Source: a phage. From it: a stretch of DNA of 58,342 nucleotides. Shown piece by piece: positions 1 to 58,342 of this stretch. The translations under genes were made by a program, and so were the position numbers. Below the pieces are notes generated by a model. That model was given only the letters and a program-made list of their open reading frames with translations. It searched no databases and had not been told where the DNA came from. Position 1 is the stretch's first letter; the number at the start of each line of letters is the position of its first letter. The stretch lies in sequence record PZ445426.1, one strand, 5' to 3'.

Positions 1-1560
1 ATGGAGCTAAACCGACAACCTGATAACATGCCGCGAGTAGTCTGGAAGCCACATCCAGGTTCACAGACGCTCGCTTTATCCTGCCCTGCTGATATCATTT
101 TATACCACGGTACTCGCGGTCCTGGAAAGACGGACTGCCAGCTTATGCGTTTCCGTAAGAATGTTGGCGTAGGGTATGGTAAGTTCTGGAAGGGTATTAT
201 ATTCGACCGTGAATATAAAAACCTTGATGACCTTGTAACCAAATCACAGCGTTGGTTCCCCGAATTTAAAGATGGTGCTAAATTCCTTAGCTCCAAGTCT
301 GATTATAAATGGGTTTGGCCCACTGGGGAAGAATTGCTGTTCCGTGTTGCTTGCAAAGAAAAGGATTATTGGTCTTATCATGGTCACGAATACCCGTTTA
401 TCGGATGGAACGAATTAACAAAGTATCCGGACGGGCGTTTGTTTGAAGCAATGATGTCCTGTAACCGTTCATCGTTCCTACCAGAAGATAATCCAATTAT
501 CAATCCGGATGGTACTGTCACATATTTACCAGATATTCCTCTGGAAGTGTTCGCTACCAGTAACCCGTTTGGTGCGGGGCATAACTGGGTTAAGAAACGC
601 TTCATTGACGCTGCGCCGATGGGTAAAATACTCAGGAAAACTACGCGAGTGTTCAACCCGCGGACGCAGAAAGAGGAAGATGTGGTTACGACGCAATGCC
701 ATATCTTCGGATCTTATCGTGAGAACAAAAACCTAAGCCCAAAATATATTGCAGAGCTTATGTCTATCACAGACCCGAACAAACGCGCTGCATGGTTGGG
801 TGGTAGCTGGGATATTACTTCAGGTGGTATGTTCGATGACCTGTGGCGTAGCACGGTTCATAAAATACGCCCTTTCCCGATTCCAGCGAGTTGGAAGATC
901 ACACGTTCTTTCGACTGGGGTTCTTCAAAACCTTTCTCTGTTGGTTGGTGGGCTATTAGTGATGGTTCGGACGTTGTGCGTGAAGATGGTACTACATTCT
1001 CCACGGTCCGCGGTGACCTGTTTAGGATTAACGAATGGTACGGGACCAACGGTAAAACAAACGAAGGTCTACATTTGCTGGACTCAGAGATTGCAAGCGG
1101 TATACTGGAGCGGGAATTGGCCTGGGGTATACACGATCGTGTAGTTCCTGGACCTGCGGATAACTCTATTTGGGATCTGGAGAACAATAACTCTACCGCT
1201 GCAACAATGGCGAAGAAAATTCGTCTTAACGGGAAGTTATACGACGGTATACATTGGAAGCGTAGTGATAAGTCTGCTGGGTCACGTAAACGCGGATGGC
1301 AGAAAATGCGTGAGTTTCTTAAAGCTGCATTGCGGGAAGATGCAAACGGTAAGCCTTTGCCGGGACCACGTGAAAATCCAGCAATGTATGTTTTCGATAA
1401 CTGCAATTATTTCTTTGAACTTGTTCCAAGTCTTCCGCGCGATGAAGTAGATCAGGACGACGTTGATACGGAATGTGAAGACCATATGGGCGATGAAGTT
1501 CGTTATATGGTTCTGGATCAAGCTGTTTATACAGGTGTTGGCAAAACTATCGGTATTTAA
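1..1560 (+). CDS. terL: terminase large subunit
   Basis: 519-aa ORF; Walker A-like GTRGPGKT near N-terminus; first gene of the packaging/head block; terS-like ORF at window end. Start could be ATG at 28. Confidence 0.75.
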   Translation: MELNRQPDNMPRVVWKPHPGSQTLALSCPADIILYHGTRGPGKTDCQLMRFRKNVGVGYGKFWKGIIFDREYKNLDDLVTKSQRWFPEFKDGAKFLSSKSDYKWVWPTGEELLFRVACKEKDYWSYHGHEYPFIGWNELTKYPDGRLFEAMMSCNRSSFLPEDNPIINPDGTVTYLPDIPLEVFATSNPFGAGHNWVKKRFIDAAPMGKILRKTTRVFNPRTQKEEDVVTTQCHIFGSYRENKNLSPKYIAELMSITDPNKRAAWLGGSWDITSGGMFDDLWRSTVHKIRPFPIPASWKITRSFDWGSSKPFSVGWWAISDGSDVVREDGTTFSTVRGDLFRINEWYGTNGKTNEGLHLLDSEIASGILERELAWGIHDRVVPGPADNSIWDLENNNSTAATMAKKIRLNGKLYDGIHWKRSDKSAGSRKRGWQKMREFLKAALREDANGKPLPGPRENPAMYVFDNCNYFFELVPSLPRDEVDQDDVDTECEDHMGDEVRYMVLDQAVYTGVGKTIGI

Positions 1561-1571
1561 CTGGAGGGTAT

Positions 1572-3068
1572 ATGGGTATTGATGCAACTCACCCGCTATA
1601 TGACAAGTGGAAGGACGCATGGGTTAAGTGCAACGACTGCTATGAGGGTGAAGATAAAATTAAGGAAGAAGGTGTTAAATATCTACCACCTTTAGCTTCC
1701 ATGCTTATTGATGGGATGAATAATCCTAATGATCTGGGCTTTCAACGTTGGCTCGCTTATCGTCTGCGTGCTAACTTCCCTGACGATTATTCAAGTGCTG
1801 TTACAAACAATTTAGGTCTGCTGCACCAGAAGCCGCCTACAATCCAGCTTCCTCCTGAAATGGAGTACATGCGGGAGCTGTGTACTGCGGACGGTGAAGA
1901 CATTATTGCTCTGCTACGTCGCATCAACGAAATGCAGTTAAAAAATGGACGTTTGGGCCTGCTGCTGGACTTGCCAAAAGGTGAGGATGTAAATAACAGA
2001 CCGTATATTAGCGTTTATGATGCTTTATCCATTATCAACTGGGATGATGGTAAAGATGAACTAGGTAATATCAACTTGAACATGGTTGTACTGGATGAAA
2101 GCGGTCCTGTACGTGTTAATCAGTTTGACTGGAAAGAAGAGAAGCGTTATCGGGTTCTGCAATTAGGTCCGATGGACACAGATGAAGTTGCAGGTGGTGC
2201 GGTTTACTCCCAGCATCTATTTATCAACAATACCAATTATGATGAAGGGCAAATGATTGCTCCTTATTATAAAGGTAATACGCTGGACGAAATACCTTTC
2301 CAGTTTGTTAATACAACAGATATTACACCAGCACCGGAAGCGCCTCCATTGTTGGGGCTAGCTAACATCTGCTTAAGCATGTACCGAAGTGACGCTGATT
2401 ACCGTCAAAGTCTGCATATGCAGGGTCAGGACACGTTAGTTGTTGTTGGTGGCTCGGGTGAGAATGGAGATAAAGCCCCTCAGCGCATCGGTCCTGGAGC
2501 GGTCATTAACGTTGCTCTTGGGGGTGACGCTAAATATGTAGGCGTTAGCGGCGATGGTTTGTCCGAGCAACGCCTTGCATTGGCAGCGGATAAGCAGGAA
2601 GCTCAGATTAAAGCTGGGCAGATGGTAAACAACACCAAGAGCACGCAGGAATCAGGCGAAGCTATGAAAACGCGTATTGCTGCGCGTACCGCTAGCCTGA
2701 TTCGAATTGCGTATACTGGTGCGGCAGGTTTGGAAAACTTGCTGAAGGTCTGCGCTAAATGGATGGGTGCTGATCCAGAGAAAGTTGTGGTTAAGCCTAA
2801 TCTTGAATTTACCAAGAGCATGTTTAACGGTCAGGACTTTGTTCAAATTATTACTGCACGCAACCTTAAGGCTCCGATCAGCTTGCAGTCTATTCATGGC
2901 TGGCTTGTTGATCAGGGCTTAACCACACTAAGCTTTGAAGAAGAAATGGCAATTCTTGAAGAGGAGCTTAAGAAGTGGCCTCTGCCTGATGATGCTAAAG
3001 CTGATTTAAACGCAGAGCAGCAAGTAAACAAAGATCCTAAGGAAGACGACGCTTCCGATAAAGAATAG
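1572..3068 (+). CDS. putative portal protein
   Basis: 498-aa ORF directly after terL; GGAGGG RBS; call by size and position. Confidence 0.55.
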   Translation: MGIDATHPLYDKWKDAWVKCNDCYEGEDKIKEEGVKYLPPLASMLIDGMNNPNDLGFQRWLAYRLRANFPDDYSSAVTNNLGLLHQKPPTIQLPPEMEYMRELCTADGEDIIALLRRINEMQLKNGRLGLLLDLPKGEDVNNRPYISVYDALSIINWDDGKDELGNINLNMVVLDESGPVRVNQFDWKEEKRYRVLQLGPMDTDEVAGGAVYSQHLFINNTNYDEGQMIAPYYKGNTLDEIPFQFVNTTDITPAPEAPPLLGLANICLSMYRSDADYRQSLHMQGQDTLVVVGGSGENGDKAPQRIGPGAVINVALGGDAKYVGVSGDGLSEQRLALAADKQEAQIKAGQMVNNTKSTQESGEAMKTRIAARTASLIRIAYTGAAGLENLLKVCAKWMGADPEKVVVKPNLEFTKSMFNGQDFVQIITARNLKAPISLQSIHGWLVDQGLTTLSFEEEMAILEEELKKWPLPDDAKADLNAEQQVNKDPKEDDASDKE

Positions 3069-3098
3069 TTGCAACTTGCAAGTTGATCGGTTTATATT
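3069..3098 (+). promoter_or_regulatory. candidate sigma70-like promoter (TTGCAA-18-TATATT) overlapping a perfect 14-bp palindrome CAACTTGCAAGTTG (3072..3085)
   Basis: hexamers and palindrome read directly; lies between portal stop and next gene. Confidence 0.3.
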
Positions 3099-3163
3099 AA
3101 CGAACACGGGGCTGGGACGGCTCAGCTCCAAAAACGTCACACGGGTGACAACGGAGATAAGAA

Positions 3164-4036
3164 ATGAAAAAGAGTTCTGTAGCTATCAGTATTGGTCTTG
3201 CTCTAATTAATCCACGCGCTCGCGGTGAAGGTGATGTGGAATTGCAATACGAGTATGCATCTGCGGAAGAAATCCCGGCAGAATTTGCAACTCTTTACGC
3301 AGAGCAGGGCGGTAAATACGTTCTTGCAAAAGTCAAAGGTGTAGCACCTGCTGATAGCGTTCGTCGTCTGGAAAGTGCGTTAGCAAAAGAGCGTAACGAT
3401 CATCGTCAGGTGAAACAACAAATTAGCGCACTGGGACGTCCAGTTGAAGAAGTCCTGGCGGATTTGGATCGTATCCCTGAGCTGGAAGCTGCTGCTAACG
3501 GTAAAGGTAATCCGGAAGACATTGAGAAGATGGTCAAAGCCCGTCTTGCTCCGCTTGAGCGCCAATTGCAAACTGTTATCACCGAGCGTGACACGGTTAA
3601 GCAGGAAATTGAAGGCTACCGCACTCGCGAAACTAAAGCGAAGATTAAAGATGCAGTTATTGCCGCTGCATCCGGTGCTAAGCTGCGTCCGTCTGCTATT
3701 GAAGATGCGGTGACTTATGCACAGTTGCAAATGACAGTCGACGAGAACGGCAATGTGGTTACGAAAGATGGGGCTGGTGTAACTCCTTACCTGACTCCGG
3801 CGGATTGGCTGAACGAAATCCTTCCGAAACGTCCGCACTGGGTTGAAGGTTCTGCTGGTGGCGGTGCATCTGGTCCTGGCGCTGGCGGTCATCACGGTGA
3901 AGACCCGTACAGTCACGACGGTTGGAACATCTCTAAGCAGATGAATCTCTGGAAAACTAATCAATCTTTAGCTAAACGCTTAGCTGAAAAGAATGGCGTA
4001 GACCCGCTGAAGCCTGTACGTCCTGCTAAGAAATAA
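3164..4036 (+). CDS. putative scaffolding protein
   Basis: 290 aa; charged, coiled-coil-like middle and Gly-rich C-terminus; between portal and capsid genes; GGAG RBS. Confidence 0.4.
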   Translation: MKKSSVAISIGLALINPRARGEGDVELQYEYASAEEIPAEFATLYAEQGGKYVLAKVKGVAPADSVRRLESALAKERNDHRQVKQQISALGRPVEEVLADLDRIPELEAAANGKGNPEDIEKMVKARLAPLERQLQTVITERDTVKQEIEGYRTRETKAKIKDAVIAAASGAKLRPSAIEDAVTYAQLQMTVDENGNVVTKDGAGVTPYLTPADWLNEILPKRPHWVEGSAGGGASGPGAGGHHGEDPYSHDGWNISKQMNLWKTNQSLAKRLAEKNGVDPLKPVRPAKK

Positions 4037-4037
4037 G

Positions 4038-4083
4038 TTGACATCCCGACGTCCCTGATGTTAAGTTTCAACACATCAGGGAC
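4038..4083 (+). promoter_or_regulatory. TTGACA hexamer (4038..4043) followed by perfect 11-bp inverted repeat GTCCCTGATGT/ACATCAGGGAC (4051..4083) upstream of capsid gene
   Basis: read directly; no U-tract after the stem so not a classic terminator. Confidence 0.3.
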
Positions 4084-4158
4084 ACGGGTTCCTAAACAGC
4101 CTTCCACGGGGAAAGGCTACCAACAGTAAACAAATCAATCCTTTTCCTGGAGACAAGT

Positions 4159-5220
4159 ATGTCTAAATCTAAAATTATTCTACCATTTGGTCGTGGTGAA
4201 ACTGACCTGACTCGTTTGAAGGATGTCATTGTCCCTGAGATCTTCACTGGTTATGTGCAGACGCAGACTGCTGAACTTTCTGCTCTGATTCAATCCGGTG
4301 CGGTTGTAATGGACGAGCGTTTATCTGCTAACCTTGCTGGTGCAGGTCTGACTTTTAACGAGCCGTTCTATAACGACCTGAAAGATGAAGACGAAGATAT
4401 CGCGGTTGATAAAGGCAATCCGTCCAAACCGTCAAACATCACTACCGGATCTGAAGTTCAGGTTCGTATGAGCCGTTCGAAATCCTGGGGTTCTGCGGAT
4501 CTGGTATCAGCTTTGATTGGTAACGACCCAATGACCGCTATCGGTAACCGCGTGTCTGCGTGGTGGGTTCGCCGTCTGCAAGCTGCATACATCGCAACCT
4601 GGAAAGGCGTATTTGCTAATGCGAAGAAATCCCATAAGGATGATCTGACGTTCGATATTTCCGGTTCTTCATTTGTAAACAACCAGACCAACTTTACCGC
4701 GTCTAACTTCATCAACGCAACTGCAACGATGGGTGATGCTGCTCGTGGTCTGACCATGATTATGGTTCACTCTACCGTTCGTAACCGTATGCGTCAGCTA
4801 AACCTGATCGACTTCATTCCGGATGCTCGCGGCGAAACTCAGTTTGAGTATTATCAGGGTCTGCGTATTATTGAAGACGACTCCATGCCGCACGAACCGT
4901 CTACTGGTGTGTTTGAAAGCTGGCTGTTCGGCCCGGGCGCGACTGCAATGGGTGCTGGATCACCGAAAGTTCCGACCGCTGTGGTGCGTGACGAAGCCGC
5001 TAACCAAGGCGCTGGTGAAGAAGTTCTTCACAACCGTGTTGAATGGATTCTGCATCCGGTTGGCCATGCTTGGGCTGCTACTCAAACTGCTAAAGGTGGT
5101 CCGTCTAACGCTGCAACTACTAACAACCTGGCCCATGAAGATTCCTGGCGTCGTGCGTTCCCTGAGCGCAAGCAGCTTAAAGTTGCGCGCCTGATCACTC
5201 GTGAGTATCAGGGTTCCTAA
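4159..5220 (+). CDS. major capsid protein
   Basis: 353-aa ORF with GGAGA RBS after the scaffold-like gene and before an intrinsic terminator; call by position. Confidence 0.55.
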   Translation: MSKSKIILPFGRGETDLTRLKDVIVPEIFTGYVQTQTAELSALIQSGAVVMDERLSANLAGAGLTFNEPFYNDLKDEDEDIAVDKGNPSKPSNITTGSEVQVRMSRSKSWGSADLVSALIGNDPMTAIGNRVSAWWVRRLQAAYIATWKGVFANAKKSHKDDLTFDISGSSFVNNQTNFTASNFINATATMGDAARGLTMIMVHSTVRNRMRQLNLIDFIPDARGETQFEYYQGLRIIEDDSMPHEPSTGVFESWLFGPGATAMGAGSPKVPTAVVRDEAANQGAGEEVLHNRVEWILHPVGHAWAATQTAKGGPSNAATTNNLAHEDSWRRAFPERKQLKVARLITREYQGS

Positions 5221-5251
5221 GGCTTCACTCAACGCCGCGCTGTAGTATTTT

Positions 5252-5277
5252 GGGGACATTTATGTCCCCTCTTTTTT
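5252..5277 (+). terminator. rho-independent terminator (GGGGACA-ttta-TGTCCCC + T-tract)
   Basis: stem-loop and T-run read directly downstream of the capsid gene. Confidence 0.6.
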
Positions 5278-5289
5278 AGGAGAACAACC

Positions 5290-5613
5290 ATGCGTTATCA
5301 ACGTTATGAACGACATGACTTGATGGAAAAATCGTTGCAGGTGGAGCCAATTTCGATTACTCTCGATCCTGCTACGATTGACACCACAACTTCAGAAGTA
5401 AAAACGGTTACTGTTAAAATAAACTTTGTCCCAGGCGGAACTACAAACAAAGCGTATAGTGCGTCAGTTGACGGTTCCTCTGCTACAATTAAAGACAACG
5501 GGGACGGTACAATTACTGTGACCACAACCGCAAGCAGTGGTACTTCAAACTTGACAGTAACGTCCAAGGCAAAGGATAGTGTTACTGGTACATGTGTTAT
5601 TAATGTGACCTAA
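5290..5613 (+). CDS. Ig-like (Big_2-like) domain protein, possible capsid decoration protein
   Basis: 107 aa; Thr/Ser/Val-rich beta-strand pattern (GDGTITVTTTASSGTSNLTVTSKA) typical of bacterial Ig-like domains; AGGAGA RBS. Confidence 0.45.
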   Translation: MRYQRYERHDLMEKSLQVEPISITLDPATIDTTTSEVKTVTVKINFVPGGTTNKAYSASVDGSSATIKDNGDGTITVTTTASSGTSNLTVTSKAKDSVTGTCVINVT

Positions 5614-5630
5614 AAAATAAGGATTAAACA

Positions 5631-6284
5631 ATGAAGACATTAATTGAAGCATTGTTAGAACTTGATCCGGAGAACCCGAATCATTGGACCAGCGATGGCT
5701 TACCTAAAGTTGATGCTCTGCGTTTCGCTACCGCTAACCCGTCTTTAACCCGCGACGATATTACAACTGCTGCTCCGCTGTTTACCCGCGATAACCGCGT
5801 GCTGGAAGAGCCCGAGCCAGTGGAACCTGTTAAATCTGCTGATCCAGTTTTACATGAATCTGTCAAACAGGAGAAAGCTCATGAAGAACAAAAGAAAGTC
5901 GCGGTTGCAACGATGCAAATCGAAGTTAAGATTAGCGAAGCATTGCGTGCTCTTCTGGAGCCGGAAAAAATCGGTGACACTTCCAGCCTAAGCGATGAAG
6001 AGCTGAAAGCGAAGCGTGAAAAGCTTAGCAATGTGGTTAAAGAGATTGCCCACACTAAGCACGCGCTGGAGCTTGCTATTGCCGACGTTCAAGCGGATCT
6101 GGATAAGATTATCGTTGAGCAGGAAAGTCGTCGTCCTAAGTCCGGTCTTACTGCAACTCAAATGTATCTTGAAGCGCAGAAAAAACGTAAACCTGAAGAC
6201 ATGCTTTCTGACCATCGCTTCCAGAACCCTATTGACGATCCGGTCGCCCGTATGGTTGCACGTAATATGATGCGTCGAGGTTAA
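5631..6284 (+). CDS. hypothetical protein (head module)
   Basis: 217-aa ORF with AAGGA RBS; acidic/coiled-coil-like; no recognisable motif. Confidence 0.45.
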   Translation: MKTLIEALLELDPENPNHWTSDGLPKVDALRFATANPSLTRDDITTAAPLFTRDNRVLEEPEPVEPVKSADPVLHESVKQEKAHEEQKKVAVATMQIEVKISEALRALLEPEKIGDTSSLSDEELKAKREKLSNVVKEIAHTKHALELAIADVQADLDKIIVEQESRRPKSGLTATQMYLEAQKKRKPEDMLSDHRFQNPIDDPVARMVARNMMRRG

Positions 6285-6338
6285 CCATGGAAATGAGCCA
6301 TAGACAATATGTGTTGTGGCTCCTCCGACGTAATAGAA

Positions 6339-6368
6339 AACGGCGTCAAGAAGACGCCGTTTCTGTTC
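6339..6368 (+). terminator. possible weak intrinsic terminator (AACGGCGTC-aagaa-GACGCCGTT + tctgtt)
   Basis: 9-bp stem read directly; poor U-tract. Confidence 0.3.
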
Positions 6369-6422
6369 CTGAAGAAGAGCTCCCGCCGCTTATCCCTACA
6401 ACCATCGCAATGAGGAAGAAAG

Positions 6423-6929
6423 ATGGAGATTTCACTGATAGTTGAAGATGGTACTGGTGTACCGGATGCTAACAGTTATGTGACCATTGAACAAGTCCGC
6501 ATGTATGCCGCAATGCGAGGTATTGTACTTCCAAGTGAAGATGAAGATCTAAAGACAAAGATCTTCGACGCTATGGATTTTGTGGAAGGATACGGTCAAC
6601 GGTTTAAGGGTTACAAAATGGACCCACAGCAACCGCTAAATTGGCCACGCTACGGGGTGTTTGTGGATGGGTTCGAGCTACCCCAAAGCCCTTTACCAAA
6701 GGCGCTTATAAACGCGGTTTGCCAGCTTACAGCGGACTCAGCTACTGGCGGTCCCCTTAATGGGAAAACTACTGCATATGCAGTCAAAAGAACTAAAGTA
6801 GAAGGTCTTGAGATTGAATATGCAACTGGTAGCACAGCACAGTCAGGTCCAGCAAAAACATATGATAAAGCTATGACGTTTTTATCACCTTTGCTGGGTT
6901 ATCAAATGGGTAACAGATTAATACGGTGA
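6423..6929 (+). CDS. putative head-tail connector/adaptor protein
   Basis: 168-aa ORF; first of four short, translationally coupled genes between head and tail genes. Confidence 0.4.
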   Translation: MEISLIVEDGTGVPDANSYVTIEQVRMYAAMRGIVLPSEDEDLKTKIFDAMDFVEGYGQRFKGYKMDPQQPLNWPRYGVFVDGFELPQSPLPKALINAVCQLTADSATGGPLNGKTTAYAVKRTKVEGLEIEYATGSTAQSGPAKTYDKAMTFLSPLLGYQMGNRLIR

Positions 6930-6932
6930 TTT

Positions 6933-7313
6933 ATGAGCTTTCCTTATGAGCAGTTAGTTGAAGCTGCAAAGCAAATGATCAACGACGCTGGCGTGAACTG
7001 TACCCTTGTGGTTATGGAAAAAGGAGAAGGTCAAGATGAGTGGGACGATCCTAGTGTTGAAAAACGCTACCCATTTATCGGAGCTTTTCTTTCTCCGAAG
7101 GAAAAAATGATCGGTGGGAGCCTTGTTGCTACTGGCGAATTGAAAGTCTTAACCTATCCAATGACTCCGCCGCTGACACGTGATAAAGCAATGACTGCAC
7201 GTATTGAGCGCATGTCTCCCGACGGTGAGTTGGAAGTATGGACAATTAACGAGTTCGTTGATACAAGACCTGCTAATGTTTCTGTTCTTTATACTTTCAA
7301 GGTGACGCGATAA
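6933..7313 (+). CDS. putative head-tail joining protein
   Basis: 126-aa ORF; tightly packed with flanking genes. Confidence 0.4.
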   Translation: MSFPYEQLVEAAKQMINDAGVNCTLVVMEKGEGQDEWDDPSVEKRYPFIGAFLSPKEKMIGGSLVATGELKVLTYPMTPPLTRDKAMTARIERMSPDGELEVWTINEFVDTRPANVSVLYTFKVTR

Positions 7314-7720
7314 TGGGATTCGGGGCGGATATACGGCGTGCAAGTCAAAAGGTGCTTGTCCAGACTGGGGAGCAAGCCAAAAAGGTTGTTGTCAAGTTCA
7401 CGGAGAATGTAATTCAGGATACTCCTGTTAAAACCGGACGTACAAAAGGCGGTTGGCGTTCATCCATTGGTGCACCATATGCGACGGAAACTATCCGCCT
7501 CGATCCTACTGGGGAATTAGCTAAAGCGGAAGCTAGGGTTATCGTAAGACAGTTGCCATATGATAAAGACTGGACTTTCTACTTTAGCAACTTGACCCCG
7601 TATGCTCCGAAACTTGAATATCTTGGTTGGTCGCAGCAAGCGCCAAATGGCATGGTGCGTATTAACGTAGCGAAGCTTCCGATGTTGATACGCCAAGCTA
7701 TTGTAGAAGGAAAACTATAA
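7313..7720 (+). CDS. putative head-tail joining / tail completion protein
   Basis: 135-aa ORF; start overlaps upstream stop. Confidence 0.4.
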   Translation: MGFGADIRRASQKVLVQTGEQAKKVVVKFTENVIQDTPVKTGRTKGGWRSSIGAPYATETIRLDPTGELAKAEARVIVRQLPYDKDWTFYFSNLTPYAPKLEYLGWSQQAPNGMVRINVAKLPMLIRQAIVEGKL

Positions 7721-8169
7721 TGCTGGGATACGATTTTATCAATGACGCATTTAATAAGATGCTACGCGAAGCCGTTGGACCGGATATCGGTATAGCTTGG
7801 AAGAACAAGAAGTTTACACCCAAAGCGAATCAGATGTGGTTAAAGGCAATCAATGCACCTGCATCCACATACGCGGCAACGTTAGGTGACAACGGTCTGA
7901 ATGAAATTCCGGGATTCTATCAAGTCACAGTGTACAGTCCGTTAAACACTGGAACGTCTAAACAGAATCAAATCTTGGATTCCATTCGGAAAAAGTTTAA
8001 ACTGGGCTTGCGTATCCCGTGCCCGGATGACCACACGTTACGGATTGTCAGTTTAGACTTTTCGCAAGGTGGGCAAACTTCGCTGAACGATTTTACCAAA
8101 GGCGGGGTTGAAGATAACTGGGACGTTAACTTTATCACAATCTATTGGTCGGCTCGTGAGCCGAGGTAA
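7720..8169 (+). CDS. putative tail terminator / tail completion protein
   Basis: 149-aa ORF; start overlaps upstream stop; precedes major tail gene. Confidence 0.4.
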   Translation: MLGYDFINDAFNKMLREAVGPDIGIAWKNKKFTPKANQMWLKAINAPASTYAATLGDNGLNEIPGFYQVTVYSPLNTGTSKQNQILDSIRKKFKLGLRIPCPDDHTLRIVSLDFSQGGQTSLNDFTKGGVEDNWDVNFITIYWSAREPR

Positions 8170-8183
8170 GAGAGGATCTAAAT

Positions 8184-9107
8184 ATGGCTACAGGTTCACG
8201 TTATTCGTGTTATTACGTCAAAGAAGATGTGAGCAACATAACTCCAGCGAACGCAAAGTTTACCCCGTTTCGTGTAACGAGTTCCGGTCTGGATATTAAC
8301 ATCGCGACGCTGGAGTCTGAAGAGCTGCGCGATGACGCAGAAACCGCAGACTTCCGTCTTGGCGCTCGAAGCGTTGAAGGTACGGTAACAGGCGAAATGT
8401 CCTTCGGTACATTTGACGACCTCATTGCGGCAGCACTGCGCGGTGAATGGCAAGACAACGTCCTTAAAGGCGGTATTGTCCGTCAGTCATTTACTTTTGT
8501 AGACTATAACGCAGATCTGCCGTCAGGTAAATATACAATCTATCGCGGTTGTGAAGTTAATAGCATGACTTTCTCATTGTCTGCTGAAAACATGACCACA
8601 GTAGAGTTCGGTATTGTTGGTCGCTCGATGGAAATTGCGGAATCGCTCCCATCTGGTGCAACTATCAACCCGCGTACAACTACTTCTCCGATGGATGGCT
8701 TCTCTGGCTGCTTGCTGGAAGACGACAAAGAGATCAGCGTTATTACGGAAATCGGTCTTACCGTTGAAAACGATATCGCTCCGCGCTTCGTTGTTGGCTC
8801 AAAGTTCTCCATTGAACCGTCTGCTGGTCGCCGTGCTGTAACTGGTACAGCTAACGTTTACTTCCTGGATAACAAGCTGCGTATGAAGTATCTGGATGAA
8901 GTGGAAACTTCAATCAAGTTTGATCTGATTGACCCAAGCAATCCGGAACAAAAATACACTGTGGAAATTCCTCGCGTGAAATTCACTGAAGCTCCGCGTC
9001 CTATTGACGGTGAAGGGGATATCATGCTTAATATGGGCTACCGCGGATTGCTGGACCCAACAACCGCAAGTTCCATCAAAATTACCCGCGTTTTAGCGGC
9101 AGCATAA
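8184..9107 (+). CDS. putative major tail protein
   Basis: 307-aa ORF with strong RBS directly upstream of the chaperone/frameshift/tape-measure genes. Confidence 0.5.
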   Translation: MATGSRYSCYYVKEDVSNITPANAKFTPFRVTSSGLDINIATLESEELRDDAETADFRLGARSVEGTVTGEMSFGTFDDLIAAALRGEWQDNVLKGGIVRQSFTFVDYNADLPSGKYTIYRGCEVNSMTFSLSAENMTTVEFGIVGRSMEIAESLPSGATINPRTTTSPMDGFSGCLLEDDKEISVITEIGLTVENDIAPRFVVGSKFSIEPSAGRRAVTGTANVYFLDNKLRMKYLDEVETSIKFDLIDPSNPEQKYTVEIPRVKFTEAPRPIDGEGDIMLNMGYRGLLDPTTASSIKITRVLAAA

Positions 9108-9116
9108 GGATAAGAA

Positions 9117-9524
9117 ATGACCGACACCAAAAAAGGCAAAGTTGCAGTAGCTAAAAGCTTCCGTGATTTTAAAACTGTGAGCCGGGCAAACGACCCGGCA
9201 AACACTAAGCCCATGAATGTGGTTATTCCTGGTGTAGGCGACACTGGCGAAAAACTCTACATTCGTAGCCGTTATTGCACTGAGTACCGTGAAGCTGAAC
9301 TGAAAGCACAACGTCAATTGTTGGCTCTTATGCAGGGTAAAGACGGGGAAGTAACGGATGCTATGAAGGAAGACATCCTTACCCGTTCACTGTGTAACCT
9401 TGTAGCAGGTTGGACCTTTGATGAGCCGCCGACCGTTGACAACGTGTTTGAGTTCTTAACGGAGAACCCAACTGTTCGAGAAGACCTTAACGTATTTGCC
9501 GCCAAAGATAGTAATTTTTTCTAA
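9117..9524 (+). CDS. tail assembly chaperone (lambda G-like)
   Basis: 135-aa ORF before the tape measure gene; ends in slippery heptamer T_TTT_TTC just before its stop. Confidence 0.55.
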   Translation: MTDTKKGKVAVAKSFRDFKTVSRANDPANTKPMNVVIPGVGDTGEKLYIRSRYCTEYREAELKAQRQLLALMQGKDGEVTDAMKEDILTRSLCNLVAGWTFDEPPTVDNVFEFLTENPTVREDLNVFAAKDSNFF

Positions 9525-9922
9525 AAGCGCGCAGACAGTTAATTGATAAGAAGATTCTCCAATGGGAACTAAATAGTAAAGTCCCCGGCGGGGGATCTTC
9601 TTTATTATCGCAACTGCAAAAGGTTGAGGAACAGTCTGGTAAGACGCCGCCTAAGCTTAAAGAATATCGGGAAAAGGAAATACCAATCTGCTTTGAATAC
9701 TTGTCTACTTTATTTGATGACATTTACACCGGAGGAGATTTTAGTTATACAGAATTGCACAGCTATCAGGTAACGATGGGCCTACATCTTCAACCGTACG
9801 AATGCGAAATACTGCGGCAGCTATGGCTTGAAAAGCGCGTGTCTGAAGCTGAACAAAATGCTAAACTCATGGAAAGTCAAATGCAAAATCAGAATAAAGG
9901 TAGAAGGAAAAGGAGAAGGTAA
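9117..9922 (+). CDS. tail assembly chaperone frameshift product (lambda GT-like), programmed -1 shift at 9515..9521
   Basis: canonical X_XXY_YYZ heptamer TTTTTTC at 9515..9521; the -1 frame is open from 9521 to 9922 and ends where the tape measure gene starts. Confidence 0.5.
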
Positions 9923-12900
9923 TGGCCGAAACTGCTTCGCTAGTAATCAGGGTTGACGCGAAAGGGATTAGCACAGCGGACTCCATGCTGCGTAACCTTG
10001 CGCGTACAGGTGACACAGCGGAGCGTTCCGCTCAACGTGTCACATCCAGCTATAAGACATTGTCTAACACATCTAACGAACTTGCAACTGTCACAAGTCG
10101 TTTAGATGCTGCAATTGTAGGAATGATTAGCGTCGACACCATTAACCGTGTTATTTCTCTATCGGACTCCTGGACTATCCTCACCAACAAGCTTGAACTG
10201 GCTCGTACTGGTAATGAAACCGTTGCGGATGCGCAGCAACGCGTGTTTGATATTGCCCAGCGGTCACGTACAAGCTTGGAAGCAACTGCAACTCTATATT
10301 CCCGTCTCCAGCGTGCAATGAAGAATACTGGTATGACGGGTATGGAGCTTGGACGTATCACTGAAACAATTAACAAAGCGATGATTGTTTCCGGTGCAAC
10401 GTCACATGAAGCAAGTGCCGCCCTTATTCAGTTTTCGCAAGCAATGGCATCCGGTGTTTTGCGCGGGGATGAATTCCGTTCTGTTGCAGAACAAGGCCCG
10501 CGCTTAACTCAAATCATGTCCGATGCGTTAGGTGTTACCATTGGACAATTGCGTGAAATGGCGTACAGCGGCAAGTTAACCGCTGATGTGGTTATCAAAT
10601 CGTTGTCTGGTGCTGCGGATACAATTGATAAAGAATTCAGCCGCACTATGCCAACGTTCAACCAGCAATGGACAATTGCGACAAACAACCTAACTAAGTT
10701 TATGGGCGAATCCCAAAAGACTCAAGGTGCGGTTGCTGCATTGGGACAGACGTTTGTTGCATTATCCAAAAACTTAGGAACGGTTGTAACGGTTGGTTCA
10801 GCTTTAGCCACAGTGATTACTGCCCGTATTATTACGGCAATGCTTGCTAAGACTAAAGCGTCTATAGCTGCTGCAAAAGCATCACAGATGGAAGCTGCAC
10901 AAACAGCGGCAACTACTGCGGTGATGCAAAGCTCTATTGGCGTTACCGTGCAGAAAGCGGCTGCGGATCGTGCTGCTTCTCTTGCAGCGTTACAGGTTGC
11001 TCGCGGGTCATTAGCGGTTGCTAAAGGTACAGCAGCGGAAGCAGGTGCACGTCTTGCGCTTATTAACGCCACCCGTGCGCATTCTGCGGCAATTATGGCG
11101 GACGTACAAGCGCGGCAAGCGCTCAATGCTGCGCTTAATGCAACTGTACCAGCCGCAAGCCGGGCAGCTACAGCAATGAGCGTGCTGCGCGGTGCTATGG
11201 GGTTAATTGGCGGTCCTGTTGGTGTAGCAATGCTGGCAGCGGGTGCAATTTACTCCTATAAAGCATCGCTGGAAGCTGGTCGTGCGGAAAACAATCAGTT
11301 TGCGGATAGTGTTGATTCTGTACGCGAGAAACTGATGCAGATGACAGAAGCTCAGTTGGCAGCTAACGCAGTTAAAGCTCGCGCAATCCTCCCCGAACTT
11401 GAAGAGCAAATGAAGCGGGAGCAAACTGCTCTTAAATCTGCAACGGAAACGCAGAAGTTCTATGAAGCACAATTAAAACGTCGTGCTGCGTCCGGTCGTG
11501 ATACAGCTAGTGCCGAGAAAAATTTACAGATTGCTACGGATAACGTCAAGCTTGCTGCTGAACGTGCTGAAGAAGCTCAACGCCGTTACAACAATGTCTT
11601 AGAAATGACAAGCCCTGCTATCGAGAAGATAATTCCGTTAGCTCGTCAGCTTGCAGCGGATATGAAAGCAGTGCTTAATATCAAATCCGGTCCGCTTATT
11701 GACGAGAAAGTGCTTGATCGTTTTAAAGGTCAGTTAGGTGACGTTAACCGTGAGATTGATGTTAACACGGTTAAGGGTGCTGGCAATGCTCGCCAAGCTG
11801 CAATCCTTAGTGGACTGTATCAGACGCTGGGCAAGGATGCGGATACATACGGAAGTCTTATTCGCAAAGTAGCTATGGGCCAGGATGTTAGCTCTGAAGC
11901 AACAAGCGAGTCCGCAAAAGAACTTGTTAAATATGCTCAAGAGCTAGCGGAAGCTTACGGCAAGAATTATGATCTCGAGGAAGCGGAGAGGAACCGAACT
12001 AAAGCGACAAAAGACGGTATTAAAGCAGAACAACAGAACGCCAAAGTTATTGACGATTTACGCAACAAGCTTAACGAAGTAACTACAGGAGTTAAAGAAA
12101 ACGCTAAAGCTAAAGCGCAAGCTGTGGCACTTAATAAGCTCAATGCGTCTGCAACGGCTGCGGAAAAAGCGGAAGTTGTTAGTCTTGCTGCTGCAATTTA
12201 CGATGCAGAAGAAGCTCAAAAGAAACTGGACGAGCGTAAAAAGAATCGTAAGTTTGCTCAGGGTCTGTTAGATGAAGGTATGACAGACTATGAAAAAATC
12301 GCGTACGAGCAAAATACTAAGATTGCTGAGCTTACTGCTAAACAACGAGCGGATGACCTAGCTTACTATCAACTTTATGAGGATGCTAAAACTCAAGTCC
12401 TGAAGAAAGCAAGCATGGAAAGGGAAAATCTGGATAAAGTTCTTATGAACCGAATGATATCCTTTTCTCAGGAATCGTTGGGTATTATACTGTCAGGGCT
12501 GGAAGAAGGTGTTAGTAAACAGAACTTTATTTATAAGGCAATGTTTGCCGCACAGAAAGCAATGCAAATCCCGTCAATCCTTGCTAACACGGAAACGGCA
12601 GCATCCGCAGCGCTTGCATGGGGTACACAGCAAGGCGGTGCTACAATGGGCGCGGCTATGGCTGGAATTGTTAAAGCTATGGGTTATGCGTCCGCTGCTA
12701 CTGTGGGTGGCTTAGCAATCGCTGGCATGGCACACGATGGTATTGATAATGTTCCACGCGAAGGTACATGGTTATTGGATAAAGGTGAACGCGTACTTAA
12801 TGCTCCGTCTAATGACAAGTTAAACCGCTTCCTGGATAGCCAAGCTTCACAACAAGGTGGCGTGAATATGTCTGGTGGTGTTAGCATTGTCCAGTATATC

Positions 12901-13038
12901 ACGGTGCAAGGGAATGGCGATGCTGCACTCACGCAAGCCATGCAGCAAGCGGCTCGTGATGGTGCGGAGCAGGGATATAATAAAGTTCTTACAGACTTTG
13001 CATCCCGAGGAACAATTCGTAGAACTGCAATGGGGTAA
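9922..13038 (+). CDS. tail tape measure protein
   Basis: 1038-aa Ala/Gln-rich, largely helical protein after the chaperone pair; largest tail gene. Confidence 0.8.
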   Translation: MAETASLVIRVDAKGISTADSMLRNLARTGDTAERSAQRVTSSYKTLSNTSNELATVTSRLDAAIVGMISVDTINRVISLSDSWTILTNKLELARTGNETVADAQQRVFDIAQRSRTSLEATATLYSRLQRAMKNTGMTGMELGRITETINKAMIVSGATSHEASAALIQFSQAMASGVLRGDEFRSVAEQGPRLTQIMSDALGVTIGQLREMAYSGKLTADVVIKSLSGAADTIDKEFSRTMPTFNQQWTIATNNLTKFMGESQKTQGAVAALGQTFVALSKNLGTVVTVGSALATVITARIITAMLAKTKASIAAAKASQMEAAQTAATTAVMQSSIGVTVQKAAADRAASLAALQVARGSLAVAKGTAAEAGARLALINATRAHSAAIMADVQARQALNAALNATVPAASRAATAMSVLRGAMGLIGGPVGVAMLAAGAIYSYKASLEAGRAENNQFADSVDSVREKLMQMTEAQLAANAVKARAILPELEEQMKREQTALKSATETQKFYEAQLKRRAASGRDTASAEKNLQIATDNVKLAAERAEEAQRRYNNVLEMTSPAIEKIIPLARQLAADMKAVLNIKSGPLIDEKVLDRFKGQLGDVNREIDVNTVKGAGNARQAAILSGLYQTLGKDADTYGSLIRKVAMGQDVSSEATSESAKELVKYAQELAEAYGKNYDLEEAERNRTKATKDGIKAEQQNAKVIDDLRNKLNEVTTGVKENAKAKAQAVALNKLNASATAAEKAEVVSLAAAIYDAEEAQKKLDERKKNRKFAQGLLDEGMTDYEKIAYEQNTKIAELTAKQRADDLAYYQLYEDAKTQVLKKASMERENLDKVLMNRMISFSQESLGIILSGLEEGVSKQNFIYKAMFAAQKAMQIPSILANTETAASAALAWGTQQGGATMGAAMAGIVKAMGYASAATVGGLAIAGMAHDGIDNVPREGTWLLDKGERVLNAPSNDKLNRFLDSQASQQGGVNMSGGVSIVQYITVQGNGDAALTQAMQQAARDGAEQGYNKVLTDFASRGTIRRTAMG

Positions 13039-13041
13039 TAT

Positions 13042-13626
13042 ATGCTCACTTGGCCTGAAGAGCTTAGACCATCGGAAATGGAATGGTATCTAGTTTCAAA
13101 CGCTGTAGAATTTACAAGCCCCTTCAATGGGGCTTCCCAAACTGTGTCATATCCCGGATCTCGTTGGGAAGCGACACTGACATTTAGCAACTTAAATGAC
13201 TGGCAATCCAGAAAGCTTGAATCAACGTTAGCTAAACTTGATGGCAAAGCTGGTCGCATTATGCTTCAGGATTTTGGTCGCTGGGGTAGGCCTCCAATGG
13301 GATTACCTGTGGTTAATGGCGCAAATAACACTGGGACAACTTTATCAACTAAGGGTTGGACTCCTGACCGTAAGGTATTATGGGAAGGGGACTATATCGC
13401 AGTAAACAATGAATTAAAATTGATAACAGAAGATGCTTGGAGTGATTCTTCTGGTAACGTGATTTTAAATATTGCCCCAATGTTAAGAAGCATCCCTCCA
13501 AACGGTGCAAAGATTGAGACTCAGAAACCACAAGGATCTTTCCGTTTAGCCGAAAACACAAATGGAGTTAAACGTCAACCTGCATTTAATAACTCCTTTA
13601 CTTTAAAATTCTCGGAGGCGTTCTAA
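13042..13626 (+). CDS. minor tail protein (distal tail, by position)
   Basis: 194-aa ORF directly after tape measure. Confidence 0.45.
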   Translation: MLTWPEELRPSEMEWYLVSNAVEFTSPFNGASQTVSYPGSRWEATLTFSNLNDWQSRKLESTLAKLDGKAGRIMLQDFGRWGRPPMGLPVVNGANNTGTTLSTKGWTPDRKVLWEGDYIAVNNELKLITEDAWSDSSGNVILNIAPMLRSIPPNGAKIETQKPQGSFRLAENTNGVKRQPAFNNSFTLKFSEAF

Positions 13627-14210
13627 TGTTATTCAGTCCGTTTAGCGATAGCCTTCTTAGCGCAATGGAGCAACCAAACGTTGCGCTAGTGTTGGCAGCG
13701 GAAATAGACTTCCCTTCCGGTATCACTCGCGTGCATACTGGAACAGGAACTGTTATTATCAATGGTCAGACTTTTCTTGGTGTAGGTACTCTAGGGGATG
13801 TTGGATCGGTTACAGAAGAAAACAGCACAAGCTCAAGCACTATGTCCATGGCACTTAGCGGTCTGGATATGAGTCTTGTAGGGGAGACGTTAAACGAAGA
13901 AGTTATTGGCCGCAATGTTATTTGCTATCTTGCGGTTATGAACGATCAAGGCGTTGTCACTGGTGCAAACGTATTATTTGAAGGGTTTATTACAGATACA
14001 GCTTTACAAGCAGGGCAACAAAATGCTTTGAGCTATGTTATTGCCAATGTCTTTGAGCGTTGGTCACAAGGTTTACCGGATCGCTATACAGATGAAAGTC
14101 AACAACGTTTACATCCAGGTGATCGGTTCTTTAGATATGTTGCACAAATGGCTGAACGTTCAATCTTTTGGGGGAGTAAAAAAGATGCGCCAGGGTTCAC
14201 GTATGAGTAA
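13626..14210 (+). CDS. minor tail protein
   Basis: 194-aa ORF; GGAGG RBS; start overlaps upstream stop. Confidence 0.45.
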   Translation: MLFSPFSDSLLSAMEQPNVALVLAAEIDFPSGITRVHTGTGTVIINGQTFLGVGTLGDVGSVTEENSTSSSTMSMALSGLDMSLVGETLNEEVIGRNVICYLAVMNDQGVVTGANVLFEGFITDTALQAGQQNALSYVIANVFERWSQGLPDRYTDESQQRLHPGDRFFRYVAQMAERSIFWGSKKDAPGFTYE

Positions 14211-14619
14211 AATGCCAGGATGGCAAACACGTTTATTAACCACAGTAAAGGAGTTGGCATCGACTCCTTTTTCTTGGGGCGAAAACGATTGCTGTACGTT
14301 TGCCGCTAAATGTGTTGATGCACAATACAACACAAATATTTATAATCAGATAGCAGGTAAATATAGCACAGAGCTTGGAAGCAAGAGATTCTCAATTGAA
14401 AAAGTCGGGACAGCTTATCTTCCAACCTTGCTTGACGCTTACCTGAGTGAGCGTGTTGATAAGAACTTTGCACAAAGAGGAGATGTGGTTACATTTGAGG
14501 GAGCATTGGGCTTAACTGCTGGCATATTATGGACGGGATATGTATGGGCTATGGGTCCGAACGGTGTGGAAACTTTCCCGCTTAATAAGACCAAAATCAC
14601 GGATATTTGGAGGGTCTAA
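14185..14619 (+). CDS. tail assembly protein, possible NlpC/P60-like cysteine peptidase (lambda K-like)
   Basis: internal ATG at 14185 with GGGGAG RBS preferred over track start 14035; Cys-containing ENDCCTFAAKC segment; position before J-like gene. Confidence 0.35.
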   Translation: MRQGSRMSKMPGWQTRLLTTVKELASTPFSWGENDCCTFAAKCVDAQYNTNIYNQIAGKYSTELGSKRFSIEKVGTAYLPTLLDAYLSERVDKNFAQRGDVVTFEGALGLTAGILWTGYVWAMGPNGVETFPLNKTKITDIWRV

Positions 14620-17258
14620 TGCCACCAGCAATAATTGGAGCAGCAATAGCTTTAGGTGCTTCCGCTGCCGCTGCGGCGGGGTGGATTGCTACGGGTGTAG
14701 CTTTAGCTATTGGTATGGCTGCAACTGCGGCGGGTGCTCTTTTAACTAAGACACCTAATATGAACTTTAATGCTTATAAAGGTCAACAAGAGCGTAAACA
14801 GGTTTTACGAGCAGCCGCAGCGTCTCGAACAGTAGTGTATGGCACAACGGTCGCTTCCGGAGTTATGACGTTTGCTGAGGAGCAGCCTGGAGATCAGGAC
14901 GAAGACGAACTCCTGCATATGGCTCTTGTTGTAGCTTCACATCCATTGGAGGGAATTGGTGATATTTGGCTTGGGGATGACCTTGTACAGACTTTCGAAC
15001 AGTATGTTACTTGGGAATTCCATAACGACCGTCAGACTGTAGATCCATTTATGTTAAGCAATTGCCCTTCCTGGAAAGAGGATATGATCGGGAAAGGGAT
15101 TGCATGGCTTCGTATTAGCTTTAAATTTAATGCGGAAAAATTCCCGTCTGGTTTGCCAAATATTAAGCTTCTTAAAAGAGGTCGCCGTGTATATGATCCT
15201 CGTTCTGGTTATACCATATTTAGCGATAATGCAGCGTTAGTGATACTTGATTACTTCCGCACGTATTTAAAGCGCAAAGATGAAGATATTAACTGGGACC
15301 AATTCAAAGAAGCGGCTAACATCTGTGATGAATACGTCAATAACGCTGATGGTTCTACAGAGCGCCGTTATAAAATCAACGGTGAATTTGAAGTAGATGA
15401 AGCCCCATCCAAAATTCTGGATGCTATGTTGCAAGCTTGTGGTGGTGAGCTAACGTATGTAGCGGGTAAACACGGTCTTCTGGTTGGCGCATATTACGGC
15501 CCAGCAACAATGACGCTGGACGAAAGTTGTATTGCTGGGGATATTAAAATTGTTCCAGAGACTTCTTATAAGGAGCGCACCAACACCATCACAGGGACAT
15601 TTATTGATCCAAAGCAAAACTATGTTGAAGCGGACTTTCCTCCAGTTGTGGTTAAGGAATGGGTGGAAAAGGACGGCGGTGAAATAACGCAAGACATGGA
15701 TTTCCGATTTGTAACAAGTGAATATCAAGCCCAACGTTTGTCTAATATTATTCTACGTCGTAAACGTGTTGGCCGTACAATTGAAATTCCTTGTAACATG
15801 AAGGGTTATAAATTTCGTCCAGGAATGTATGTAAAAGTCACCATTACGCAGATTGGCATGAAGAATGTTGAAATGCGCGTTACTAAATGGTCTTTTAACC
15901 CTAAAGGTGGTGTTAACCTTACACTACGTCAAGATTTCCTGGAAATGTGGGACGATGCAATTGGTAAGCCTATGGACAGACCAGATCTTGTAGACTTGCC
16001 AAGTGGTGGTGTTGCCCAACCTCAAAATCTTCAATACCAGATATTGCAGATTAGTGATGTGGTACAGGGGGTATTATCCTGGACCAACATGGGGCAAGTT
16101 GCATATAACCGCGTAGCTGTGCGACAGGGAGGTGTCACTATTTGGACAGCACAAGTCCCCGGCCAAAGCGTTCGTGTCACTGGGTTGCTGCGTGGGTCGT
16201 ATACTGCGCACGTTCAAGCTGTATCGCACAGTGGCGCAATATCACCGGAAGCTTATCTGGAGTTTAATATTCAAGCCCCACCGCCGCCTTCATCTGTCGA
16301 AATACAGAACGGTTATTTTTCTTTAACTCTTATACCAAAGATTGCAGAGCTCACTAGTGTTAGCACACAATTTGATTTCTGGACGTCTGGTGAAACAAAA
16401 CTGCCGTCTGCTAATACAGATGTTGTTGAGCGCGATGCCACCCGTGAAGGTATGGGAACTATATGGCAGAAAAATAACTTACTCAATGACCACACTTATT
16501 ACTGGTATGTAAGAACTATCAATGCCTTTGGGTCGTCCTCGTTTGTGGAAGTTGAAGCTCGTGTATGGGCAGAAACTGCACAGATCATAGAAATTATGGA
16601 TAAAGAGTTTCAAGAAACTGAAACTTTCAAAAACCTCATGGAGACTGTGCAAAAGGTTGATGACGGTGTAACGGAATTGTCCAAAGTAGTTGAAGGACAA
16701 GCTACAAAAATTGAATCGGTTCAGAGTAGTGTGGGTGATGTTGTTGTTACCGTGCAAGAGCAATCGCAAGCACTAGCAGATCTTAATGGTAAACTTTCTG
16801 CTCAATGGGGACAAAAGGTTCAAATAGACAATAATGGTAACAAATATGTTGCAGGTATGCAGTTAGGTATTGAAGGTAGCGGAGGACAATTCCAGTCTTA
16901 CTTTATGGTGAGCGCGGATAACTTTGCTATTTATAATCCTGTAGCAGGAGCAGCACAGCTTGCATTCGCTATTAAAAACGGTCAAAGTTTCTTGCGAGAA
17001 GCGTTTATTGAAAACGGATCGATTACTAACGCTAAGATTGGTAATGTTATCCAGTCCAATAACTGGAATGGTAACGATCAAGGTTGGGCAATTACAAAAG
17101 ACGGTTATTGCGTATTTAATAACGTGACCGTCAGAGGGACCGTTGTTGCTAACGCTGGTCAATTTGGTTTCAATGGAAATGGAGGTATTACAATTGATAG
17201 TAACGGTATTCGTGTTCCGCTATCAGGTGGTGGTGTTGTCATAGTGGGACGATGGTAA
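14619..17258 (+). CDS. tail tip / host specificity protein (lambda J-like)
   Basis: 879 aa from ATG 14619 (GGAGGG RBS; track start 14607 is TTG); hydrophobic Ala/Gly-rich N-terminus, FN3-like segment, large size. Confidence 0.55.
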   Translation: MPPAIIGAAIALGASAAAAAGWIATGVALAIGMAATAAGALLTKTPNMNFNAYKGQQERKQVLRAAAASRTVVYGTTVASGVMTFAEEQPGDQDEDELLHMALVVASHPLEGIGDIWLGDDLVQTFEQYVTWEFHNDRQTVDPFMLSNCPSWKEDMIGKGIAWLRISFKFNAEKFPSGLPNIKLLKRGRRVYDPRSGYTIFSDNAALVILDYFRTYLKRKDEDINWDQFKEAANICDEYVNNADGSTERRYKINGEFEVDEAPSKILDAMLQACGGELTYVAGKHGLLVGAYYGPATMTLDESCIAGDIKIVPETSYKERTNTITGTFIDPKQNYVEADFPPVVVKEWVEKDGGEITQDMDFRFVTSEYQAQRLSNIILRRKRVGRTIEIPCNMKGYKFRPGMYVKVTITQIGMKNVEMRVTKWSFNPKGGVNLTLRQDFLEMWDDAIGKPMDRPDLVDLPSGGVAQPQNLQYQILQISDVVQGVLSWTNMGQVAYNRVAVRQGGVTIWTAQVPGQSVRVTGLLRGSYTAHVQAVSHSGAISPEAYLEFNIQAPPPPSSVEIQNGYFSLTLIPKIAELTSVSTQFDFWTSGETKLPSANTDVVERDATREGMGTIWQKNNLLNDHTYYWYVRTINAFGSSSFVEVEARVWAETAQIIEIMDKEFQETETFKNLMETVQKVDDGVTELSKVVEGQATKIESVQSSVGDVVVTVQEQSQALADLNGKLSAQWGQKVQIDNNGNKYVAGMQLGIEGSGGQFQSYFMVSADNFAIYNPVAGAAQLAFAIKNGQSFLREAFIENGSITNAKIGNVIQSNNWNGNDQGWAITKDGYCVFNNVTVRGTVVANAGQFGFNGNGGITIDSNGIRVPLSGGGVVIVGRW

Positions 17259-17268
17259 TGAAATATTT

Positions 17269-17290
17269 AAACGGGGCATGTGCCCCGTTT
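17269..17290. terminator. bidirectional terminator, perfect 22-bp palindrome AAACGGGGCATGTGCCCCGTTT
   Basis: read directly between convergent stops at 17258 (+) and 17292 (-). Confidence 0.6.
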
Positions 17291-17291
17291 A

Positions 17292-18293
17292 TTAATACAT
17301 ATTTGGTATAGCGATAGCTGGAGTAGGGATGATAATATTTCTTTCTGGTGGTCTTAAAGAAGGGGAATAGAAGTTACCAATCACTTTATTTCTTTCAGCT
17401 CTTACCTGATTATTATACATATAAACGCCATTATAACGAACATGGTCATACCCGCCATTATAGACGTTGCGCATACCGTAAAAAGCAAGCTGAATTAACC
17501 TGTTACCTATGTCTTGGTTACTTCCCGATAAAATTAAAGTCCTGTCGAATAAGAATGGTTTTCTCACTGTAGAAAATGTGACTTGCCCAATATTGTTTGT
17601 CATTGTAATACCGTCGCCAGGTGACGGTGGAGTATTATTAAAGATTACCAGCTCCATTGTAACGCTACCAGCAACGTCGTCTCGACCCGTATACGCAATG
17701 TTGCGGACTATAATGTTAGAACCATCAAAGCCAACAGAAACGTTTGGATCGCTCCATCTTGCAAACGGGATACCGGATACAGGTAGTTGCAGACTGCCAT
17801 TGACTGTAACCGTACCAGCGTATTGACAAGTCATTAGCTTTGCATTATTAGAGATTGCTGTAAAATCCGTAGAGTTAGATACATATAGACCTGTATTATA
17901 ATTGGCGGCAGGTAATACCTCCATAATTGAACCCGCCCATTGCGGTAGTTTTCCGGTATACCCAAAAGGATTACCACCCCTTAAGACAACTCCAGAATTA
18001 CCGTTCCTGGAAATAGAGGATATATAGAAAGGTGATGCGACAACTAAACCTTGATCGTAAACTTCAATAATTTCAACTGGCCTTGTTGGAATTACAAAAA
18101 TCTCAGACCCGTTAGTGAGAGGGGTATTAATGACTAACGTTTGATCGGATTGACAGCGCTGATCAAATTTAGCGCAAAAGGACAAGGCCCGTAAACCTGA
18201 TGTTATTTCCATTGCAGGTCTACCGTCATTGTAGTCTATATAAATACCCTCTGGCATAATTACTCCAACAATGTGGTTAAAGATGATAGACAA
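17292..18293 (-). CDS. hypothetical protein, inverted gene inside tail module
   Basis: 333-aa ORF on the opposite strand to all neighbouring tail genes; AT-rich divergent region upstream. Confidence 0.5.
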   Translation of the reverse strand: MSIIFNHIVGVIMPEGIYIDYNDGRPAMEITSGLRALSFCAKFDQRCQSDQTLVINTPLTNGSEIFVIPTRPVEIIEVYDQGLVVASPFYISSISRNGNSGVVLRGGNPFGYTGKLPQWAGSIMEVLPAANYNTGLYVSNSTDFTAISNNAKLMTCQYAGTVTVNGSLQLPVSGIPFARWSDPNVSVGFDGSNIIVRNIAYTGRDDVAGSVTMELVIFNNTPPSPGDGITMTNNIGQVTFSTVRKPFLFDRTLILSGSNQDIGNRLIQLAFYGMRNVYNGGYDHVRYNGVYMYNNQVRAERNKVIGNFYSPSLRPPERNIIIPTPAIAIPNMY

Positions 18294-18381
18294 TATTGTT
18301 TTATATTCTAATTTAATTTACCATATTTGTATGCCATAGTGCATCCATTAATTAATCAACTCTGCGAAACAAGAGGTAAAA

Positions 18382-20508
18382 ATGGCAACTCGTCTACATG
18401 GTATTCTGATGGATGGTTTAAATAAACCAATCATCAACGCTACAGTTGCTCTTATTGCTAAAGGGAACACAATTACCGTTCTTAATGGTAGTGAGGCTAT
18501 ATTTCGCACTGACGGATCCGGTGCGTATAATGTAACTGTCCAGACTGGTCATTATAAAGTAATCATCGGACCTCAAGGTATTGAGCCTTATAAAGCTGGG
18601 GAAATCGTCATTTATGGCGATAGTCCTGAAGGTTCGCTGAACGGATATTTAATTAACTGGGCACCGGAAGAATTAACTCCGGACGTTATTAAACAAGTCC
18701 AGCAACTTGTAGCTAACTCTGAGGAATACGCTCTGCAAGCTGGACGGTCTGCTGCTGCTGCAAACGCAGACGCTACAGACGCACGTAACAGCAAAGCGTC
18801 CGCTGCCTCTTCTGCAAGTGAAGCACTTACATATAAGAACGATTCTAAAGCTAACGCAGATGCAGCTAAACAAGCCCAGTCCAGTGCTGCGGGCTCTGCT
18901 AACACTGCAACCCAAGCTGTAACCACAATAACAAATCTCAAAAAGGATGTTGAAAAGTTAAAGTCGGATACACAGACTATTAAGAATAGTGCAGTAAGCG
19001 AGACGCAAGCAATTAAGGACACCGCTGTGTCCGAAACTACCGCGCTAAAAGACGCTGCTGCTGCTTCAGCTACGAAAGCAGCTAATAGCGCCACCGAAGC
19101 TGGAAAACAAGCAGGCAACGCAGGTACAAGCGCAACAAACGCTAAGAACCACGCAGACCGTGCAAAGACAGAAGCTGACCGTGCGGAAGCTGCTGCCAAC
19201 GATGCACCAGAAATCCAGCCGCTGCCTGATGTGTGGATACCATTTAACGATTCGCTGGATATGATTACGGGCTTTTCGCCATCATATAAAAAAATTGTTA
19301 TTGGTGACGATGAAATAACGATGCCTGGCGACAAGATTGTTAAGTTTAAACGTGCATCGAAAGCAACCTATATTAACAAATCTGGTGTGCTGACAGAGGC
19401 TGCCATTGACGAGCCACGATTTGAACGTGATGGTCTGCTTATTGAGGGGCAAAGAACAAACTACATGCTCAATTCGGAAAGTCCAGATTCTTGGGGTAAA
19501 TCTGCAAATATAAATGTCGCTGATGTTGGAACGGATAGTTTTGGTTTTACTTATGGAAAGTTTGTTTGTAATGATTCATTAATTGGGCAAAGTACAACCC
19601 TTAATATGGCATCAGTTTCAAACGCTGGGGCTGTCGATGTATCTGGCGATAATAAGTATGTGACAACATCGTTGAGATTCAAAACGGATGTTGAGCTCCA
19701 GTTAAGGATTAGGTTTGAAGCATTCGATGGCAGCACTACATCTAATCTTGGATATGTTATTGTTAATACACAGTCTTTATCAGTTAACATGAGCGGTGTA
19801 GCTGCCAGCAGGATTACCGCACGAGTCAACAAAGATGAAGCTACTGGTTGGATTTTTGTAGAGGCAACGATTCAAGCAATTGAAGAAATGTACATAACCT
19901 CTGCAATACAATATGTATCAAAAGCTGGTGGTGTTATTGAATCTGGTGACTATATTTATCTGGCCACTCCTCAGGTTGAGGATGGTTTGTGTGCATCATC
20001 TTTTATTATATCAGGAAAGACGGCGGCGACGCGCGCAAGCGATATGGTTACAGTTCCGATTAAGAATAATCTTTATAATCTTCCTTTTACGGTTCTTTGT
20101 GAGGTACATAAGAATTGGTACAAAACACCGAACGCAGCACCGCGAGTTTTTGATACTGGAGGTCATCAAACTGGAGCAGCAATCATTCTTGCATTTGGTT
20201 CTTCAGCAGATTACGATGGGTTTCCATATTGCGATATTGGTAGGTCTAACAGACGGATAAACGAAAATGCATCACTTGAAAAAATGGTTATGGGGATGCG
20301 TGTAAAGTCTGATCAGTCTACATGCGCAGTAAGTAACGGGCGTATATCTAGTGAAACAAAGACAACTTGGACTTATATTCAAAGCTCTGCAACCATTCGT
20401 ATTGGTGGTCAGACAACAACGGGGCAGCGTCATTTATTCGGGCATGTCAGAAATTTTCGAGTATGGCATAAAGCATTGACTGACCGTGAATTGAAGGAGT
20501 CTGTATGA
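18382..20508 (+). CDS. tail fibre protein
   Basis: 708 aa; N-terminal Ala/Ser/Thr/Asn-rich repetitive shaft-like region typical of side tail fibres; own RBS after AT-rich intergenic region. Confidence 0.6.
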   Translation: MATRLHGILMDGLNKPIINATVALIAKGNTITVLNGSEAIFRTDGSGAYNVTVQTGHYKVIIGPQGIEPYKAGEIVIYGDSPEGSLNGYLINWAPEELTPDVIKQVQQLVANSEEYALQAGRSAAAANADATDARNSKASAASSASEALTYKNDSKANADAAKQAQSSAAGSANTATQAVTTITNLKKDVEKLKSDTQTIKNSAVSETQAIKDTAVSETTALKDAAAASATKAANSATEAGKQAGNAGTSATNAKNHADRAKTEADRAEAAANDAPEIQPLPDVWIPFNDSLDMITGFSPSYKKIVIGDDEITMPGDKIVKFKRASKATYINKSGVLTEAAIDEPRFERDGLLIEGQRTNYMLNSESPDSWGKSANINVADVGTDSFGFTYGKFVCNDSLIGQSTTLNMASVSNAGAVDVSGDNKYVTTSLRFKTDVELQLRIRFEAFDGSTTSNLGYVIVNTQSLSVNMSGVAASRITARVNKDEATGWIFVEATIQAIEEMYITSAIQYVSKAGGVIESGDYIYLATPQVEDGLCASSFIISGKTAATRASDMVTVPIKNNLYNLPFTVLCEVHKNWYKTPNAAPRVFDTGGHQTGAAIILAFGSSADYDGFPYCDIGRSNRRINENASLEKMVMGMRVKSDQSTCAVSNGRISSETKTTWTYIQSSATIRIGGQTTTGQRHLFGHVRNFRVWHKALTDRELKESV

Positions 20509-20780
20509 AAGACTTAACGATGAAATTTAAGGATAAGAAAGCATTTGAAGATTTTCTTGTGGTTATTGATTGGGAAGGCAATGAAACTTTGCAAAATCAA
20601 ATAATGCTTGATGTCATAGGTTACACCTATGCCGAAGTTGAAAGTTTATCGGATGAACCAACACATATTCAAAATAAAGGATATTATGTAAACGTAAGGA
20701 TTATTGATGACTCATTTGATTTTACACAGTACAGTAACCACCGTGTCATTCTTGAGCAACCTTTAAGGGAGTGGGCATAA
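20505..20780 (+). CDS. hypothetical protein (possible tail fibre assembly factor)
   Basis: 91-aa ORF whose ATG overlaps the tail fibre stop (ATGA). Confidence 0.4.
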   Translation: MKDLTMKFKDKKAFEDFLVVIDWEGNETLQNQIMLDVIGYTYAEVESLSDEPTHIQNKGYYVNVRIIDDSFDFTQYSNHRVILEQPLREWA

Positions 20781-20782
20781 TT

Positions 20783-21937
20783 ATGGCTAAAACTATCACA
20801 AACATACCAAAAGATATCACTAACCTTAAAAACGGTAAGTTAGATAAGAGTGCAAACCTTAGCGACTTAGCAGATCGCGAAGTTGCCTGGTTAAACGTGC
20901 GTCCTATTGGACCTACTCCTCTTGCGGGGGATCCTGTGGACGACCTTGACGCAACTACAAAACGTTGGGTGCAGAATAAATTTGACAATGGTATCGCCAA
21001 TACATCATGGAGCGTAATAAACGCAGACCAAAGCGCGCCAGCAGTAGCCACCGTGGTTGTCGGCGGGAAAGTAGAGTCAAAATATACCAATCCTAGTTCA
21101 TCACAGTTTGCACGTCTGTACTCAAGTTCTTCATGGGGTTCTTCTAGTTATGCTGTTGTAGAGGCAGAGGGTTCTTCCAAGCACGCTTATAAATTCTATG
21201 AGAATGGCACAGTTGACTTCCGACAGTCAGGGAAGACCAACCCATTCCGCATGTATACAAATATTGGAACATGGAGTGACATAACGGACGCCACGGTATC
21301 CAACTTGACAACTAACGGAATGGACAGGGTGGCCATTTCGAGCGGCTCAGATACTCTGGTGCGCGGATATTCTATCAGCGCCACCAAACCTAATGGATAT
21401 CCAACAAAGGTTGGATATCACATGTATATTCCAGGCAATGATGCATTTGGTATAGCTTGCATGGTAATCGGTGGAGATAACGGAAAATTTTGCCGTTACT
21501 TTTTTGACATTGATGGTCAAATATATGGTTCGACCGATTACGGGAACTTCAGTTATACGAAAAATGGCACTTCTGACTCACGTGTAAAACACGGCATCGC
21601 CCCTGTTGGAGTTGACAAATCATACTCTAATATTAAAGGGCTGGAATTTGTAGAGTTCATTTATGATAATGACGAACAAAATCGAGTTCGGCATGGCGTG
21701 ATTGCACAGCAAGCAGAGGTTGTTGAGCCTTTATATGTCAAGACGCGCAAATATGTTGGCAATAATCCAGGAGAGATTGTTGAACAAAAGGAACTTGACA
21801 CAACACCTATGCTTTTGGACACTATGCATGTCGTGCAAGAACTTATAAAACGGATTGAATCTTTGCAAGAAGATAATAAGAAACTAAAAGAACTCATTTC
21901 TAATCTAAACAATTCACAGACTACAGATCTTCCATAA
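20783..21937 (+). CDS. tail fibre/spike protein with C-terminal S74-type intramolecular chaperone-like domain
   Basis: ATG 20783 preferred over track GTG 20771; SDSRVKHGI motif (Ser...Lys five residues later) followed by a helical C-terminus, resembling the self-cleaving chaperone domain of endosialidase/L-shaped fibre proteins. Confidence 0.55.
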   Translation: MAKTITNIPKDITNLKNGKLDKSANLSDLADREVAWLNVRPIGPTPLAGDPVDDLDATTKRWVQNKFDNGIANTSWSVINADQSAPAVATVVVGGKVESKYTNPSSSQFARLYSSSSWGSSSYAVVEAEGSSKHAYKFYENGTVDFRQSGKTNPFRMYTNIGTWSDITDATVSNLTTNGMDRVAISSGSDTLVRGYSISATKPNGYPTKVGYHMYIPGNDAFGIACMVIGGDNGKFCRYFFDIDGQIYGSTDYGNFSYTKNGTSDSRVKHGIAPVGVDKSYSNIKGLEFVEFIYDNDEQNRVRHGVIAQQAEVVEPLYVKTRKYVGNNPGEIVEQKELDTTPMLLDTMHVVQELIKRIESLQEDNKKLKELISNLNNSQTTDLP

Positions 21938-21953
21938 CCACATCTAACTTCCT

Positions 21954-21980
21954 CAGCGCGTCTTCGGGTGCGCTTTTATT
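21954..21980 (+). terminator. possible intrinsic terminator (AGCGC-gtcttcggGT-GCGCT + TTTTATT)
   Basis: short GC stem and T-tract read directly after the tail fibre gene. Confidence 0.4.
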
Positions 21981-22107
21981 GGCTGTCAATCCTAATTTAC
22001 AAAATCTTTACATTTGGATCATTGTAAAAAGCATGTTAAGGGGTATGCTTTACTTCGTAACCAGTTGGTTACATCCGCTTAACAAATCCATATATGGAGA
22101 TTTTCCT

Positions 22108-22698
22108 ATGTCTGACATGACTCTTTTACCTACTAATCTCGGTGGCGACGGTTTCGGCGGTGAAGCTGGTGCGGCCGGTATTGGTGGCGCGATCGGTGGC
22201 TTAATTGGTTCCTGGATCGGTAATGGTTGGGGTGGCAATGGTGGTTGGGGTGGTCGCGGTAACTTCGCTGGCCCGGTGGAAGTGCAAGCTTCTGTTGACA
22301 CCAACGCAATTCTGCAAGCTATCAACAACGGTACTCTTCAGACCATTCAGGGGCAGAACGGCACTAACCTGACTGTTGAGCGCTCCGCTGCTTCTACCTA
22401 TAACGGCATCACTCAGCAGAACACTCAGAACATGCTGGCTTCCGTTCAGGGCTTTGCTGGTCTGAACACACAGATCCAGGGCGGCACCAGCCAAGTGCTC
22501 GCGGCTCTGTGTAACAACGAAGCAGCTAACATTACCCGTTCCTTCCAGGCGCAGCTAGAAGCTCAGAAGTGTTGCTGCGAAACCAACCTGAACATCGAGC
22601 GTCAAGCAGAAGCTACTCGTGCGCTCCTGCGCGATCAGCACGCACAAGCGCATAATCATAGTTATTCCAACAAAAGAAATAAGTCATTGCTGCAATAA
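22108..22698 (+). CDS. glycine-rich (glycine-zipper) protein with C-terminal Cys cluster
   Basis: 196 aa from ATG 22108 (GGAG RBS); N-terminus MSDMTLLPTNLGG then long GxxxG-rich stretch; KCCCET near C-terminus. Confidence 0.5.
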   Translation: MSDMTLLPTNLGGDGFGGEAGAAGIGGAIGGLIGSWIGNGWGGNGGWGGRGNFAGPVEVQASVDTNAILQAINNGTLQTIQGQNGTNLTVERSAASTYNGITQQNTQNMLASVQGFAGLNTQIQGGTSQVLAALCNNEAANITRSFQAQLEAQKCCCETNLNIERQAEATRALLRDQHAQAHNHSYSNKRNKSLLQ

Positions 22699-22730
22699 CT
22701 GCACCAATTACAAAATACATAACCACATAT

Positions 22731-22919
22731 TCATGCATCGGTAAACTCCCAAATCAGATTATAATTATTTCCCGCTGGTACATAGCGCCCTGGACGTGGA
22801 TCGAAGCTTTTCACTGAAAACTCCAGCGTTCCAGCGCTATATAGTTGCACCTTTTGTCCGTCCCACGGTCCGCCTATCAATTTAAAAGTCTGTCGATAAC
22901 CTTTTGCAGCTCTAGCCAT
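22731..22919 (-). CDS. hypothetical protein
   Basis: ATG at 22919 with AAGGAG RBS (track start 22925 is GTG); last gene of minus-strand block. Confidence 0.45.
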   Translation of the reverse strand: MARAAKGYRQTFKLIGGPWDGQKVQLYSAGTLEFSVKSFDPRPGRYVPAGNNYNLIWEFTDA

Positions 22920-22930
22920 GCTCACTCCTT

Positions 22931-22956
22931 AAATACCCGCGCGAACGCGGGTATTT
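22931..22956. terminator. GC-rich hairpin AAATACCCGCG-cgaa-CGCGGGTATTT (terminator-like on the plus strand)
   Basis: perfect 11-bp stem read directly; T-rich tract follows on the plus strand. Confidence 0.45.
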
Positions 22957-22961
22957 CTTTG

Positions 22962-23168
22962 TTACGCTTCCGGTGTTTCCGGTGATGGTTCATCAGGAAC
23001 AACAATAACGTCGGCTAAAACTTTTAACGCTTCTTGTTGCTCCGCGGTCATATTATTCCAGTAATAGACGTGAATGTAAACTACTGGTTTGTCACCATGT
23101 TGCCACGGTTCGCGACTTACTACATCCGCAGCTAAATCGCTTGCTACGCTCTTTTCTTTACCAGCCAT
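22962..23168 (-). CDS. hypothetical protein
   Basis: 68-aa ORF in minus-strand operon. Confidence 0.4.
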   Translation of the reverse strand: MAGKEKSVASDLAADVVSREPWQHGDKPVVYIHVYYWNNMTAEQQEALKVLADVIVVPDEPSPETPEA

Positions 23169-23200
23169 GCTAATGTACCCCTTTAAGGTTTTACACGCGG

Positions 23201-23494
23201 CTAACCCCCAAAAGTACCCCTATGATCAAGGGTTCTAATGCGCTGCTCCAGCCAACGTGCGTTCTTTTCAAAATGTTTATTGGTGCGCGCTGCTTTGCAC
23301 GCATCAATAATACCTAACTCACATCCAAGCTGCGTTTGGCCCATCACGTAAGAATGGGTTAACATGCTGGATACAAGTTCTTCACATTGTAACTTAATAG
23401 GATGGTCTTGGCATAGTTTCTTTGCTGCATCCTTTAAATCCACAGCTTGGACGCCAGGCGCTATCAGCAAAGCTACGAGTAATAAACGTTTCAT
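23201..23494 (-). CDS. secreted Cys-containing protein (Sec signal peptide)
   Basis: N-terminus MKRLLLVALLIAPGVQA looks like a cleavable signal peptide; start overlaps upstream stop. Confidence 0.5.
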   Translation of the reverse strand: MKRLLLVALLIAPGVQAVDLKDAAKKLCQDHPIKLQCEELVSSMLTHSYVMGQTQLGCELGIIDACKAARTNKHFEKNARWLEQRIRTLDHRGTFGG

Positions 23495-23778
23495 TATGCT
23501 TTCCCTTTACGACATAAGGCTTGAAGTTCCAGAAGCGCATCAATGTCTTCCTGTGGAGTTACACCAACGTGAATTGGATATTTAGCGCGACATTCGTTGC
23601 CAACTTCAACAGTGTGGTTAATGTAGCCGTAAACACATCCCCCAATAACAGTGAAGATAAGCGCAACAATCATTGTAAGGTATTTACCTTGTTTGCGTTC
23701 TTCATTTTGTTTATTAAGCTGACGGTTAAGTTCCACCGCGTCGATTTTACCTTTGTTGTAATCGTCTACTAAGCTCAT
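23494..23778 (-). CDS. small single-pass membrane protein
   Basis: ATG 23778 with GAGGAG RBS; one hydrophobic helix (LTMIVALIFTVIGGCVYGYI). Confidence 0.45.
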   Translation of the reverse strand: MSLVDDYNKGKIDAVELNRQLNKQNEERKQGKYLTMIVALIFTVIGGCVYGYINHTVEVGNECRAKYPIHVGVTPQEDIDALLELQALCRKGKA

Positions 23779-23841
23779 TTTGCATCTCCTCTTGTTGTAT
23801 ACATATATTAAAACAGACCCGCGAAGGGTCTGCAAGTAGAA

Positions 23842-25827
23842 TTAGGCGTATCCCATGTCTTCGAGATACTTCTCTGCCTTAGCTATATAAGCATCATAAT
23901 CTATGTCGTCCGGTATTTTATCCGGTAGCGTCATGATTGGGACACCTCCCGCGCTACCAGCTACACGGTTGCCCGAGTTAGCATAGATTATTTCAGGGGT
24001 TTCTTCATTGGTGCTTAAATACCAGCGTACAACCTTACCCAAAAATTCGCCATTCCATACCGCGCCACCTTTCACCGCACGTAGGATAATGAATTTTCTA
24101 ATATCGTTGCAATTGCGTATAGTACGAGAAACAGGCGTACCGTGGGCCAAACATTCACATACAGCTTCCATAATAATTTCACCAGTACAGTTCTTTTGAA
24201 GTCCTGTCTTGGCAAACCAGCCCTTACGCTTAACTTCAACGTTACCTTCTGCATCAGGTTCTTTGACAGCTACATAGTTGTTAACGTTCGCGCTATATAG
24301 CTTGTCATAATAAGTGGATTCCATTTCAAAACCTGTGACGGATTCCCACCACTTGATCATGTTATCAACGAAGTCCTGCATGTGGTCGGGATACTTAACC
24401 ACAATACCATCGGTATTCGCTGAAATTACTTTAACACCGTTCAGCTCAAATGCTTCAATAAGCATTAACAGTGATAGTTGCCCTGTGATAGTTACCTGTA
24501 TCAATAATTGCGGCGCGTACAGTACGGACCACATAGACCCTAACTTACCGAACGATCCGTTGATTACGATCTTCAGCGTGTTGGCTGTGTTCTTGTCCCC
24601 TGAGTGCTTAGCTGCAATACGGCGATCTACAATACTTTTATAAACACGAAGGAACGCTGGTCCCAACTGCTCAGGGTATAATCCCTGATTAAGAATAATT
24701 GAAGGGTAATAAGACGTTACGTCAATGTCCCGCTTCTTAATACCAGGCTCTTTACCGTGACCAGCACACTCTTCGGAGCTATGCAAACCGCCAATACCCA
24801 TACGGTAGACACCGTCCGCAATCTTGATTTCAAGACCTGTTAACGCTGGGGGCAAGCTAACGCCACCGTTATCGCTAACAACAAAACGGCAGTCCCGAAC
24901 AATATCCAAAACACTATTCATCAGAGGTGTTTGAAAACGAATAAAGTCCGGTATGTTATACGCATACTTTGTTCCAGGATAAACTTGGGGACGCTGGGGA
25001 CGCACACCAGTTAATGCTTGAATTTCGTGTTTAATTACGTCTTCTGCAATCTGCGCATCAGAACGTGAACGCAGATCCACACCGTATTCTTGCGACATAA
25101 TTTCACGAAGGTGCAAAGGTTCTTGTAATGCAATAAAACATTCTTCTGTCTGTACAAGGTCGTTAATACAGTACCAGCGTACAATTAACATCTGGTCCTG
25201 CGTCAACATTGTATTTGGCTTGAACGGTAAATCCTGCATACGGCGAGTATGTACACGTCCGCCATATTGTTTCAAACCACCAGATCCAGGCAGAACTTCC
25301 ATAATATCAATGTGGTTAACGTTCTGCATACGCTTAAGGCGGTAACTCTTCAACACATCGGAAGGACGCCAATCTTCCACGATTATCTTATCGGTTGCGT
25401 GTTTAAGCTGCGCATTAGAACAGCCGTTAAGCGCAAGCGTAGCAATGGGCATATCGTACCCATTACCGTTAAAGCTTACGATAAGGAAGTTTGTCATTAC
25501 CCAGTTAAGTAACAAGCAATTTAAACTGCAACCGTGATACATTTCAAAGTAGACAACTTTCTTAGTTCGTACTCCGCGGAATGCGATCAAGAAATAGTTT
25601 GGATAACATTCGATATCATATACAAGCGGTTCGCGGTTGATCCATGCTTGAATGAGTTCGTCCTGAGTATACAGGTTATATTGGAAGTTTCGAGCTTCCT
25701 CTAGATTTGGCAAATAATCCGGGCGCTCCCAAGTGCGCTCCGGCGGTAAACGCTTAACCTTTTCTTTCTTCACTTTTGGCTCAGGCGGCAAGTCCTGCCA
25801 AAAGAAACCAATAGCATCGGTCCGCAT
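23842..25827 (-). CDS. DNA polymerase, family-B-like, with 3'-5' exonuclease domain
   Basis: Exo I-like YDIE; DVTSYYPSIIL (motif A DxxSLYPS-like); KIVINGSFGKLG (motif B-like); ATG 25827 overlaps upstream stop (TAATG). Confidence 0.7.
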   Translation of the reverse strand: MRTDAIGFFWQDLPPEPKVKKEKVKRLPPERTWERPDYLPNLEEARNFQYNLYTQDELIQAWINREPLVYDIECYPNYFLIAFRGVRTKKVVYFEMYHGCSLNCLLLNWVMTNFLIVSFNGNGYDMPIATLALNGCSNAQLKHATDKIIVEDWRPSDVLKSYRLKRMQNVNHIDIMEVLPGSGGLKQYGGRVHTRRMQDLPFKPNTMLTQDQMLIVRWYCINDLVQTEECFIALQEPLHLREIMSQEYGVDLRSRSDAQIAEDVIKHEIQALTGVRPQRPQVYPGTKYAYNIPDFIRFQTPLMNSVLDIVRDCRFVVSDNGGVSLPPALTGLEIKIADGVYRMGIGGLHSSEECAGHGKEPGIKKRDIDVTSYYPSIILNQGLYPEQLGPAFLRVYKSIVDRRIAAKHSGDKNTANTLKIVINGSFGKLGSMWSVLYAPQLLIQVTITGQLSLLMLIEAFELNGVKVISANTDGIVVKYPDHMQDFVDNMIKWWESVTGFEMESTYYDKLYSANVNNYVAVKEPDAEGNVEVKRKGWFAKTGLQKNCTGEIIMEAVCECLAHGTPVSRTIRNCNDIRKFIILRAVKGGAVWNGEFLGKVVRWYLSTNEETPEIIYANSGNRVAGSAGGVPIMTLPDKIPDDIDYDAYIAKAEKYLEDMGYA

Positions 25828-26780
25828 TAGACACGTTCTCCAATTAATACACCGCGAAGATTTTCCCCAAAGAATGCGCAAGGTTGCGGATACAAACTAA
25901 AGTCCGCGGTCTTAACCACTTTTTCAAGCAATAGCAGGATATCAATATTGTACACTCCCGTTATTGTTCGGTCCTGTAATACGAAGCTTGCACCTTCTGC
26001 ATCGTCATAATGGGTACGCGCCAGACCGTTTTCAATATATACACGAGGTCTGTCTTCAGCGAAAGGTTTGATTTTATGCAAGCCTTCAAAAAGACCTGGA
26101 TCAACAGGATGTGCATTGCATTGAACATTTAAAATACGACGTATATCGGGCCACTCCGCATCAATAAGCTGTGTCCGCAACCAGCGACCTTCCGGATAAT
26201 GAAACGTCACATTGTTCTTGCTAACCTGAATATGTGTCGGGTTAGCTTTAATGCGCAGTATTTCTTTGATAGCAACAGACGGTATTATGCAGTCAATAGG
26301 GAATTGATTACCAAACCAGTATTCCGCAATTGTGACGTTATTTGTAGCAAACAGGCTACCGTTATTGATCAGGATACCGCAAGCCCAAGGACGGGATGCG
26401 TCTGAGCCTACAAACGGGGCAACAGATTTCACACCATGTACGAAGCGAGCACCGTCTATTTCGTATAAATCGCCTTCAGGGAATACGTGAGGCGTTTCTT
26501 TATCAATACAGCGTATAGCAACACGAAACGGACCTGACTTAATATTCAGCTTACCGTTGGCCATCATTGTTAGCTGTACTGTTTCGTCGCAGTTTGAGAT
26601 AGCTTTAATCATAGGCCCAGCTTCGGGCTTACAATCAATATTCAGCTCAATAGGGCTACCCAGTGCAATAACACCGTTAAAGCCCTGTACCTGCCCGTCA
26701 CGAATAAGAAAACTGGTAAGCCCTTCTACCAGTTCCTTTTTAGCAACGGAGCCTTGAACAAATTTAAGAGCGTCTAACAT
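25827..26780 (-). CDS. hypothetical protein
   Basis: 317-aa ORF, GAGGA RBS, translationally coupled to the polymerase gene; no motif recognised. Confidence 0.5.
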   Translation of the reverse strand: MLDALKFVQGSVAKKELVEGLTSFLIRDGQVQGFNGVIALGSPIELNIDCKPEAGPMIKAISNCDETVQLTMMANGKLNIKSGPFRVAIRCIDKETPHVFPEGDLYEIDGARFVHGVKSVAPFVGSDASRPWACGILINNGSLFATNNVTIAEYWFGNQFPIDCIIPSVAIKEILRIKANPTHIQVSKNNVTFHYPEGRWLRTQLIDAEWPDIRRILNVQCNAHPVDPGLFEGLHKIKPFAEDRPRVYIENGLARTHYDDAEGASFVLQDRTITGVYNIDILLLLEKVVKTADFSLYPQPCAFFGENLRGVLIGERV

Positions 26781-27007
26781 TAGCGATCCTCGATTGCTCT
26801 AATTGTGGTTAAATCTAATTCACAAGTGGGAGGGTATCCATAAAGTCCCATTTGTTTCCCTTGTGCATTAAACCATGTACCTGACGGATCCTGCCACTGC
26901 TTAGGTGTCTTGTGGAGGAATACTACTCTGTTTTCACCGTAATAATTAATTCTTACGCCTGTGTGAGTATATTTACGTTTACCTTTTGGTCTTCTTAAGT
27001 TAGCCAT
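26780..27007 (-). CDS. hypothetical protein
   Basis: 75-aa basic ORF; overlapping start/stop with neighbours. Confidence 0.4.
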   Translation of the reverse strand: MANLRRPKGKRKYTHTGVRINYYGENRVVFLHKTPKQWQDPSGTWFNAQGKQMGLYGYPPTCELDLTTIRAIEDR

Positions 27008-27927
27008 CAGAACAACTCCATTACACGATCACGGAATGTGCCGTCATGGGTAGCGTTAATGTTTGCAGCAATTACACCATACGCCCATAAGTTGAAGGCG
27101 GCACGTGATTCATAGATTGTTGATAAACGTTCGTAAGTGAAACCGTTTTGCTCAAGGTATTTAAGGACAGCGTCTTGTTCAATTTCAGTTAATGTTGAAA
27201 CATGCTTACCAAAATGATGGCGGTCCGACGACTTATCTGATACGCGCATTGGTCCCCAGGGAGGAGTAACCACACTTCCAAACGCTGCCGCTTGAATCCA
27301 GGAAGATGAGTCACAGCTATACCACGGGTAACGTTCCATAATGGTAGTGGACGTAATACCAAATGCATGAAGCTTAATCTTAGGACGACCGCTACCATCG
27401 CAAATATATTTGTCCCACATACGGTCAAGCCATGTTTTAAGCGTGTCCGTTGAACGCCCTACCATGCCACCAATCGTGATATATTCGTAGTTCTTCATGT
27501 AATATTCAAGATAGCGGAAGTCCTCACCAAAGTGAAAGCAAGGTAACGGTTTAGCACCGCGTGCTTCCATTTCAAGCTGGTTACGGTAGGTTTGCAGTGG
27601 ATCACCGATACCATCGAGCACCGACGCCATTACTGCACCATCTTCTACGCGAAGGATGTCTTTGTTGCGCTTAATGTATTCGCAGTATTCAACAATATCA
27701 ATGTGAGCACCCAAAGAGTGCGCGGAGAATGCACCGGAGTCGAGAAACACTTTAGCCCCGTCCGCACGCATCTGATCAACATACTTCTGACGCCCAACGT
27801 AGTGGTATGATTCCAAAATATGGGGCAGATTGCGCGTGATATTTTTCTCATGCTCGGACAACTTTTCATAACGCTGCTGACCAGGCATATATCCGTTCGT
27901 GTAAACTGCTGCCATAAAAACGTTCAT
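27007..27927 (-). CDS. dpdA: DpdA-like DNA-guanine transglycosylase (TGT fold)
   Basis: 306 aa; FLDSGAFS motif resembling the TGT catalytic DSG motif; GGAGG RBS; adjacent to the folE/queD/queC/queE cluster. Confidence 0.5.
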   Translation of the reverse strand: MNVFMAAVYTNGYMPGQQRYEKLSEHEKNITRNLPHILESYHYVGRQKYVDQMRADGAKVFLDSGAFSAHSLGAHIDIVEYCEYIKRNKDILRVEDGAVMASVLDGIGDPLQTYRNQLEMEARGAKPLPCFHFGEDFRYLEYYMKNYEYITIGGMVGRSTDTLKTWLDRMWDKYICDGSGRPKIKLHAFGITSTTIMERYPWYSCDSSSWIQAAAFGSVVTPPWGPMRVSDKSSDRHHFGKHVSTLTEIEQDAVLKYLEQNGFTYERLSTIYESRAAFNLWAYGVIAANINATHDGTFRDRVMELF

Positions 27928-28130
27928 TTTTGGAACGGTCCTCCAAACTGATCAATTAGTTCTAAAGTACGCCACGCTTCATTAAATGCTTCGTCCGCGC
28001 GATGTTTAGCGTCAATAAGCTGCTGCTTTAAGACATCTGTAGGCGCATCATTCTGTATTGCAGAGCAAGCATCCGCAGTACCTGCTTTAAGCTGGTAGAA
28101 TGCTGTCTCTAAGATTAGTTGTCTTGACAT
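27924..28130 (-). CDS. hypothetical protein
   Basis: 68 aa from ATG 28130 with GGAGGAAAT RBS; stop overlaps dpdA-like start. Confidence 0.4.
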   Translation of the reverse strand: MSRQLILETAFYQLKAGTADACSAIQNDAPTDVLKQQLIDAKHRADEAFNEAWRTLELIDQFGGPFQK

Positions 28131-28150
28131 ATTTCCTCCAATGACTAAAA

Positions 28151-28182
28151 AGCCCATACCAGTATTATGACCGATATGGGCT
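28151..28182 (-). terminator. intrinsic terminator-like hairpin (AGCCCATA...TATGGGCT + U-tract) downstream of folE
   Basis: 8-bp stem read directly; plus-strand A-run gives a U-tract on the minus strand. Confidence 0.4.
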
Positions 28183-28201
28183 TGATCTGTAAAGCTATCT
28201 A

Positions 28202-28816
28202 TTATTTACAAGCTTCAAGGAACTCCCGCCGCCAATAAGCACCCATATCGGTTCCCCCAAGTCCTGCGCGTGCGGTGCAACCACGGAATGCTTTAGTAAT
28301 AGTAGAGCTGCCGCATACCTGCTTAACTCCTCGCGACTCCATGCACATATGCTTGGCGTCAATATAAACACATACAGCTTTCGGATTCAGGTGCTCCTGG
28401 ATAGCGTCAGCAATCTGGTTAGTAAGACGTTCCTGAACTTGCAGTCGACGACTAAAAGCATCCACAACGCGAGACAGCTTACTAAGCCCAACAATCTTCC
28501 CATTGGGGACATAACCCACAACAGCATGCCCGATAATAGGAGCCATGTGATGCTCGCAATGACTGTATACAGGAATATCACGGACAATGACCATTTCATC
28601 CGTACCTTCCGCACCATCTTCAAAGGTTTTAAACAATCCAGCAATATTGACATCATAACCGCCGAACCATGTAGCATAAGCTTTTGCTACACGCGCTGGA
28701 GTTTCCTCCAGCCCTGGGCGCAGAACCGCGCTAACTTCAATTTGGGATAGTAAAGTACGCACAGCGTTAGCAATACGGAATTGAACACCTTCACTATTAA
28801 TACTATATTTAGACAT
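28202..28816 (-). CDS. folE: GTP cyclohydrolase I
   Basis: HCEHHMAPIIGHAVVGYVP and GLSKLSRVVDAFSRRLQVQERLT motifs; ATG 28816 (AGGAAA RBS) preferred over 28849. Confidence 0.8.
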   Translation of the reverse strand: MSKYSINSEGVQFRIANAVRTLLSQIEVSAVLRPGLEETPARVAKAYATWFGGYDVNIAGLFKTFEDGAEGTDEMVIVRDIPVYSHCEHHMAPIIGHAVVGYVPNGKIVGLSKLSRVVDAFSRRLQVQERLTNQIADAIQEHLNPKAVCVYIDAKHMCMESRGVKQVCGSSTITKAFRGCTARAGLGGTDMGAYWRREFLEACK

Positions 28817-28850
28817 GGTTTGCAGTTTCCTTGTTGTTAATGTGGTCATA

Positions 28851-29360
28851 TTACAGGCTATAGTTTACGTGACATTTCGAAGTTTCTTCGATGGTGCATT
28901 CTACAAGTTGAACGCCATGTTCGTCAAGCAGTTGCGGCCCAATTACGTTTACCATATATGCAGCCAGATTTTCAGCTGTCGGGTTGAACGGTAAAGATAC
29001 CAGCGAGTTGTCAAAGTCCCTTACATCTTGACCCGTAGTTTCGTCACAAAGTTCACAATCAACCTGAAGAGCTTTAATCAAAGGATCTTCTTCCCAATGC
29101 AGGAATTTATGATCCCAGTTGTCTTCCAGCCATTGACAGAGTGTAGTTTTAACCACACTAAAGTCGATCACACGCCCAACTTCGTCCAGTTGCTTAAGGG
29201 ACGCAAATTCGGCTTCGTCCATGACTGTATAAGGGACTTTGGGCGCAACCTTAAAGTGAAACTTATAGTTGTGACCGTGGAGGTGGCGACATTTGCTTTC
29301 GTGACCTACAACACGATGCCCAGCGCAAATCTCATGCGAACGAATTACTGTATAGCTCAT
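28851..29360 (-). CDS. queD: 6-carboxy-5,6,7,8-tetrahydropterin synthase
   Basis: CAGHRVVGHESKCRHLHGHNYKF (Cys-His-His-Glu zinc/catalytic pattern of the PTPS/QueD family). Confidence 0.75.
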   Translation of the reverse strand: MSYTVIRSHEICAGHRVVGHESKCRHLHGHNYKFHFKVAPKVPYTVMDEAEFASLKQLDEVGRVIDFSVVKTTLCQWLEDNWDHKFLHWEEDPLIKALQVDCELCDETTGQDVRDFDNSLVSLPFNPTAENLAAYMVNVIGPQLLDEHGVQLVECTIEETSKCHVNYSL

Positions 29361-29361
29361 T

Positions 29362-29631
29362 TTAACCCTCTTCTACTCTATTCATAAATTCCAAATGACG
29401 ACGCATAGTTTCTTCTTTTGTGGAAGAATTAAAATGCGACCAACCGTTATCTAACGAATAACCCCAGTAATACTCACCATACTTCTTCCGCATAGCTGGG
29501 ATGGGGCATTTCCTTCTTTCAAGCTTAGGATTCTGCGATCTTATATACGCTTGTTTTTCTTTAAGGCTTAATGCTTCAAACCAATCAGCTTGCTCGTGTG
29601 GCTTTAAATGCTTTGGAGGTACAGGAATCAT
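29362..29631 (-). CDS. hypothetical protein
   Basis: 89-aa ORF with AAGAGG RBS inside the que cluster. Confidence 0.4.
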   Translation of the reverse strand: MIPVPPKHLKPHEQADWFEALSLKEKQAYIRSQNPKLERRKCPIPAMRKKYGEYYWGYSLDNGWSHFNSSTKEETMRRHLEFMNRVEEG

Positions 29632-30224
29632 TTTAACACCTCTTTAGACTGTTCAATTTCTAACGCACGCTGTGCGGATGCAATAATATCTTTCAAGTCT
29701 TCTACCAGACTTTTATGACCGCGTTCGCCCGGCTGCAACGCCTTTTTAATTAAATGTTGTAAAGCTGGGTTAGTTGTTTTCCAAGCTTCCAAGACATCAT
29801 ACACGTCCACGATGCATTTTACAACATTGCCGTTTTGATCTTTACCATAAATAATTTTCTGATATTTATTCATGGGAATTTTAGATGGTTCATCTTTCGT
29901 AAAAATTGCGGTTTTATCAGTTCTCCAATCGGGCAGATTTGCTTCAATAGATTGTTTGACATAATCATCCGCAACAATATATCGCCAGGCTATAATATCT
30001 TGAACTTTATAAGGGCTATTCTCATCCATAGCTGAACGCCCTTCCATAGCCCAATCCCATCCATGTAATAGATTCTTAACGTGTGTGCCGTTGCGTAAAC
30101 GAACTTCAAACTTCTCATTACGAAGAAAAATAGGCATTCCTTTACCGTCGTGTTGGTGCCAAATTTTATTCAAATTATCTTTCATTTTACGCTCTCGCTG
30201 TACGTGAATGAACTTCGTAAACAA
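29628..30224 (-). CDS. hypothetical protein
   Basis: 198-aa ORF inside the que cluster; true start may be a downstream Met. Confidence 0.4.
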   Translation of the reverse strand: MFTKFIHVQRERKMKDNLNKIWHQHDGKGMPIFLRNEKFEVRLRNGTHVKNLLHGWDWAMEGRSAMDENSPYKVQDIIAWRYIVADDYVKQSIEANLPDWRTDKTAIFTKDEPSKIPMNKYQKIIYGKDQNGNVVKCIVDVYDVLEAWKTTNPALQHLIKKALQPGERGHKSLVEDLKDIIASAQRALEIEQSKEVLK

Positions 30225-30666
30225 CCCAAAGGATGGCAGATGCTGTGAACTTACTTAAGCTCATTGCTACCATTGATCCCGGATTAACAATACCTATAAT
30301 ACTTAAGAAGACAATAGAGTCAATTGGTACAGCTACCAAAGAGCTGATAAATACGCGTTGATGAAAAGGCTTCTTCGTAATCGTGTATACCGCATAGTCC
30401 GCAAACTCGCTAAGGGCGAAGGACGCAACGGATGCAACTACAACCGCAGGATCCCCGAACACCCAGCTAAGGATGCAACCGACAATCATTGCAGGAATAA
30501 CGCCTTTACCAGCGTTACGCTGTGCGTAGTCACGCAACACAAAGATAATACCTACAAAGAAAGCCATCATGGGGACTACGCCAAGAGGCGTGTTAAGCAT
30601 CGGAAGGTAGGAAAAGCCCAGGTTTACGAATGTAATTGCAGCCAGATAAGCAACGATAAATTTCAT
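30187..30666 (-). CDS. YhhQ-like queuosine-precursor transporter
   Basis: ATG 30666 with GGAGAA RBS; about 160 aa, multiple hydrophobic helices; lies between queD and queC. Confidence 0.5.
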   Translation of the reverse strand: MKFIVAYLAAITFVNLGFSYLPMLNTPLGVVPMMAFFVGIIFVLRDYAQRNAGKGVIPAMIVGCILSWVFGDPAVVVASVASFALSEFADYAVYTITKKPFHQRVFISSLVAVPIDSIVFLSIIGIVNPGSMVAMSLSKFTASAILWVVYEVHSRTARA

Positions 30667-30786
30667 ACTTTTGTTCTCCAGTTTTAACAGCGTTATTCGC
30701 TGGTTGTTGGGTTTAAAAGCTTTAGTAGTATAGTTGGGTCCCCGCACCCTAAACAATGCGCTAGCGGTGCGGTTTTCGCGGTAAGA

Positions 30787-31494
30787 TCAAGCTTTGCTAA
30801 TAAATTCGCTGTACCCTTTAGCACGCAGTTTGCACGCAGGACATTCACCGCAACCATATCCCCAGTCATGCAGAGTGCGACGGACGCCATTATAGCAAGT
30901 ATGGGACTGTTCAATTACTGTGGTTAAGAAACCAACCTTATCCGCCAGTTCAAACGTTTCCGCTTTGTTTAAACGCATAAGGGGGGTAACAAAATGAATA
31001 TCTGTTTCATATCCAACGTTTAACGTAGCTTCAAGGAGATCAACAAACTGCTGGCGACAATCCGGATAACCGCTATAGTCTGTTTCACAAACGCCTGTAA
31101 CCACATATCGGGCTCCAACCTTCTGCGCGTAGGCGTGCGCTGTAGTCAGGAAAAGCGCATTACGGTTTGGCACAAAGCTTGCCGGAAGGTTGTTGTGCTG
31201 TTCGTGGTGTTCGTTAACATCGCCTTCGTTCCCAATTAAAGCACTATTGCCAATCTGTTTCAAAGCAGGTAATTCAAAGACAACAAACGGGACATTGTGC
31301 TCTTTACATATCTGTTCAGCGCAAGCCAATTCCACAGTGTGACGTTGACCGTATGCAAAACCAATAGCGTAAACCTTATCATAGTTATTAAGTGCAAGAC
31401 CTAAACAGGTCACGCTGTCCTGGCCGCCAGACAGGACGACAACGGCGGAGTTATGATTTTTTACAGGGAATACCAGTTTATCTAATTTATTCAT
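30787..31494 (-). CDS. queC: 7-cyano-7-deazaguanine synthase
   Basis: N-terminal PP-loop VVVLSGGQDS; C-terminal Cys cluster (CYNGxxxxxxxGYGCGECPAC); 235 aa stand-alone. Confidence 0.8.
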   Translation of the reverse strand: MNKLDKLVFPVKNHNSAVVVLSGGQDSVTCLGLALNNYDKVYAIGFAYGQRHTVELACAEQICKEHNVPFVVFELPALKQIGNSALIGNEGDVNEHHEQHNNLPASFVPNRNALFLTTAHAYAQKVGARYVVTGVCETDYSGYPDCRQQFVDLLEATLNVGYETDIHFVTPLMRLNKAETFELADKVGFLTTVIEQSHTCYNGVRRTLHDWGYGCGECPACKLRAKGYSEFISKA

Positions 31495-31495
31495 T

Positions 31496-31684
31496 TTAGA
31501 AACCTTTAAGACTAATATTAAGGTTAATGACTACTTGTTCCACCACCGCTTCAGATGTTACCTGACGCTGGTGTATCTCAAGCTCCGAATGTATTTTCTT
31601 TGATGCAGCGCGGCAAATAGCGTCATTCAACTCGTCCTGTAAACGTTGGATTTTCTGCATAAGAATTACAGTTTCTTCATTCAT
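31496..31684 (-). CDS. hypothetical protein
   Basis: 62-aa ORF between queE and queC. Confidence 0.35.
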   Translation of the reverse strand: MNEETVILMQKIQRLQDELNDAICRAASKKIHSELEIHQRQVTSEAVVEQVVINLNISLKGF

Positions 31685-31889
31685 CTTCTACACCTTTAAT
31701 ATCACAAGGATTGATTGTTACATTTGACATCACAATTGGATGATTGCGTGCCCCAATTGTGCTAACGTGATTAATATCTAATTCTACATGCACGCCCTGC
31801 ATAGTAGCATGAGCAATTGAAGAATTAAGTTTTTCTACCAGCTCAGTGATCATTTCCTGATGCTGTTTCGCTTCTTCCAAAGTGATCAT
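31677..31889 (-). CDS. hypothetical protein
   Basis: 70-aa ORF; start overlaps queE stop. Confidence 0.35.
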   Translation of the reverse strand: MITLEEAKQHQEMITELVEKLNSSIAHATMQGVHVELDINHVSTIGARNHPIVMSNVTINPCDIKGVEDE

Positions 31890-32596
31890 TATTCCACCCC
31901 GATATATTTATGAACCTGAAGCTGCAACGTGTAACCGTGTTTCATACAGCTTTGGACAACCGCTTGGATATTGCTGTGGTTAAGGTCTTCATCCTGCTCG
32001 TCCATTGGCTGTAAATATATCTTACCCTTGAACCCCTTCGGAGGTCTAGCGATAAATGGCGTAGCTTGATGATCTAATGCTTGAAGAGGTAAACCATCTT
32101 CCACGTTTACACAGCACGCTTTAAGTACATATTTAAATGCATTAGCGCGGCGCAGCACAGAAGGATGAATCTTTGAGGTCTTGGGACTACATACAATCAC
32201 AGGTAACTGGGAAAAGTTCTTAGGTAAAGGCATAGATCCATTAGTTTCAATTTGCACCAAATACCCGCGCGATAACAGTTGTTCAATAAACGGGTTAATT
32301 TGCTGACGGAACGGTTCACCCCCAGTGATAACCACAAGTGAGGTGCTATTGCCTGATTCCAGCTTACGGCTTTCGATTAAACGCATAATATCGACAATAT
32401 GATAAAGACTACGACCAACAGTATAATCTGTATCACAGCCAGGGCATTGCAGATTACACCCAGCAAGACGCACAAATACAGCAGGTTGGCCGCAGAATGG
32501 ACCTTCACCCTGAATGGTAGAGAATACCGAATGGACGTCTAAATACATATCGTTTTCTTTAGAACGGGACTCGGGAGCTTGTTGATTAATATTCAT
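31889..32596 (-). CDS. queE: 7-carboxy-7-deazaguanine synthase (radical SAM)
   Basis: VFVRLAGCNLQCPGCDTDY (QueE-type CxxxCxxC cluster); GAGGA RBS. Confidence 0.8.
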   Translation of the reverse strand: MNINQQAPESRSKENDMYLDVHSVFSTIQGEGPFCGQPAVFVRLAGCNLQCPGCDTDYTVGRSLYHIVDIMRLIESRKLESGNSTSLVVITGGEPFRQQINPFIEQLLSRGYLVQIETNGSMPLPKNFSQLPVIVCSPKTSKIHPSVLRRANAFKYVLKACCVNVEDGLPLQALDHQATPFIARPPKGFKGKIYLQPMDEQDEDLNHSNIQAVVQSCMKHGYTLQLQVHKYIGVE

Positions 32597-32618
32597 CTTA
32601 AATCCTCTAGTGAAAAAG

Positions 32619-32640
32619 AAAGCGCCTCATTGGGCGCTTT
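32619..32640 (-). terminator. intrinsic terminator hairpin (AAAGCGCC-caatga-GGCGCTTT + CUUUUUC) immediately upstream of queE
   Basis: read directly; TTGTAA-18-TATAAT promoter-like hexamers abut it at 32642..32671. Confidence 0.5.
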
Positions 32641-32665
32641 CATTATAACGTGATATGTTTTGATA

Positions 32666-33469
32666 TTACAAGCCGTTCAGGGCTTCCGGTACTGGCATAG
32701 GCACACGACCAGTTACACCATTGAACTTCTTCCAACGTGCATACTGAGTTTTAACAGTATCTTCGTTCAGACCGTGACGACCTGCCAGATTCAGAACATA
32801 AGAGATCGGAGCAGGCTGACCCAGCGTAGCGCTAATCTGATCCATCAGAGCCCAGGCACGACCGCAGGAAGTTTCCGGTTGCGGACGGCGAACACCGTTC
32901 TGTTCAGGCATACGATTAGCTTCTTTTTCTTTCTCGCGGAGCTCTTTAGCGCGTGCTTTTTCCGCTTCTTTTTCTGCCTGTTTTGCAGCACGAATCTTGT
33001 CTTTGAAGCCTTTAATAGTAGCTTCCAGACCATCCACCAGACCCTGAGCAGAAGTTACAGCACCGGACAGGTCTTCACCTTTAGACTTCTTAACGACAGC
33101 TTTCAGCTCTTTCAGAGCTTCTTTAATGGTCTTCAGGTTTGCAGATCCCTGAGTTCCTGCTTCCGTGATCTGTTCAACAGTGCTTTCGTCGGTGACGGTA
33201 GCCAAAGAGTTTTTCAGGATTTCAGCAGCGTTAGCAATCGCATTAAATTTGTTTTCCGCTTCAATGCGGATTTCAGCTTGTTTCTTTTCAGCGGCAGCTT
33301 TTTTCTCTGCTTCTTTTTTCTCTTTTGCTACGCGTGCAGCTTCAGCAGCAGCGGCTTTCTTAGCTTCTGCATCATTCACAGTAGCTTCTTTCTTTGCAGG
33401 TTTAGCAGATTTTGCAGCGGCAGCAGCGGCAGCAGCGGCAGCGGCTTTTTTATCTTCAATGTTGCTCAT
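32666..33469 (-). CDS. Lys/Ala/Glu-rich histone-H1-like protein with poly-Ala tract
   Basis: ATG 33469 with GGAG RBS (track start 33478 is GTG); N-terminal KKAAAAAAAAAAAAK and KAAAEKK repeats; globular C-terminal 90 aa. Confidence 0.45.
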   Translation of the reverse strand: MSNIEDKKAAAAAAAAAAAKSAKPAKKEATVNDAEAKKAAAAEAARVAKEKKEAEKKAAAEKKQAEIRIEAENKFNAIANAAEILKNSLATVTDESTVEQITEAGTQGSANLKTIKEALKELKAVVKKSKGEDLSGAVTSAQGLVDGLEATIKGFKDKIRAAKQAEKEAEKARAKELREKEKEANRMPEQNGVRRPQPETSCGRAWALMDQISATLGQPAPISYVLNLAGRHGLNEDTVKTQYARWKKFNGVTGRVPMPVPEALNGL

Positions 33470-33596
33470 TCTCTTCACTCCGAATTGTTATGGGTTCGTT
33501 TGTTACCAACGGGGTTAAATGTACCAAAGGATTTTGTGACACGCAACCCCTTATCTGAACATTTTTAAAAATATTTTTGATCAAGCTTAGAACTTA

Positions 33597-34091
33597 CTAG
33601 CTCTTTGCCCCTCTTCCCGGCGTCCATGCAGCTTGCAATGCGGGTTGTTCACAAACGACCCGGGCACCGGAAATAATACCACCCTCCCGTTCAGCATCGT
33701 ATTTGACACGGGCAGGTTTCCAAAGTCCTTCATCCATTGACGGTACATATTGCCCAATTTGAGGTGAGCAAAAGCCTTGGATATCGTATTCCACACAGAA
33801 TTCGGCTTGTGCGCTGATTTGGGCGTGATCCAGGATTGTTTCTGGAAGTTGAGTAAAGTAATCAAACAAAATGCGCTCAACAATTTCCCGTTCATAAGGT
33901 GCAGCTCCTAAGTTTTCTGTCAGGTTAATATAAAGCATTTGAAGATCAACATCTTCAAGATCTTTTAAATCGTTTACTGGTGTTACCAGTGTTGACTCTG
34001 GACAACAAATAATTCCAAGTTGGTGTAGTGTCAGCCAATTGGGATGCTTTGCCAAGAGTTCAAATTTATCTGTATCAATCAGGACGTACAT
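33597..34091 (-). CDS. hypothetical protein
   Basis: 164-aa ORF in minus-strand operon. Confidence 0.45.
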   Translation of the reverse strand: MYVLIDTDKFELLAKHPNWLTLHQLGIICCPESTLVTPVNDLKDLEDVDLQMLYINLTENLGAAPYEREIVERILFDYFTQLPETILDHAQISAQAEFCVEYDIQGFCSPQIGQYVPSMDEGLWKPARVKYDAEREGGIISGARVVCEQPALQAAWTPGRGAKS

Positions 34092-34150
34092 TGCGATCCC
34101 CTATAAATAAGTAATGCCCCAATAGTAGGGGCATTAGATGTTGAAGTCAA

Positions 34151-36127
34151 TTAGAAAGGAACGTAATCCGGATCATCTACTTGTACAGGGTTAACCACAT
34201 TGTTCACCGTTATACCTTGCGTATTCTGCGAAACAATATCGTCCCAGCTTACATCATCGTTATAGCTCGGACCTTCTGTTGTTCCATCCTGCCCGTATAC
34301 TTTAATCTGAATAGCTTCGTCGTCCTGTGGAGCTTCAAACTTACCGAAACAAGTACCATCATAATCATAGTTCAATATCTCAGGCCATTTCTTATTGGTA
34401 TGAACTTTGATGTATTTTGGTGTTTTAAGCATTGCAGCAACATCAAGGGCTTCTTCAATAGTTTGTGGTAAAGGTAAATGTGTCCTTTTCTTCCACCATG
34501 CCACCGCTTTACGACCCGCCCAGTCACCATGAAGTAGAGCTACCCATTCGCTGAATATTTTACTACCGCAATAATAAGTCACCTTCATTGTTGGAGGTTT
34601 GGAGCTGTCATTGCGTTTAGTGTGCTTCGCATAAGTAACATGCGTAACTTTAAAGTCTTCAACTACAGGAATGTCCTGCTTGATCAGGGCTTCCGTACTT
34701 GCAGCTTTCTTGAGTTTGGTCTGGAACTTAAACTCATGGCCGCAAAAGCCTTCTTTAACGTAATCCGTCCCGCGTAGCCTAAAACCTTTCAGATATAATT
34801 GTTGAACTTGTTCCTGTGTGACGCTGTCCATTGGGATTGGTGCGAAGCCACCGCAATAGCGAGCGGATGCATGATTATACGACCCACATACATCGCATTC
34901 TTTAACCGGAGCAGTGCCAGCACCTTTTTCGCCCGGGCGCTTGGGTTTAACAGGGTCGTTAATAGGGCCCAAACGGCGCGTATTACCGCTGAAATCCAGT
35001 ACAAGGCAGTTCTGCTTGGGGCTTGCCGCAATAGCTTGTAAGCGTCCCTCCTGCGTGGAAAGATCAAAGCCCTCCGCGTACACCGGACGCGTACCGCGAC
35101 CCAGCATCTGAACCCATAACACCGCCGACGCAGTGGGGCGAAGCATGATAATCAGATCAAGCATTGGATGGTCGAAACCTGTGGTTAAGACGTTGTTGTT
35201 CGTTAACGCACGAAATTCACCGCGCTTGAACTTTTCAATAATCTCGTCACGCTCTTTTGCATCAAGCTTTGAGTGAATACATCCGCAACTAATACCCATA
35301 TCATTCAGCATATCACACGCATCTTTAGCGTGTTCAATACCAGAACAAAATATAAGCCAGCTTTGACGGTCTTCACCACATTCAATGGCTTCCTCAAGTG
35401 CGCGGAGTGTTGCGTCGTCGCGATTTACCGCACTTTGCAGCTCACTTTGAATAAACTCACCACCGCGTTTCCCTACCCCGTTGAGGTCCAACTCCATCTT
35501 TGTACGCTTCGGCACAACCGGAAGCAAATAACCTTGCTCCAGGAACCAGTTAAAGGCTTCAGGGGTAGTTGCATCAAACGTTACTTTATCAAATAAAGCA
35601 TCATCGTCTTCGTTTTCCTTAACAATTGAGCCGTAACCCAGTCGATAAGGTGTAGCGGTAAGACCGATAATTTTTAAATACGGGTTAACTTCACGCAATG
35701 CTGCAAAGAACTTCTTATACATTGTTGCATCACGCGGACTAATAAGGTGCGCTTCATCCACAAAGATTAGATCAACCTTGCCAAACTTTTTAGGATGCTT
35801 AGCAACAGATGCAATCCCCGCAAATGTGATAAGATTATAAACTTCTTTACGCTTCAAACCTGCGCTGTAAATACCTGCTGGCGCTTCAGGCCAGACTTTC
35901 ATTAATTTATCATAGTTTTGCGCAATCAACTCTTTGACGTGAGTTAACATCATTACGCGCTGGTTTGGATACCATTTATAAAGCAGATCGAGGAACCCCG
36001 CGATAACGAGCGATTTTCCTGTCCCTGTTGGTAACAGGATCAAAGGGTTCCCCGCGTTACCCTTTTCAGCATCAAAATAGCGGAATACGCTATAAACTGC
36101 TTCCTGTTGATAATCTCTTAATTTCAT
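34151..36127 (-). CDS. SF2 DEAD/DEAH-box helicase
   Basis: motif I LLPTGTGKS, motif II DEAH, motif III TATP, motif VI QMLGRGTR; C-terminal Cys-rich extension. Confidence 0.8.
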   Translation of the reverse strand: MKLRDYQQEAVYSVFRYFDAEKGNAGNPLILLPTGTGKSLVIAGFLDLLYKWYPNQRVMMLTHVKELIAQNYDKLMKVWPEAPAGIYSAGLKRKEVYNLITFAGIASVAKHPKKFGKVDLIFVDEAHLISPRDATMYKKFFAALREVNPYLKIIGLTATPYRLGYGSIVKENEDDDALFDKVTFDATTPEAFNWFLEQGYLLPVVPKRTKMELDLNGVGKRGGEFIQSELQSAVNRDDATLRALEEAIECGEDRQSWLIFCSGIEHAKDACDMLNDMGISCGCIHSKLDAKERDEIIEKFKRGEFRALTNNNVLTTGFDHPMLDLIIMLRPTASAVLWVQMLGRGTRPVYAEGFDLSTQEGRLQAIAASPKQNCLVLDFSGNTRRLGPINDPVKPKRPGEKGAGTAPVKECDVCGSYNHASARYCGGFAPIPMDSVTQEQVQQLYLKGFRLRGTDYVKEGFCGHEFKFQTKLKKAASTEALIKQDIPVVEDFKVTHVTYAKHTKRNDSSKPPTMKVTYYCGSKIFSEWVALLHGDWAGRKAVAWWKKRTHLPLPQTIEEALDVAAMLKTPKYIKVHTNKKWPEILNYDYDGTCFGKFEAPQDDEAIQIKVYGQDGTTEGPSYNDDVSWDDIVSQNTQGITVNNVVNPVQVDDPDYVPF

Positions 36128-36636
36128 AAAGGTCTCACTGTTCTATGATTCTTGTTAAACCCGTATGTAATTTCAGCCTCTTTTCTTGTCTTTATTGCGT
36201 CTTGTAGACTTTCAAAATAACCAAGATGCAGCCGAATACCGTATACATCAATCTGAGCTTTCCATTTCTTATTTGCCTTAGCCCACGTTACTCCAGGACA
36301 ACCGCTCTTATTATTCGATGGTAGTTTTCTATTATGGTTGTTATGGTATTTATTACTTTTATTTAGATTAGTTTTCCAATTATGCGTACCGTCACCATCA
36401 TCATGATCAATATATTCTGGTTCTTCGTTATAGAGCATTTTCCAGATTATACGATGTGCGTAATAATTAAGACCGTTCATAAAAACCATAATATAGGTTT
36501 TACCATGACTAAAAGTAACTTCACTCCCTGCAATTTGACCGTTATGGTTCCAGAATAAGTTACCGCTATCTTCGCTATAGCTAAAAATCCTATTGAGTTC
36601 TTCTTGCGTCGGTAGCGGCAACCTTTTCATAATCAA
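36124..36636 (-). CDS. HNH homing endonuclease with AP2 DNA-binding domain
   Basis: HRIIW...IDHDDGDGTHN (HNH) followed by GVTWAKANKKWKAQI...LGYFES (AP2-like). Confidence 0.65.
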   Translation of the reverse strand: MIMKRLPLPTQEELNRIFSYSEDSGNLFWNHNGQIAGSEVTFSHGKTYIMVFMNGLNYYAHRIIWKMLYNEEPEYIDHDDGDGTHNWKTNLNKSNKYHNNHNRKLPSNNKSGCPGVTWAKANKKWKAQIDVYGIRLHLGYFESLQDAIKTRKEAEITYGFNKNHRTVRPL

Positions 36637-37541
36637 TCTTTCCCGTAATAATTAGCTACTTGATAGTTTTGACAACCAACTTTCTGTCCTTGCGTATCCA
36701 CTGAGGCGGAATGGAAATTGCAATACCATGTTCCATCTTCTTTTGGTTCAAGGAATTGACATGTGCGGCAGTTTACTTCCGGCATAGTTTTACGCCAGCA
36801 TAGTGAGGAGTGATCGCACCATTTACATTCGAAGAAAGTGGAATCTTTAAACGCGCGGTCCGGAATATCTGTAGCAATAGCAATCTGCACACCACGATCA
36901 ATATACATGTCCGCGGTAACAGGATCAAACGGAATAATTTCTGCGTAAACTTCATCGTCATTCTTGTTTACAGCAAGATATAACGCTGCGCCAAGACCTA
37001 GTTTTCGCATGTACACGTTCATCTGTACATAGTGCTCAGGTTTGGCTTCTTTGACACCTTTAGCTTTCAGCTTTTTAAAAGACTTATCGTTATGGGTTTT
37101 CATTTCGGTAAGCACAGGCATCCCAGGCTGCACGTCCGGACAACCTATAACCACACCATCGCAGGAACCGCCAAAGTGTCCGCCAGCTTCGCTGATACGG
37201 AACTGGTGTCCGTTTTCATCCTGCTGGTAGACCTGCATACCTGCCGCAAGAAGCATAGCAATAAAGCGCGCTTCTTCCAGATGTCCGCGGTTAAACAGTC
37301 GAAGCTGGCGTCCGTCAAACTCTTTGCGTGTAGCCCAGCGATATCCATAGAAAAGCTTTCGTGCGCATTGTTGACCAATAAGGGAAGCGCCTAAGTGACT
37401 GCGGTTACCGCTTTCAGGACGATAAGCGTCTTCAATTGTGGGAATAACTACGCCAAGATACTTACGGTAAGTCCCACCCTGATCTTTTTGCACACCATCA
37501 TTGATCGCTTGAAGTGTTTTTTCTGCAATATAAATAGCCAT
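36633..37541 (-). CDS. PD-(D/E)xK nuclease (Cas4/RecB-like exonuclease) with C-terminal Cys cluster
   Basis: D...EMK core, QMNVY motif, four C-terminal cysteines (CKWCDHSSLC...CRTC) consistent with an Fe-S cluster. Confidence 0.55.
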   Translation of the reverse strand: MAIYIAEKTLQAINDGVQKDQGGTYRKYLGVVIPTIEDAYRPESGNRSHLGASLIGQQCARKLFYGYRWATRKEFDGRQLRLFNRGHLEEARFIAMLLAAGMQVYQQDENGHQFRISEAGGHFGGSCDGVVIGCPDVQPGMPVLTEMKTHNDKSFKKLKAKGVKEAKPEHYVQMNVYMRKLGLGAALYLAVNKNDDEVYAEIIPFDPVTADMYIDRGVQIAIATDIPDRAFKDSTFFECKWCDHSSLCWRKTMPEVNCRTCQFLEPKEDGTWYCNFHSASVDTQGQKVGCQNYQVANYYGKD

Positions 37542-37606
37542 TGGAATACCTTAGAAAAATAAGCCGTCTTTCGACGGCTTATGGACACTACAGAGGGAGG
37601 GTTAAC

Positions 37607-38488
37607 TTACTGCTGCCACGGCGGGACTGCTGCTTGTGCCGGATGCGGTTCAGCTTGCTGCTGAGGCTGAGCTTGCTGCTGAGGTGCTGCTGCCTGGCCT
37701 GGCTGTGCTACCTGCTGCGCCCACGGCTGCTGAGCTGCTTCCGGTGCTACTGGCTGTTGTACCGGAGCTTGCTGCACTGGCTGCTGTGGTGCTGCATTTT
37801 GAGCAGGATTATCCCACGGCTGCGGTGCGGCGTTCTGCCACGGTTGAGCTGCTGCGCCCTGCTGCGGTGCTGGTTGCTGCACAGGCTGCTGAACTGGCTG
37901 CTGTTGCTGCACCGGAGCTTGCTGCTGTACAGGTGCTTGCTGTTGCTGAGCAAACGGGTTAGCTGCTGGTTGCCGAGGTGCTGCGCCCGGGAAAGCTGGC
38001 TGCTGTGCTGGAGCACCTGCACCAAACGGGTTAGCTACTGCTGGAGCACCCATTGATGAAGCCTCTGCTGCTTTTTCTGCATATTTAACCGGATCGTTGA
38101 TGTTAGCGTAACCGTTAGGCTCGTTGCTGTCTTCATAACCTTCCTGAGAACGAACTTTCAGACGCAGGTTCAGCGGAATGTTATGCAGCTGAGCAGGGGT
38201 ATCCCAGCGAATTACACCAACCGCATGGGACAGAGCACCCAGTTGCTCGTAAGCGATGCGTACAGTATCTTCGTTGTCGTTAATGACGTTATAACGAGCA
38301 AAGATTTTACGCCCTTTAGCAAAACCGTCAATGATGCTAAACGTTACCTGGATCGCCATACCGCCGTTTTTGGTCGGTTTAAATTCAGATGCTTCAATTA
38401 CTGCTTTATACCAACCTTTCGGCAATGCGCCGTAAGAAGGTGCTTGATAGCTGCTCGCGTCAAAGTGGAAATTAGTTGGCATAGTCAT
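37607..38488 (-). CDS. putative ssDNA-binding protein with long Gln/Pro/Ala-rich low-complexity tail
   Basis: about 140-aa globular N-terminus then about 150 aa of PVQQ/AQQ repeats; directly downstream of Sak4-like ATPase. Confidence 0.45.
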   Translation of the reverse strand: MTMPTNFHFDASSYQAPSYGALPKGWYKAVIEASEFKPTKNGGMAIQVTFSIIDGFAKGRKIFARYNVINDNEDTVRIAYEQLGALSHAVGVIRWDTPAQLHNIPLNLRLKVRSQEGYEDSNEPNGYANINDPVKYAEKAAEASSMGAPAVANPFGAGAPAQQPAFPGAAPRQPAANPFAQQQQAPVQQQAPVQQQQPVQQPVQQPAPQQGAAAQPWQNAAPQPWDNPAQNAAPQQPVQQAPVQQPVAPEAAQQPWAQQVAQPGQAAAPQQQAQPQQQAEPHPAQAAVPPWQQ

Positions 38489-39216
38489 TAGTTGATACCT
38501 TTCATTTTGTTGATAACAGAACCTAAGTGTGGGACTTCAACCGCATCTAAACGTCCCGAACGATCCTTAGCGATTGTATTAAAGTCCGGTTGAGTTTGCA
38601 AGTAACGATACGAGTTACCTTGCTGATCCTTATTTACATTCAGACGAAATACTTCGTCGAAGAAATAAGGGAGCATTTGCCCCAATTTGGACCCAGGCAT
38701 TGATGGAGCATACGCGGTAACACCGGAGACTTCATCTTTGTCTTTGCCCATTTTAGCAGACATATAAACATGTTTGCCAGGAATATCGCGAAACTTACGG
38801 ATTAGATCTTGCATCTTTTCAAGCAAAGTACCATAAGCTTGACGAGGATCTTTCGTTCCCTTTTTCGCGTTGTTTAAACATTGTTCAGCAATTTCGCTCA
38901 AGCTGTCAAGCGCAATAGAATCGAAATACTGCTGGTTAGCTGGAGTTACGCACCACTGATAAGCCGCTTCAACGTCTTCCAGACATTTCACTTCAATTAC
39001 CGGAATATCGTAAACGATGGGTAAACCCATGTTACCATAAACACGGTTAAGGTTTTCCGCTGCAATAGACAACAGACCGGATTCTGCGCTGATTAAAATT
39101 GGTTTAGGTAATGTGGCTACAAGGCTGGTTTTACCCATACCCGCTTCACCGTAAACCAGAATTTTAACACCTGTGTCCTGCACAACTTGTGAAGACATTT
39201 TAATTTCAATGGCCAT
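38488..39216 (-). CDS. Sak4-like RecA-fold ATPase
   Basis: Walker A YGEAGMGKTS near N-terminus; 242 aa; paired with SSB-like gene. Confidence 0.6.
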   Translation of the reverse strand: MAIEIKMSSQVVQDTGVKILVYGEAGMGKTSLVATLPKPILISAESGLLSIAAENLNRVYGNMGLPIVYDIPVIEVKCLEDVEAAYQWCVTPANQQYFDSIALDSLSEIAEQCLNNAKKGTKDPRQAYGTLLEKMQDLIRKFRDIPGKHVYMSAKMGKDKDEVSGVTAYAPSMPGSKLGQMLPYFFDEVFRLNVNKDQQGNSYRYLQTQPDFNTIAKDRSGRLDAVEVPHLGSVINKMKGIN

Positions 39217-39281
39217 TTAACGCCTCTCTTTTAAGTTCGCGCTCATTGTAACGTAATATACTTTGAACCCTCAATTACTTT

Positions 39282-40196
39282 TTAATCTAAAGCCTGATCA
39301 CTTTCATCGCGGAAATGCATAAAGTTTGCAAAACGCGGTTTATCTTTCACGCCATGAGGGAAGTGTTTATATGAAATAGTCCGACCTTTAATTTTGTCAG
39401 GGTTATTCCAATAATAAATCTTATCCTCTTGCGTTAGTTTACCAGGACTAACGTTGATTGTATTACCCGTCTTAACGTCTTTACAAACCAACGTCCCAAT
39501 CATACCGTTAGGAACTTTATTTTCCTGATGCGAAGATCGTGTAGTCCTGCCCAGCTCGTTAACAGTAGCTTCATTAAGGTTAGTTTCGCCCTCAATAATA
39601 TCAAGGACAATAGCGTCTTCCTGAATAAAGCGTTTAATACGAAGATATCCACCTTCACGAACTGTGCCGCGCCCATGTTTATAAGGCTTGTCAGGATCAC
39701 GGATAATAATACCTTCATAACCCATATCAAGCCAGATATTTTCCCAGTAGAGCAGCTCTTGTAAAGACTTAACCACATACATTGGCACAACTTGCAGGTC
39801 GAGCAATTCACCTTTCGCGTGCTGTGTGGTTATAAAATCTTTCATCATGTTGTAGCGGGCTTCATAGCCCAGCTCTGCAACACTCTCAGCGCACAGATCA
39901 AAGATGTGCCATTTCAGGAACGGTTCACCTTCAATTGTGTTTACCGCACTGGTTGTTTTACGACACAGGTCTGGATCTGTTTCCACCCCTGCCGCAAGCT
40001 CACCGTCATAGCCCATGTATTGAGAACCGCTGAAAATTGCGCTGGTATGGCGGTTTTTAAACAGCTTTAAGCTTCGCCCTACTATCTGCCCGTCCGGATT
40101 TAAACCGCGTACACCGTCGATTTTAGGCAGTATACAGCACGGAAACTTAATCTTTTCTTCAACCGCGTCAGTCGCTAAATGTGGTTTAAATGCCAT
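39282..40196 (-). CDS. ATP-dependent DNA ligase
   Basis: motif I KxDG (LPKIDGVRG); ATG 40196 with GAGG RBS. Confidence 0.7.
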   Translation of the reverse strand: MAFKPHLATDAVEEKIKFPCCILPKIDGVRGLNPDGQIVGRSLKLFKNRHTSAIFSGSQYMGYDGELAAGVETDPDLCRKTTSAVNTIEGEPFLKWHIFDLCAESVAELGYEARYNMMKDFITTQHAKGELLDLQVVPMYVVKSLQELLYWENIWLDMGYEGIIIRDPDKPYKHGRGTVREGGYLRIKRFIQEDAIVLDIIEGETNLNEATVNELGRTTRSSHQENKVPNGMIGTLVCKDVKTGNTINVSPGKLTQEDKIYYWNNPDKIKGRTISYKHFPHGVKDKPRFANFMHFRDESDQALD

Positions 40197-40204
40197 TGTT
40201 AACC

Positions 40205-40828
40205 TCATTCATAATAATCATGTTGATGAGAACTGCCACGTATACCGCAACGTTCTAAAAGTATTGCAGCTTTTTGAGCTTTCTCTTTCATACGGGTATT
40301 ACGGTGTAAATGTCCGCTACCCTTTTTAGGTCTATTTTCCTTTTTCTTTGCTTCGGAAATAAGCTCTTTGCATTCCTGCAAACGGATCTTGCTTCTTTCC
40401 AATCGCATAGCAGAACGCGCACGTTCATCGCAAAATCTTTGGGCTTTACTACGCTGGTCCTGATTACTTGTATGACCTTTAACGTGGCGAAACTCAATAG
40501 TAAGATTATATTTACGAAGTTGATCGTTCAACCATTTGAAAGCTACACCTTCCTGTTCACTTTTCCAGCTTGCCTCTTTATACACTTTAATAGCAGTTGA
40601 ACAATCTGTTTGCACAATTAAATGATCGCCTGGATGGATTAATTTAGCCTTCATTCCCTCCCAAATAACATTACAGATTGCCATTGTTTCAGCTGCATTA
40701 TTATCAGGAGCTCCACGTAACGGTCCACCGTTAGCGTTATTTCCACGGTTACACACTACCCATCCACCGTATCCCGCGGCTTTTGTATTTGGACAAAAAC
40801 TTGCATCGGATATAATTGTTACTCGCAT
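40205..40828 (-). CDS. ribonuclease H
   Basis: ATG 40828 with AGGAG RBS; IISDASF, AAETMAI, IVQTDCS and HVKGHTSNQD match RNase H DEDD/HxxGH pattern. Confidence 0.6.
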   Translation of the reverse strand: MRVTIISDASFCPNTKAAGYGGWVVCNRGNNANGGPLRGAPDNNAAETMAICNVIWEGMKAKLIHPGDHLIVQTDCSTAIKVYKEASWKSEQEGVAFKWLNDQLRKYNLTIEFRHVKGHTSNQDQRSKAQRFCDERARSAMRLERSKIRLQECKELISEAKKKENRPKKGSGHLHRNTRMKEKAQKAAILLERCGIRGSSHQHDYYE

Positions 40829-40871
40829 AATAACTCCTGTTAAAAAGGGGTCTACTGACCCCTTTAGTTTA

Positions 40872-41663
40872 TTACAGTTTGTCTTTGAACTCTTCGATAT
40901 ATTGCTCGATCGGATACTGCTTACGCTTGAAACGATCAAACAAGATTTTAGCTGCGGTTACGTCTTCTTTATTCTCCTTATTTGCGCCAGGAGCCATAAA
41001 ATCACGCCACGTGAAACCGTTCAAAGTATGCATGTTTGCAATGTGTTTATTGTAACGACTTTCCCAGTCCACACGCGGACCTTCTATCTTGCGCAAACCG
41101 CGTCCAAGAACTTGTACATATAAATCTTTCTGATGTTGTACAGCTTCGCTATTATAAGGTCCGGTTTTAAACTCAACAACACTACCGTTAAGATCTACAC
41201 CATCCGCAAAGTTGTGTAGCATAGTTTCAATAACGTCATTCAATGTTGGAACCATCACTTTGCCCTGGGCAATACCTGCCAAATAACCGACATTTTCTTC
41301 ACCGTACAACTCGATCAGTTCTTTCTTGGTCGCTTCTGCTTCTTTGTTTGCGGACAAAGCCAACATCTGTTGTTCGAACATATGTTCCTGTTCCAGGAAG
41401 TGAGCATAACGCTCTTTGTCTACTTTGCACACAATCCATTTATATTCGACATCCTTGCTGAAGTCCGGATACTGATCCACTTCTACTACTTCCGTAGTAA
41501 AAAACTTGCCGTTATATTGAATAACAACAGTATCGCCCGGTTGTAATTCGTCGCTTTCCAGGGCACGGTAGGTATAAAGACGACCACCTGCTTCAAACTT
41601 AACTTTGACAGTTACAACACCTTTTAACAGGGCATGATAAGCTTTCTGAAATTCTTTACGCAT
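40872..41663 (-). CDS. hypothetical protein
   Basis: 263-aa ORF in replication module. Confidence 0.45.
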   Translation of the reverse strand: MRKEFQKAYHALLKGVVTVKVKFEAGGRLYTYRALESDELQPGDTVVIQYNGKFFTTEVVEVDQYPDFSKDVEYKWIVCKVDKERYAHFLEQEHMFEQQMLALSANKEAEATKKELIELYGEENVGYLAGIAQGKVMVPTLNDVIETMLHNFADGVDLNGSVVEFKTGPYNSEAVQHQKDLYVQVLGRGLRKIEGPRVDWESRYNKHIANMHTLNGFTWRDFMAPGANKENKEDVTAAKILFDRFKRKQYPIEQYIEEFKDKL

Positions 41664-41704
41664 TTTAGTTTCCTCTTGGGCGGTTGATCCGCCCGTTAAT
41701 GTGG

Positions 41705-42115
41705 TTAAGCTTTATTTGGAACGATTTCCAGTGACGCAGATCCAACTTTAGATTCAACGCACTGGTTGAAGACTGCGGCTTGCTCCGCTGTAAGTTTACG
41801 CCAAGCCGCGACTTTCAATACAGGTTTATTTTCCACAAGCTGATCAACGTTAACACCAACTTTAATCAGATCGCCCAGGATCCCGTTAAGGCTTGGAAGA
41901 TCAATCTTACGATCAATCTTGTGGGTCATTTTCATAACCCCGCCAGTAATTTCAACTTTATTAGTCCCTTCAGATGGAGCAGGGAAATAGGACTTAATAA
42001 TCTTTTCGCGTAGTGCTCGCTCGCGAGCTTGAAGCTTTTGTAATTCTGCTTTAGTTTTATACCACTCAATTACATCTGCTTCTGTTGCTTGTACTGCTTT
42101 ATCTGCGTCGAACAT
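41705..42115 (-). CDS. hypothetical protein
   Basis: ATG 42115 with GAGGA RBS preferred over track start 42175. Confidence 0.4.
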   Translation of the reverse strand: MFDADKAVQATEADVIEWYKTKAELQKLQARERALREKIIKSYFPAPSEGTNKVEITGGVMKMTHKIDRKIDLPSLNGILGDLIKVGVNVDQLVENKPVLKVAAWRKLTAEQAAVFNQCVESKVGSASLEIVPNKA

Positions 42116-42178
42116 TTTTCTGTCCTCTGTTGTGTTTCGATATATGTATAGTAGCACATCCATGTGCTTAGGCAAGAC

Positions 42179-42772
42179 TTATTTTTTATCTAAATGACGT
42201 GAAGTCATGATCGGATGCGTAGCAGCTTCTTCCTCTGCTGTAACCACATTGGCAGACGTGCCAGTAGACCCGAAGCCGTTAGCACCGCGCTCAGTAGTTT
42301 TGAGCTCGTCTACTTCTACCAGTTGCACGCAAGGCACCTTAATAAGCATAGCTTGCGCAATACGATCACCATGACTAACGGTAAAACTACCATCATGATC
42401 AATAGTAAGCTTAACTTTAACTTCGCCAGTGTAATCGCTATCAATAACGCCCACGCAGTTTGCCAAACGCACGTCATTTTTGAATCCGTGTCCACTACGG
42501 GAATAGACCATAAGCGCATACCCTTTAGGAATATCAAACGCTAGCCCTGTGCGGAATATGTACTCGTTATAGAAATTTATTTGGTCGCAATCGTCTTCGC
42601 TTTTAAGATCCGCGTGCAGGTCAAAACAAGCTGCCCCGGCAGTAGCGAACGCTGGTAGAATTGCGGTGTCTGTTAAGAGCTTCACACCGACCGGAATTGT
42701 GCTTAATGATGCAGCAAGTTTTTCAACATCAATTGCAAAAGAACTTTCTGTGTTATTTAATACGTCAGTCAT
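42179..42772 (-). CDS. dut: dUTP diphosphatase
   Basis: dUTPase motifs: AGAACFDL, YSRSGHG, GVIDSDYTGEV. Confidence 0.8.
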   Translation of the reverse strand: MTDVLNNTESSFAIDVEKLAASLSTIPVGVKLLTDTAILPAFATAGAACFDLHADLKSEDDCDQINFYNEYIFRTGLAFDIPKGYALMVYSRSGHGFKNDVRLANCVGVIDSDYTGEVKVKLTIDHDGSFTVSHGDRIAQAMLIKVPCVQLVEVDELKTTERGANGFGSTGTSANVVTAEEEAATHPIMTSRHLDKK

Positions 42773-42784
42773 AATTTCACCTTA

Positions 42785-43249
42785 TTAAGAATATGTGCCT
42801 GTTTGCACAATGTGATTAATAGCATGTGCTCTGAAGATTTCTCTAAAATCTTCAAGTTCTATTGTGGCACGAATTGGTTCCTTTTTAATATAATGATTGA
42901 ACTCATTAATATCAAAGACGGAAGGGTTCATACATATAACAACTTTCCAACCCGCTCTAGGAATCTTATACATTAAGACCGGGATTTTATTACATTCCTG
43001 TGCAGACTTAACAGTTTGCTTCCACCATGTGTTAACAGCAAGAGTTGCATGGTTTTTAATCTCTACACAATATTGGCAAGTATTATCAATATCCGCACCA
43101 CCTACAGCGGATTGATTTTGTCGCCTTTGTGCAATAGGTTTAGGTGGTAACGGTTTACCAATAAGCTTATGCACTTCAGCATAAATATCGTTGAAAAAAT
43201 CGCAGGCTTCCCTTTCAGCTCTCTGACCTTTTTGACGTATGTTGACCAT
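42785..43249 (-). CDS. putative PD-(D/E)xK resolvase-like nuclease
   Basis: ATG 43249; GADIDNTCQYCVEIK resembles a D...E.K nuclease core; weak call. Confidence 0.3.
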   Translation of the reverse strand: MVNIRQKGQRAEREACDFFNDIYAEVHKLIGKPLPPKPIAQRRQNQSAVGGADIDNTCQYCVEIKNHATLAVNTWWKQTVKSAQECNKIPVLMYKIPRAGWKVVICMNPSVFDINEFNHYIKKEPIRATIELEDFREIFRAHAINHIVQTGTYS

Positions 43250-43727
43250 GATTTGCAAATTCCTTATGTAATTCCAATCTTTTAGCTCTAACCCAAGCTT
43301 TAGCAGCTTGTAAACCTTCAGGTGTAAATTCAAAATATTTTGATACCAGAACACCTCTTACATGTAAGTTTGCATAGTAAACTTGAATACCGTTATGTTT
43401 TGTAATGGTTACACACTTGACACCAGTTTTTGAGTCTTTACGAATAACCATATTATAATTGTTCTGTGAACGATCAGCCAGTCTAAGATTTTCTATTCTG
43501 TTATCGTCTCGAACTCCATTAATATGATCAATTATCATGCCTTCGGGGATATCACCATTGAAGTATTGCCATATTAATCTGTGAGCAAAATAAAATTTCT
43601 TATCAATCTTACCTTGGATATAACCATCCTGACGTCTTGTACCAAATGGTCTTTTATTATATCCGTTTTTATTTCTTTGAAATAATTTGCCATCTATATA
43701 AATAAAACGATCGTTTACATTGATCAT
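43215..43727 (-). CDS. HNH homing endonuclease
   Basis: ATG 43727 with AGGAGG RBS; HRLIWQYFNG...IDHINGVRDDNRIENLRL; preceded by a terminator. Confidence 0.65.
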   Translation of the reverse strand: MINVNDRFIYIDGKLFQRNKNGYNKRPFGTRRQDGYIQGKIDKKFYFAHRLIWQYFNGDIPEGMIIDHINGVRDDNRIENLRLADRSQNNYNMVIRKDSKTGVKCVTITKHNGIQVYYANLHVRGVLVSKYFEFTPEGLQAAKAWVRAKRLELHKEFANHGQHTSKRSES

Positions 43728-43774
43728 ATTTACCTCCTTTATACATATTTTAATATGAAGTAAAATCAATCTCA

Positions 43775-43806
43775 ATAAAAAAGCGCAACGTTTTCACGCT
43801 GCGCTT
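43775..43806 (-). terminator. intrinsic terminator (AAGCGCA-loop-TGCGCTT + UUUUUUAUU)
   Basis: read directly in the intergenic region upstream of the HNH gene. Confidence 0.55.
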
Positions 43807-43907
43807 AGTTTAAATAAGGTACTTGACTATTCAGCTTCCCTTATTTCCGGTAAATTGTACAGCCTCGCCAAAGGCTGGTGACGGTTTGGTACATCTGGCG
43901 CCGTCGC

Positions 43908-44072
43908 GTTAAACATCGTTCACATCGTTCAGTAAGTTGCGGGTTTACCCTGTCCGCTCCAGGAAGCCCAGCGAAAGTAGTTGCTGTAAGGAGGTACAGC
44001 TACCGCTTTCAAGGGCTTGAGTTAAACATCGTTCACTAAGTTAATGTTGTTAAATTGTTAAACCTCGTTAAC
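43908..44072. repeat. three copies of GTTAAAC(A/C)TCGTT(C/A)AC (43908..43923, 44021..44036, degenerate 44057..44072) flanking a nested stem-loop region
   Basis: read directly in a 384-bp non-coding gap. Confidence 0.5.
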
Positions 44073-44111
44073 TGTGGTTATCTTAAAGGATGCAGTCTTG
44101 AATGGCAAGCT

Positions 44112-44426
44112 TCAATTTTGCGCGGTTCCCTTTGCCGCTTTTGGTGCTAAAGTACCATCGTTTAACATCAACTCAAAACCTGTTACTTGATCGGTTGGAA
44201 CAATAGGGTAATTCATAATAGCCATGTGGATACGATGCCCTCCGTCACATTCATCGATGTATTCATTGCCCCAATAGTATAAATGCCCATCTCTTCGGAT
44301 ATCCATTGCCGTCGGGAAATCTACAAGAATTCTTTTGATTTCTTTTCGTCCTTCTTTATGCAGATTAGTTTCAATACGGATAAGCTCCGCATAAATTGCT
44401 TCACAGATAGTATTTACAATTCCCAT
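44112..44426 (-). CDS. hypothetical protein
   Basis: 104-aa ORF; ATG 44426. Confidence 0.4.
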   Translation of the reverse strand: MGIVNTICEAIYAELIRIETNLHKEGRKEIKRILVDFPTAMDIRRDGHLYYWGNEYIDECDGGHRIHMAIMNYPIVPTDQVTGFELMLNDGTLAPKAAKGTAQN

Positions 44427-44478
44427 CACCAGTCCGCCTTTTCTGTTTCGTTAATACATTGTATAAGTTGATCAATAC

Positions 44479-44733
44479 TTACAGCTTAAACTTGACTACT
44501 GTTCTATATCTAGAAAGCTGTGCAATACATTTATTCAATTCACTTATACGGTGTTTAATCCTGAGCGTTTTGCGCAATTGCCCAATATTATTAATTTTCA
44601 GTTTTTCTAACTCTTTTGTTAAATGGTTGAGAAGACTTAATTGGTACTCTAAGATGAACCCTATTCTGAAATATGTGCTAGTAGACTTAGACGGCATCAC
44701 TCTAGGCAACACAGGAAAATCTTTAATGTTCAT
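44479..44733 (-). CDS. hypothetical protein
   Basis: 84-aa ORF with GAGGTG RBS; preferred over overlapping plus-strand ORF 44459..44746. Confidence 0.35.
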   Translation of the reverse strand: MNIKDFPVLPRVMPSKSTSTYFRIGFILEYQLSLLNHLTKELEKLKINNIGQLRKTLRIKHRISELNKCIAQLSRYRTVVKFKL

Positions 44734-44973
44734 TCACACCTCATAATATATACATAAACCAGAAATAACCAGCTACGAAAATAGCACCCGCAAATAATTT
44801 TAAAAGCTCGAACATTGTTCCCTCCGTTAACTTTATGATGTAAGTATAGCAAGACTTACGATGTATGCAACAACTTTAGACTTGAAATACATCTATGAAA
44901 TAGCACGATTTGCCTTTACCTCTGATCCGTCTAGCTGTACTATTAACCCATAAACAGAGCGGAGGATTACAAA

Positions 44974-45198
44974 ATGGTCATGCTGAATAAAGTATATAGC
45001 ACAATGGGCGCGGATTATAAAGTTGTACGTCACCCGCGTACTGGCAAATTTGAAGCATATATCCGTCCAATGGGTGAAGGTTGGATGTATTACGGCACTT
45101 ATGACGACGCTGAGCAAGCTTATGAAGAAGCGGAAAGTGCGGCGGAAGCATCCGAAATTATGGCAAGGTACGACGTCGATGATTACTATCTCAACTAA
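44974..45198 (+). CDS. hypothetical acidic protein (lone plus-strand gene inside minus-strand block)
   Basis: 74 aa; GGAGGA RBS; followed by a bidirectional terminator. Confidence 0.5.
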   Translation: MVMLNKVYSTMGADYKVVRHPRTGKFEAYIRPMGEGWMYYGTYDDAEQAYEEAESAAEASEIMARYDVDDYYLN

Positions 45199-45202
45199 CA
45201 AT

Positions 45203-45230
45203 AAAGGGCCGAAAGGCCCTTTATTTATTT
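45203..45230. terminator. bidirectional terminator (AAAGGGCC-gaaa-GGCCCTTT + T-rich)
   Basis: read directly between convergent genes 44974..45198 (+) and 45225..47561 (-). Confidence 0.6.
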
Positions 45231-47561
45231 GCTTAAGTCTTTGAAAACACTCTCAATTGACTCGTCTATATACCATCCCAACCCCCTGAAATTACGCTTC
45301 AATGCATCCTCACGCGTAACCGGAACAAGCGCGCCCATATCTACAAGTTGTTTGATAGTGAGGTCTGTTGCAGTACCTGCTCCCATCCTGTGATTCTTGA
45401 ATGCTGCTAGCCCGTAGGTTCTGCGTGTGATAGTTGCCTTCGGAATAATACCGTCAACGCGCAGCTCCTTACGATCACATGCAATTTTACCGCCAAGATA
45501 GTCTTTGCAGACCTGACAGATAGCCTTCACACGCGTTTCATCATCACCGCCAATAGTACCTTTTTCCCATGCGTTGATCATGATGTCCTGCCCATGCGTG
45601 ACAAAATCTACCGCCCATTGCATGTGATTGGGTTGAACGACAGGATTGATCCAGTTTTCCCCCACTGCTAACAGGGAGGCGAGACGCAGAGCTTTAAGGT
45701 GAGCACGGTTCCACGGCTGACGAATTGCTTCGTCTTTTGTTGCGTTAATGTGTTCATCGCACAACAAGTTAAACTCCCGCTCAATCCTTGCAGCTTCCGG
45801 GCTTAACTGGACGGTAACGGTCTGAAACTTTGCCATTGTCACTAACGTGTGGTTAACAAGATGACAGACCATGTCCTTTAATTGTTGGGGCATTGTAATT
45901 TCAGGATTCTCGTTTGCAGGAACACGATCCCCTTCATATTGCACAATGTGGAAACGGGACAAGAAACCGTCTTCCATCATTTCACGTGTTAACGCTTCAA
46001 AGAAGGTGTCTGGTGTTGTTTCGCCCAGCACGCTGAACGCCACCCCTTCCATCGTTTTGGTATTATTAGCCTTATCAGAATATCCGATACCGCCAACAAC
46101 ATCCATCGCACCAGATTTTTGATACACATCTGTGATAGTTTGCTTCAGGGTATAGTTTGCAGTGCCAGGTTGAGCCGTTGCCATACCTTTAATGGTTTTA
46201 CCAAACTCACCGTTAATATTCACAAACGAAGTGTGATCCGCAAAACTTTTACGCAAGGCAGGACCGGAAGCATAGTTAGTCATGTCTACAAATTCATGCA
46301 CTTGCGGTAATTGCTCCCCTACTTGCTTACAGATATAGCTGGGCCCAGCGTGAAGCATTTCTTTGCCCACACCTGATCGGGCAATGAGCACAAAGTAACC
46401 GTTCAACCCTGTGTTGGTGATAGTATTCCATACCTTACCGCACACACCAGACAGAAATGCTAACGATGCGGTGATTGCAATTTCTTTAACCGGACGTTGC
46501 GATGCTTTGTAGATGTACTTCGCAAGCTCCCCAGCAAGCCCCGGCGGCCACTCAATAGCGGTTGCATCAATAGACGTACTTTCTGCGACCACTATTTCAC
46601 CAGAAGGGCTAACTGTGGTTACAGGCATCTCTGTTACTTGCTGCATTGTGCTGTGTGCTGCTTGCATACGGGCAGCGTAATCCCGCGCCAGCGCCGCTAC
46701 GTTTTCCTGGGCAATGCGCTCACGCTCCATGCGACCTCGACACATACGCAAGCAACGGTCAATATGAACATTGTTCTTATTAGCCTTCTCACGTTTGCCC
46801 AGTGCACTGTAACGAAATAAACGGCGACATTGCTCATTACTTTCCGTGTAGAATGCATACATAGAAATAAGGGCAAGGTCTGCTTCAGACTGGGAGGGGA
46901 ATCCCATTTCAACCCATTCACCATTAAATAACCGCGCATACTTATCGCCGTTATCTGCTTCAAGTGCACGCTGGTGAATAGTTGCATCATCTTCTACCGG
47001 ATCTTTTTCTACCAGTTCAATTTCATATGTCTTGCGCTGAAGATCAATTTCATTCACAAGCATAGTAAGGTAATGATCACGTTCTGCAACTGGTTTGTTG
47101 TAGACGGGATTACCCGTGCAGATAATAAAACGCTCCTGACTATAAACCTCGACACCATCACGTCGACGACCTTTACCGATGTTACCTCTTAACCACAGGT
47201 GAACACCCAAGCCTGAGCGACTCACTTCGGTGTAAGTATCGAACGCAGTCATGATCTGTTCGAAGCGGCGCAACTGCTCCGGCGTCGTGTGCTTCTTGGG
47301 ATCAGGTTCATTGGTTGCATTCTTCACATCCAGGTCGATGCAGGTGAACGGGTCTTGTGCAGTAAGCACGAAGCCAATATAAGGTTTATTGAAATGAGCG
47401 GCGCAACCTTTGGCAGCTTCAAACGTCATAAGGATATCCGGATCGGTAACGTCCGCCGCCATCAAACGTCCGATATCGTTGTCCCATACAAGCGGCTTTT
47501 TATCCGCATCGGCCACCGCCCATTGTGGGAAAGCTTTAATTTCAGCGGGAAACAGTTCCAT
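45225..47561 (-). CDS. primase-polymerase (Prim-Pol, AEP superfamily) with C-terminal extension
   Basis: Prim-Pol motifs: CIDLDV (DxD), SRSGLGVHLWL (SGxGxH), ERFIICTGN; 778 aa. Confidence 0.65.
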   Translation of the reverse strand: MELFPAEIKAFPQWAVADADKKPLVWDNDIGRLMAADVTDPDILMTFEAAKGCAAHFNKPYIGFVLTAQDPFTCIDLDVKNATNEPDPKKHTTPEQLRRFEQIMTAFDTYTEVSRSGLGVHLWLRGNIGKGRRRDGVEVYSQERFIICTGNPVYNKPVAERDHYLTMLVNEIDLQRKTYEIELVEKDPVEDDATIHQRALEADNGDKYARLFNGEWVEMGFPSQSEADLALISMYAFYTESNEQCRRLFRYSALGKREKANKNNVHIDRCLRMCRGRMERERIAQENVAALARDYAARMQAAHSTMQQVTEMPVTTVSPSGEIVVAESTSIDATAIEWPPGLAGELAKYIYKASQRPVKEIAITASLAFLSGVCGKVWNTITNTGLNGYFVLIARSGVGKEMLHAGPSYICKQVGEQLPQVHEFVDMTNYASGPALRKSFADHTSFVNINGEFGKTIKGMATAQPGTANYTLKQTITDVYQKSGAMDVVGGIGYSDKANNTKTMEGVAFSVLGETTPDTFFEALTREMMEDGFLSRFHIVQYEGDRVPANENPEITMPQQLKDMVCHLVNHTLVTMAKFQTVTVQLSPEAARIEREFNLLCDEHINATKDEAIRQPWNRAHLKALRLASLLAVGENWINPVVQPNHMQWAVDFVTHGQDIMINAWEKGTIGGDDETRVKAICQVCKDYLGGKIACDRKELRVDGIIPKATITRRTYGLAAFKNHRMGAGTATDLTIKQLVDMGALVPVTREDALKRNFRGLGWYIDESIESVFKDLSK

Positions 47562-47842
47562 TATTTACCTTCGTTAGCAATCACTTTTAACAGGGATGTA
47601 ATCACATCCTTAACTTTATCAACAGTGCTGAAAGCTGTATCTAACGTGGCATAGGTGCCAATGTACTGATATTCATCCATGACTCTGATAAATGCGCGGT
47701 ATTGTGTATTTCCACCTTTTAATTCTGCCTCCTGATCCACAGGTTCAAAATAAGCGCATACATCCTCAAATTGTCCTTCTCCCAGCCATGGAGCAGGGAA
47801 TCGAATCATCTCTTTACCTATAAATGGAATTTTTCTAGCCAT
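47561..47842 (-). CDS. hypothetical protein
   Basis: ATG 47842 with GGAGG RBS; stop overlaps primase start. Confidence 0.4.
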   Translation of the reverse strand: MARKIPFIGKEMIRFPAPWLGEGQFEDVCAYFEPVDQEAELKGGNTQYRAFIRVMDEYQYIGTYATLDTAFSTVDKVKDVITSLLKVIANEGK

Positions 47843-48134
47843 AAATCTGTTTCCTCCGCCATTCTTCATATGCTGAATTATTTGCATCGTATACTTCGCA
47901 AGCGTCTTTCATGCTGTCATACAGTCCAAGGAAAGTTCGCCTTGTTTCTCCGCCTACGTCTACCCATGTTAATCGGGCGAGCCATTTACCCGTTTTGTGA
48001 TCGAAAGTAACGCCCTCACGCCCGCTTACATTTTCCCGCGGCACTCGGGGCTTTCGGCGTGCGAGCCCACGACCTTTGAAATTACTGCCCGGGACAGTCC
48101 TGCACTTACGACCCACGACCAACCTCCGGCACAA
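47835..48134 (-). CDS. AP2-like DNA-binding domain ORF (no ATG start; possibly fused to upstream HTH ORF)
   Basis: GVTFDHKTGKWLARL...LGLYDS resembles an AP2 domain; track start is TTG and overlaps the HTH ORF in another frame. Confidence 0.3.
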   Translation of the reverse strand: MCRRLVVGRKCRTVPGSNFKGRGLARRKPRVPRENVSGREGVTFDHKTGKWLARLTWVDVGGETRRTFLGLYDSMKDACEVYDANNSAYEEWRRKQIYG

Positions 48135-48321
48135 CCCGACCAGCGTGCAACATCAAGATAGGTTCTGCAACTTCGCGCACGTAAACGTAAACGTTAGCAA
48201 TCTTAACTTCGCCCGGCAGCTTACCGCGAAGCGAACATAATTTGCGACGGCTAAGACCGAAGCGGTTTTCAATTTCTGATGTGGTTATGTATTTAAGATC
48301 AAATTCTTTTTGATGGTCCAT
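48106..48321 (-). CDS. helix-turn-helix DNA-binding protein
   Basis: 71 aa; ITTSEIENRFGLSRRKL resembles an HTH; AGGAGG RBS. Confidence 0.45.
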   Translation of the reverse strand: MDHQKEFDLKYITTSEIENRFGLSRRKLCSLRGKLPGEVKIANVYVYVREVAEPILMLHAGRVVPEVGRGS

Positions 48322-49155
48322 ATCTACCTCCTAACAGCACTATACACAATACATAGTAAGACAGCCACAATTATTCCACACGAAGTTATGATGTGAGCGG
48401 ATTGTTAATATATAACCACATGTGATGGAAAGTTTTGGGTAGGAATAGTTGGTGCTCCACAGTTTGCACAATGTGACGGAAAGTTTTGTGAGTTTTGCGA
48501 AGTTTTGCGAAGTTTTGTGGTGCCACTGTTGCTAAAAACTTTAATAAAAACAATAAGTTGGTGCAGTAAGTTTTTGCGTTTTGGGGTAAAACGCATTTTT
48601 TACCCTAACACCCAAATCCCGACTGTTAGTAAAAAACGTATATAAATCAATAGGATAGATACTAAATGAATAGTGGATGGAATGGGTAGAAATCCAAATG
48701 ATGGAAGTGGAATAATTTATTCCTACTTGATAGAATAATGGAATCGGTACTCCAGAGCGCAAAAACCTAAAACTTTCAGTCAACAGACTAAAAACGGATA
48801 GAAACTAAAAGTTAATAAGTAATACCATAAATATATATAAAATAAGGATTTATTAGTAATGTATATAGTACCTATTGGTATTATTTGAATGTTTTTGGGT
48901 CACTGTTAAAAAGTCCCAAAACTCACAAAAAGTGAAAGAATACAATTCGTGACAGGATTGTTAATGAAATATGGTGTATGGATATACAGTATTATTCCAG
49001 ATTCCGGAATAATTGGAATAATGGAATAAATTATTGAACTATTGTAATCGGAAGGTATATCAAGCTATAATGCGCTTAATCGCGGGATATTGGAGGAGGA
49101 CTTTATTGCGCGGTTAACCGGACCAGTAGGAGGGCTGGCCCGGAGAAGTTAGAAT
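48322..49155. promoter_or_regulatory. 830-bp AT-rich non-coding region with iteron-like and inverted repeats (candidate replication origin / early control region)
   Basis: no credible ORF; multiple short direct and inverted repeats read directly. Confidence 0.45.
48427..48520. repeat. array of five (G)AAGTTTTG(C/T)G direct repeats
   Basis: GGAAAGTTTTGGG, GGAAAGTTTTGTG, AGTTTTGCG, AAGTTTTGCG, AAGTTTTGTGG read directly. Confidence 0.6.
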
Positions 49156-49332
49156 TTATTTGCGGACGAATACAGAGCCGACAAATAATGTTGACTGAGT
49201 AGCAGCTTGCTCGATTAATTCGCCAACAAGCTGGGACTGCGTCAGAGGTTTAAGGCCTTCTTTGGCGCGTGCTTCATTTACACGGCGCTGAAGGTCTTTT
49301 AGGTATTGAGTTGCGAAGCTGTCTAATTGCAT
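49156..49332 (-). CDS. small hypothetical protein (58 aa, below ORF-track cutoff)
   Basis: ATG with perfect AGGAG RBS; hand translation MQLDSFATQYLKDLQRRVNEARAKEGLKPLTQSQLVGELIEQAATQSTLFVGSVFVRK. Confidence 0.4.
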   Translation of the reverse strand: MQLDSFATQYLKDLQRRVNEARAKEGLKPLTQSQLVGELIEQAATQSTLFVGSVFVRK

Positions 49333-49378
49333 TTTCGTTACTCCTAGGGCTCCCGCAGAAGCCCGTTGGTTGATGTGG

Positions 49379-49513
49379 TTATAGAACGCGCCAGTTAGTT
49401 ATTAAACCTTGTGCGAGCATAAACTTGCCAGTTTGCTCCGCGTCGTAGAGGTTATCGAAAAGTTCTTCTACTTCCCAACCGCTACCGAAATATTTTATTT
49501 CTAAAGTGAACAT
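49379..49513 (-). CDS. small hypothetical protein (44 aa, below ORF-track cutoff)
   Basis: ATG with AGGAG RBS; hand translation MFTLEIKYFGSGWEVEELFDNLYDAEQTGKFMLAQGLITNWRVL. Confidence 0.35.
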   Translation of the reverse strand: MFTLEIKYFGSGWEVEELFDNLYDAEQTGKFMLAQGLITNWRVL

Positions 49514-49566
49514 ATTAAACTCCTTTGCTGTTAATGATATAATTATAGGTCAGTTTAAAGGAAAGA

Positions 49567-50112
49567 TCAAGCATCTAAACCATTATACTTGCGCCAGGCG
49601 TAGAACTGAATGGCGACCGTTGTCCCGTTGTAAGAAGGCATTGCCGCTTTCATTTCTTTCAGCTCCGGCGTGCGGCCCAGTTCGGCTAAAAGTTTATCGC
49701 CCATTGCCCACACTTCGGCGGTTTTTCCTTTGAGAGGCTTGCGAGCGCCATTTTTGAAATCACAGCGAGCAGCTTTTGCGTGTTTCATATCTTTCTCTTC
49801 CTCCTGCTCCAGAGCTTCGAGGCAGCTTTTGACGATTTCCGGATTTACCATCGGGCGCAGTACCGAGACGCTGGCAGCTGGCGCGGCGGTCGGTGCCGGG
49901 ACTTTCTGCTCCGGCTGTTGCGCTTTTTTATAGTCGCGCAGTACCTGAAGCACTTCCTTCTCGACGATGTAAAAACCAATCTCATCCTGATGGATTAACT
50001 GCTCGTGTGCATCGCGTGCAACCTGGCCCCAGCGGGTCTTAAGGGCGCGGCGTGCATTCGTTTTCATGGTGTAACGCATTTTATCCTGTTCGCGGTGAGT
50101 TACTTTAGACAT
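49567..50112 (-). CDS. hypothetical protein
   Basis: 181-aa ORF near the start of the minus-strand early operon. Confidence 0.45.
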   Translation of the reverse strand: MSKVTHREQDKMRYTMKTNARRALKTRWGQVARDAHEQLIHQDEIGFYIVEKEVLQVLRDYKKAQQPEQKVPAPTAAPAASVSVLRPMVNPEIVKSCLEALEQEEEKDMKHAKAARCDFKNGARKPLKGKTAEVWAMGDKLLAELGRTPELKEMKAAMPSYNGTTVAIQFYAWRKYNGLDA

Positions 50113-50198
50113 GGTATATTCCTTCTGTTAGATTGTTTAGTAGTCTTGTTAAGTTGTACTTATTATTGCCCACTAAGTTGAAGTAGGCAAGATATAAA

Positions 50199-50762
50199 TC
50201 AACTATTTCTGATATTCTTTAGAGCTTGTGTACAAAAGAAAACATCCAGCAAAACAAGTTTTCCGTCTTTTACCGCCACATTGCGGGGACTGATTTCAAA
50301 CCACATTTGCGGACCAATATTAGCGCAAGCATCCAAAGCTTCCAGGAGCACATCTTTAATGTCTTGAGCCAGGTCGCTATTACTGAAAGCATCATATAGA
50401 TAGCTATAGTTGTCATATGTGTTACGCGGCATCTCTAACCCTGCGCACAAGCTGCGGAGTTGTTTATAGAGTGCGTATTGCTCAGGTTGTAAAGCGCTTT
50501 TTAAGCTGCGGACACGAGGGTAATACTCCATTTCGTAGACACCTGTGTCTATCATTGTGACATGGGGAAATAATTCATGCTCAGGAAACCATCCCCATGC
50601 CATGCATTCTTTAATAGGGTCGCAAGATTTTAGAAGTACGCAACCTGAGTCCAGAAGGTATGCCTTAGTGAAAGCGCCCTTGCCAATTAGTTTAGTAGCC
50701 ATGTTGTGCTCATTAATGTGGTTAAGCAGTATTGCTTTGTTGAAGTAATAATAGCCTTGCAT
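50199..50762 (-). CDS. hypothetical protein
   Basis: 187-aa ORF; first gene downstream of the divergent control region; start uncertain. Confidence 0.45.
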   Translation of the reverse strand: MQGYYYFNKAILLNHINEHNMATKLIGKGAFTKAYLLDSGCVLLKSCDPIKECMAWGWFPEHELFPHVTMIDTGVYEMEYYPRVRSLKSALQPEQYALYKQLRSLCAGLEMPRNTYDNYSYLYDAFSNSDLAQDIKDVLLEALDACANIGPQMWFEISPRNVAVKDGKLVLLDVFFCTQALKNIRNS

Positions 50763-51160
50763 CGTGATATTGAATAGGCCAAAAGTGCTATTTTAGATCA
50801 CTATTACATCTACAGCTTTGCAGTAACGCTACGCTAAAAATGCAAAGTCTTACGTTTGCTAAACATGTAGATTTTGTGCACATCACTCTTAGTACGTATA
50901 ACGTCTATTATGTTAAATAGCTAAGTTATTGATTTATGGTAAATCTTGTATCAATTCGGACGTTATAGGCGTCTAACATATTGATTTATAAGGATGTAGA
51001 ATTTTGCTGTTTGTAGCGCATAAAAAGGAACAAACCGGGATGTCATAAAATGACATGTGTTTTGTCAGTATAGATGGCACGTTTGGGCTAGACATAGATC
51101 AAGTCATGGCGTACTATATAGTCAAAGGAAAGATAAAGCCGAAAGGCGGAGGAAAATAAA
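50763..51160. promoter_or_regulatory. divergent intergenic control region with 17-bp palindrome ATGTCATAAAATGACAT (51040..51056)
   Basis: about 400 bp between divergently oriented gene blocks; palindrome read directly. Confidence 0.45.
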
Positions 51161-51310
51161 ATGAGAAAGTTTAAAGTCATGTACTACGGTAACTATATTG
51201 GGGACGTTAAAGCTCCGAACCGTGCAGAAGCAGAAGGTTTCGTTCGCGCAGAGATGCGACTTGGAATCGCCGATTTTGCAGCTATTATTGAACTGGTAGA
51301 GGTATTCTGA
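51161..51310 (+). CDS. small hypothetical protein (49 aa)
   Basis: ATG with GGAGG RBS; first plus-strand early gene; below ORF-track cutoff. Confidence 0.4.
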   Translation: MRKFKVMYYGNYIGDVKAPNRAEAEGFVRAEMRLGIADFAAIIELVEVF

Positions 51311-51311
51311 T

Positions 51312-51455
51312 ATGGCACGCAAATATTCGCTTACACGCGCACAGCACGCGTTATTATTGCAGGTTATGCGCATGGAGTACGAAGAGACTACATGGGCGCA
51401 AGCCATGCAAACTGGGCGCGAGTTCTACGCGCAACTAATAGCACAAAATGCCTAG
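51312..51455 (+). CDS. small hypothetical protein (47 aa)
   Basis: ATG 2 nt after the upstream stop; hand translation MARKYSLTRAQHALLLQVMRMEYEETTWAQAMQTGREFYAQLIAQNA. Confidence 0.3.
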   Translation: MARKYSLTRAQHALLLQVMRMEYEETTWAQAMQTGREFYAQLIAQNA

Positions 51456-51514
51456 ACAACATGATCGGTCTGGTGGATACTACACACATCAACAACGCAA
51501 CGGGGAAAAACAAA

Positions 51515-51700
51515 ATGTTAATCTTAATCATGATGGTCATCGCAGTAGTAAGTCCACTGGTAGCACTGATCGTTAGCGAAGTAATGGATGCGAAGTGGGA
51601 TCGTCAATACAACGAAGTAATGGAACAGCGGTATGCAGAGCGCCGCGCACGAAATGGGGAACAGCGCTATAACGCACACAGCGCCACGCTAGCGAGCTAA
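51515..51700 (+). CDS. small membrane protein
   Basis: internal ATG of ORF 51392..51700; hydrophobic helix MLILIMMVIAVVSPLVALIV. Confidence 0.35.
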   Translation: MLILIMMVIAVVSPLVALIVSEVMDAKWDRQYNEVMEQRYAERRARNGEQRYNAHSATLAS

Positions 51701-52098
51701 TGTACAAAGGTAATGGTAATGCATTAGCTCGGGCAAAACAGGCGCACAGCGTCGCGCACAGCTCGCACAGCGCACACAGACCCACGCAGGTCCAGCCGCG
51801 CGACCCGACCCATCCTTTTCCAGGTACTTGGATCGCTGGGGCGTGCCCTGTCTATCCTGATAGTAAGTCCACGCCTAAATCTCACCTGTCACATAGCCCA
51901 TCCACCTACATCCATGACCCCACCTACCTTCTTTTTGAATATATTGCGCTCATCCTTTCTAAATATATGGATTTTGGTAGTAAATTCTGAGTCGTCAACG
52001 TATAATTCGTCTTGTAGCTGCTCCATAGCTACCATCTTTAAGCGGATGCAACCAATTTCTATCAATTCACACCTGTTTTAGAGCATCAAGGAGGTATT

Positions 52099-52350
52099 AT
52101 GTGCAACTCCAGTGCAAGCGCTACACCCAGTACCTCCAGCAATGTGGTTACAGAGGTAAATGCAATGCGATTAGGTCCATATCGCGGCTATTATGGTCGT
52201 GCTGCATGGAATGACGCTACTCAACGTTTTGAAGGCTGGATTATCTGCCCGGAACGTGTTAAATTTCACTCCGTAAAAGAGAAAAATATCGTTCTTAATT
52301 TTCAAAAATGTGTCACTAAATATGTAGAGGAGCAAGAAGAATGCGTGTAA
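52099..52350 (+). CDS. hypothetical protein
   Basis: 83 aa; AAGGAGG RBS. Confidence 0.45.
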   Translation: MCNSSASATPSTSSNVVTEVNAMRLGPYRGYYGRAAWNDATQRFEGWIICPERVKFHSVKEKNIVLNFQKCVTKYVEEQEECV

Positions 52351-52583
52351 AAGACGAGCAAAAGACAGTCGAATACTTCGGAATGCAAATTGTTGTTCCG
52401 GAATGGGTTAAATGGCTTGCTGTCGATGGTAACGGCAAATTATTCGGTTATGAATGTGAGCCCGACATTTTAGTTGATGAAGATTGGGATGAATGGTACA
52501 GCGAAGAAGGCAAATGCCGCTGCATTACAGAAGTCATCCTTGAAGAAGAACATTGGTCACAAACCTTAGTGGAGCTTTTTTAA
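52341..52583 (+). CDS. hypothetical protein (paralog of 52681..52983)
   Basis: 80 aa; shares motif W-x-W-[LI]AVDG-x-GK-x-x-Y-[ED]-x-x-P with the next gene. Confidence 0.45.
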   Translation: MRVKDEQKTVEYFGMQIVVPEWVKWLAVDGNGKLFGYECEPDILVDEDWDEWYSEEGKCRCITEVILEEEHWSQTLVELF

Positions 52584-52680
52584 AATGCATATGGCACATT
52601 ATTGACCCAATTTCCTGGAAGAAGTATAATTATCAATCTATAATGGACTCTACGGAGCCCTTAATTATCTGGAGGTTGTT

Positions 52681-52983
52681 ATGCTGTATTTAGGAATGGA
52701 CGAAACTGGACACGCAATTCCTTCTGTTAACAAGGAGACGCAAGTATTTACTAACTATTACGGGTCTGCTGTCCCTGTTGAGCCCTGGGCTAACTTTATC
52801 GCTGTAGACGCAGACGGTAAAGTTCATTGTTATGACGCTAAACCTTCTTGCTATGAATCTGGTAAGCAATGGATGCTTGGAGTATACGGTTTGCATGTCC
52901 GCTACTGCGGTGAAGTTGACATTGAAGGTATGGACTGGCGCGATACGCTAAGGGAAATCAGAGAATATAGGCTTAACCCATGA
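52681..52983 (+). CDS. hypothetical protein (paralog of 52341..52583)
   Basis: 100 aa; GGAGG RBS; shared motif with the previous gene. Confidence 0.45.
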   Translation: MLYLGMDETGHAIPSVNKETQVFTNYYGSAVPVEPWANFIAVDADGKVHCYDAKPSCYESGKQWMLGVYGLHVRYCGEVDIEGMDWRDTLREIREYRLNP

Positions 52984-53201
52984 AAATATTCATAATACTA
53001 GGCGTTATACTTGCCTTTGTTGTATTTGCAATCGTAGACTCCAAAGAAATGGAGCAGCAAAACTGTCAACGTACTGGTAACAGCCGGGAATATATTGTTT
53101 GGAACAATATTTACGATGCAAAAGGTAATTTTATGTCAATGTACCCACAGTTTATTACTGAGTATGAATATAAATGTGATGACTATAACAGGTGGAGATA
53201 A
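52980..53201 (+). CDS. small membrane-anchored protein
   Basis: 73 aa; N-terminal hydrophobic helix MKIFIILGVILAFVVFAIV. Confidence 0.4.
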   Translation: MKIFIILGVILAFVVFAIVDSKEMEQQNCQRTGNSREYIVWNNIYDAKGNFMSMYPQFITEYEYKCDDYNRWR

Positions 53202-53203
53202 TA

Positions 53204-53746
53204 ATGAGCTGTCAAAAATGTAACGGAACGGGAATGGTTGATAGTGGTGGAGTTCAACCGTGGGGTGAGCCTATTCTGGTGGAGTGCGATTGTTTATATC
53301 GTGAGCGTGATGCTTGGGAGCTGGATCGAGCTGGAGGTTATTACTCCCGTCATGTTATGGCAATGACATCCGAAGGTTTGCACAGCAAAGGTGATATTGC
53401 TGCGGAACTGGGTTATCGTGATATGCGGATTGACCAGTTAGAAGCTGAATGGCGTGCTCAGGAAGAACGTGCAGAAAATGCTGAGACGGATCTTGTCGAC
53501 ATGCGTGCTGCTGAGCACGCTCTATCCGATTCTTATATTCGTTTGCGTCAAATTGTTGGTGCAATGAATCCGCCTGGTGTGAGCAGCGAAGAGGTGTGGG
53601 CGCATACCGAGAAGAAGGCTCAAGAGTTGCGTGATCGCTGCGAAGCTCTGGAAGCTATAGCAAAGGACTTCCTGCGTCGTAATAAATATGGTCCTTTGTT
53701 CTATCGTGATTTGTATAACCGTTTTAAGGAGGTTATTGGTGATTGA
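53204..53746 (+). CDS. zinc-finger (CxxCxGxG) coiled-coil protein
   Basis: ATG 53204 (track start 53192 is GTG); N-terminal CQKCNGTG...ECDC. Confidence 0.45.
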   Translation: MSCQKCNGTGMVDSGGVQPWGEPILVECDCLYRERDAWELDRAGGYYSRHVMAMTSEGLHSKGDIAAELGYRDMRIDQLEAEWRAQEERAENAETDLVDMRAAEHALSDSYIRLRQIVGAMNPPGVSSEEVWAHTEKKAQELRDRCEALEAIAKDFLRRNKYGPLFYRDLYNRFKEVIGD

Positions 53747-53809
53747 AGAAAATATCAAATATTGGAAAGGTTTTATTGATGAAATGTTGAAACCATTGGA
53801 GAAGAAATA

Positions 53810-54202
53810 ATGCTATTAGTCGTCACCGGAGGTCGAGATTTTAAGCATGTGGAGTATATTTACTCTCAATTGGATAAGCTGCATATGCAAAGAAGGATAA
53901 CCACACTTCGCCACGGTGACGCTGACGGTGTTGACCGGATTTGCGCACATTGGGCAGAGCGCAACGGTATTAAGACAGAAGCGTTCCCTGCCCCGTGGGA
54001 CAATCTTTCCTTACCAAATACCAAGATACGGTATAACGCCAAAGGTGCTTATAATGCACAAGCTGGCTCTTACCGCAATCAATTAATGCTGGATACCGAT
54101 CCTAAACCAGATCACGCTATTGTGTTTCCTGGCGGAGCTGGTACTATGGATATGTACAGACGGATTAAAGCATCCGGTATTCCTTACACTTTAGCGGAGT
54201 AA
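53810..54202 (+). CDS. LOG/SLOG-like Rossmann-fold protein
   Basis: 130 aa; VVTGGRDF and FPGGAGT match the GGxG / PGGxGT signatures of LOG/DprA-type nucleotide-binding proteins. Confidence 0.4.
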   Translation: MLLVVTGGRDFKHVEYIYSQLDKLHMQRRITTLRHGDADGVDRICAHWAERNGIKTEAFPAPWDNLSLPNTKIRYNAKGAYNAQAGSYRNQLMLDTDPKPDHAIVFPGGAGTMDMYRRIKASGIPYTLAE

Positions 54203-54235
54203 ATAATAGCTGATGTTAAAACTATTGTTGATGCA

Positions 54236-54676
54236 ATGGACGAGTCCAAAGACTGCCAGTTGAAGAAGTCGTTTGAAGTAAAACAGGTTACAGAGACTCA
54301 GTTGGTCTGTAATTTTGCGCGTTATTGTGGACTGGGGCGCGGGAAAGACTGGAACGGGCTTATTGTTATGCCTACATCACAGATCCTTGTCTATGTCCGT
54401 AATGTTGTAGAAGATCTTTTACGTCTTCAAATAGATATTGGTGACGTAGAAATTAACATGACCGCAAGTTCCACCATTGTGGTTAAATGGCAGTCGGGCG
54501 AGACACTTCGTTTGGAAGCGTGTCATTGTGCTAAGAGCTTGCACCACCTGCGCGGTTGTCACTACCAGTTTGTTGGGTTTGTGCATCCGCAAGGGTTAAG
54601 CGAGCGTACGGCGCTGGTAGCGCGTTTGCTGCTGCGTCCTTATAATAACGAGCCGGAAGTTATATACGAGGCATAA
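54236..54676 (+). CDS. hypothetical protein
   Basis: 146-aa ORF. Confidence 0.45.
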   Translation: MDESKDCQLKKSFEVKQVTETQLVCNFARYCGLGRGKDWNGLIVMPTSQILVYVRNVVEDLLRLQIDIGDVEINMTASSTIVVKWQSGETLRLEACHCAKSLHHLRGCHYQFVGFVHPQGLSERTALVARLLLRPYNNEPEVIYEA

Positions 54677-54677
54677 G

Positions 54678-54884
54678 ATGGAAACTCCATTGGCTAAACA
54701 AATGATAGAGCGTGCTGATCGGGACGGTTTGCCTGAAGACCATGCTATGCGTCGAACTGCACAAGCGTTTGACGAAATTAGCGTTAATTACGCTATGGGA
54801 AAGAGCACGCCTAAAGGCTTACTGGGCGCATGGGCTCGCGCTCGTCGCTGCTGGTGCAACTACACCGGAGAACCGCTTGTATGA
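54678..54884 (+). CDS. hypothetical protein
   Basis: 68-aa ORF; stop overlaps next start. Confidence 0.4.
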   Translation: METPLAKQMIERADRDGLPEDHAMRRTAQAFDEISVNYAMGKSTPKGLLGAWARARRCWCNYTGEPLV

Positions 54885-55303
54885 TTAAACATGTCAAGCA
54901 ACCAACGTTGAATACATGCGTTTCTGCGTGTTTGGCAATGATCCTTAATAAACCTGTTGAGAAGGTGATTGAGGAATTTCATAGTCGTTATTATAACAAC
55001 TGGGAAATCACTATCAGCGAATATTTGACTAAAAACGGCGTCCAGCATCATTGTTCAGAAGGTGGTGGGCGCGAAACTTTGCATATGGGAGGTTTGTTCC
55101 TGTGCACGGTGCCAAGTCTTAATATTCCGGGCGCATTGCACCAGATTGTGATTGATATGACAGATCACAAGTTTATTGTGCATGATCCAATTAAAGGATG
55201 GGAAGGTAAAAAGTTCTATGTTGGTCCGGATCAAGATCCTGAAGAGCCTGGAGCTTTCATCATTCATACTTGGGTCAAAGACGTTGAAATCCTGCCTTAT
55301 TAA
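54881..55303 (+). CDS. C39-like papain-fold cysteine peptidase
   Basis: ATG 54881 (ATGA overlap); KQPTLNTCVSACLAMIL matches the C39 Q-x5-C-x2-ACLAMI active-site signature; later IVHDP supplies a candidate His/Asp. Confidence 0.55.
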   Translation: MIKHVKQPTLNTCVSACLAMILNKPVEKVIEEFHSRYYNNWEITISEYLTKNGVQHHCSEGGGRETLHMGGLFLCTVPSLNIPGALHQIVIDMTDHKFIVHDPIKGWEGKKFYVGPDQDPEEPGAFIIHTWVKDVEILPY

Positions 55304-55364
55304 TTTTCTTGCTATCACATAACCCTTCATTGTATTGTGTACCCATCAAATAGAGGGGTACACA

Positions 55365-55550
55365 ATGACCAAACTATACGCCGGATTGTTTTTATTTGCG
55401 ACGTTAATGTTCGCTGGGCTTTATACCTATACAGTAGTCGAACAACCTTCCACGGTTATCCGAATCTTTGCAAGTACAGGGCTTTGTATCTGTCTTATTC
55501 TATTTGTTTTATGCATTGTTATTATCCAAGACCAAAGGAAAATTAAATGA
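55365..55550 (+). CDS. small two-helix membrane protein
   Basis: ATG 55365 with AGAGGGG RBS; two hydrophobic segments. Confidence 0.4.
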   Translation: MTKLYAGLFLFATLMFAGLYTYTVVEQPSTVIRIFASTGLCICLILFVLCIVIIQDQRKIK

Positions 55551-56008
55551 CCACAATTGCGTTTGATGGGAAAGTATTAGCTGCGGACCGTGGAGTTATG
55601 CGCGGGGAAGTTGTGACTGCTTATAAGAAAGTTCATAGCGTAAATGGACATCGTGGACGGTTTTTACTGGGCTTGTGCGGCCTTACAGCATTTACCGATC
55701 AGGTGTTGCGTTATTTTAATAGCGCGGAACCTGTTAAGTTCCCTGATATTAAGCTTTACAGCAAAGATGATTACGGGCAAACTTGCGGTCTTGCGGTTAC
55801 TCCGGAAGGTACTTGCCATTTTATTTATAATGATGGTACTTTGAGCGAACCCATGCTGGACGGATGGGGATCTGAGGGTAGCGGTTGTGTGTTTGCTGCT
55901 GGCGCGTTAGCTGCTGGTGCAAGTGCGAGCGAAGCTATTGAGTTAGCAATTAAACACACCACATGCGCATTCCTGGGAGTTGATACAATATCATTTGAGG
56001 GTTTTTAA
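55547..56008 (+). CDS. HslV-like / proteasome beta-type Ntn-hydrolase protease
   Basis: N-terminus MTTIAFDGKVLAADRG (Thr directly after Met), KKV, and GSEGSGCVFAAGALAAGASASEAIELAI resembling the HslV GSGG...AL...A.DIAE.A region. Confidence 0.55.
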   Translation: MTTIAFDGKVLAADRGVMRGEVVTAYKKVHSVNGHRGRFLLGLCGLTAFTDQVLRYFNSAEPVKFPDIKLYSKDDYGQTCGLAVTPEGTCHFIYNDGTLSEPMLDGWGSEGSGCVFAAGALAAGASASEAIELAIKHTTCAFLGVDTISFEGF

Positions 56009-56269
56009 ATGACTACATTCAGTCATCTGATCCCACCTGCTTATCATAGTAAGGTAGTTGACCACGGGACTCATGTTGTAATTGGTGGCGAAATCTTTAT
56101 CACAGATAACGAGGAAATCGCCATTGCAATTATTGACAGCACTCAGCATGACTTTATGGTTATCCTGCAACACGAACCCGATAACTTCACTTTTTACTCC
56201 AGCTACGGGGTCGATAAAGGTGGAAAAGATCTTGTTAGCTGGTACATTAGCGAGTGGTTTGACGGGTAA
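56009..56269 (+). CDS. hypothetical protein with HslV-like N-terminus
   Basis: 86 aa; starts MTT and has GTHVVIGGE like the HslV N-terminal strand; too short for a full fold. Confidence 0.35.
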   Translation: MTTFSHLIPPAYHSKVVDHGTHVVIGGEIFITDNEEIAIAIIDSTQHDFMVILQHEPDNFTFYSSYGVDKGGKDLVSWYISEWFDG

Positions 56270-56351
56270 TCTCCTTAGATCAATTCTCCTTGCGCCGTAT
56301 CAAGTTTCTCTGTTACCCTTGAGTGGTTCATGTCAAGCGGAGGAACTCGAT

Positions 56352-56789
56352 ATGGCACTTCAACCTCGTGGTATTCGTAATAACAATCCAGGCAATATTC
56401 GCTGGGGTGACAATTGGCAGGGCTTAGTTCCTGCTGATAAGCGGACCGATAAATCTTTTGCTCAATTCACGCAACCGATTTACGGCATTCGTGCACTAGC
56501 GAAAATCCTGACAAACTACACCAAACGTGAAGGCCTGCCAAATGTGGGTAAGAAAAACATCGACACTGTACGTGAAATTATCGCTCGCTGGGCACCGCCT
56601 AACGAAAACGATACGGAAGCGTATATTCGCTCTGTTGCCAAAGCAATTGGTGTTCAACCCAACGATCCAATTAATGTCTTTGACAAGGCAATTATGTCAG
56701 GATTGGTGAAAGCAATCATTCGTCATGAAAATGGCATGATGCCCTATACCGACGACGTAATTAACCGCGCTATTGCAATGGTACTTTAA
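56352..56789 (+). CDS. putative endolysin (by position only)
   Basis: ATG 56352 with GGAGG RBS inside ORF 56082..56789; GIRNNNPGNIRWGD motif; immediately upstream of holin/spanins but separated by a terminator. Confidence 0.35.
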   Translation: MALQPRGIRNNNPGNIRWGDNWQGLVPADKRTDKSFAQFTQPIYGIRALAKILTNYTKREGLPNVGKKNIDTVREIIARWAPPNENDTEAYIRSVAKAIGVQPNDPINVFDKAIMSGLVKAIIRHENGMMPYTDDVINRAIAMVL

Positions 56790-56794
56790 CTGAC

Positions 56795-56816
56795 GGGGCG
56801 TTAGCCCCTTTTATTT
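56795..56816 (+). terminator. intrinsic terminator (GGGGC-gtta-GCCCC + TTTTATTT)
   Basis: read directly between 56789 and the holin start. Confidence 0.5.
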
Positions 56817-56825
56817 GGAGGGAGC

Positions 56826-57170
56826 ATGTTCAATTCACCCAACGAACATTGGGCAGTTCTAGCGGGGTTTGCGTTTATCTCCCTTATTGGGGGAGCTCTC
56901 GGTTATGTCATGCGTACAATAGACGCTGGTAAGAAAGTAAGGGCAAGCATTGCATTTCTTGAAGGCTTATCCGCCGCTTTCTTTGGTGTTATAATGTATG
57001 CGATCTACAGGGAGTTTAACATCAGCCTTTGGTTCGCTTTTGGCCTTGCTGGCCTATTTGCTTGGGCAGGTTCACGTGCTACGCTAAAAGCCCTAACGTC
57101 GCTTATAGCTTCACGGACAGGGATCAAACTCGATTCAGGGGACTGCAAACATGAAAACGATTCTAAATAA
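56826..57170 (+). CDS. holin (three transmembrane helices)
   Basis: 114 aa; three hydrophobic helices and charged C-terminus; GGAGGGAG RBS; followed by spanin pair. Confidence 0.6.
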   Translation: MFNSPNEHWAVLAGFAFISLIGGALGYVMRTIDAGKKVRASIAFLEGLSAAFFGVIMYAIYREFNISLWFAFGLAGLFAWAGSRATLKALTSLIASRTGIKLDSGDCKHENDSK

Positions 57171-57624
57171 CTTCTTCGGTTTTATAAAAACTAAACCGCG
57201 TCTGTTTATCGAGTATTTGATGATTGGCGCGGTTGTGTTTTTATGCGGGGTGGCCGCCTACTTGTGGTCACAGAACGAGCTCAGCAAAACTAATTTAAAT
57301 CATGCTGAGCAAAGACTAACCGTTGTAGAACAGGACAATGCAAAGCTGGGCGAAGCTGTTGTATTTCTTGCTTCCCAACGGGAGAAGGATACTGAATCTT
57401 ATCGAAAATTGGCTTCAGCAATTGAAAGTGAGCAACATAACCACAGGTTGCTTCAGGACAAATTAAAAGCACTGGAGAAAAGCAATGCCGACGTCAAAGC
57501 TTATCTTAATGAGCGTGTTCCTGATGATTTGCGCAGGCTGCTCGACGGAGATACAACCACCACCACCGCAGATAGTGAAGATAAAACTTCCAGCTCATCT
57601 GTTGGTAGAATGTCGGGAAGTTGA
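57151..57624 (+). CDS. i-spanin (Rz-like)
   Basis: N-terminal TM helix then coiled-coil periplasmic region; overlaps holin stop and o-spanin start. Confidence 0.6.
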   Translation: MKTILNNFFGFIKTKPRLFIEYLMIGAVVFLCGVAAYLWSQNELSKTNLNHAEQRLTVVEQDNAKLGEAVVFLASQREKDTESYRKLASAIESEQHNHRLLQDKLKALEKSNADVKAYLNERVPDDLRRLLDGDTTTTTADSEDKTSSSSVGRMSGS

Positions 57625-57787
57625 TAAATATCCTTTGGTTTATACGAGGGATATTATCCAACGTTTGCAGGATACAGAAACAGCTCTGACTGAATGTAAA
57701 CTGAGGGTTAAGGAAATCATACGCTATGAAGCTGAAAATGTTTCGCTTGATTTTGTAGGATCAAGCAATTATATTCAGCCTAAATAG
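57485..57787 (+). CDS. o-spanin (Rz1-like outer-membrane lipoprotein)
   Basis: signal peptide with lipobox-like ICAGC, Pro-rich QPPPPQ; begins in +1 frame inside the i-spanin gene and extends beyond it. Confidence 0.6.
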   Translation: MPTSKLILMSVFLMICAGCSTEIQPPPPQIVKIKLPAHLLVECREVDKYPLVYTRDIIQRLQDTETALTECKLRVKEIIRYEAENVSLDFVGSSNYIQPK

Positions 57788-57807
57788 CAATAAGAAAGGG
57801 GGCTTCC

Positions 57808-58342
57808 ATGAACGGGGCAAGTCAAGAGCAATATGATCGTGACTGGACGAATTACATCCAGTATGCAAATAGCTTGTCCGCTGACGAGATGGCAATACGT
57901 GACAAAGTTGTTGCTGAGTATATGTTCGACTACAATTGGACTAACGCTTGCATGAGATGCGGGTTCAATGCTATGTTTGCACAGGAGCTTGGCCAACGCT
58001 TTGCCACGGACTGTTACGTTCGATGGAAGCTCAAGGAGATTGAAAGATCCCGTGTTCAACGTACTTCTGAGCAAGCTAACATTGAAGCAGACCTAGAGCG
58101 TCAGCATATCATTGAAGCATTAAAACGTGAAGCTCATTATACAGGACCGGGATCTTCTCAAGCTGCTAGAGTAGCCGCATTGGGCAAGCTTGCACAAATT
58201 TATGATTTGGATGCTCCCAAGAAGGCTAAAATTGATGTTACTAACAGAGGCGGCGTAATGATAGTCCCTGCTGTAGCAAATATTGACGAATGGGAAAAAA
58301 CTGCATCCGAGTCTCAACAACTGCTAGTTAAAGAGACTGAAG
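57808..58342 (+). CDS. putative terminase small subunit (3' end outside window)
   Basis: ORF with GGGGG RBS runs to the window end; directly upstream of terL if the genome is circularly permuted. Confidence 0.4.
   Translation, partial: MNGASQEQYDRDWTNYIQYANSLSADEMAIRDKVVAEYMFDYNWTNACMRCGFNAMFAQELGQRFATDCYVRWKLKEIERSRVQRTSEQANIEADLERQHIIEALKREAHYTGPGSSQAARVAALGKLAQIYDLDAPKKAKIDVTNRGGVMIVPAVANIDEWEKTASESQQLLVKETE

Follow-up and report, generated by a model that had tools for sequence, protein, structure and literature searches.

Between the portal and scaffold genes of a Seuratvirus-type coliphage lies a perfect 14-bp palindrome that overlaps a promoter-like sequence, and the question raised by this locus is whether the palindrome, the promoter-like sequence, both or neither has a function there. 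The DNA analysed is a single stretch of 58,342 nucleotides (record PZ445426.1), referred to below as the window; over positions 2600-3700, the region compared, it shows 93-97% identity to 33 GenBank phage records, including Seurat, CAjan, SA80RD and WildeMaa. The original prediction, made from the sequence, took the palindrome to be the binding site of a dimeric regulator that controls an internal late promoter. Both of the sequence elements that it described were borne out: CAACTTGCAAGTTG at 3072-3085 is indeed a perfect 14-bp palindrome, and TTGCAA-18-TATATT is found at 3069-3098, with the palindrome overlapping the -35 hexamer and the whole site lying between the portal and scaffold genes. 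The role assigned to them is a separate matter.

Gene order around the portal-scaffold spacer

The following genes and signals frame the site.

1-1560: large terminase ORF (from the ORF list)
1572-3068, + strand: portal gene (from the ORF list; phrog_145 portal protein, E = 1e-118)
3153-3157, + strand: Shine-Dalgarno sequence GGAGA of the scaffold gene (from the sequence; unpaired in the predicted fold; annotated as an RBS in phage Seurat)
3164-4036, + strand: head scaffolding protein gene (from the ORF list; phrog_206, E = 4e-44)
4159-5220, + strand: major capsid protein gene (from the ORF list; phrog_247, major head protein, E = 4e-104)
5252-5279, + strand: canonical intrinsic terminator 3' of the capsid gene, GGGGACATTTATGTCCCC plus TCTTTTTT (from the terminator scan; annotated in SA80RD)

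The spacer between the portal and scaffold genes is 95 nt long, and the portal stop codon, TAG at 3066-3068, directly abuts the -35-like hexamer. In the annotated relatives SA80RD and KS_W4, the late genes form a single co-directional block that runs from the lysis genes through terminase and head to tail, with the early genes on the opposite strand. The strong terminator at 5252-5279 closes the scaffold-capsid unit.

A putative sigma-70 promoter for the scaffold gene

Sigma-70 promoters start transcription about 7-8 nt after the -10 hexamer, and with this rule the site can be laid out as follows.

3069-3074, + strand: -35-like hexamer TTGCAA (4 of 6 matches to TTGACA, including TTG)
3072-3085, no strand: perfect 14-bp palindrome CAACTTGCAAGTTG (from the sequence; judged incidental)
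3075-3092, + strand: promoter spacer of 18 nt, holding the variable positions 3078 (G/C), 3082 (G/A) and 3088 (C/T)
3093-3098, + strand: -10-like hexamer TATATT (5 of 6 matches to TATAAT, with A2 and T6 present)
3105-3106, + strand: predicted transcription start (from the position rule, 7-8 nt after the -10)

The two hexamers score 9 of 12 against the consensus, with an 18-bp spacer and no extended -10. The 8-kb region contains 13 sites of such quality, as compared with 11.0 +/- 3.5 in shuffled sequences, which is no excess over chance, while the narrower pattern TTGCAA-N16-19-TATAWT occurs once against an expectation of 0.17 and is found at least once in 15 of 100 shuffles. Perfect 14-bp palindromes number four in the window, against 4.3 +/- 2.2 expected from Markov-1 simulations, 64% of which contain at least four; the other three are TACACGATCGTGTA at 1130-1143, ACTGCATATGCAGT at 6771-6784 and TCAAAATATTTTGA at 43330-43343. 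Since the palindrome and the promoter match are thus each near the chance level when taken alone, their significance must come from position and conservation. A second TTGCAA, at 3076-3081, was considered as an alternative -35 and was rejected, as it has no -10-like hexamer 16-18 bp downstream.

Both hexamers are invariant in 18 close relatives. The site reads TTGCAA-18-TATATT in the E. coli group, TTGCAA-18-TATAGT in L115/L117 and again in STP-SP5, and TTGCAT-17-TATATT in yong3; the spacer length (18 bp in the window, L115 and STP-SP5, 17 bp in yong3) thus stays within the 16-18 bp of a sigma-70 promoter throughout. When counts are pooled over the three diverged lineages (L115/L117, STP-SP5 and yong3), 33 of 36 hexamer positions are conserved, as against 28 of 53 in the spacer (Fisher one-sided p = 6.7e-5). 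There is no coding constraint on the hexamers, because the portal stop codon precedes the -35, and the combination of retained hexamers and a drifting spacer fits a plain sigma-70 promoter whose spacer is free to vary, unlike an operator. The proposal of a regulated internal promoter therefore divides in two: the promoter half is supported, with hexamers and a 17-18 bp spacing kept in four diverged lineages, while the dimeric regulator site is not, the perfect dyad being a minority allele whose changes are not compensated. Judged on these patterns, the segment 3069-3098 is probably a host sigma-70 promoter of moderate strength for the scaffold gene, to which the palindrome is incidental.

Farther afield, the site is not clearly kept in the Nonagvirus JenP2 (at best TTGCTT-17-TAGTCT), and it is absent from the portal-scaffold spacer of K4PH164/EC151. 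A search of the literature on Seuratvirus found no mapped transcription start and no transcriptome, and the literature on Seuratvirus, CAjan, 9g, Vid5 and MMDA13 yielded no description of promoters, transcription starts or hairpins beyond software predictions.

The site shares many properties with the E. coli sigma-70 internal promoters that occur in phage structural-gene blocks: a TTG-type -35, a TAnnnT -10, 17-18 bp spacing, an intergenic position facing the downstream gene, and hexamers that are kept while the spacer drifts. As a predicted promoter, it differs from them in its score of only 9 of 12 and in having no extended -10. In the DNA of phage CAjan, dpreQ0 replaces G at GA and GGC (PMC7544227); neither motif is present in the hexamers of the scaffold promoter, and within the palindrome only G3085 stands in a GA context.

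A sigma-70 promoter placed directly after the portal stop would add scaffold transcripts on top of the long late transcript, and read-through from it would also feed the capsid gene. Extra transcripts for these two genes would be of use because the phage requires far more copies of both proteins than of portal. The transcript would begin near 3105/3106, with a leader that opens with two stable hairpins while leaving the Shine-Dalgarno sequence free. The promoter likely raises scaffold expression, and likely does so without regulation. One point seems to speak against this: an unregulated sigma-70 promoter ahead of late genes would also fire early, which would be wasteful. For the annotation of Seuratvirus genomes, one plausible internal promoter is gained, and little else changes.

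Promoter-like sites before other head genes

A second site of the same kind is found in the window, ahead of the capsid gene.

4038-4067, + strand: second internal promoter-like site, directly after the scaffold stop, TTGACA-18-(TGt)TAAGTT, with a perfect -35 hexamer and an extended -10-like element

At the equivalent position, before the capsid gene, JenP2 has TTGACA-17-(TGt)TAGTTT, Iggy TTGACA-18-TAAGCT, NP1 TTGCAA-17-TACATT and pVco-14 TTGCAA-17-TAACAT. In the clade L030-L035, a TTGACA that overlaps the portal stop is followed after 17 nt by TAACTT or TAACCT. Matching sites in several relatives, two of them with TTGCAA as the -35, suggest that sigma-70-type promoters before head genes are a habit of the family. 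In L030-L035 transcription is predicted to start within the 5' arm of a terminator-like hairpin, and promoter-initiated transcripts would consequently lack the terminator stem that is met by transcripts coming from upstream. The TTGACA of the capsid promoter in the window (4038-4043) contains GA, so the G of this -35 would be modified in virion DNA.

Possible expression of the scaffold gene from the late transcript alone

The most serious competitor of the promoter reading is that there is no functional promoter here at all, the scaffold gene being expressed only from the long late transcript begun upstream of the lysis and terminase genes. TTGCAA and TATATT would then have been kept for some other reason, for instance as portal 3' UTR or scaffold leader RNA, or by shared descent. 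Both parts of this account are possible, though we consider them unlikely. It draws on the weakness of the hexamer match, which does not rise above shuffles, but the contrast between hexamers and spacer (p = 6.7e-5), together with the retained 17-18 bp spacing, is what a promoter predicts, and the TTGCAA and TATATT blocks take part in no RNA structure. The flanking genes are all co-directional, so that a promoter is not strictly needed, and in K4PH164/EC151, Vid5, L040 and pVco-14 the spacers are too short to hold one while the scaffold is still expressed; yet equivalent sites with different sequences recur at both head-gene spacers in several clades.

Variation within the palindrome

The palindrome is built from two self-complementary TTGCAA hexamers 7 bp apart (TTGCAAC TTGCAAG). 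Its perfect form is present in 4 of the 18 aligned relatives, namely the window, PLYYY01, WildeMaa and Greed only; an exact-word search with 35 nt found the haplotype in 3 of 33 GenBank records (Greed, WildeMaa and PLYYY01), and the metagenome contig L119, a close relative, carries it also. Three of the four common polymorphisms of the 95-nt intergenic region fall between the hexamers, and two of these, 3078 and 3082, are inside the palindrome. Among the 18 close relatives, position 3078 is G in 4 and C in 14, position 3082 is G in 11 and A in 7, and position 3088 is C in 5 and T in 13. The minority strains differ by a C-to-G change at 3078, which turns TTCCAA into the second TTGCAA and completes the symmetry. 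(Only the haplotypes that have C at 3088, 5 of the 18 relatives, carry a GATC (Dam) site in the promoter spacer, at 3085-3088.)

Treated as a dyad in an alignment of 11 sequences, the palindrome is paired in 67.5% of cells, as against 99-100% in the hairpins next to it; six of its seven pairs depart by mismatches only, and none is changed on both sides. The self-complementary positions, 14 of 14 in the window, come to 10-12 of 14 in the majority, 10 of 14 in L115, 2 of 14 in STP-SP5 and 4 of 14 in yong3, the counterparts in L115/L117 and STP-SP5 being CAAGTTCTAAATTG and CAATCACAAATCTA, respectively. On the evidence of these alignments, the most plausible view of the palindrome is that of a by-product, a minority allele that arose incidentally and does no work of its own. 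Its place is the promoter spacer, where a promoter of this type is least constrained, and there is no sign of a protein that reads it. The lesson is a general one: a perfect 14-bp palindrome is to be expected by chance in a 58-kb genome, and it is conservation that settles the question.

The palindrome as a proposed operator

On the operator model, which spells out the original prediction, a dimeric protein from phage or host would sit on the palindrome and, by covering the -35 region, repress or time the internal late promoter. This is very unlikely, because the symmetry is a rare variant that is absent from most relatives. In favour of an operator, the window has a perfect dyad over the -35, the classic position of a repressor, and a palindrome located at a -35 element can be bound by a transcription factor (preprint 10.64898/2026.08.19.745784), but the perfect dyad is the minority allele. 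The arms CAACTT/AAGTTG do remain around a variable centre in 11 of the 18 close relatives; in 7 of the 18, however, the right arm is broken without compensation, and L115, STP-SP5 and yong3 lose the symmetry yet keep the promoter hexamers. A lack of conservation, together with the lack of a nearby transcription start, was named in the original prediction as something that would tell against it; the promoter hexamers are conserved, while the symmetry of the palindrome is lost in relatives.

The number of perfect palindromes, at the chance level, also speaks against an operator, as does the motif search that had been suggested as a check, which found no second copy in the 58 kb. Matches with at most two mismatches number 2 in the whole window, including the palindrome itself, and with a free 2-nt centre, again at up to two mismatches, there are 3 matches against 4.1 expected, which is no excess. 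The only near-match, at 39788, was rejected as a further operator, since it lies inside a 308-aa ORF; an operator shared with the capsid promoter was likewise rejected, the capsid spacer TCCCGACGTCCCTGATGT having no similarity to the palindrome and no motif in common with it.

As to a cognate protein, the authors who described 9g, of the sister genus, predicted two transcription regulators in it (PMC4276943), which favours an operator, and the genes reported for MMDA13 include those of a Q-like antiterminator and of a repressor of the TetR type (PMC7472734). Against this, the annotations of SA80RD and KS_W4 list no transcription regulator, and no DNA-binding Pfam domain was detected in 20 small ORFs around the early/late divergence region, the scan of which yielded only a YspA/SLOG domain and an Rz1-like LysC. 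A regulator may still sit among the many small ORFs that have no annotated function. The SLOG-domain protein, related to YspA/cpYpsA (PF10686), is encoded at 53810-54202 in the pre-lysis block, and the Rz1-like LysC (PF23793) at 57485-57787, embedded near the lysis genes. To our knowledge, none of the host consensus sites for CRP, FNR, LexA, PurR/LacI-type regulators, SlyA or CytR fits the palindrome convincingly.

In its operator-like length and its overlap with the -35, the palindrome resembles the repressor operators that lie over promoters, such as lambda OR/OL and the LexA boxes (for example the LexA site of yobI/ruvA, cited in preprint 10.64898/2026.08.19.745784). Real operators, though, keep their symmetry or their sequence across relatives and usually recur in the genome, and this palindrome does neither; also unlike lambda OR/OL or the LexA boxes, it has no evident cognate protein.

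The palindrome as a possible coupled terminator

In bacterial promoter-coupled terminators (Fletcher et al., bioRxiv 2026, 10.64898/2026.08.19.745784), the DNA of the terminator stem-loop can serve as the -35 element, the T-tract then lying in the spacer and a -10 following directly downstream; they average about -18.5 kcal/mol, and their palindromes can double as transcription-factor sites. That the palindrome at 3072-3085 is the stem-loop of a weak terminator of the portal transcript coupled to the scaffold promoter is most improbable, and we rejected it: the layout is formally the same, with a palindrome over the -35, the T-rich stretch GGTTTATATT and then a -10 between tandem related genes, but the RNA hairpin has a predicted energy of only -3.3 to 0 kcal/mol with z-scores around zero or above it, both in the window and in five further haplotypes, is weak with DNA folding parameters as well, has two G-C pairs in its stem and a T-run 5 nt away, was not reported by the terminator scan and cannot be formed by the commonest haplotype, so that, being far too weak and not conserved, it fails the terminator half of the comparison.

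Hairpins in the scaffold and capsid leaders

Downstream of both promoter-like sites, the window has a pair of hairpins.

3108-3129, + strand: hairpin 1, GGGGCTGGG-ACGG-CTCAGCTCC, 9-bp stem, followed by AAAAA
3136-3149, + strand: hairpin 2, GTCAC-ACGG-GTGAC, 3 nt upstream of the Shine-Dalgarno sequence
4078-4093, + strand: hairpin 3, AGGGAC-ACGG-GTTCCT, with one G.U pair
4098-4118, + strand: hairpin 4, AGCCTTCC-ACGG-GGAA(A)GGCT, with a bulged A at 4114 and the core TTCC/GGGA

Folded from the predicted start, the scaffold leader reaches -21.5 kcal/mol (z = -4.5) and leaves its Shine-Dalgarno sequence unpaired. Among Seuratvirus sequences, pairing in hairpin 1 holds in 99% of cells; two of its pairs have changed on both sides, and position 3127 toggles between G-C and G-U. 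In hairpin 2 all cells are paired (100%), and a single pair has changed on both sides. The orthologues of hairpin 2 in K4PH164/EC151 read GTTGC-ATGG-GCAAC, and the orthologue of hairpin 4 in K4PH164-type loci reads TTCC-ATG-GGGA. All four copies in the window have ACGG loops; within 217 nt, ACGG hairpins whose stems reach 5 bp or more number three, as compared with 0.004 expected (Poisson p ~9e-9, computed post hoc). Searched against Rfam 15 at E <= 10, the window spacer gave only three chance-level matches (E = 2-6; snoRNA and lncRNA families), and the loci of 26 relatives gave none at E <= 1.

A hairpin family before head genes

The hairpins of the window belong to a wider set. The survey covered 80 IMG/VR loci, each with a scaffold homologue of 35-99% identity. 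Across the Queuovirinae-like siphoviruses, hairpins that have A-Y-G(N) loops in common, on stems that vary freely, were found to precede the scaffold and capsid genes (loci L027-L103 and L120-L123); no description of such a family was found in the literature. Of 65 distinct sequences, 31 have an ATG(N)-loop hairpin, its stem 5 bp or longer, no farther than 60 nt ahead of the scaffold start, as compared with a mean of 0.6 and a maximum of 3 in shuffles and 0-2 in coding-region controls, and an ATG(N)-type hairpin is present in 43 of 58 scaffold-to-capsid spacers; about 1 would be expected in either set. When all 256 tetramers were ranked by how often each forms a loop closed by a stem of 5 bp or more in head-gene spacers, the top four were ATGG (28/147), ATGA (15/56), ATGT (10/53) and ACGG (6/36); the matching rates in coding sequence are 0.7-2.9%. 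On the minus strand, lower counts are seen for the complementary loops (16, 5 and 7), as they should be with G.U pairs counted, which argues that the structure is an RNA of the + strand.

ACGG loops occur in Seuratvirus, Vid5, L091 and JenP2, and ATG(N) loops in the K4PH164-type phages, NP1, Iggy, pVco-14 and most of the metagenomic relatives. The identity of the loop is uniform within a genome, no genome examined having both the ATG and the ACG type, and on a rough neighbor-joining tree of scaffold proteins, computed without support values, the loop state appears to have switched genome-wide at least two or three times. Loops that are uniform in each genome and switch together suggest a co-evolving reader that acts in trans, either a phage RNA-binding protein or an RNA. 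Such a reader would set the output of scaffold and capsid by antitermination, translational control or mRNA processing. It is quite conceivable, if tentative, that the portal-scaffold spacer is the Seuratvirus version of a previously undescribed head-gene leader cassette whose loops are read by such a co-evolving factor, and, with the same reserve, that this cassette consists of a promoter plus one or two A-Y-G(N)-loop hairpins before the scaffold and capsid genes alike. The palindrome plays no part in the proposed cassette.

Candidate roles for the hairpins include a boxB/nut-like antitermination site, a translational operator, and an mRNA 5' stabiliser or processing signal. For the translational operator, it is of note that in many relatives only 0-10 nt lie between the end of hairpin 2 and the Shine-Dalgarno sequence. 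The leaders of ompA and of T7 gene 10 have 5'-terminal stem-loops that stabilise the mRNA, and in a comparable way hairpins 1 and 3 set in 2-4 nt downstream of the starts predicted for the scaffold and capsid transcripts (3-4 nt in the case of hairpin 3); simple stabilisers of this sort, however, need no conserved loop, whereas in the head-gene hairpins the loop is the conserved part. Furthermore, some relatives hold the hairpin in a 22-nt spacer with no promoter, and the 5' end of a primary transcript is thus not a general requirement for it.

Lambda nut boxB and HK022 put are RNA hairpins near promoters that serve as antitermination sites. The head-gene hairpins are analogous to them in being short, in lying just 3' of promoters with two per site, in combining variable stems with a conserved loop, and in having terminators further downstream. 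They differ in that there is no sequence similarity, that no N-like protein has been identified and that some of them lie in promoterless spacers, and membership of that class is not claimed. No candidate for a cognate RNA-binding antiterminator was identified, a Q-like one being reported only for the distant MMDA13 (PMC7472734). If the hairpins are true regulatory RNA sites, they would provide an experimental way into how the output of the two most abundant head proteins is set, in a large group of siphoviruses of which several members are easily grown E. coli phages in the BASEL collection. As a lead worth following, the hairpin family may matter more than either the palindrome or the promoter.

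Terminator annotations and competing folds

Hairpin 1 (window 3108-3137) is annotated as a rho-independent terminator in SA80RD (3654-3683) and SA126VB (3651-3682). It does have a G+C-rich stem, but AAAAACG follows where a U-tract would be needed, and it was not reported as a + strand terminator by the scan; the feature so annotated in the two GenBank records is shown to lack a U-tract. T-runs are present, by contrast, at its orthologues in K4PH164, JenP2 and pVco-14. On the minus strand (3135-3150), hairpin 2 is followed by TTTTT and has a terminator-like score, and in that orientation it could stop antisense transcription into the portal gene.

At the capsid promoter, a 9-bp hairpin, CCCTGATGT...ACATCAGGG at 4053-4081, spans the -10. 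It overlaps hairpin 3 (4078-4093), so the two folds are mutually exclusive, and capsid transcripts that arise by read-through would fold differently from those initiated at the promoter.

Follow-up and report, generated by a model that had tools for sequence, protein, structure and literature searches.

The window, by which we mean the whole stretch of 58,342 nt that was analysed, is a Seuratvirus (Queuovirinae) genome, and its positions 3000–6000 share 95–98% identity with Escherichia phages SA80RD, CAjan, Seurat and about 30 others. It opens with the terminase, portal, head scaffolding and major capsid genes (table 1). The last of these had been named as the major capsid gene in the first-pass annotation, and searches bore this out: its product matched PHROG 247 (E = 4e-104) and the SPP1 capsid structures (PDB 4an5/6r3a, E = 1e-54). 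PHROGs and PDB provided the assignments, five ORFs of the window having been scanned, and a Pfam search with the capsid and scaffold proteins returned no match for either. The first 9.5 kb contain three sizeable gaps, of 95 nt between the portal and scaffold genes, 122 nt between the scaffold and capsid genes and 69 nt between the capsid gene and the next one. The 69-nt gap carries a terminator (GGGGACATTTATGTCCCC followed by TCTTTTTT) that closes the capsid cassette and is also annotated in Seurat and SA80RD. The 122-nt gap (4037–4158) is non-coding, because relatives carry 1-nt and non-triplet indels there; this ruled out its coding potential.

Table 1. Genes and sequence features at the scaffold–capsid junction and at the second nested site (SD, Shine–Dalgarno sequence).
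Feature	Position	Strand	Details
Terminase	1–1560		first gene in order
Portal	1572–3068
Scaffold-gene leader, putative promoter	3069–3149	+	−35 TTGCAA 3069–3074, N18, −10 TATATT 3093–3098
Scaffold-leader tandem ACGG hairpins	3108–3129, 3136–3149	+	just before SD 3153–3156
Head scaffolding protein	3164–4036		PHROG 206; stop TAA 4034–4036
Putative −35 hexamer TTGACA	4038–4043	+	6/6 match
H1	4045–4088	+	outer stem 4045–4048/4085–4088; inner stem 4051–4061/4073–4083; loop 4062–4072
Putative extended −10	4059–4067	+	TG 4059–4060, n, TAAGTT 4062–4067; spacer 18; within H1 loop
Predicted transcription start	4073–4076	+	inside H1 3′ arm
H1b	4078–4093	+	AGGGAC-ACGG-GUUCCU; 6-bp stem, ACGG tetraloop
H2	4098–4118	+	AGCCUUCC-ACGG-GGAAAGGCU; A4114 bulged; four nt past H1b
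Pyrimidine tract, SD, capsid start codon	4140–4147, 4149–4152, 4159–4161	+	CCUUUUCC; GGAG; AUG
Major capsid protein	4159–5220
Strong intrinsic terminator	5252–5279	+	GGGGACAUUUAUGUCCCC + UCUUUUUU; right after capsid gene
Second nested site	34102–34150	−	TTGACT-17-TACTAT in loop of 9-bp GC-rich stem

Both elements that had first drawn attention to the 122-nt gap are present. A TTGACA hexamer lies 1 nt after the scaffold stop codon, followed by a perfect 11-bp inverted repeat whose arms, GTCCCTGATGT and ACATCAGGGAC, are 100% complementary. The repeat has no U-tract, as originally noted, the next bases being ACGGGTTCCTAAAC. By themselves, hexamer and repeat are only mildly unusual statistically. 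The + strand of the window holds 27 copies of TTGACA against about 17 expected, and one starts in the 20 nt before a given point with p ~ 0.009. The window has four inverted repeats that are perfect over 11 bp or more and have loops of 3–40 nt, compared with 0.83 in dinucleotide shuffles (9/200 shuffles reach four). Because these statistics are modest, the reality of the element rests on its conservation in relatives.

Folding the RNA supported the stem and extended it by outer pairs, CCCG and CGGG being joined to it across a 2 × 1 internal loop; a 146-nt region gave z = −3.7. The resulting hairpin, H1, has a total helix of 15 bp, with six G-C pairs in the 11-bp stem and four more in the outer one, and a loop of 11 nt (TAAGTTTCAAC). 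Folded as DNA, the 46-nt hairpin reaches −15.4 kcal/mol on both strands (z = −6.1 on the + strand and −6.3 on the − strand) and is perfectly symmetric within the window. Since the window's own hairpin folds equally both ways, any argument for one strand has to come from relatives.

We compared the junction with those of phages STP-SP5 (84% DNA identity) and Hafnia yong3 (75%), Nonagvirus phages JenK1, 9g and JenP1, Klebsiella phages K9PH25C2 and K4PH164, Enterobacter phage EC151, four IMG/VR contigs (capsid 56–59%) and 80 further capsid relatives. Scanning viral contigs with the 15-mer TTCCAYGGGGAAAGG yielded four new divergent relatives among 74 matches; in a metagenome scan with the same 15-mer, no capsid or scaffold relative was found among the matches listed (L090–L169). 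SPP1 and K1G, whose capsid proteins have the same fold at 31–36% identity, have no scaffold–capsid intergenic region, which bounds the family. Comparison with relatives had been proposed at the outset, with absence of conservation as the outcome that would speak against the element; the element turned out to be conserved.

This comparison indicates that TTGACA is very probably a real −35 element. The only −10 at proper spacing from it is TAAGTT, the first six bases of the H1 loop, which retains T−12, A−11 and T−7. The pair shows each sequence feature that we looked for in a σ70 extended −10 promoter: the −35, a spacer within 17 ± 1 nt, a −10 whose second base is A and whose sixth is T, and a TGn before it. 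A consensus promoter scan with a 4/6 rule did not call the site because its −10 matches at only 3/6 positions; this argues against the strength of the promoter, not against its existence. In an alignment of ten enterobacterial-type leaders (A3), TTG is invariant and the next A and C occur in at least 90%, the G two bases before the −10 and the TA..TT of the hexamer are invariant, and the spacer is unalignable. TTGAC is kept in nine of the ten, K9PH25C2 having TTGCAA. The hexamer pairs of this type are TTGACA-18-TAAGTT, TTGACA-18-TAGTTT, TTGACC-17-TAATTT/TAACTT/TAGATT/TAGTTT, TTGACA-17-TAGTTT and TTGCAA-17-TAATTT. In more distant relatives the −10 at this place is better (TTGACG-18-TATATT, TTGACA-17-TACAGT), and Pseudomonas phage PAJD-1 has TTGCAA-17-TACATT at the corresponding position. 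Both the hexamers and the location of the −10 in a loop are kept in Seuratvirus, Nonagvirus, EC151-like and Pseudomonas relatives. It is therefore likely that the capsid gene has a genuine σ70-type promoter; we infer its activity from sequence, and its start site from σ70 promoter geometry, 6–9 nt past the −10.

Promoter and hairpin occupy the same bases: the 5′ arm of H1 fills the spacer, the loop bears the −10 and the 3′ arm bears the predicted start. A transcript begun at that start would lack the 5′ arm, so H1 would be limited to read-through RNA of the scaffold gene (or to DNA). A promoter combined with a 5′ leader stem-loop, as suggested in the first-pass annotation, is thus internally inconsistent, since the promoter's RNA cannot hold the 5′ arm. 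What survives of that suggestion is a conserved stem-loop before the capsid gene, probably selected on the sense strand; its placement in the promoter's own 5′ leader does not. Three stretches of a promoter are unconstrained and able to carry arms, namely the spacer, the bases from the −10 to the start and the first bases transcribed; transcripts started in the 3′ arm would escape H1. The overlap might, on the other hand, reflect space economy alone.

The arms of H1 are different sequence in each clade, with pairing and position persisting. MAFFT and RNAalifold fell out of register across clades, in which loop length and bulges differ, so covariation was assessed in a manual table anchored on the −10. 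Between Seuratvirus and Nonagvirus, five of the 11 core pairs are changed on both sides and still paired, and JenK1 and K9PH25C2 differ by exchange of G-C for C-G. Every one-sided change in the table produces a G·U pair, and none of its 44 cells is broken. The long outer stem of the EC151-like clade (clade B) alternates between A-U and G·U and between C-G and U·G. Helix length in relatives is 13–19 bp, with 13–14 bp in Nonagvirus and up to about 19 bp, including an internal loop and a bulge, in clade B.

These substitutions bear on the second function proposed in the first-pass annotation, an operator. A perfect 11-bp dyad covering the spacer, the −10 and +1 lies where a repressor typically binds, so the repeat could serve a dimeric DNA-binding regulator, of phage or host, acting on the capsid promoter; phage-encoded transcription regulators have indeed been proposed for 9g (PMC4276943). 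The half-sites are, however, unrelated in Seuratvirus, Nonagvirus and EC151-like phages, where pairing, length and position are kept; their spacing varies, with loops of 7–20 nt; and single changes are G·U-compatible on the + strand only. An operator in DNA is accordingly disfavoured, and we consider it very improbable.

To score the promoter-in-hairpin layout we required a −35 beginning with TTG and matching TTGACA at 4/6 positions or more, separated by a spacer of 16–18 nt from a TAnnnT −10, with that −10 enclosed in a stem of 8 bp or longer. Seventeen of 65 distinct leaders qualified, compared with 0.66 (maximum 3) in shuffles, a comparison that, like the other shuffle statistics on relatives, overstates independence because the sequences are phylogenetically related. 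The 17 stems contain 18 G·U pairs and no A·C mismatches, as counted with a hairpin detector that tolerates G·U more than A·C, and in 16 of them the + strand folds more stably than its complement, with a mean difference of 3.5 kcal/mol. The turnover of the arms with kept pairing, together with the G·U pattern, points to a single-stranded structure of the sense strand, most simply RNA, and we think it likely that H1 has been selected as such.

A hairpin or cruciform in the DNA itself would offer another use for this layout. Depending on supercoiling, it could expose the weak −10 to region 2 of σ70, or occlude the promoter. Hairpin promoters exist for N4-like phage polymerases (PMC9163698). At this locus, four clades have the −10 at the centre of the loop, and the bases that the hexamers keep are mainly those read single-stranded (T−12, A−11, T−7). 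The DNA hairpin is stable (−15.4 kcal/mol, z = −6), and G·T pairs are tolerated in single-stranded DNA as well. A cruciform nevertheless requires both strands, and the relatives fold worse on the − strand; loops of 7–20 nt also make extrusion costly. We regard action of the hairpin as DNA as improbable.

In read-through RNA, H1 is probably a leaky terminator, a 3′-end protector or a processing hairpin; taken as a claim of its own, a role at the 3′ end of that RNA, or in its processing, is one that we hold tentatively, at a little under even odds. The SA80RD record (OL960575) annotates H1 as a ‘rho-independent terminator’, called by WebGeSTer and TransTermHP, and the homologous hairpin of some relatives has a U-tract on its 3′ side (CTTTTTG in L220, TTTTG in L222, TGTTTT in L264). 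Judged by eye, TTTTT follows the homologous hairpin in L247. A plain rho-independent terminator of the scaffold unit, next to an incidental TTGACA, would account for these calls and tracts. In the window, however, the tail of H1 (ACGGGUUCCUAAAC) contains no U-tract and our terminator scan was silent; 10 of the 15 pairs are GC, but the loop has 11 nt, against about 3–8 nt in terminators. Efficient intrinsic termination at H1 is therefore unlikely. Nor would incidental hexamers be expected to recur as TTGAC and TA..TT at fixed spacing across clades while the intervening sequence changes, and a terminator and nothing else is, in our judgement, a poor candidate.

RNase III processing was the other leader function to be considered. 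Good substrates of the E. coli enzyme typically have a helix of about 20 bp, or two turns, often with an internal loop. Cleavage at H1 in a long polycistronic late transcript could separate the scaffold and capsid messages, leaving the upstream one with a hairpin-protected 3′ end and the downstream one with a 5′ end near the start of the internal promoter. A covarying sense-strand hairpin of 15 bp with a small internal loop, reaching about 19 bp in clade B and lacking a U-tract in the window, is in line with such a site. The helix nevertheless stays below the length of good substrates (13–14 bp in Nonagvirus), and the U-tracts of some relatives point to termination instead. As a full account of H1, RNase III processing seems rather unlikely; as one role of H1 on read-through RNA, it is compatible with the explanation that we prefer (below). 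By its sequence the element does not stand out as an RNase III site, and it is not a canonical intrinsic terminator. The junction would correct the ‘terminator’ annotation of H1 in GenBank.

RNA started at the promoter is predicted to fold differently. The minimum free energy structure of the predicted leader has H1b as its 5′-proximal hairpin, beginning 2–5 nt after the predicted start. Stabilising stem-loops of the ompA or T7 gene 10 leader type are set off from the primary 5′ end by just a few unpaired nt. H1b and H1 are mutually exclusive, the 3′ arm of H1 overlapping H1b. Across relatives, 90% of the H1b cells are paired, and two of five pairs are changed on both sides, with A-U and G-C exchanged. 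H1b is one of only two hairpins in the window that have at least 5 bp and the form C-A[CU]GG-G. The core of the second leader hairpin, H2 (GCCTTCCAYGGGGAAAGGC), is single-copy in the window and nearly invariant down to about 56% capsid identity. H1b and H2 together gave a covariation score of 0.276, compared with 0.169 in shuffles (0/500). The loop and 3′ half of H2 can also pair with CCUUUUCC-UGGAG, including the SD, in a long-range alternative to H2. This helix is predicted at −16.5 kcal/mol in the window and at up to −22.7 kcal/mol in relatives, and it is compensated in two of them (L235/L253), where GGGAUAGGCUU pairs with AAGUCUAUCC. In the predicted ensemble the SD is mostly paired.

The scaffold gene has a leader of similar make-up, with a putative promoter directly after the portal stop and tandem tetraloop hairpins before the SD. 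The scaffold-leader hairpin is GUUGC-AUGG-GCAAC in EC151-like phages (L030/L051/L028) and UGAAC-AUGG-GUUCA in a distant relative (L006). Seuratvirus and Nonagvirus have ACGG as the tetraloop of both leaders, and AUGG takes its place elsewhere. Across the window and four loci of 10–14 kb, tetraloop hairpins are confined to the sense strand of scaffold and capsid leaders, with about 0.8 expected per window on both strands. At least one is present in 41 of 65 capsid leaders, compared with 4.0 in shuffles, and at least two in 16 of the 65, compared with 0.1; they cluster 45–65 and 75–98 nt before the capsid AUG. For an unbiased test of covariation, 53 sites were selected on the core CA[CT]GGG and their position alone (core-anchored alignment A7). 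They scored 0.483, against 0.189 ± 0.025 in shuffles (0/500) and a maximum of 0.281 when the register was slid. The pair adjoining the closing pair is formed at 47 of the 53 sites, by five pair types. Searching Rfam 15 revealed nothing relevant in window positions 3500–4700 at E ≤ 10 or in 14 diverse leaders at E ≤ 1.

Several readings of the tetraloop hairpins were rejected. A U-tract follows none of 20 well-paired examples, which speaks against terminators. Vibrio phage pVco-14 is an exception to the absence of U-tracts after these hairpins. An upstream reading frame started by the AUG of AUGG loops, and a kissing loop formed through the CCAUGG palindrome, were both discarded because the loops of Seuratvirus and Nonagvirus are ACGG. 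A CsrA site seems unlikely as well, the loops having no GGA core at the place expected.

It is conceivable, though on balance unlikely, that the A[CU]GG hairpins represent a new class of cis-regulatory RNA, an operator that would coordinate scaffold and capsid synthesis with H1 as an isoform switch. If the idea is right, the hairpins would be bound by a conserved trans-acting factor, be it a phage head protein, a host protein, or RNA polymerase or the ribosome. H2 would then compete with the long-range helix that buries the SD. Read-through H1 would swallow the first tetraloop hairpin, and only RNA from the nested promoter would display the complete operator. Suitable comparisons are tandem hairpins in leaders that alter expression beyond a phage promoter (the λ nut boxB, the HK022 put RNA) and hairpins that translational repressors use as operators (those of the MS2 and PP7 coat proteins, and the autoregulation of scaffold synthesis in P22). 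In keeping with these systems, the leaders have two small covarying hairpins with the same conserved loop, located between promoter and SD, and here serving two genes that would be co-regulated. The A[CU]GG loop closed by C-G, however, matches none of the boxB, put, MS2, PP7 or P22 elements. The covarying tetraloop hairpin could provide a handle on how the output of scaffold and coat protein is balanced in tailed phages.

Our best explanation of the junction, to which we assign a probability of roughly 0.55, is that the capsid promoter is nested in a sense-strand hairpin of the upstream transcript and is followed by a tandem-hairpin leader. A host σ70 extended −10 promoter would give the capsid gene its own transcript, starting at about 4073–4076. 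H1 would form solely in RNA arriving from the scaffold gene. There it would most likely mark where the upstream message ends, whether through pausing or leaky termination, by blocking 3′ exonucleases or as a site of processing; it would also sequester H1b, the first of the two leader hairpins. Promoter-started RNA, unable to form H1, would instead fold into H1b near its 5′ end, plus H2. Together, the nested promoter, the leader hairpins and the terminator after the gene would form a cassette for high expression of the virion's most abundant protein.

Known systems share parts of this arrangement. Gene 10 of T7 has the promoter φ10, a 5′-terminal leader stem-loop and the terminator Tφ after the gene. 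The capsid gene here likewise has a putative promoter directly upstream, H1b near the predicted 5′ end, a strong SD and a terminator. Unlike that of T7 gene 10, its promoter is of host σ70 type rather than one for a phage RNA polymerase and is nested in a hairpin of the upstream transcript, and there is no sequence homology. With intrinsic terminators and intercistronic stabilisers, H1 shares a stable sense-strand hairpin located where the upstream cistron ends, followed by a U-tract in some relatives; it differs from them in lacking a U-tract in the window and in its long loop, which holds the −10 of the next promoter. Promoter hairpins of the N4 type have a stem of 5–7 bp and a 3-nt loop and are recognised as DNA by the virion RNA polymerase. 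At both kinds of site a promoter element coincides with a conserved inverted repeat able to form a hairpin, but the hexamers here are σ70-like, the stems have 11–19 bp (11 + 4 bp in H1), the loops have 7–20 nt (11 nt in H1) and the substitutions point to RNA.

Hairpin promoters in N4-like phages have been described for the N4 vRNAP and for LUZ7 early and middle transcription, and leaky phage terminators serve to tune expression (PMC9163698). For Queuovirinae, a group that includes 9g, CAjan, Seurat and BASEL phages, the only published model of late control that we found is that of the 9g paper, in which no more than two promoters, divergent and at the genome end, are predicted (PMC4276943). 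The comparative paper on Seuratvirus does not treat regulation. Our literature search found nothing specific on Seuratvirus or Queuovirinae promoters or transcriptomes, or on overlapping terminator–promoter designs, and no description of the nested promoter or the tetraloop hairpins. From the junction one would predict that the scaffold and capsid genes each have a host-type promoter of their own.

The −10-in-loop design recurs in relatives infecting Pseudomonas and other hosts, and at a second locus of the window. Such a design might be of use as a compact natural promoter/insulator part for phage engineering, and annotation pipelines that score terminators should weigh overlapping promoters. 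The second site follows the stop codon of the helicase gene (34151–34153), with TTGACT at 34145–34150. TACTAT lies in the 7-nt loop of TAATGCCCC/GGGGCATTA, and the T-rich tail CTTATTTATA comes next, so that the site does have the U-tract of an intrinsic terminator; like the tracts of the relatives, this ties the hairpin to the end of the upstream transcript. Of this region, the intergenic piece alone can still be aligned with Hafnia phage yong3; there, one stem position has changed from C to U, giving U·G, and TACTAT has become TATAGT.

The scaffold gene appears to be equipped in the same way as the capsid gene. Directly 3' of the portal stop we found a predicted sigma70-like promoter of its own (TTGCAA-18-TATATT), followed by a leader with tandem ACGG-tetraloop hairpins, A (3108-3129) and B (3136-3149), the second of which is separated from the Shine-Dalgarno (SD) sequence by 3 nt. 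This kit matches that of the capsid leader, and relatives keep it with other stem sequences and an AUGG loop. A perfect 14-bp palindrome, CAACTTGCAAGTTG (3072-3085), overlaps the scaffold promoter in its -35 and spacer. Either this palindrome is a candidate DNA operator, or it merely reflects two overlapping TTGCAA-type hexamers.

Features in the window and, for L299, in the locus of Vibrio phage pVco-14
Feature	Position	Strand	Description
Scaffold-gene promoter and leader	3069-3166	+	TTGCAA-18-TATATT, then two tandem ACGG-tetraloop hairpins
Long-range helix	4102-4152	+	H2 loop and 3' half against pyrimidine tract and SD
Canonical strong terminator	5252-5279	+	Directly 3' of capsid gene
TTGACA cluster	20982-22295	+	Six copies in 1.3 kb
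Second promoter-in-hairpin site	34102-34153	-	Between helicase gene and 164-aa ORF
TTGACA cluster	53069-53215	-	Three copies in 150 nt
Inverted repeat	55334-55366		ATTGTGTACCC.../...GGGTACACAAT; right-hand + strand gene block
First AUGG-tetraloop hairpin, capsid leader	L299 ~135-175		AAAUGCAACUC-AUGG-GAGUUGCAUUU, then UUUUUUAUUU

Hairpins of this region have been annotated differently in phage SA80RD (OL960575, L001). In the GenBank record of that phage, the inverted-repeat hairpin at the scaffold-capsid junction (H1) is recorded as a 'rho-independent terminator' (1551-1593) despite the absence of a U-tract. A stretch of the portal-scaffold gap (609-638), likewise annotated as a terminator, spans the counterpart of hairpin A and has its 3' end inside hairpin B. 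Both are probably mislabelled leader or junction hairpins. In the pVco-14 capsid leader, a predicted promoter (TTGCAA-17-TAACAT) lies upstream of the AUGG hairpin and, because UUUUUUAUUU comes after this hairpin, the hairpin looks, from its sequence, like a leader terminator or attenuator. None of the other 20 well-paired tetraloop hairpins is followed by a U-tract.

In the capsid leader of the window, the loop and 3' half of the ACGG-tetraloop hairpin H2 (UUCCACGGGGAAAGG) are predicted to pair with the pyrimidine tract and SD (CCUUUUCCUGGAG). This helix and H2 are mutually exclusive, and its pairing is compensated in two related loci (L235 and L253). As modelled, its formation would bury the capsid SD. 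Beyond the capsid gene, the SD of the next gene lies within 10 nt 3' of the terminator, a spacing implying that part of the transcription continues past it to the head and tail genes that follow.

The second promoter-in-hairpin site reads TTGACT-17-TACTAT, with the -10 held in the loop of a TAATGCCCC/GGGGCATTA stem and a T-rich tail 3' of the hairpin. This intergenic piece is more conserved in Hafnia phage yong3 than the genes flanking it.

TTGACA is over-represented on the + strand of the window (27 observed, about 17 expected) and clustered; the two clusters listed may be promoter clusters or repeats. The inverted repeat at 55334-55366 has a perfect core of 11 bp within arms of 14 nt (93%).

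What the first reader, a model, noticed from the sequence alone, without database searches (positions are those of the whole stretch)
9515..9922. Programmed -1 ribosomal frameshift in the tail assembly chaperone gene
Seen: the chaperone ORF ends ...AAT TTT TTC TAA with the canonical slippery heptamer T_TTT_TTC at 9515..9521; the -1 frame is open from there for about 134 codons and ends exactly where the tape measure gene starts. Established: the lambda G/GT frameshift is conserved in tailed phages. Inference: a G-like and a GT-like product are made in a fixed ratio.
Basis: partly seen in the sequence, partly recalled or inferred. Interest (0 to 1): 0.5.

Follow-up and report, generated by a model that had tools for sequence, protein, structure and literature searches.

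The report
Tail chaperone G/GT ribosomal frameshift site
This is the usual programmed -1 ribosomal frameshift that lets a tailed phage make a short and a long tail-assembly chaperone from one gene; it is almost certainly real, but it is ordinary and already annotated at the same site in a 96%-identical phage (Escherichia phage Seurat).

Summary
ORF 9117..9524 (135 aa) ends AAT TTT TTC TAA. The heptamer T_TTT_TTC lies at 9515..9521 in the X_XXY_YYZ phase. The -1 frame is closed by TAA at 9512..9514, opens at 9515 and runs to TAA 9920..9922, which overlaps the ATG (9922) of the tape measure gene. The two frames overlap by only 10 nt, so the heptamer is the only possible shift site.

The window is a Seuratvirus. 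GenBank records of phages Seurat and SA80RD already carry a joined "tape measure chaperone" CDS with ribosomal slippage at this position.

- All 38 related loci examined, down to about 22% protein identity and including Pseudomonas, Xanthomonas and Acinetobacter phages, keep one in-phase slippery site in the overlap. It is T_TTT_TTC, or T_TTT_TTA_AAG/C in one clade.
- The start-codon-free stretch 9521..9700 evolves as protein in the -1 frame.
- PHROG 569 covers both halves colinearly, and Pfam Phage_TAC_18 matches the extension.

No experiment on this phage group was found, and the G:GT ratio is inferred from lambda. One modest extra: RNA structure is enriched just 3' of the slip site across the family (hairpin 9544..9607 here), but at an atypically long 22-nt spacer and without a shared pairing register. 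Verdict: real, already known, low interest.

The parts
8184..9107 (+). Major tail tube protein gene (307 aa). It is the upstream neighbour and the presumed binding partner of the T domain.
   Evidence: Pfam PF18906 Phage_tube_2 at E=1.7e-40 and PHROG 290 at E=3e-80. Relatives annotate it as tail tube or tail subunit.
9117..9524 (+). G-like tail assembly (tape measure) chaperone ORF in the zero frame: 135 aa, with stop TAA at 9522..9524.
   Evidence: ORF and translation are. It matches PHROG 569 positions 11-126 (E=1.5e-25) and PHROG 313 'tail assembly chaperone' (E=5e-11). The Pfam Phage_TAC_4 match is below threshold here (14.8 vs 21.1 bits), but 7 of 12 family members match it, best E=7.6e-8. 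Seurat annotates the equivalent CDS as 'tape measure chaperone'.
9512..9514 (+). TAA in the -1 frame immediately 5' of the heptamer. It sets the upstream limit of the 0/-1 overlap.
   Evidence: the -1 frame is open only from 9515.
9515..9521 (+). Slippery heptamer T_TTT_TTC (X_XXY_YYZ phase): Phe-Phe codons TTT 9516-18 and TTC 9519-21.
   Evidence: The sequence is. It is the only in-phase heptamer in the 10-nt overlap. It is conserved in phase in all 38 related loci, as T_TTT_TTC or T_TTT_TTA_AAG/C. U_UU.U_UU.C is among the efficient E. coli -1 motifs and is used by IS elements (PMC4066793). The Seurat record places its slippage at 10236, which corresponds to window 9518.
9521..9922 (+). T-like extension read in the -1 frame after re-reading C9521: 133 aa (LKARRQLIDKK...KGRRKRRR), stop TAA at 9920..9922. 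The fused GT product is join(9117..9521, 9521..9922), 268 aa.
   Evidence: The translation is. It matches Pfam PF23812 Phage_TAC_18 at 37.7 bits against a cut-off of 27 and PHROG 569 positions 130-256 at E=7.4e-47. The alignment across the junction is gapless in 12 divergent phages, with F134 invariant. Third-position substitution bias holds in the start-less part 9521..9700.
9544..9607 (+). Predicted RNA hairpin 22 nt 3' of the heptamer. The arms are 9544..9560 and 9590..9607, with an inner stem 9563..9566/9584..9587. It is a candidate frameshift stimulator of unproven function.
   Evidence: The MFE is -26.1 kcal/mol with z=-3.2 against dinucleotide shuffles. A hairpin sits at the same place with different sequence and register in yong3, 9g, K9PH25C2, Vid5, K4PH164, L032 and L036. 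Against synonymous recoding, z is negative in 14 of 14 clade representatives, with mean -2.1 just 3' of the slip site and -1.2 or weaker at other offsets. There are 2 compensatory pairs in the 9g/K9PH25C2 clade. Against: RNAalifold finds no common consensus, z=-2.5 is not an outlier within this genome, and there is no Rfam family.
9910..9915 (+). Shine-Dalgarno sequence AAGGAG of the tape measure gene, embedded in the 3' end of the T extension. It shows the tape measure gene is initiated independently.
   Evidence: The sequence is. Seurat annotates a ribosome binding site at the equivalent position, record 10629..10633.
9922..13038 (+). Tape measure protein gene (1038 aa). Its ATG overlaps the TAA of the T extension by one base.
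   Evidence: Pfam TMP_3 at E=1.6e-59 and PHROG 339 at E=5.5e-178.

Best explanation
Ribosomes translating the chaperone gene from ATG 9117 reach the heptamer with tRNA-Phe on UUU (9516-18) in the P site and tRNA-Phe on UUC (9519-21) in the A site. Most continue in frame, meet UAA at 9522-24 and release the 135-aa G-like chaperone.

A minority slip back one base. Both tRNAs re-pair on UUU UUU at 9515-20, decoding resumes at CUA (9521-23), and translation runs 133 more codons in the -1 frame to UAA at 9920-22. The result is a 268-aa GT-like fusion (...DSNFF-LKARRQ...). A P-site-only slip of tRNA-Phe from UUC to UUU while UAA waits in the A site would give the same protein and cannot be told apart from sequence.

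By analogy with lambda, many G copies plus a few GT copies coat the tape measure protein (9922..13038). The T domain recruits the tube protein (8184..9107), and neither chaperone ends up in the virion.

Shown here: the anatomy, the conservation of the site, and that the -1 frame is protein-coding without a start of its own. Inferred: that the shift is ribosomal, its efficiency, and the roles of G and GT. The hairpin at 9544..9607 may raise the shift efficiency, but this is the weakest step.
For: 1. **Anatomy.** The 0/-1 overlap is 10 nt and consists of the heptamer plus the G stop.
2. **Coding signal without a start.** The -1 frame has 60 codons without ATG, GTG or TTG. Even so, substitutions against Seurat, SeppeHuegi and Skure fall 2/1/24 on codon positions 1/2/3 in 9521..9700.
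3. **Slip site conserved.** All 38 loci from GenBank phages and IMG/VR have one in-phase slippery site in the overlap. They span Seuratvirus, Nonagvirus, Vidquintavirus, Craquatrovirus, Bradleyvirinae and unclassified Salmonella, Providencia and Acinetobacter phages, at 22-56% protein identity. The Phe-Phe codon choice is always NNT TTT TTC or TTA.
4. **Junction conserved.** Fused proteins align without a gap across the junction.
5. **Family matches.** PHROG 569 covers both halves colinearly, Pfam Phage_TAC_18 matches the extension above threshold, and Phage_TAC_4 matches the G part in 7 of 12 relatives.
6. **Gene order.** The order is tube, G, T, tape measure.
7. **Motif efficiency.** U_UU.U_UU.C and U_UU.A_AA.G are experimentally efficient -1 motifs in E. 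coli (PMC4066793).
8. **Prior annotation.** Independent annotators placed a ribosomal slippage join at this site in Seurat and SA80RD.
9. **Established background.** G/GT frameshifting is widely conserved in long-tailed dsDNA phages (review PMC5009743).
Against: - No protein-level or reporter evidence exists for this phage group in the searchable literature, so the GenBank joins are predictions.
- There is no sequence similarity to lambda GT (hhalign probability 0.75%).
- The fold of G could not be checked: the AF2 single-sequence model has pLDDT 48.5, and the large protein search returned no homologues to build an alignment.
- No Shine-Dalgarno-like stimulator lies upstream (sequence).
- The predicted hairpin starts 22 nt downstream rather than the usual 5-8 nt (PMC4066793). 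A canonical stimulator is therefore absent, and efficiency may be low.
Confidence: 0.9

Rival explanations
1. Transcriptional slippage. RNA polymerase occasionally inserts one extra U while copying the T6 run (9515..9520). Standard translation of that minority mRNA then yields the same-length GT fusion.
For: A run of at least 6 T is present in all 38 loci, and some have T7. One inserted U would place downstream codons in the genomic -1 frame, and the product would differ from the ribosomal one by at most one Phe. UUUUUUU runs are avoided in E. coli genes, possibly because of polymerase slippage (PMC4066793).
Against: The bacterial transcriptional slippage described in the review involves runs of 9 A or T (PMC5009743). 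Here the run is 6. In one clade the site is T_TTT_TTA_AAG/C, which adds a second classical ribosomal heptamer (T_TTA_AAG) without lengthening the T run. The run is always held in the X_XXY_YYZ phase, with a C or A closing it rather than being extended. This argument is weakened because the conserved Phe-Phe residues also fix the phase.
Confidence: 0.05
2. There are two separate genes. The downstream reading frame is translated on its own from an internal start (TTG 9701 or ATG 9776), as many GenBank records of relatives annotate it, and no fusion is made.
For: SeppeHuegi and CSP1C annotate a 48-aa ORF, Skure annotates a TTG-started ORF, and 9g, yong3, Vid5, PSTCR4 and others annotate separate 'hypothetical proteins'.
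Against: The 60 codons upstream of the first possible start are conserved as protein. R139, I143 and W150 are invariant in Queuovirinae, and substitutions there show third-position bias. They also match PHROG 569 from position 130 onward. No Shine-Dalgarno sequence precedes 9701 or 9776. The annotated starts differ from record to record, whereas the heptamer is invariant.
Confidence: 0.03
3. Chance or artefact. The heptamer and the open frame are coincidental, or the frame break is a sequencing error or pseudogene lesion in a single long chaperone gene.
For: None beyond the general point that open -1 frames after stops are common between overlapping genes.
Against: The same frame break at the same Phe-Phe site occurs in 38 independently sequenced loci across many genera. 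The zero-frame stop follows within 2-33 codons in all of them.
Confidence: 0.01

Closest known systems
Escherichia phage Seurat CPT_Seurat13/14 'tape measure chaperone' (KM236243 / NC_027378), and SA80RD_14/15 (OL960575)
   Same: The region is 96.3% identical in nucleotides, with the same G ORF length (135 aa) and the same heptamer. The records carry a joined CDS of 268 aa with 'ribosomal slippage (10236)', which maps to window 9518.
   Different: Nothing of substance. The window differs by a few mostly synonymous substitutions: 8 nt and 1 aa in G, 22 nt and 1 aa in T. One of them, C to T at 9556, keeps a pair in the predicted hairpin as G-U.
Phage lambda G/GT frameshift (Levin, Hendrix & Casjens 1993; Xu, Hendrix & Duda 2004, 2013, 2014, as summarised in PMC5009743)
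   Same: The genes sit between the major tail gene and the tape measure gene. The short product is about 135-140 aa and the fusion about 270-280 aa. The -1 shift occurs on an X_XXY_YYZ heptamer near the end of the short ORF, and the tape measure gene starts at the end of the extension.
   Different: The heptamer is T_TTT_TTC (tRNA-Phe), not G_GGA_AAG (tRNA-Gly and tRNA-Lys). The zero-frame stop directly abuts the heptamer, whereas lambda has 5 sense codons between them. There is no detectable sequence homology (hhalign probability 0.75%). The Pfam families are Phage_TAC_18 and Phage_TAC_4; from my own knowledge these are not the families built around lambda G and T.
IS-element and dnaX -1 frameshift cassettes of E. 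coli (PMC4066793)
   Same: They use the same class of slippery heptamer. U_UU.U_UU.C is one of the heptamers found in IS elements and is efficient in reporter assays.
   Different: Those cassettes normally have an upstream Shine-Dalgarno-like element and/or a hairpin or pseudoknot starting 5-8 nt downstream. Here no Shine-Dalgarno-like element is seen, and the predicted hairpin begins 22 nt downstream.

Membership tests
G/GT-type tail assembly chaperone frameshift of long-tailed phages | The gene pair lies between the major tail (tube) gene and the tape measure gene. | tested here: met
   The tube gene is at 8184..9107 (Phage_tube_2, E=1.7e-40), G at 9117..9524, T at 9521..9922 and the tape measure gene at 9922..13038 (TMP_3, E=1.6e-59).
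G/GT-type tail assembly chaperone frameshift of long-tailed phages | The downstream ORF overlaps the end of the upstream ORF in another frame and has no translation start of its own. | tested here: met
   The -1 frame is open from 9515. The first ATG, GTG or TTG is at 9701, without a Shine-Dalgarno sequence. The overlap is 10 nt.
G/GT-type tail assembly chaperone frameshift of long-tailed phages | A slippery sequence in the correct phase lies inside the overlap. | tested here: met
   T_TTT_TTC at 9515..9521 is the only in-phase heptamer in the overlap. The motif is efficient in E. coli (PMC4066793).
G/GT-type tail assembly chaperone frameshift of long-tailed phages | The arrangement and slip site are conserved in divergent relatives. 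| tested here: met
   All 38 of 38 loci keep it, down to about 22% protein identity.
G/GT-type tail assembly chaperone frameshift of long-tailed phages | The extension is under selection as protein in the shifted frame, starting from the slip site. | tested here: met
   Substitutions fall 2/1/24 by codon position in 9521..9700. The alignment across the junction is gapless.
G/GT-type tail assembly chaperone frameshift of long-tailed phages | Two products, G and GT, are made at a set ratio. Both are needed for tail assembly and both are absent from virions. | not testable with these tools
   This needs protein analysis of infected cells and genetics. No such data were found for this phage group.
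Lambda gpG / gpT sequence families | Detectable sequence homology to lambda G-T. | tested here: not met
   hhalign of the 12-member GT profile against lambda GT gives probability 0.75% and E=0.074.
Pfam PF23812 Phage_TAC_18 | Score above the family's gathering threshold. | tested here: met
   The T extension scores 37.7 bits against a cut-off of 27, E=2.2e-9. All 12 of 12 family members match.
Pfam PF08748 Phage_TAC_4 | Score above the family's gathering threshold. | tested here: inconclusive
   The window's G scores 14.8 bits against a cut-off of 21.1. However, 7 of 12 aligned relatives match, best E=7.6e-8.
PHROG 569 (named 'tail length tape measure protein'; its profile is in fact a fused chaperone) | Both halves match one profile colinearly. 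| tested here: met
   G matches positions 11-126 (E=1.5e-25) and T matches positions 130-256 (E=7.4e-47) of 256.
Tail assembly chaperone fold | Structural similarity of the G domain to solved chaperone structures. | tested here: inconclusive
   The single-sequence AF2 model has pLDDT 48.5, too poor for a fold search. There is no sequence-level PDB relative.
Canonical -1 PRF cassette with a 3' stimulatory structure | A hairpin or pseudoknot starting about 5-8 nt after the heptamer, conserved with covariation. | tested here: inconclusive
   The hairpin at 9544..9607 starts 22 nt downstream. There is no common consensus by RNAalifold. Excess structure is position-specific across 14 clades, with 2 compensatory pairs in one clade. 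Within this genome it is not an outlier.
Programmed transcriptional slippage | A long homopolymeric run (about 9 A or T in the bacterial cases). | tested here: not met
   The run is T6 at 9515..9520. The review describes slippage on runs of 9 (PMC5009743).

The most novel reading that the evidence does not exclude
The predicted RNA hairpin 20-35 nt downstream of the slip site (9544..9607 here) may be a selected element of this chaperone family. It recurs at the same place with different sequence and pairing register in each Queuovirinae clade. It could stimulate frameshifting from an unusually long spacer, or protect or regulate the rarely translated T region (for example against Rho or RNases) so that the tape measure gene downstream is still expressed.
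Probability: 0.3. Interest if true: 0.4.

Novelty: already known. Interest (0 to 1): 0.15.

Why it matters
It matters mainly for annotation. The site is a textbook G/GT recoding event, and the same join is already in GenBank for phages Seurat and SA80RD.

The practical value is that most relatives carry a wrong or missing annotation. These include CAjan, slur01, 9g and the JenK1/JenP phages, the BASEL phages, Vid5, PSTCR4, PaMx11, DoCa5 and JeffCo. The T part is either called from arbitrary internal starts or omitted. The invariant T_TTT_TTC gives a simple rule to correct them across a wide family of siphophages.

The position-specific RNA structure downstream is a small, testable lead on how low-efficiency phage frameshifts are tuned.

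Tried and rejected
- **Large protein search.** The search for homologous proteins with the fused 268-aa protein returned no hit at E<=1e-3. No alignment could be built for structure prediction, and I did not spend a second search.
- **Structure prediction.** The G domain alone, without an alignment, gave pLDDT 48.5. That is too poor, so no fold search was run.
- **Solved structures.** A profile search of the GT alignment against PDB sequences gave only chance-level hits: a designed repeat protein and DNMT3.
- **First IMG/VR attempt.** The search for related loci with the 12-member alignment failed for lack of a conserved stretch. The 6-member Queuovirinae alignment worked.
- **Consensus RNA fold.** RNAalifold on the codon-register alignment of 24 sequences predicted no pairs, so the hairpin is not column-conserved. 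I rejected the claim of one homologous structure and kept only 'excess structure at this location'.
- **Hairpin significance.** The z-score against synonymous recoding looked strong in isolation. A genome-wide control showed 12 of 217 coding windows below -3, so it is not remarkable on its own. Only the cross-clade positional test carries weight.
- **Rfam.** No family matched at gathering score in the whole window, and only chance hits appeared at relaxed E-value around the site.
- **Terminator reading.** The inner hairpin at 9581..9596 is listed by the scan, but the number of such sites equals the shuffle expectation (7 vs 6.4), and the T tail is absent in relatives. I rejected this reading.
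- **Other TTTTTTC sites.** The other occurrences in the window (for example 33299 and 33314) lie antisense to a minus-strand gene. Its A6G runs are out of phase for frameshifting.
- **Lambda homology.** None was detected.

Full report
**Observation.**
- The ORF 9117..9524 encodes 135 aa and ends ...GAT AGT AAT TTT TTC TAA.
- T_TTT_TTC occupies 9515..9521 in the X_XXY_YYZ phase.
- The -1 frame carries TAA at 9512..9514, opens at 9515 and stays open to TAA 9920..9922.
- That stop shares its last base with the ATG at 9922 of a 1038-aa ORF, which is a tape measure protein (Pfam TMP_3, E=1.6e-59).
- The +1 frame closes after 7 codons.

The zero and -1 frames therefore overlap by only 10 nt, which is the heptamer plus the stop codon of G. 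A shift can only happen at this heptamer. The -1 frame has no ATG, GTG or TTG for its first 60 codons.

XXXYYYZ heptamers occur at 0.33% of positions on this strand and TTTTTTC four times. Off-frame open runs inside long ORFs average 9.4 codons, with none reaching 133.

**What the window is.**
The region is 96.3% identical to Escherichia phage Seurat and 93-96% identical to about 30 other Seuratvirus genomes (Queuovirinae). The Seurat record (KM236243 / NC_027378) already contains a two-part joined CDS, 'tape measure chaperone', over the equivalent of 9117..9922. Phage SA80RD carries the same annotation. The Seurat genome announcement lists a tape measure chaperone among the morphogenesis genes but reports no experiment (PMC4342423). 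I found no protein-level evidence for this group.

**Is the extension a real coding sequence joined to G?**
- **Family matches.** The conceptual fusion is 268 aa. PHROG 569, a 256-position profile, matches G on positions 11-126 (E=1.5e-25) and the extension on positions 130-256 (E=7.4e-47). Both halves therefore map colinearly onto one family of fused proteins. The extension passes the Pfam Phage_TAC_18 threshold (37.7 vs 27 bits). G gives a sub-threshold Phage_TAC_4 match (14.8 vs 21.1 bits), but 7 of 12 aligned relatives match that family, best E=7.6e-8.
- **Coding signal.** Against Seurat, SeppeHuegi and Skure, substitutions in the start-less stretch 9521..9700 fall 2, 1 and 24 times on codon positions 1, 2 and 3 of the -1 frame. 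This is the signature of a translated frame.

**Comparative test.**
A tblastn search with the fusion found 91 phage records. In all but one of the 60 listed rows the match splits into two pieces, that is, two frames. I fetched 16 GenBank loci and 22 IMG/VR loci. In all 38 there is exactly one in-phase slippery site inside the 0/-1 overlap. It is T_TTT_TTC, or in the Klebsiella K4PH164 clade the double site T_TTT_TTA_AAG/C.

The set spans Seuratvirus, Nonagvirus (9g), Vidquintavirus, Craquatrovirus, Bradleyvirinae (PaMx11, DoCa5) and unclassified Salmonella, Providencia and Acinetobacter phages. Protein identity to the window's fusion is 22-56%. The fused proteins align without a gap across the junction, with F134 invariant and F135 nearly so.

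The codon before the Phe-Phe pair always ends in T (AAT, CTT, GAT or CAT) and the pair is always TTT TTC or TTT TTA. Codon choice at the site is thus held at the nucleotide level while the flanks have diverged. The distance from the heptamer to the zero-frame stop varies from 0 to 31 codons, so the adjacent stop seen here is not essential to the family.

**Mechanism.**
The best-supported reading is a -1 ribosomal slip of the two tRNA-Phe from UUU UUC to UUU UUU, after which CUA (9521-23) is decoded. U_UU.U_UU.C belongs to the efficient class of heptamers in E. coli reporter assays and is used by IS elements. U_UU.A_AA.G, present in the variant clade, is efficient too (PMC4066793). Because UAA follows directly, a P-site-only slip during slow termination would yield the same protein.

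The functional roles are inferred from lambda (PMC5009743): G and GT bind the tape measure protein, the T domain recruits the tube protein, and the G:GT ratio is about 30:1. Direct homology to lambda GT is not detectable (hhalign probability 0.75%). The relation to lambda is one of organisation.

**Rivals.**
- **Transcriptional slippage on the T6 run.** It cannot be excluded from sequence, but the run is shorter than the 9-nt runs described for bacteria (PMC5009743). The variant clade adds a classical ribosomal heptamer rather than a longer run.
- **Independent initiation of the downstream frame.** Many records annotate it this way. This is contradicted by conservation and codon-position bias upstream of every candidate start.
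- **Chance or sequencing error.** Excluded by the 38 loci.

**Downstream RNA structure.**
- **In the window.** A hairpin is predicted at 9544..9607 (-26.1 kcal/mol, z=-3.2 against dinucleotide shuffles). It starts 22 nt after the heptamer.
- **In relatives.** Hairpins are predicted at the same place in yong3, 9g, K9PH25C2, Vid5, K4PH164, L032 and L036, with different sequences.
- **No shared register.** The pairing registers differ, and RNAalifold finds no common structure in the codon-register alignment.
- **Synonymous recoding.** Against synonymously recoded sequences the native sequence is more stable in all 15 representatives. The same statistic reaches below -3 in 12 of 217 other coding windows of this genome, so the window's value (-2.5) is unremarkable on its own.
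- **Positional test.** This test is more telling. Across 14 clade representatives the 102-nt window just 3' of the slip site has mean z=-2.1 and is negative in all 14. The next window averages -1.2, and all other offsets from -330 to +249 lie between -1.0 and +0.3.
- **Covariation.** In the 9g/K9PH25C2 clade two stem pairs show compensatory changes (C-G to U-A, A-U to G-C), 97.5% of cells are paired, and slid controls drop to 27-58%. This is effectively one evolutionary contrast.
- **Distant clades.** In DoCa5, JeffCo, Kokobel2 and PaMx11 the predicted hairpins begin about 5-9 nt after the heptamer, the canonical distance.

I conclude that excess structure downstream of the site is probably selected in this family. 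Its role here is unproven, given the long spacer. No Rfam family matches.

**Limits.**
- The fold of G could not be assessed. The large protein search returned nothing for the fusion, the fusion was not accepted for structure prediction, and the single-sequence model of G is poor (pLDDT 48.5).
- PDB sequence search gave only chance hits.
- Frameshift efficiency, the G:GT ratio and the assembly roles are inferences.

**Verdict.**
It is a standard G/GT-type recoding site that is already annotated at the same nucleotide in near-identical phages. The useful by-products are:
- a family-wide rule (an invariant T_TTT_TTC in the tube-to-tape-measure interval) that would correct many mis-annotated records;
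- a modest lead on a position-conserved downstream RNA structure.

Interest is low (0.15). Novelty: already known.

Noticed in passing
L002 2093-2239 (SeppeHuegi), L040 1693-1839 (CSP1C), L016 994-1206 (Skure, TTG start), L005 847-1185 (9g), L004 871-1215 (yong3), L007 844-1179 (Vid5), L009 850-1155 (PSTCR4); no T ORF at all in L011 (PSA28) and L015 (DoCa5): Most GenBank records of relatives annotate the T part as a separate short ORF from an arbitrary internal start, or omit it, instead of as a frameshift fusion. RefSeq and PHROG 569 name the chaperone CDSs 'tail length tape measure protein', which is a propagated misnomer.
   Followed up: partly
L008 766-775; L032 1557-1566; L033-L035 1566-1575: One Klebsiella-phage clade replaces T_TTT_TTC by two overlapping heptamers, T_TTT_TTA and T_TTA_AAG (or AAC). 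This changes the residue at the junction from Phe to Leu and offers a second, tRNA-Lys/Asn-based slip site.
   Followed up: partly
window 9581..9596 (+) with tail CTTCTTTATT: The inner GC-rich part of the hairpin plus a T-rich tail is listed as terminator-like by the consensus scan. Such sites are no more frequent than in shuffles (7 vs 6.4), and the tail is absent in 9g-type relatives.
   Followed up: yes
window 10552..10653, 7960..8061, 6993..7094, 9177..9278 and others: Several 102-nt coding windows in the structural genes are far more stable than their synonymously recoded versions, with z from -3.7 to -4.7. That is stronger than the hairpin next to the slip site. I did not examine whether these are conserved RNA structures.
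   Followed up: no
window 32666..33478 (-): A minus-strand gene encodes a 270-aa protein with an Ala/Lys/Glu-rich low-complexity N-terminal half (a run of 11 Ala, and EKKEAEKK repeats). Its A6G runs are in the AAA_AAA_G phase, so they are not frameshift heptamers.
   Followed up: partly
window 1..58342: No tRNA gene was found (ARAGORN), and no Rfam family reached its gathering score anywhere in the window.
   Followed up: yes
protein database search: The 5.8-billion-protein search returned no hit for the fused chaperone, although near-identical G proteins exist in GenBank and IMG/VR. This looks like a limitation of the word index or of the collection rather than biology.
   Followed up: no

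Follow-up and report, generated by a model that had tools for sequence, protein, structure and literature searches.

What is a single inverted gene doing between the tail tip and the tail fibre genes of a phage? In the window, by which we mean the whole 58,342-nucleotide stretch of phage DNA analysed here (sequence record PZ445426.1), one minus-strand gene faces the J-like gene across a hairpin and diverges from the lateral tail fibre gene. The original prediction was that an independently transcribed gene at this junction would be a determinant of host range or of superinfection exclusion. Our survey of strands and open reading frames (ORFs) across the plus-strand structural block (1..22698) bore out the lone inversion: the gene is the sole substantial minus-strand ORF that is not nested in a longer plus-strand ORF. 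We are highly confident that this gene, 17292..18257, encodes a terminal receptor-binding protein (RBP) of the LptD-targeting type, a soluble protein of the virion. The features that the argument needs are listed below.

14607..17258, plus strand: J-like central tail fibre/tail tip protein (Pfam Phage_Tail_Tip, Ig_J_second and Phage-tail_3; PHROG 31, central tail fibre J)
17141..17258, plus strand: last 39 codons of J, GQFGFNGNGGITIDSNGIRVPLSGGGVVIVGRW, which co-segregate with the RBP cassette (homology break and shared motif)
17268..17291, no strand assigned: hairpin terminator separating J (stop codon 17256-17258) from the convergent RBP gene (stop codon 17292-17294)
17292..18257, minus strand: predicted terminal RBP, 321 aa, Pfam DUF6453, LptD-targeting Rtp44/RBP-Oekolampad family (profile, PDB and homologue matches)
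18258..18381, no strand assigned: divergent intergenic region between the RBP gene and the tail fibre gene, which starts at 18382
18382..20508, plus strand: lateral tail fibre protein, 708 aa (Pfam phage_tail_N; PHROG 1419)

The ORF originally described, 333 aa counted from a TTG (17292..18293), is present, but its start codon did not stand. Almost certainly, judging from the homologues, the gene starts at ATG 18257 rather than at TTG 18293. This ATG is preceded by GGAG 5 nt upstream and yields 321 aa, matching the length of the 966-nt coding sequences annotated in phages FritzHoffmann, SD04 and SA126VB, and the homologues all align from Met1 at 'MPEGIYI'. We rejected two ORFs that lie within the gene on the plus strand (17348..17572 and 17509..17826) as spurious antisense frames, for which the homologous annotations hold no support. 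The J-like ORF likewise offers two starts, giving 883 aa from TTG 14607 or 879 aa from ATG 14619; the second, which corresponds to the J proteins of SA126VB and SD04, is probably the one used. ATG 14619 abuts the end of the preceding ORF, also at 14619.

The phage itself could be placed from its genome. By megablast of 9000..30000, its nearest relatives are the Seuratvirus phages Dru_SM1, SA126VB, SA80RD, SD04, CAjan and others, at 89-94% identity, and the nearest whole-genome relatives infect E. coli. On this similarity, the window phage is Seuratvirus-like, of the subfamily Queuovirinae. It also encodes genes for 7-deazaguanine DNA modification on the minus strand at 28202..32596:

28202..28849, minus strand: FolE
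28851..29360, minus strand: QueD
30787..31494, minus strand: QueC, stand-alone, without fusion to a Gat domain
31889..32596, minus strand: radical-SAM QueE-like protein

Together, FolE, QueD, QueC and the QueE-like protein make up the 7-deazaguanine pathway of Queuovirinae. According to Maffei et al. 2021 (PMC8594841), unfused QueC marks Seuratvirus and dPreQ0 modification. Because the window QueC is not fused to a Gat domain, it points to this genus and this modification. A tRNA scan of the window found no tRNA genes.

The inverted gene belongs to a well-delimited protein family. Its product matches Pfam DUF6453 (PF20051) at an E value of 4.3e-121 (404 bits against a cut-off of 25), the match spanning protein residues 4-296 and model positions 1-289 of 291, and it matches PHROG 1265 at 1.7e-113. 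By tblastn, homologues are found in 422 phage records. The best of them is bas20_0020 of FritzHoffmann (Bas20), with 85% amino acid identity and the same position and orientation; Dhillonvirus phages (~62%), Rtp-like Drexlerviridae (~36-45%) and ~50 kb Klebsiella phages (~35%) follow, and Cronobacter and Salmonella phages also carry homologues. A sequence search of the PDB with E up to 1 returned chain C of 9RPT, 9RPW and 9RQI as the sole match (9rpt_C: E 1.2e-133, residues 2-321 on 2-321, 63.75% identity over 320 ungapped residues). This chain is the RBP of phage Oekolampad, whose structure in complex with LptDE was determined by cryo-EM (Dunbar et al. 2025, PNAS, PMC12685063). Since the two proteins are 64% identical, the window RBP presumably shares the fold of the solved chain, a pair of beta-sandwiches whose tip carries loops. 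For the FritzHoffmann RBP, the model of Black et al. 2025 (PMC13035648) shows the same two-beta-sandwich fold; our own single-sequence AlphaFold2 model (mean pLDDT 31, pTM 0.21) was unusable.

Position agrees with family. In every locus that we inspected (FritzHoffmann, SD04, SA126VB, Rtp, where the gene is rtp44, and PEC9), the RBP gene is the next gene after the J homologue and is convergent with it; in the window, the stop codons of the two genes are 33 bp apart. Maffei et al. 2021 (PMC8594841) define an 'RBP locus downstream of gpJ'. The family match, the identity to the solved homologue and this location are the grounds on which we assign the gene as the terminal RBP, and the host-range part of the original prediction is thereby supported, the gene being a member of the LptD-targeting RBP family.

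The same gene could be read as a non-structural 'moron' whose product is a membrane protein or serves superinfection exclusion. PHROG 1265 has the category 'moron, auxiliary metabolic gene and host takeover / membrane protein', several GenBank records say 'membrane protein', the gene has the opposite strand and its own terminator, and in sister phages the slot is taken by a lipoprotein of the exclusion type. However, the 'membrane protein' label is an unverified annotation, and the protein itself does not look like one. It has no signal peptide or lipobox, its N-terminus (MPEGIYIDYNDGRP) is hydrophilic, and its highest 19-residue Kyte-Doolittle mean is just 1.0, so that no membrane helix is predicted. 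The Oekolampad homologue was obtained in soluble form on purification, and it bound LptDE at the extracellular face (PMC12685063). Exclusion in this RBP family is carried out by a separate 6-kDa lipoprotein, Rtp45, and a search of PADLOC, as of NCBIfam, returned no match for the RBP. We give the moron reading almost no credence. The original idea of exclusion at the inverted slot thus fails for the window gene, but it holds for the 77-aa lipoprotein that occupies the slot in sister Seuratviruses.

If the gene encodes a terminal RBP, its receptor has to be named, and both the receptor and the binding mode proposed here come from the literature on homologues rather than from the window phage. 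Mutants of lptD resist Bas01, 02, 14, 18, 19, 20 and 25, phages that share the RBP module; mutations in the lptD loops block them, and three of them (Bas19, Bas20 and Bas25) belong to the Queuovirinae (Maffei et al. 2021, PMC8594841). The same study found that FritzHoffmann requires LptD for infection. OzMSK, a distant member with an RBP 39% identical to that of Rtp, is LptD-dependent as well (Black et al. 2025, PMC13035648), and LptD is used by every family member whose receptor has been tested, across an identity range of 33-100%. By analogy with these phages, the terminal receptor of the window phage is very probably LptD. An RBP of the same tail-tip family could nevertheless recognize something other than E. 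coli LptD, either another outer-membrane protein or the LptD of another host, and the receptor-contacting loops have diverged in a way that would fit: identity to the Oekolampad RBP drops to 47-50% over residues 242-321, and loop 296-306 is replaced, reading FYSPSLRPPER in the window against YSRQQFQMPGK in the solved chain. The replacement includes residue 299, a named LptD-contact residue that is Gln in Oekolampad, where it hydrogen-bonds Ser350 of LptD (Dunbar et al. 2025, PMC12685063), and Pro in the window. The RBPs of SA126VB and SD04 have the Oekolampad-type loop, YSRQQFQMPG(K/R), ending in GR. The occurrence of homologues in phages of Klebsiella, Cronobacter and Salmonella also leaves room for a different receptor. 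Yet FritzHoffmann, which is 85% identical and depends on lptD, has the same FYSPSLRPPER loop, so that neither Pro299 nor the altered loop is an argument against LptD. Even at 33-39% identity, family members (the Rtp44 group and OzMSK) still use LptD, and the closest whole-genome relatives of the window phage are E. coli phages. We judge a receptor other than E. coli LptD to be improbable. What the preferred reading provides is an in silico prediction of the terminal receptor of this phage: LptD, an essential and conserved outer-membrane protein. The FYSPSLRPPER-type loop may engage LptD otherwise than in the solved Oekolampad complex, and might escape the resistance conferred by D352Y and Y671N.

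To find where the RBP unit begins and ends, the window can be read against its relatives. Compared with Dru_SM1, the closest of them, identity is 96.7% up to 17140, is then lost, and is back exactly at 18382, the ATG of the lateral fibre gene. Homology with KurtStettler and CAjan likewise resumes exactly at 18382. The region 18258..18381 thus belongs to the module that is swapped relative to Dru_SM1, and the conserved 5' end of the lateral fibre gene forms the right-hand boundary. SA126VB and SD04 carry the same type of cassette; against these two, the flanks are 95-99% identical, the RBP body (~17300-18150) is 55-70% identical in nucleotides, and the first ~40 codons of the RBP gene are 83-96% identical. 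A conserved N-terminus joined to a divergent body is, from this pattern, the expected design for an attachment end followed by a diversifying or exchanged receptor-binding part. The original prediction had named an invariant gene with a clear housekeeping homologue as the outcome that would count against it; the body here varies between well-conserved flanks, and the entire module is replaced in other sister phages. On these homology breaks, 17141..18381 is an exchangeable cassette. The J gene flanking the RBP is ~68-75% identical in nucleotides to that of FritzHoffmann, and the RBP allele, which is closest to that of this Nonagvirus, looks horizontally acquired relative to the Seuratvirus backbone.

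That the cassette extends into the end of J is matched by the J protein itself. The window J has no C-terminal receptor-binding domain of the lambda-J type, whereas J proteins are 983-1040 aa long where the slot holds a lipoprotein (Dru_SM1, KurtStettler and CAjan). In an alignment of nine J C-termini, a motif of ~35 aa, G.F.F.G...I.I...G..V.L..GG.V.VG(R/T)(W/F), ends the J proteins of Rtp, PEC9, FritzHoffmann, SD04, SA126VB and the window. All J proteins that end in this motif partner a DUF6453 RBP and have no binding domain of their own at the C-terminus; those of Dru_SM1, KurtStettler and CAjan do not have the motif. The description of a short, motif-ending J as a trait of this RBP family derives from the present analysis and not from the literature. 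The C-terminal peptide of J is presumed to be the docking site for the RBP.

These elements suggest how the tail tip might work. The lateral tail fibres would first contact surface glycans; the RBP, docked onto the C-terminus of J, would then bind the outer-membrane LPS translocon LptD(E), at its extracellular face and in its lumen, through the loops of the distal RBP tip, and this binding would lead to irreversible adsorption and DNA ejection. The cassette would comprise four elements, namely the J C-terminal docking peptide, the bidirectional terminator, the RBP gene and an AT-rich promoter region that belongs to this gene. Converging on J, it is exchanged horizontally among Queuovirinae, Dhillonvirus and Drexlerviridae, and in this way these phages would switch their terminal receptor. 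Publications already cover the locus type, the protein family, the receptor and the complex structure, so the result adds no new principle; the exact bounds of an exchangeable host-recognition module, 17141..18381, are useful for phage engineering and for the choice of phages in cocktails.

Beyond the right-hand boundary lies the rest of the lateral fibre module (18382..22698, plus strand), which is also mosaic: the first 570-1100 nt of the gene for the 708-aa protein are conserved, and similarity then decays or disappears. Two further genes follow.

20771..21937, plus strand: 388-aa protein with a Peptidase_S74 intramolecular-chaperone domain
21979..22698, plus strand: glycine-rich 239-aa ORF after the 388-aa gene (PHROG 9288)

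Between the stop codons of J and the RBP gene stands the hairpin. It had been described as a perfect 22-bp palindromic terminator (17269..17290), and the shared hairpin terminator is there, but a strict perfect palindrome is not: two 11-nt arms (17268-17278 and 17281-17291) are 100% complementary and flank a 2-nt centre that is non-palindromic. RNA folding gives a 10-bp stem with a 4-nt loop, at -17.2 kcal/mol on the plus strand and -17.8 kcal/mol on the minus strand, and z-scores against shuffled sequences of -3.4 and -4.9, respectively. A terminator pattern scan made a call on the minus strand only, and in the SA126VB record the homologous site carries annotated rho-independent terminators, one on each strand. 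The terminator is probably bidirectional. All nine phages compared, from three taxa, have a GC-rich hairpin between convergent stops. Because it is present in all of them despite differing sequences, the hairpin is a maintained feature and not a product of chance.

On the other side of the RBP gene, the original prediction of an AT-rich divergent region shared with the tail fibre gene proved accurate, as 18258..18381 has 27% GC, compared with 44% for the window. Since the RBP gene lies on the opposite strand from its neighbours, it is transcribed independently, as had been proposed. This region must hold the RBP promoter and probably also holds that of the tail fibre gene. Ahead of the RBP gene, in 18258..18381, we found no sequence that fits the sigma-70 consensus well, only 8-of-12 matches, such as CATACA-17-TAGAAT at 18333..18305 on the minus strand. 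A block of 44 nt within it (18292..18335) recurs unchanged in FritzHoffmann and SD04, and with a single mismatch in SA126VB. The window contains the block just once, which rules it out as a recurrent late-promoter motif. In sister Seuratviruses, the 77-aa lipoprotein of the slot is preceded by a near-consensus sigma-70 promoter, TTGACT-16-TATATT, at the following sites:

Dru_SM1 (locus L005), 3453..3536: TTGACT-16-TATATT promoter
KurtStettler (locus L006), 3382..3465: TTGACT-16-TATATT promoter
CAjan (locus L007), 3545..3627: TTGACT-16-TATATT promoter

Because the RBP cassette of the window has no promoter comparable to these, the two kinds of slot occupant, RBP and lipoprotein, appear to be expressed at different times.

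What the window cassette does not have is the exclusion lipoprotein that accompanies the RBP elsewhere. In Rtp, the two genes form an operon, with the exclusion lipoprotein Rtp45 (Pfam PF24052) directly upstream of the RBP gene, and in Dhillonvirus a lipoprotein of PF24052, PEC9_33 or bas18_0026 of Oekolampad, precedes the RBP in the same operon; the window lacks such a gene. This absence, like that of a convincing sigma-70 promoter, counts against our preferred reading of the gene. No lipoprotein-like ORF of at least 20 aa occurs in the 124 bp upstream of the RBP gene. Searching all six frames of the window by tblastn with Rtp45 and PEC9_33 and with a two-sequence profile yielded no relative of the Rtp45 family (best E 0.7-0.9), and a profile search of the six-frame translation found no relative of the CAjan-type lipoprotein. 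A lipobox regular expression applied to all window ORFs matched only within other genes, and these matches are apparently spurious. The annotated loci of FritzHoffmann, SD04 and SA126VB likewise hold the RBP gene alone, with no Rtp45-type lipoprotein. One tentative explanation, which we think is possible but doubtful, is that Queuovirinae with an LptD-targeting RBP have dropped the Rtp45-family lipoprotein, and either do without receptor blocking or encode an unrelated and undescribed factor elsewhere. This estimate was given jointly with a related second possibility, the altered engagement of LptD by the variant loop.

Two small genes downstream of the fibre module may be mentioned in this connection. 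A 97-aa protein (23201..23494, minus strand) has a clear cleavable signal peptide (MKRLLLVALLIAPGVQA|VD), and a 113-aa small membrane protein (23494..23835, minus strand) has one hydrophobic segment; neither has a match in Pfam or PADLOC. It is possible, if speculative, that they are accessory proteins that act at the envelope and candidates for the missing exclusion function.

Our searches also reached phages beyond these groups. The RBP homologue that ranks second, with 77% identity, lies in MG065669.1 (Campylobacter phage A123; 41971..42933), and a lipoprotein of the Rtp45 family occurs in seven such 'Campylobacter' phage records. The 'Campylobacter' host label looks doubtful for genomes that resemble those of coliphages. 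Weak, significant relatives of both halves of the LptD pair are found in phiEco32-like podoviruses (Gordonclarkvirinae/Kuravirus), as a DUF6453-like segment (26-31% identity over ~150-210 aa, E 1e-7 to 1e-11) and a lipoprotein like Rtp45 and PEC9_33 (E 1e-6 to 1e-8). Examples are the following.

NC_018835.1 (NJ01), 26934..27593 and 72474..72626: relatives of the LptD pair
NC_010324.1 (phiEco32), 66053..66298: relative of the LptD pair

The BASEL-2 paper names no protein receptor for phiEco32-like podoviruses; these matches hint that they may also engage LptD.

Among known systems, FritzHoffmann (Bas20, Nonagvirus) is like the window in its J gene, minus-strand RBP gene and lateral tail fibre gene, in having no lipoprotein there, and in its 44-nt block and loop variant, and differs in genus and backbone. 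Oekolampad (Bas18) has an RBP of the same Pfam family, encoded directly downstream of J and convergent with it; it is a Dhillonvirus, whereas the window phage is a Seuratvirus with 7-deazaguanine genes, and the two RBPs differ in loop 296-306, with Gln299 in Oekolampad against Pro. Another Dhillonvirus, PEC9, shares the C-terminal J motif. In the more distant Rtp (Drexlerviridae), the DUF6453 protein Rtp44 is 36% identical to the window RBP, its gene converges on rtp43, the J homologue, with an intervening hairpin, and the J motif is present. CAjan, KurtStettler and Dru_SM1 have the same inverted slot between J and the lateral fibre gene, the same flanks and a hairpin between the stops, but the slot holds the 77-aa lipoprotein, there is no separate RBP gene, and J is 100-160 aa longer with its own C-terminal domain; the receptor of KurtStettler is LamB (Maffei et al. 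2021, PMC8594841). The pb5 protein of T5 has no detectable similarity to the window RBP in the PDB sequence search (E up to 1) and a different receptor, FhuA. In function, however, the two are analogous: pb5 is a dedicated monomeric RBP that sits non-covalently on the tip of the central fibre and binds an outer-membrane beta-barrel through loops, and such an RBP usually has an exclusion lipoprotein (Llp in T5) as its partner.

Follow-up and report, generated by a model that had tools for sequence, protein, structure and literature searches.

The window analysed here, 58,342 nt of DNA in record PZ445426.1, comes from a Seuratvirus (Queuovirinae), an E. coli siphovirus of about 58 kb, and the features described below lie on its plus strand unless stated otherwise. 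Its gene for a putative distal lateral tail-fibre subunit (20783..21937, including the stop) was delineated from the list of open reading frames and their translations, and has 384 codons running from an ATG at 20783 to a TAA at 21935-21937. A Shine-Dalgarno sequence (AGGGAG) lies 5' of the ATG, which itself sits 2 nt past the stop of an open reading frame for a 91-aa protein. A GTG at 20771 was rejected as the start, since it shares bases with the Shine-Dalgarno sequence and the ATG is the start in homologues, and minus-strand open reading frames inside the gene (20746-21090, 21144-21311, 21196-21387, 21347-21520 and 21661-21912) were treated as non-coding by-products. A consensus scan found a terminator-like hairpin (21955..21974; 8-bp stem, UUCG loop and T-run) that starts 18 nt 3' of the fibre stop codon; it is suggestive at most, because the number of promoter and terminator sites in the region was not above shuffle expectation. 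Among the sites of that scan, the hairpin alone is sensibly positioned.

Upstream lie the gene for the 91-aa protein (20505..20780; phrog_1361) and that of a 708-aa proximal lateral tail fibre (18382..20508), the upstream partner, identified by Pfam, PHROG and NCBIfam. The latter has a lambda Stf-type N-terminus (Pfam phage_tail_N, E 1.8e-22; phrog_1419) and, at residues 353-552, a domain of the spike-fibre or lectin type (NCBIfam GTA_spike_fiber, 51 bits vs a cut-off of 36), and a Pfam scan found no chaperone domain in it. The order of the cassette, with a proximal fibre of about 700 aa, the 91-aa protein and, third, a fibre with a Peptidase_S74 domain, is kept in Dru_SM1, ESCO3, KurtStettler, SIA3lw, 2G7b and tunus, and also in two metagenomic Queuovirinae contigs and E. 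coli prophages; its range takes in Seuratvirus, Nonagvirus, T5-like, lambda-like and Drexlerviridae phages as well as E. coli prophages. The 91-aa protein always stands between the two fibres. The third genes of ESCO3, KurtStettler, 2G7b, tunus and one E. coli prophage have a Pfam S74 match and the remaining ones have precomputed or annotated matches, with the sole exception of Dru_SM1, where the domain has been lost. In KurtStettler the chaperone is truncated and fused to the downstream gene, and with such gene decay in relatives, function in the source phage is likely, not guaranteed.

PHROG places the 384-aa protein in tail-fibre families (phrog_6921, E 8.6e-64), and its best sequence match in the PDB is DT57C LtfA (8hqz_d, E 1.1e-34), in agreement with the initial annotation, which had called it fibre-like. 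No search run, including those of Pfam and NCBIfam, found an enzymatic domain in it, and NCBIfam gave 0 matches for it and for the 91-aa protein. It begins with a conserved N-terminal module (residues 1-70; 20783..20992), whose median identity of 71% to homologues contrasts with tips that are only about 22% identical. Residues 1-19 are a short peptide, MAKTITNIPKDITNLK..., common to the third-gene products of five phage groups: in the alignment it is conserved in the T5-like, Seuratvirus, Nonagvirus, lambda-like and Drexlerviridae partners, with the prophage copy more divergent, and the pattern M-x-T-x-T-[VI]-IP-x-DI-[TK]-x-LK of these third products is present in the 384-aa fibre. We infer that this peptide is a docking element, and synteny together with its conservation suggests that the N-terminus is probably where the trimer attaches to the 708-aa proximal fibre. 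Residues 20-70 carry the motif NLSDLADR...TKRWV, and match residues 531-585 of DT57C LtfA and 185-224 of DT571/2 LtfB.

The middle of the protein (residues 72-263; 20996..21571) is a beta-rich, hypervariable and putatively receptor-binding tip, delimited from the identity profile and an AF2 model of a single chain of the expected intertwined trimer (overall pLDDT 71, with the N-terminal 75 residues below 60). In the model the tip has 88 strand and 11 helix residues, and its median identity to homologues is 0.22 vs 0.59-0.71 for the flanking modules. It is the equivalent of the "T5-like RBD2" of T-shaped fibres, in the domain naming of PMC11990801. The closest tip among annotated phage records belongs to the Wifcevirus WFH protein (87.6% over residues 30-370), followed by those of T5-like phA11 and phage YF01 (72-73%). 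By analogy with relatives, the likely ligand of the tip is a surface glycan, for instance O-antigen. A fold comparison gave nothing convincing for the tip beyond partial overlap with 4uw8, and is unreliable, since the model is a monomer of an intertwined trimer.

The last 121 of the 384 residues, the extreme C-terminus of the fibre (residues 264-384; 21572..21934), form a Peptidase_S74 C-terminal intramolecular chaperone domain (CIMCD, or ICA). An S74-type signature had initially been read from SDSRVKHGI, with a Ser and a Lys five residues on, and the reading stands: the motif is residues 264-272 (nt 21572-21598), with Ser264 encoded by TCT at 21572-21574 and Lys269 by AAA at 21587-21589. The HMM search proposed at the time as a check matches Pfam PF13884 (Peptidase_S74) to residues 264-316 with E 1.1e-8 and 35.7 bits, above the curated gathering score of 22 bits, and spans HMM positions 1-54 of 58. 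Ser264 and Lys269 take the first and sixth positions of this match, like the Ser and Lys of solved chaperone domains. In a PDB search with a profile of homologues, which the matches to 7dc3, 6f45, 8jov and 3gud needed, SD-x-R-x-K falls in register with SDERHK of GA-1 gp12 (3gud), SDRRIK of S16 gp37 (6f45), SDERLK of 8jov and ADLRAK of the Ala-substituted MyRF chain of 7dc3. When the C-terminal 131 residues were compared directly with PDB sequences, DT57C LtfA alone was returned besides chance coiled-coil matches (USF2 and a designed helical protein, both discarded), and T5 pb1 and endoNF were reached by fold comparison only. PF13884 is present in all but 2 of the 120 homologues listed, out of 163 found at E <= 1e-5. 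Across 103 non-redundant homologue C-termini the nucleophile position holds Ser 89 times and Cys 12 times, while 101 retain Lys269 and 99 retain Asp265; P0091 is an example of a homologue with Cys in place of the Ser. Downstream of the dyad, a G-x-IAQ-x-x-E motif is conserved, and G305, I307, A308, Q309 and E312 are nearly invariant.

The modelled fold is that of the family. Residues 264-384 are predicted to be mixed alpha/beta, with 62 helical and 22 strand residues, and a beta-hairpin at 319-338 precedes a terminal helix of residues 340-380 (21800..21922; DSSP on the AF2 model, pLDDT about 90), within which heptads with hydrophobic a and d positions can be read from the sequence at 351-375, suggesting that it forms a trimeric coiled coil. 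The early description of the C-terminus as helical and coiled-coil-like therefore fits its last 40 or so residues well and the rest, being mixed alpha/beta, only in part. An alpha/beta core, a beta-hairpin and a terminal coiled-coil helix, the elements of the CIMCD fold, are all present in the monomer model, which would be one chain of a trimer, and the layout of hairpin and coiled coil is common to the chaperones of T5 pb1 (PMC4690869) and MyRF (PMC8326128). The hallmarks of a CIMCD named so far, at the level of sequence and of fold, were thus all found, and the S74 domain is a real but ordinary feature. It has already been annotated in relatives.

By analogy with T5 pb1 and MyRF, the scissile bond is predicted to be Thr263/Ser264, such that the site and its catalytic dyad (Thr263 at 21569-71, Ser264, Asp265 and Lys269) span 21569..21589. 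A cut there would leave a mature fibre of 263 residues (28.5 kDa) and release a fragment of 121 residues (13.8 kDa), predicted masses of use to virion proteomics; the released length had been put at roughly 110 residues, which is too short even for a cut after the Ser (120 residues). The initial annotation was right to treat self-excision of the endosialidase type as an established mechanism. In T5 pb1 the Thr1263-Ser1264 bond, near Lys1269, is cut and cleavage is blocked by S1264A (PMC4690869), in MyRF a P586|S587 cut was shown by mass spectrometry (PMC8326128), and EP335 gp13, which shares 26% identity with the 384-aa fibre by tblastn, loses 11.8 kDa by LC-ESI-MS (PMC8217332); the CIMCD mechanism is also treated in PMC3742443. 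The exact bond differs in this literature, with T5 pb1 and MyRF cut before the Ser and EP335 gp13 reported as cut after it (PMC8217332). On such precedents, the fibre chaperone very probably cuts itself off after folding.

That the S74 domain helps folding and then stays in place, uncleaved or inefficiently cleaved, such that the virion would hold a full-length 42-kDa chain with a capped tip, is improbable. Cleavage in endoNF and T5 pb1 needs a sensor Arg from the preceding domain (R897 and R1250, respectively; PMC4690869, PMC3742443, PMC8326128), and no such Arg was located in the tip: none is conserved at 230-263 across homologues, and of the tip residues after position 101 only G142 and Y206, and hence no Arg, reach 90% conservation in the homologue alignment. 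MyRF has Tyr residues in place of the sensor Arg, so a basic sensor is not universal and members of the family can vary in their supporting residues (PMC8326128). The SIA3lw homologue runs on gels between proteins of 74.8 kDa and 50.6 kDa, a position compatible with a cleaved or an uncleaved chain (PMC12752171). Against a retained cap, the catalytic residues and Asp265 are intact in the 384-aa fibre and strongly conserved in its clade, and the tested members with an intact dyad (T5 pb1, MyRF and EP335 gp13) all self-cleave. Retention would also be expected to cost receptor binding, because the uncleaved T5 protein fails to compete with phage adsorption (PMC4690869).

Less probable still is that the 384-aa protein is itself no receptor-binding fibre and acts in trans as an assembly chaperone for the 708-aa fibre, an idea that has the lack of a chaperone domain in that fibre in its favour, along with the GenBank labels of positional homologues in two Queuovirinae records: "putative lateral tail fiber chaperone" in KurtStettler and "endosialidase chaperone" in ESCO3. 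These labels, however, go back to the name "Chaperone of endosialidase" used in Pfam and are misleading, and in every case characterised the domain acts intramolecularly. Residues 72-263 are hypervariable and horizontally exchanged, as is typical of receptor binding, and homologues have been modelled as distal fibres in BASEL-2 (PMC11990801). Moreover, the T5-like homologue SIA3lw ORF44 (P0055) was found in virions by mass spectrometry (PMC12752171), and EP335 gp13 binds host cells directly (PMC8217332). Finally, the notion that SDSRVK is a chance motif in an unrelated C-terminal coiled coil can be dismissed, for although the bare S-x4-K pattern is not significant (4 copies in the protein vs 2.3 expected from composition), only the copy at residue 264 falls within a significant profile match, and the Pfam match (E 1.1e-8), which exceeds the curated cut-off, the profile and fold matches to solved chaperones and the column-wise conservation together refute it.

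We are confident in reading the gene as that of a distal lateral tail-fibre subunit with a probable docking N-terminus, a hypervariable, putatively receptor-binding tip and an S74 chaperone predicted to cleave itself off. How such a subunit might mature can be sketched from T5 pb1, K1F endoNF and MyRF. The terminal coiled coil (about 351-375) would bring three chaperone domains together, and the beta-hairpins at 319-338 would embrace and template the intertwined tip. Lys269 would activate Ser264 only in a correctly folded trimer, whereupon each chain would be cut at Thr263|Ser264, and loss of the chaperone fragments from the mature fibre would uncover the distal tip. None of this changes current understanding. 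Earlier publications already cover the domain family, the way it works and its occurrence in fibres of this family. In annotation, the gene is best named as the distal subunit of a lateral tail fibre that carries a self-cleaving S74 intramolecular chaperone. For phage engineering, tip and chaperone together (residues 72-384) are the unit swapped between phages, and the chaperone has to accompany the tip in any host-range swap.

More tentatively, the three genes could be a portable host-recognition cassette that moves among the phage groups and prophages listed above, its distal S74 fibre docked via an N-terminal peptide of about 16 residues, and the fibre found here could be a natural single-RBD version of the recently described T-shaped dual-RBD fibre; the other two members of the cassette would be a proximal fibre bearing a lectin or spike-fibre domain and an obligatory 91-aa factor. 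We consider this somewhat less than an even prospect. If it is true, the single-RBD version would make it possible to tell cleanly which of the RBDs is the one that recognises the receptor, and the picture of how branched side fibres assemble would gain two new, testable details, the docking peptide and the part played by the 91-aa protein.

Among known systems, K1F endoNF (3GW6) founded the MEROPS/Pfam family S74. It is a tailspike enzyme whose stalk is a triple beta-helix, whereas all searches point to a non-enzymatic fibre tip in the 384-aa protein, and the likeness to the ICA of MyRF (7DC3), a eukaryotic membrane transcription factor, is limited to the chaperone/autocleavage domain. The L-shaped fibre of T5, pb1 (Ltf; 4UW7/4UW8), likewise ends in a C-terminal receptor-binding domain and an intramolecular chaperone. 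It is, however, one chain of 1396 aa that joins the tail directly, while the 384-aa protein seems to be added distally to a separate proximal fibre; the tip sequences of the two are unrelated, and phmmer found no detectable sequence similarity between the proteins.

In the branched lateral fibres of DT57C and DT571/2 the concept is alike, in that a second fibre protein is carried by the first, and LtfA and LtfB share NLSDLADR...TKRWV, ANTSWSVIN and the S74 domain with the 384-aa fibre. By BLASTP against DT571/2 LtfB, query residues 31-70 align with 185-224 and 72-101 with 431-460, in addition to the S74 domain, but the N-terminal 45 aa of LtfB (phiEco32 gp15-like, with a proposed docking onto LtfA/gp14) have no counterpart, which rules out docking of the LtfB type. 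The proximal protein of the window differs as well: it starts with a lambda Stf-type N-terminus and itself lacks an S74 domain, and the 91-aa gene stands between the two fibre genes.

Most relatives are T-shaped fibres of about 580 aa. Known T-shaped, dual-RBD fibres are IrisVonRoten Gp24 (Tequintavirus), EP335 gp13 and AnnaHegner Gp10 (Gordonclarkvirinae) and ManiWeber Gp114 (Wifcevirus), and BASEL-2 describes such fibres of about 580 aa as joined to proximal fibres and made up of a Gp12-like RBD1, a T5-like RBD2 and a chaperone domain (PMC11990801). The homologues of about 580 aa in T5-like and Queuovirinae genomes have this architecture and share the N-terminus (about 70% identity), an RBD2-type tip and the chaperone domain with the 384-aa fibre, in which a T5-like RBD2 is likewise followed by the C-terminal chaperone. 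The 208-aa Gp12-like or collar-like RBD1 present in P0004, P0008, P0055 and others is cleanly absent from it: at the junction ...KFDNGI|ANTSWSV... the long forms have about 205 extra residues, and a Pfam Collar match, weak to significant in the long forms, was not found in the 384-aa protein. A T-shaped dual-RBD fibre is therefore ruled out, and the fibre of this Seuratvirus should be a single-RBD form.

The fibre gene is an intact open reading frame of 384 codons plus TAA on the plus strand (20783-21937), its ATG being preceded by an AGGGAG Shine-Dalgarno sequence and placed 2 nt beyond the stop codon of the 91-aa ORF, with a terminator-like hairpin 18 nt 3' of its own stop codon. The start listed for it, GTG 20771, was rejected because homologues begin at the same Met as that of ATG 20783. 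The motif SDSRVKHGI, in which the initial annotation had picked out a Ser and a Lys five residues on, is indeed present at residues 264-272 (nt 21572-21598, plus strand), with Ser264 encoded by TCT (21572-74) and Lys269 by AAA (21587-89). The bare S-x4-K pattern carries no meaning, since it occurs four times in the fibre against 2.3 copies expected; it is the context of residue 264 that decides.

That context supports the S74-type intramolecular chaperone that had been proposed for the fibre C-terminus. The suggested HMM check against Pfam Peptidase_S74 (PF13884) was positive, with fibre residues 264-316 matching HMM positions 1-54 at 35.7 bits (E 1.1e-8; gathering score 22 bits), and the match having Ser264 at its first position and Lys269 at its sixth. 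A profile made from an alignment of 51 homologues was searched against PDB sequences and matched the MyRF ICA domain (7dc3, E 7.5e-8), S16 gp37 (6f45, E 2.8e-7), the 8jov tail fibre (E 2.7e-6) and the released chaperone of GA-1 gp12 (3gud, E 0.001); the consensus SDsRlKhdI aligned with SDRRIKKDI, SDERLKREI and SDERHKTDI in these chains and, in 7dc3, whose MyRF chain is Ala-substituted, with ADLRAKEHV. Residue 264 is Ser in 89 of 103 non-redundant homologue C-termini and Cys in 12 of them, Asp265 is retained in 99 and Lys269 in 101; farther along, G305, I307, A308 and Q309 are each kept in 97-102 and E312 in 88, all five being at least 90% conserved in the 51-homologue alignment. An AlphaFold2 model computed from the alignment (mean pLDDT 71 overall, 85-94 over the C-terminal domain) predicts that the chaperone has helices (278-285, 308-314), strands (290-293, 302-305) and a beta-hairpin (319-338), and closes with a long helix (340-380); Foldseek placed the model closest in the PDB to 7dc3 (E 1.6e-5, probability 1.00), followed by the K1F endosialidase chaperone 3gw6 (probability 0.99). 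The hydrophobic a/d positions read from the sequence of the last helix (V351, L354, I358, L361, N365, L368, I372, L375) fit the trimeric coiled coil of T5 pb1 and MyRF. By all tests applied, namely Pfam match, dyad conservation, and profile and fold matches, the C-terminus is thus an S74 chaperone domain. Some homologues carry Cys in place of the nucleophilic Ser with Asp and Lys retained (ICDERLKKNI, VCDATLKDEI), namely P0083, P0087-P0094 and P0096 from T5-like phages such as Stokescottia, and P0107/P0108 from Citrobacter; these may be self-cleaving chaperones of a Cys-Lys type.

Precedents for the cleavage itself come from three proteins. In T5 pb1 the Thr1263-Ser1264 bonds are cut, the Ser being activated by Lys1269, S1264A stops processing, and the domain competes with phage adsorption only once it has been processed (PMC4690869). 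In MyRF the cut was placed between P586 and S587 by mass spectrometry and is lost in S587A and K592A (PMC8326128), and in EP335 gp13, which is 26% identical to the 384-aa fibre by tblastn, LC-ESI-MS showed a loss of 11.8 kDa, with the cut reported after the conserved Ser (PMC8217332). From these cuts and the local sequence (NGT/SDSRVK, the slash marking the predicted cut), the most likely products are residues 1-263 (28.46 kDa, or 28.33 kDa without Met1) and 264-384 (121 residues, 13.79 kDa); the alternative, a cut one residue later, would yield 1-264 (28.55 kDa) and 265-384 (13.70 kDa). The released piece, earlier put at roughly 110 residues, is accordingly corrected to 121, or 120. No conserved sensor arginine was found in the tip (residues 72-263) in the homologue alignment, and the sensor element is known from MyRF to differ among S74 family members (PMC8326128). 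By analogy with established S74 domains, three chaperone domains would nucleate the trimer via the coiled coil, their hairpins would template the tip, and correct folding would place Lys269 to activate Ser264, upon which the chain would be cut and release would expose the distal surface. We infer this whole course of events and the exact bond by analogy, and likewise a glycan receptor; directly established are the ORF, domain, dyad, conservation pattern, synteny and, as a model, the monomer fold.

The synteny is that of a fixed trio, in which the S74 fibre follows a 708-aa proximal fibre (18382-20508, plus strand), whose N-terminus is of the lambda Stf type (Pfam phage_tail_N, E 1.8e-22) and whose residues 353-552 match GTA_spike_fiber, and a 91-aa protein (phrog_1361; 20505-20780, plus strand), which without exception lies between the two fibres. 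The same order is found in the Queuovirinae phages Dru_SM1, ESCO3 and KurtStettler, two metagenomic Queuovirinae contigs, T5-like SIA3lw, lambda-like Nesevirus 2G7b, Drexlerviridae phage tunus, and E. coli prophages, the trio there being flanked by capsid and tail-tube genes. S74 was present in all third genes scanned (ESCO3, KurtStettler, 2G7b, tunus and one prophage), and for the remaining ones it comes from precomputed or annotated matches, except in Dru_SM1, whose copy has lost it. In two of the prophages (L009, L010) the trio occupies 2887-6369, between capsid/head and tail-tube genes and not after the tail-tip genes; its first protein, of ~700 aa, shares 53% identity with residues 119-708 of the 708-aa fibre, its second has 92 aa, and its third is an S74 fibre. 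The 708-aa protein also matches the NCBIfam 'phage head spike fiber' domain and is a mosaic in its own right: it shares 90% identity with the KurtStettler protein over its N-terminal 148 residues, and 69% over residues 144-708 with the C-terminal part of T5-like SIA3lw Ltf, the N-terminal part of which has no match in it. The 91-aa gene occurs in 164 phage records, ranging over T5-like, Queuovirinae, Drexlerviridae, Dhillonvirus and lambda-like genomes as well as E. coli prophages, and 23 alignment columns of its product are invariant, among them W90 and A91 at the C-terminus. The product had no informative sequence match and its model no informative structural neighbour; it may serve as a fibre-assembly factor or adaptor.

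Phage third-gene products open with M-x-T-x-T-[VI]-IP-x-DI-[TK]-x-LK irrespective of the sequence downstream, the prophage copy being more divergent, and we infer that this peptide would dock the distal trimer on the 708-aa proximal fibre. DT57C LtfB has its own proposed N-terminal docking element, but its N-terminus is unrelated to that of the fibre, and an LtfB-type element was rejected. GenBank labels positional homologues 'putative lateral tail fiber chaperone' or 'endosialidase chaperone', which the detection of the SIA3lw homologue (P0055) in virions by mass spectrometry (PMC12752171) argues against.

Directly downstream lies a phrog_9288 gene (22108-22698, plus strand); TTG 21979 is listed as its start but is probably not the real one, since the PHROG match sets in only at Met44 (nt 22108). 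Its product had no Pfam match, and has a glycine-rich N-terminus (GGAIGGLIGSWIGNGWGGNGGWGG) and Cys in its C-terminal part (CCCETN). About 2.06 kb that L007, L008 and Dru_SM1 carry is missing from the window, the junction (22647-22652) showing a 6-bp overlap; the deletion shortens the phrog_9288 protein, which has 235 aa and the end PTPPTPPTGCC in relatives and here terminates early in HAQAHNHSYSNKRNKSLLQ, and takes out some minus-strand genes as well as the next four genes, of 122, 176, 94 and 67 aa. In KurtStettler (L006 3537-5069) an in-frame fusion joins phrog_9288 to a truncated S74 domain, the 510-aa product being annotated 'putative lateral tail fiber chaperone'. The positional homologue of the fibre in Dru_SM1, the closest annotated relative, is cut short at both ends (L001 5601-6710), starting inside the Gp12-like domain and ending ...KVGYHMDHCKK... 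without S74, which suggests that Dru_SM1 can do without the distal fibre on its propagation host.

Both the S74 family and the way it works are already well documented, and S74 in T5-like LtfA/LtfB and Queuovirinae fibre loci is already published or annotated (including PMC11990801). The observation is confirmed and the S74 interpretation supported; only the widely shared cassette with its uncharacterised 91-aa component and the RBD1-less architecture of the fibre are mildly interesting. The window backbone shares 93-95% identity with the genomes of Seurat, GottfriedDienst, SLUR25 and other Seuratvirus phages (Queuovirinae), and no phage record covers the fibre locus at 80% or more; the locus is mosaic. 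Median identity to homologues is 71% over residues 1-70, 22% over 72-263 and 59-63% over the chaperone, a pattern typical of a receptor-binding tip set between conserved assembly modules. The nearest tip in the annotated phage collection is that of myovirus WFH (Wifcevirus; 87.6% identity over residues 30-370), followed by T5-like phA11 and phage YF01 (72-73%); no match there exceeded 88% identity to this allele, and a 97% identical protein occurs in a Logan assembly.

Most of the 120 homologues listed are ~580 aa long, sharing residues 1-70 and 72-384 with the fibre and carrying ~205 extra residues between them, and DNA alignment with a long-form Queuovirinae contig showed that the window lacks exactly 624 nt (208 codons). 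That the short form is an assembly artefact was ruled out by its recurrence with different tips (P0001, P0002, P0009, P0010, P0032 and P0033, from 97% down to 43% identity) and by P0009 lying at the same gene position in an independent 60-kb contig; it is therefore a natural allele class. The long-form insert has weak to significant Pfam Collar matches and is the counterpart of the Gp12-like RBD1 in the T-shaped dual-RBD fibres known from Tequintavirus, Gordonclarkvirinae and Wifcevirus, in which a T5-like RBD2 carries the intramolecular chaperone and the whole is mounted on a proximal fibre (PMC11990801). Lacking this segment, the window fibre is therefore an RBD1-less form of the T-shaped family: whereas T-shaped fibres combine RBD1 and RBD2, it has a single receptor-binding domain.
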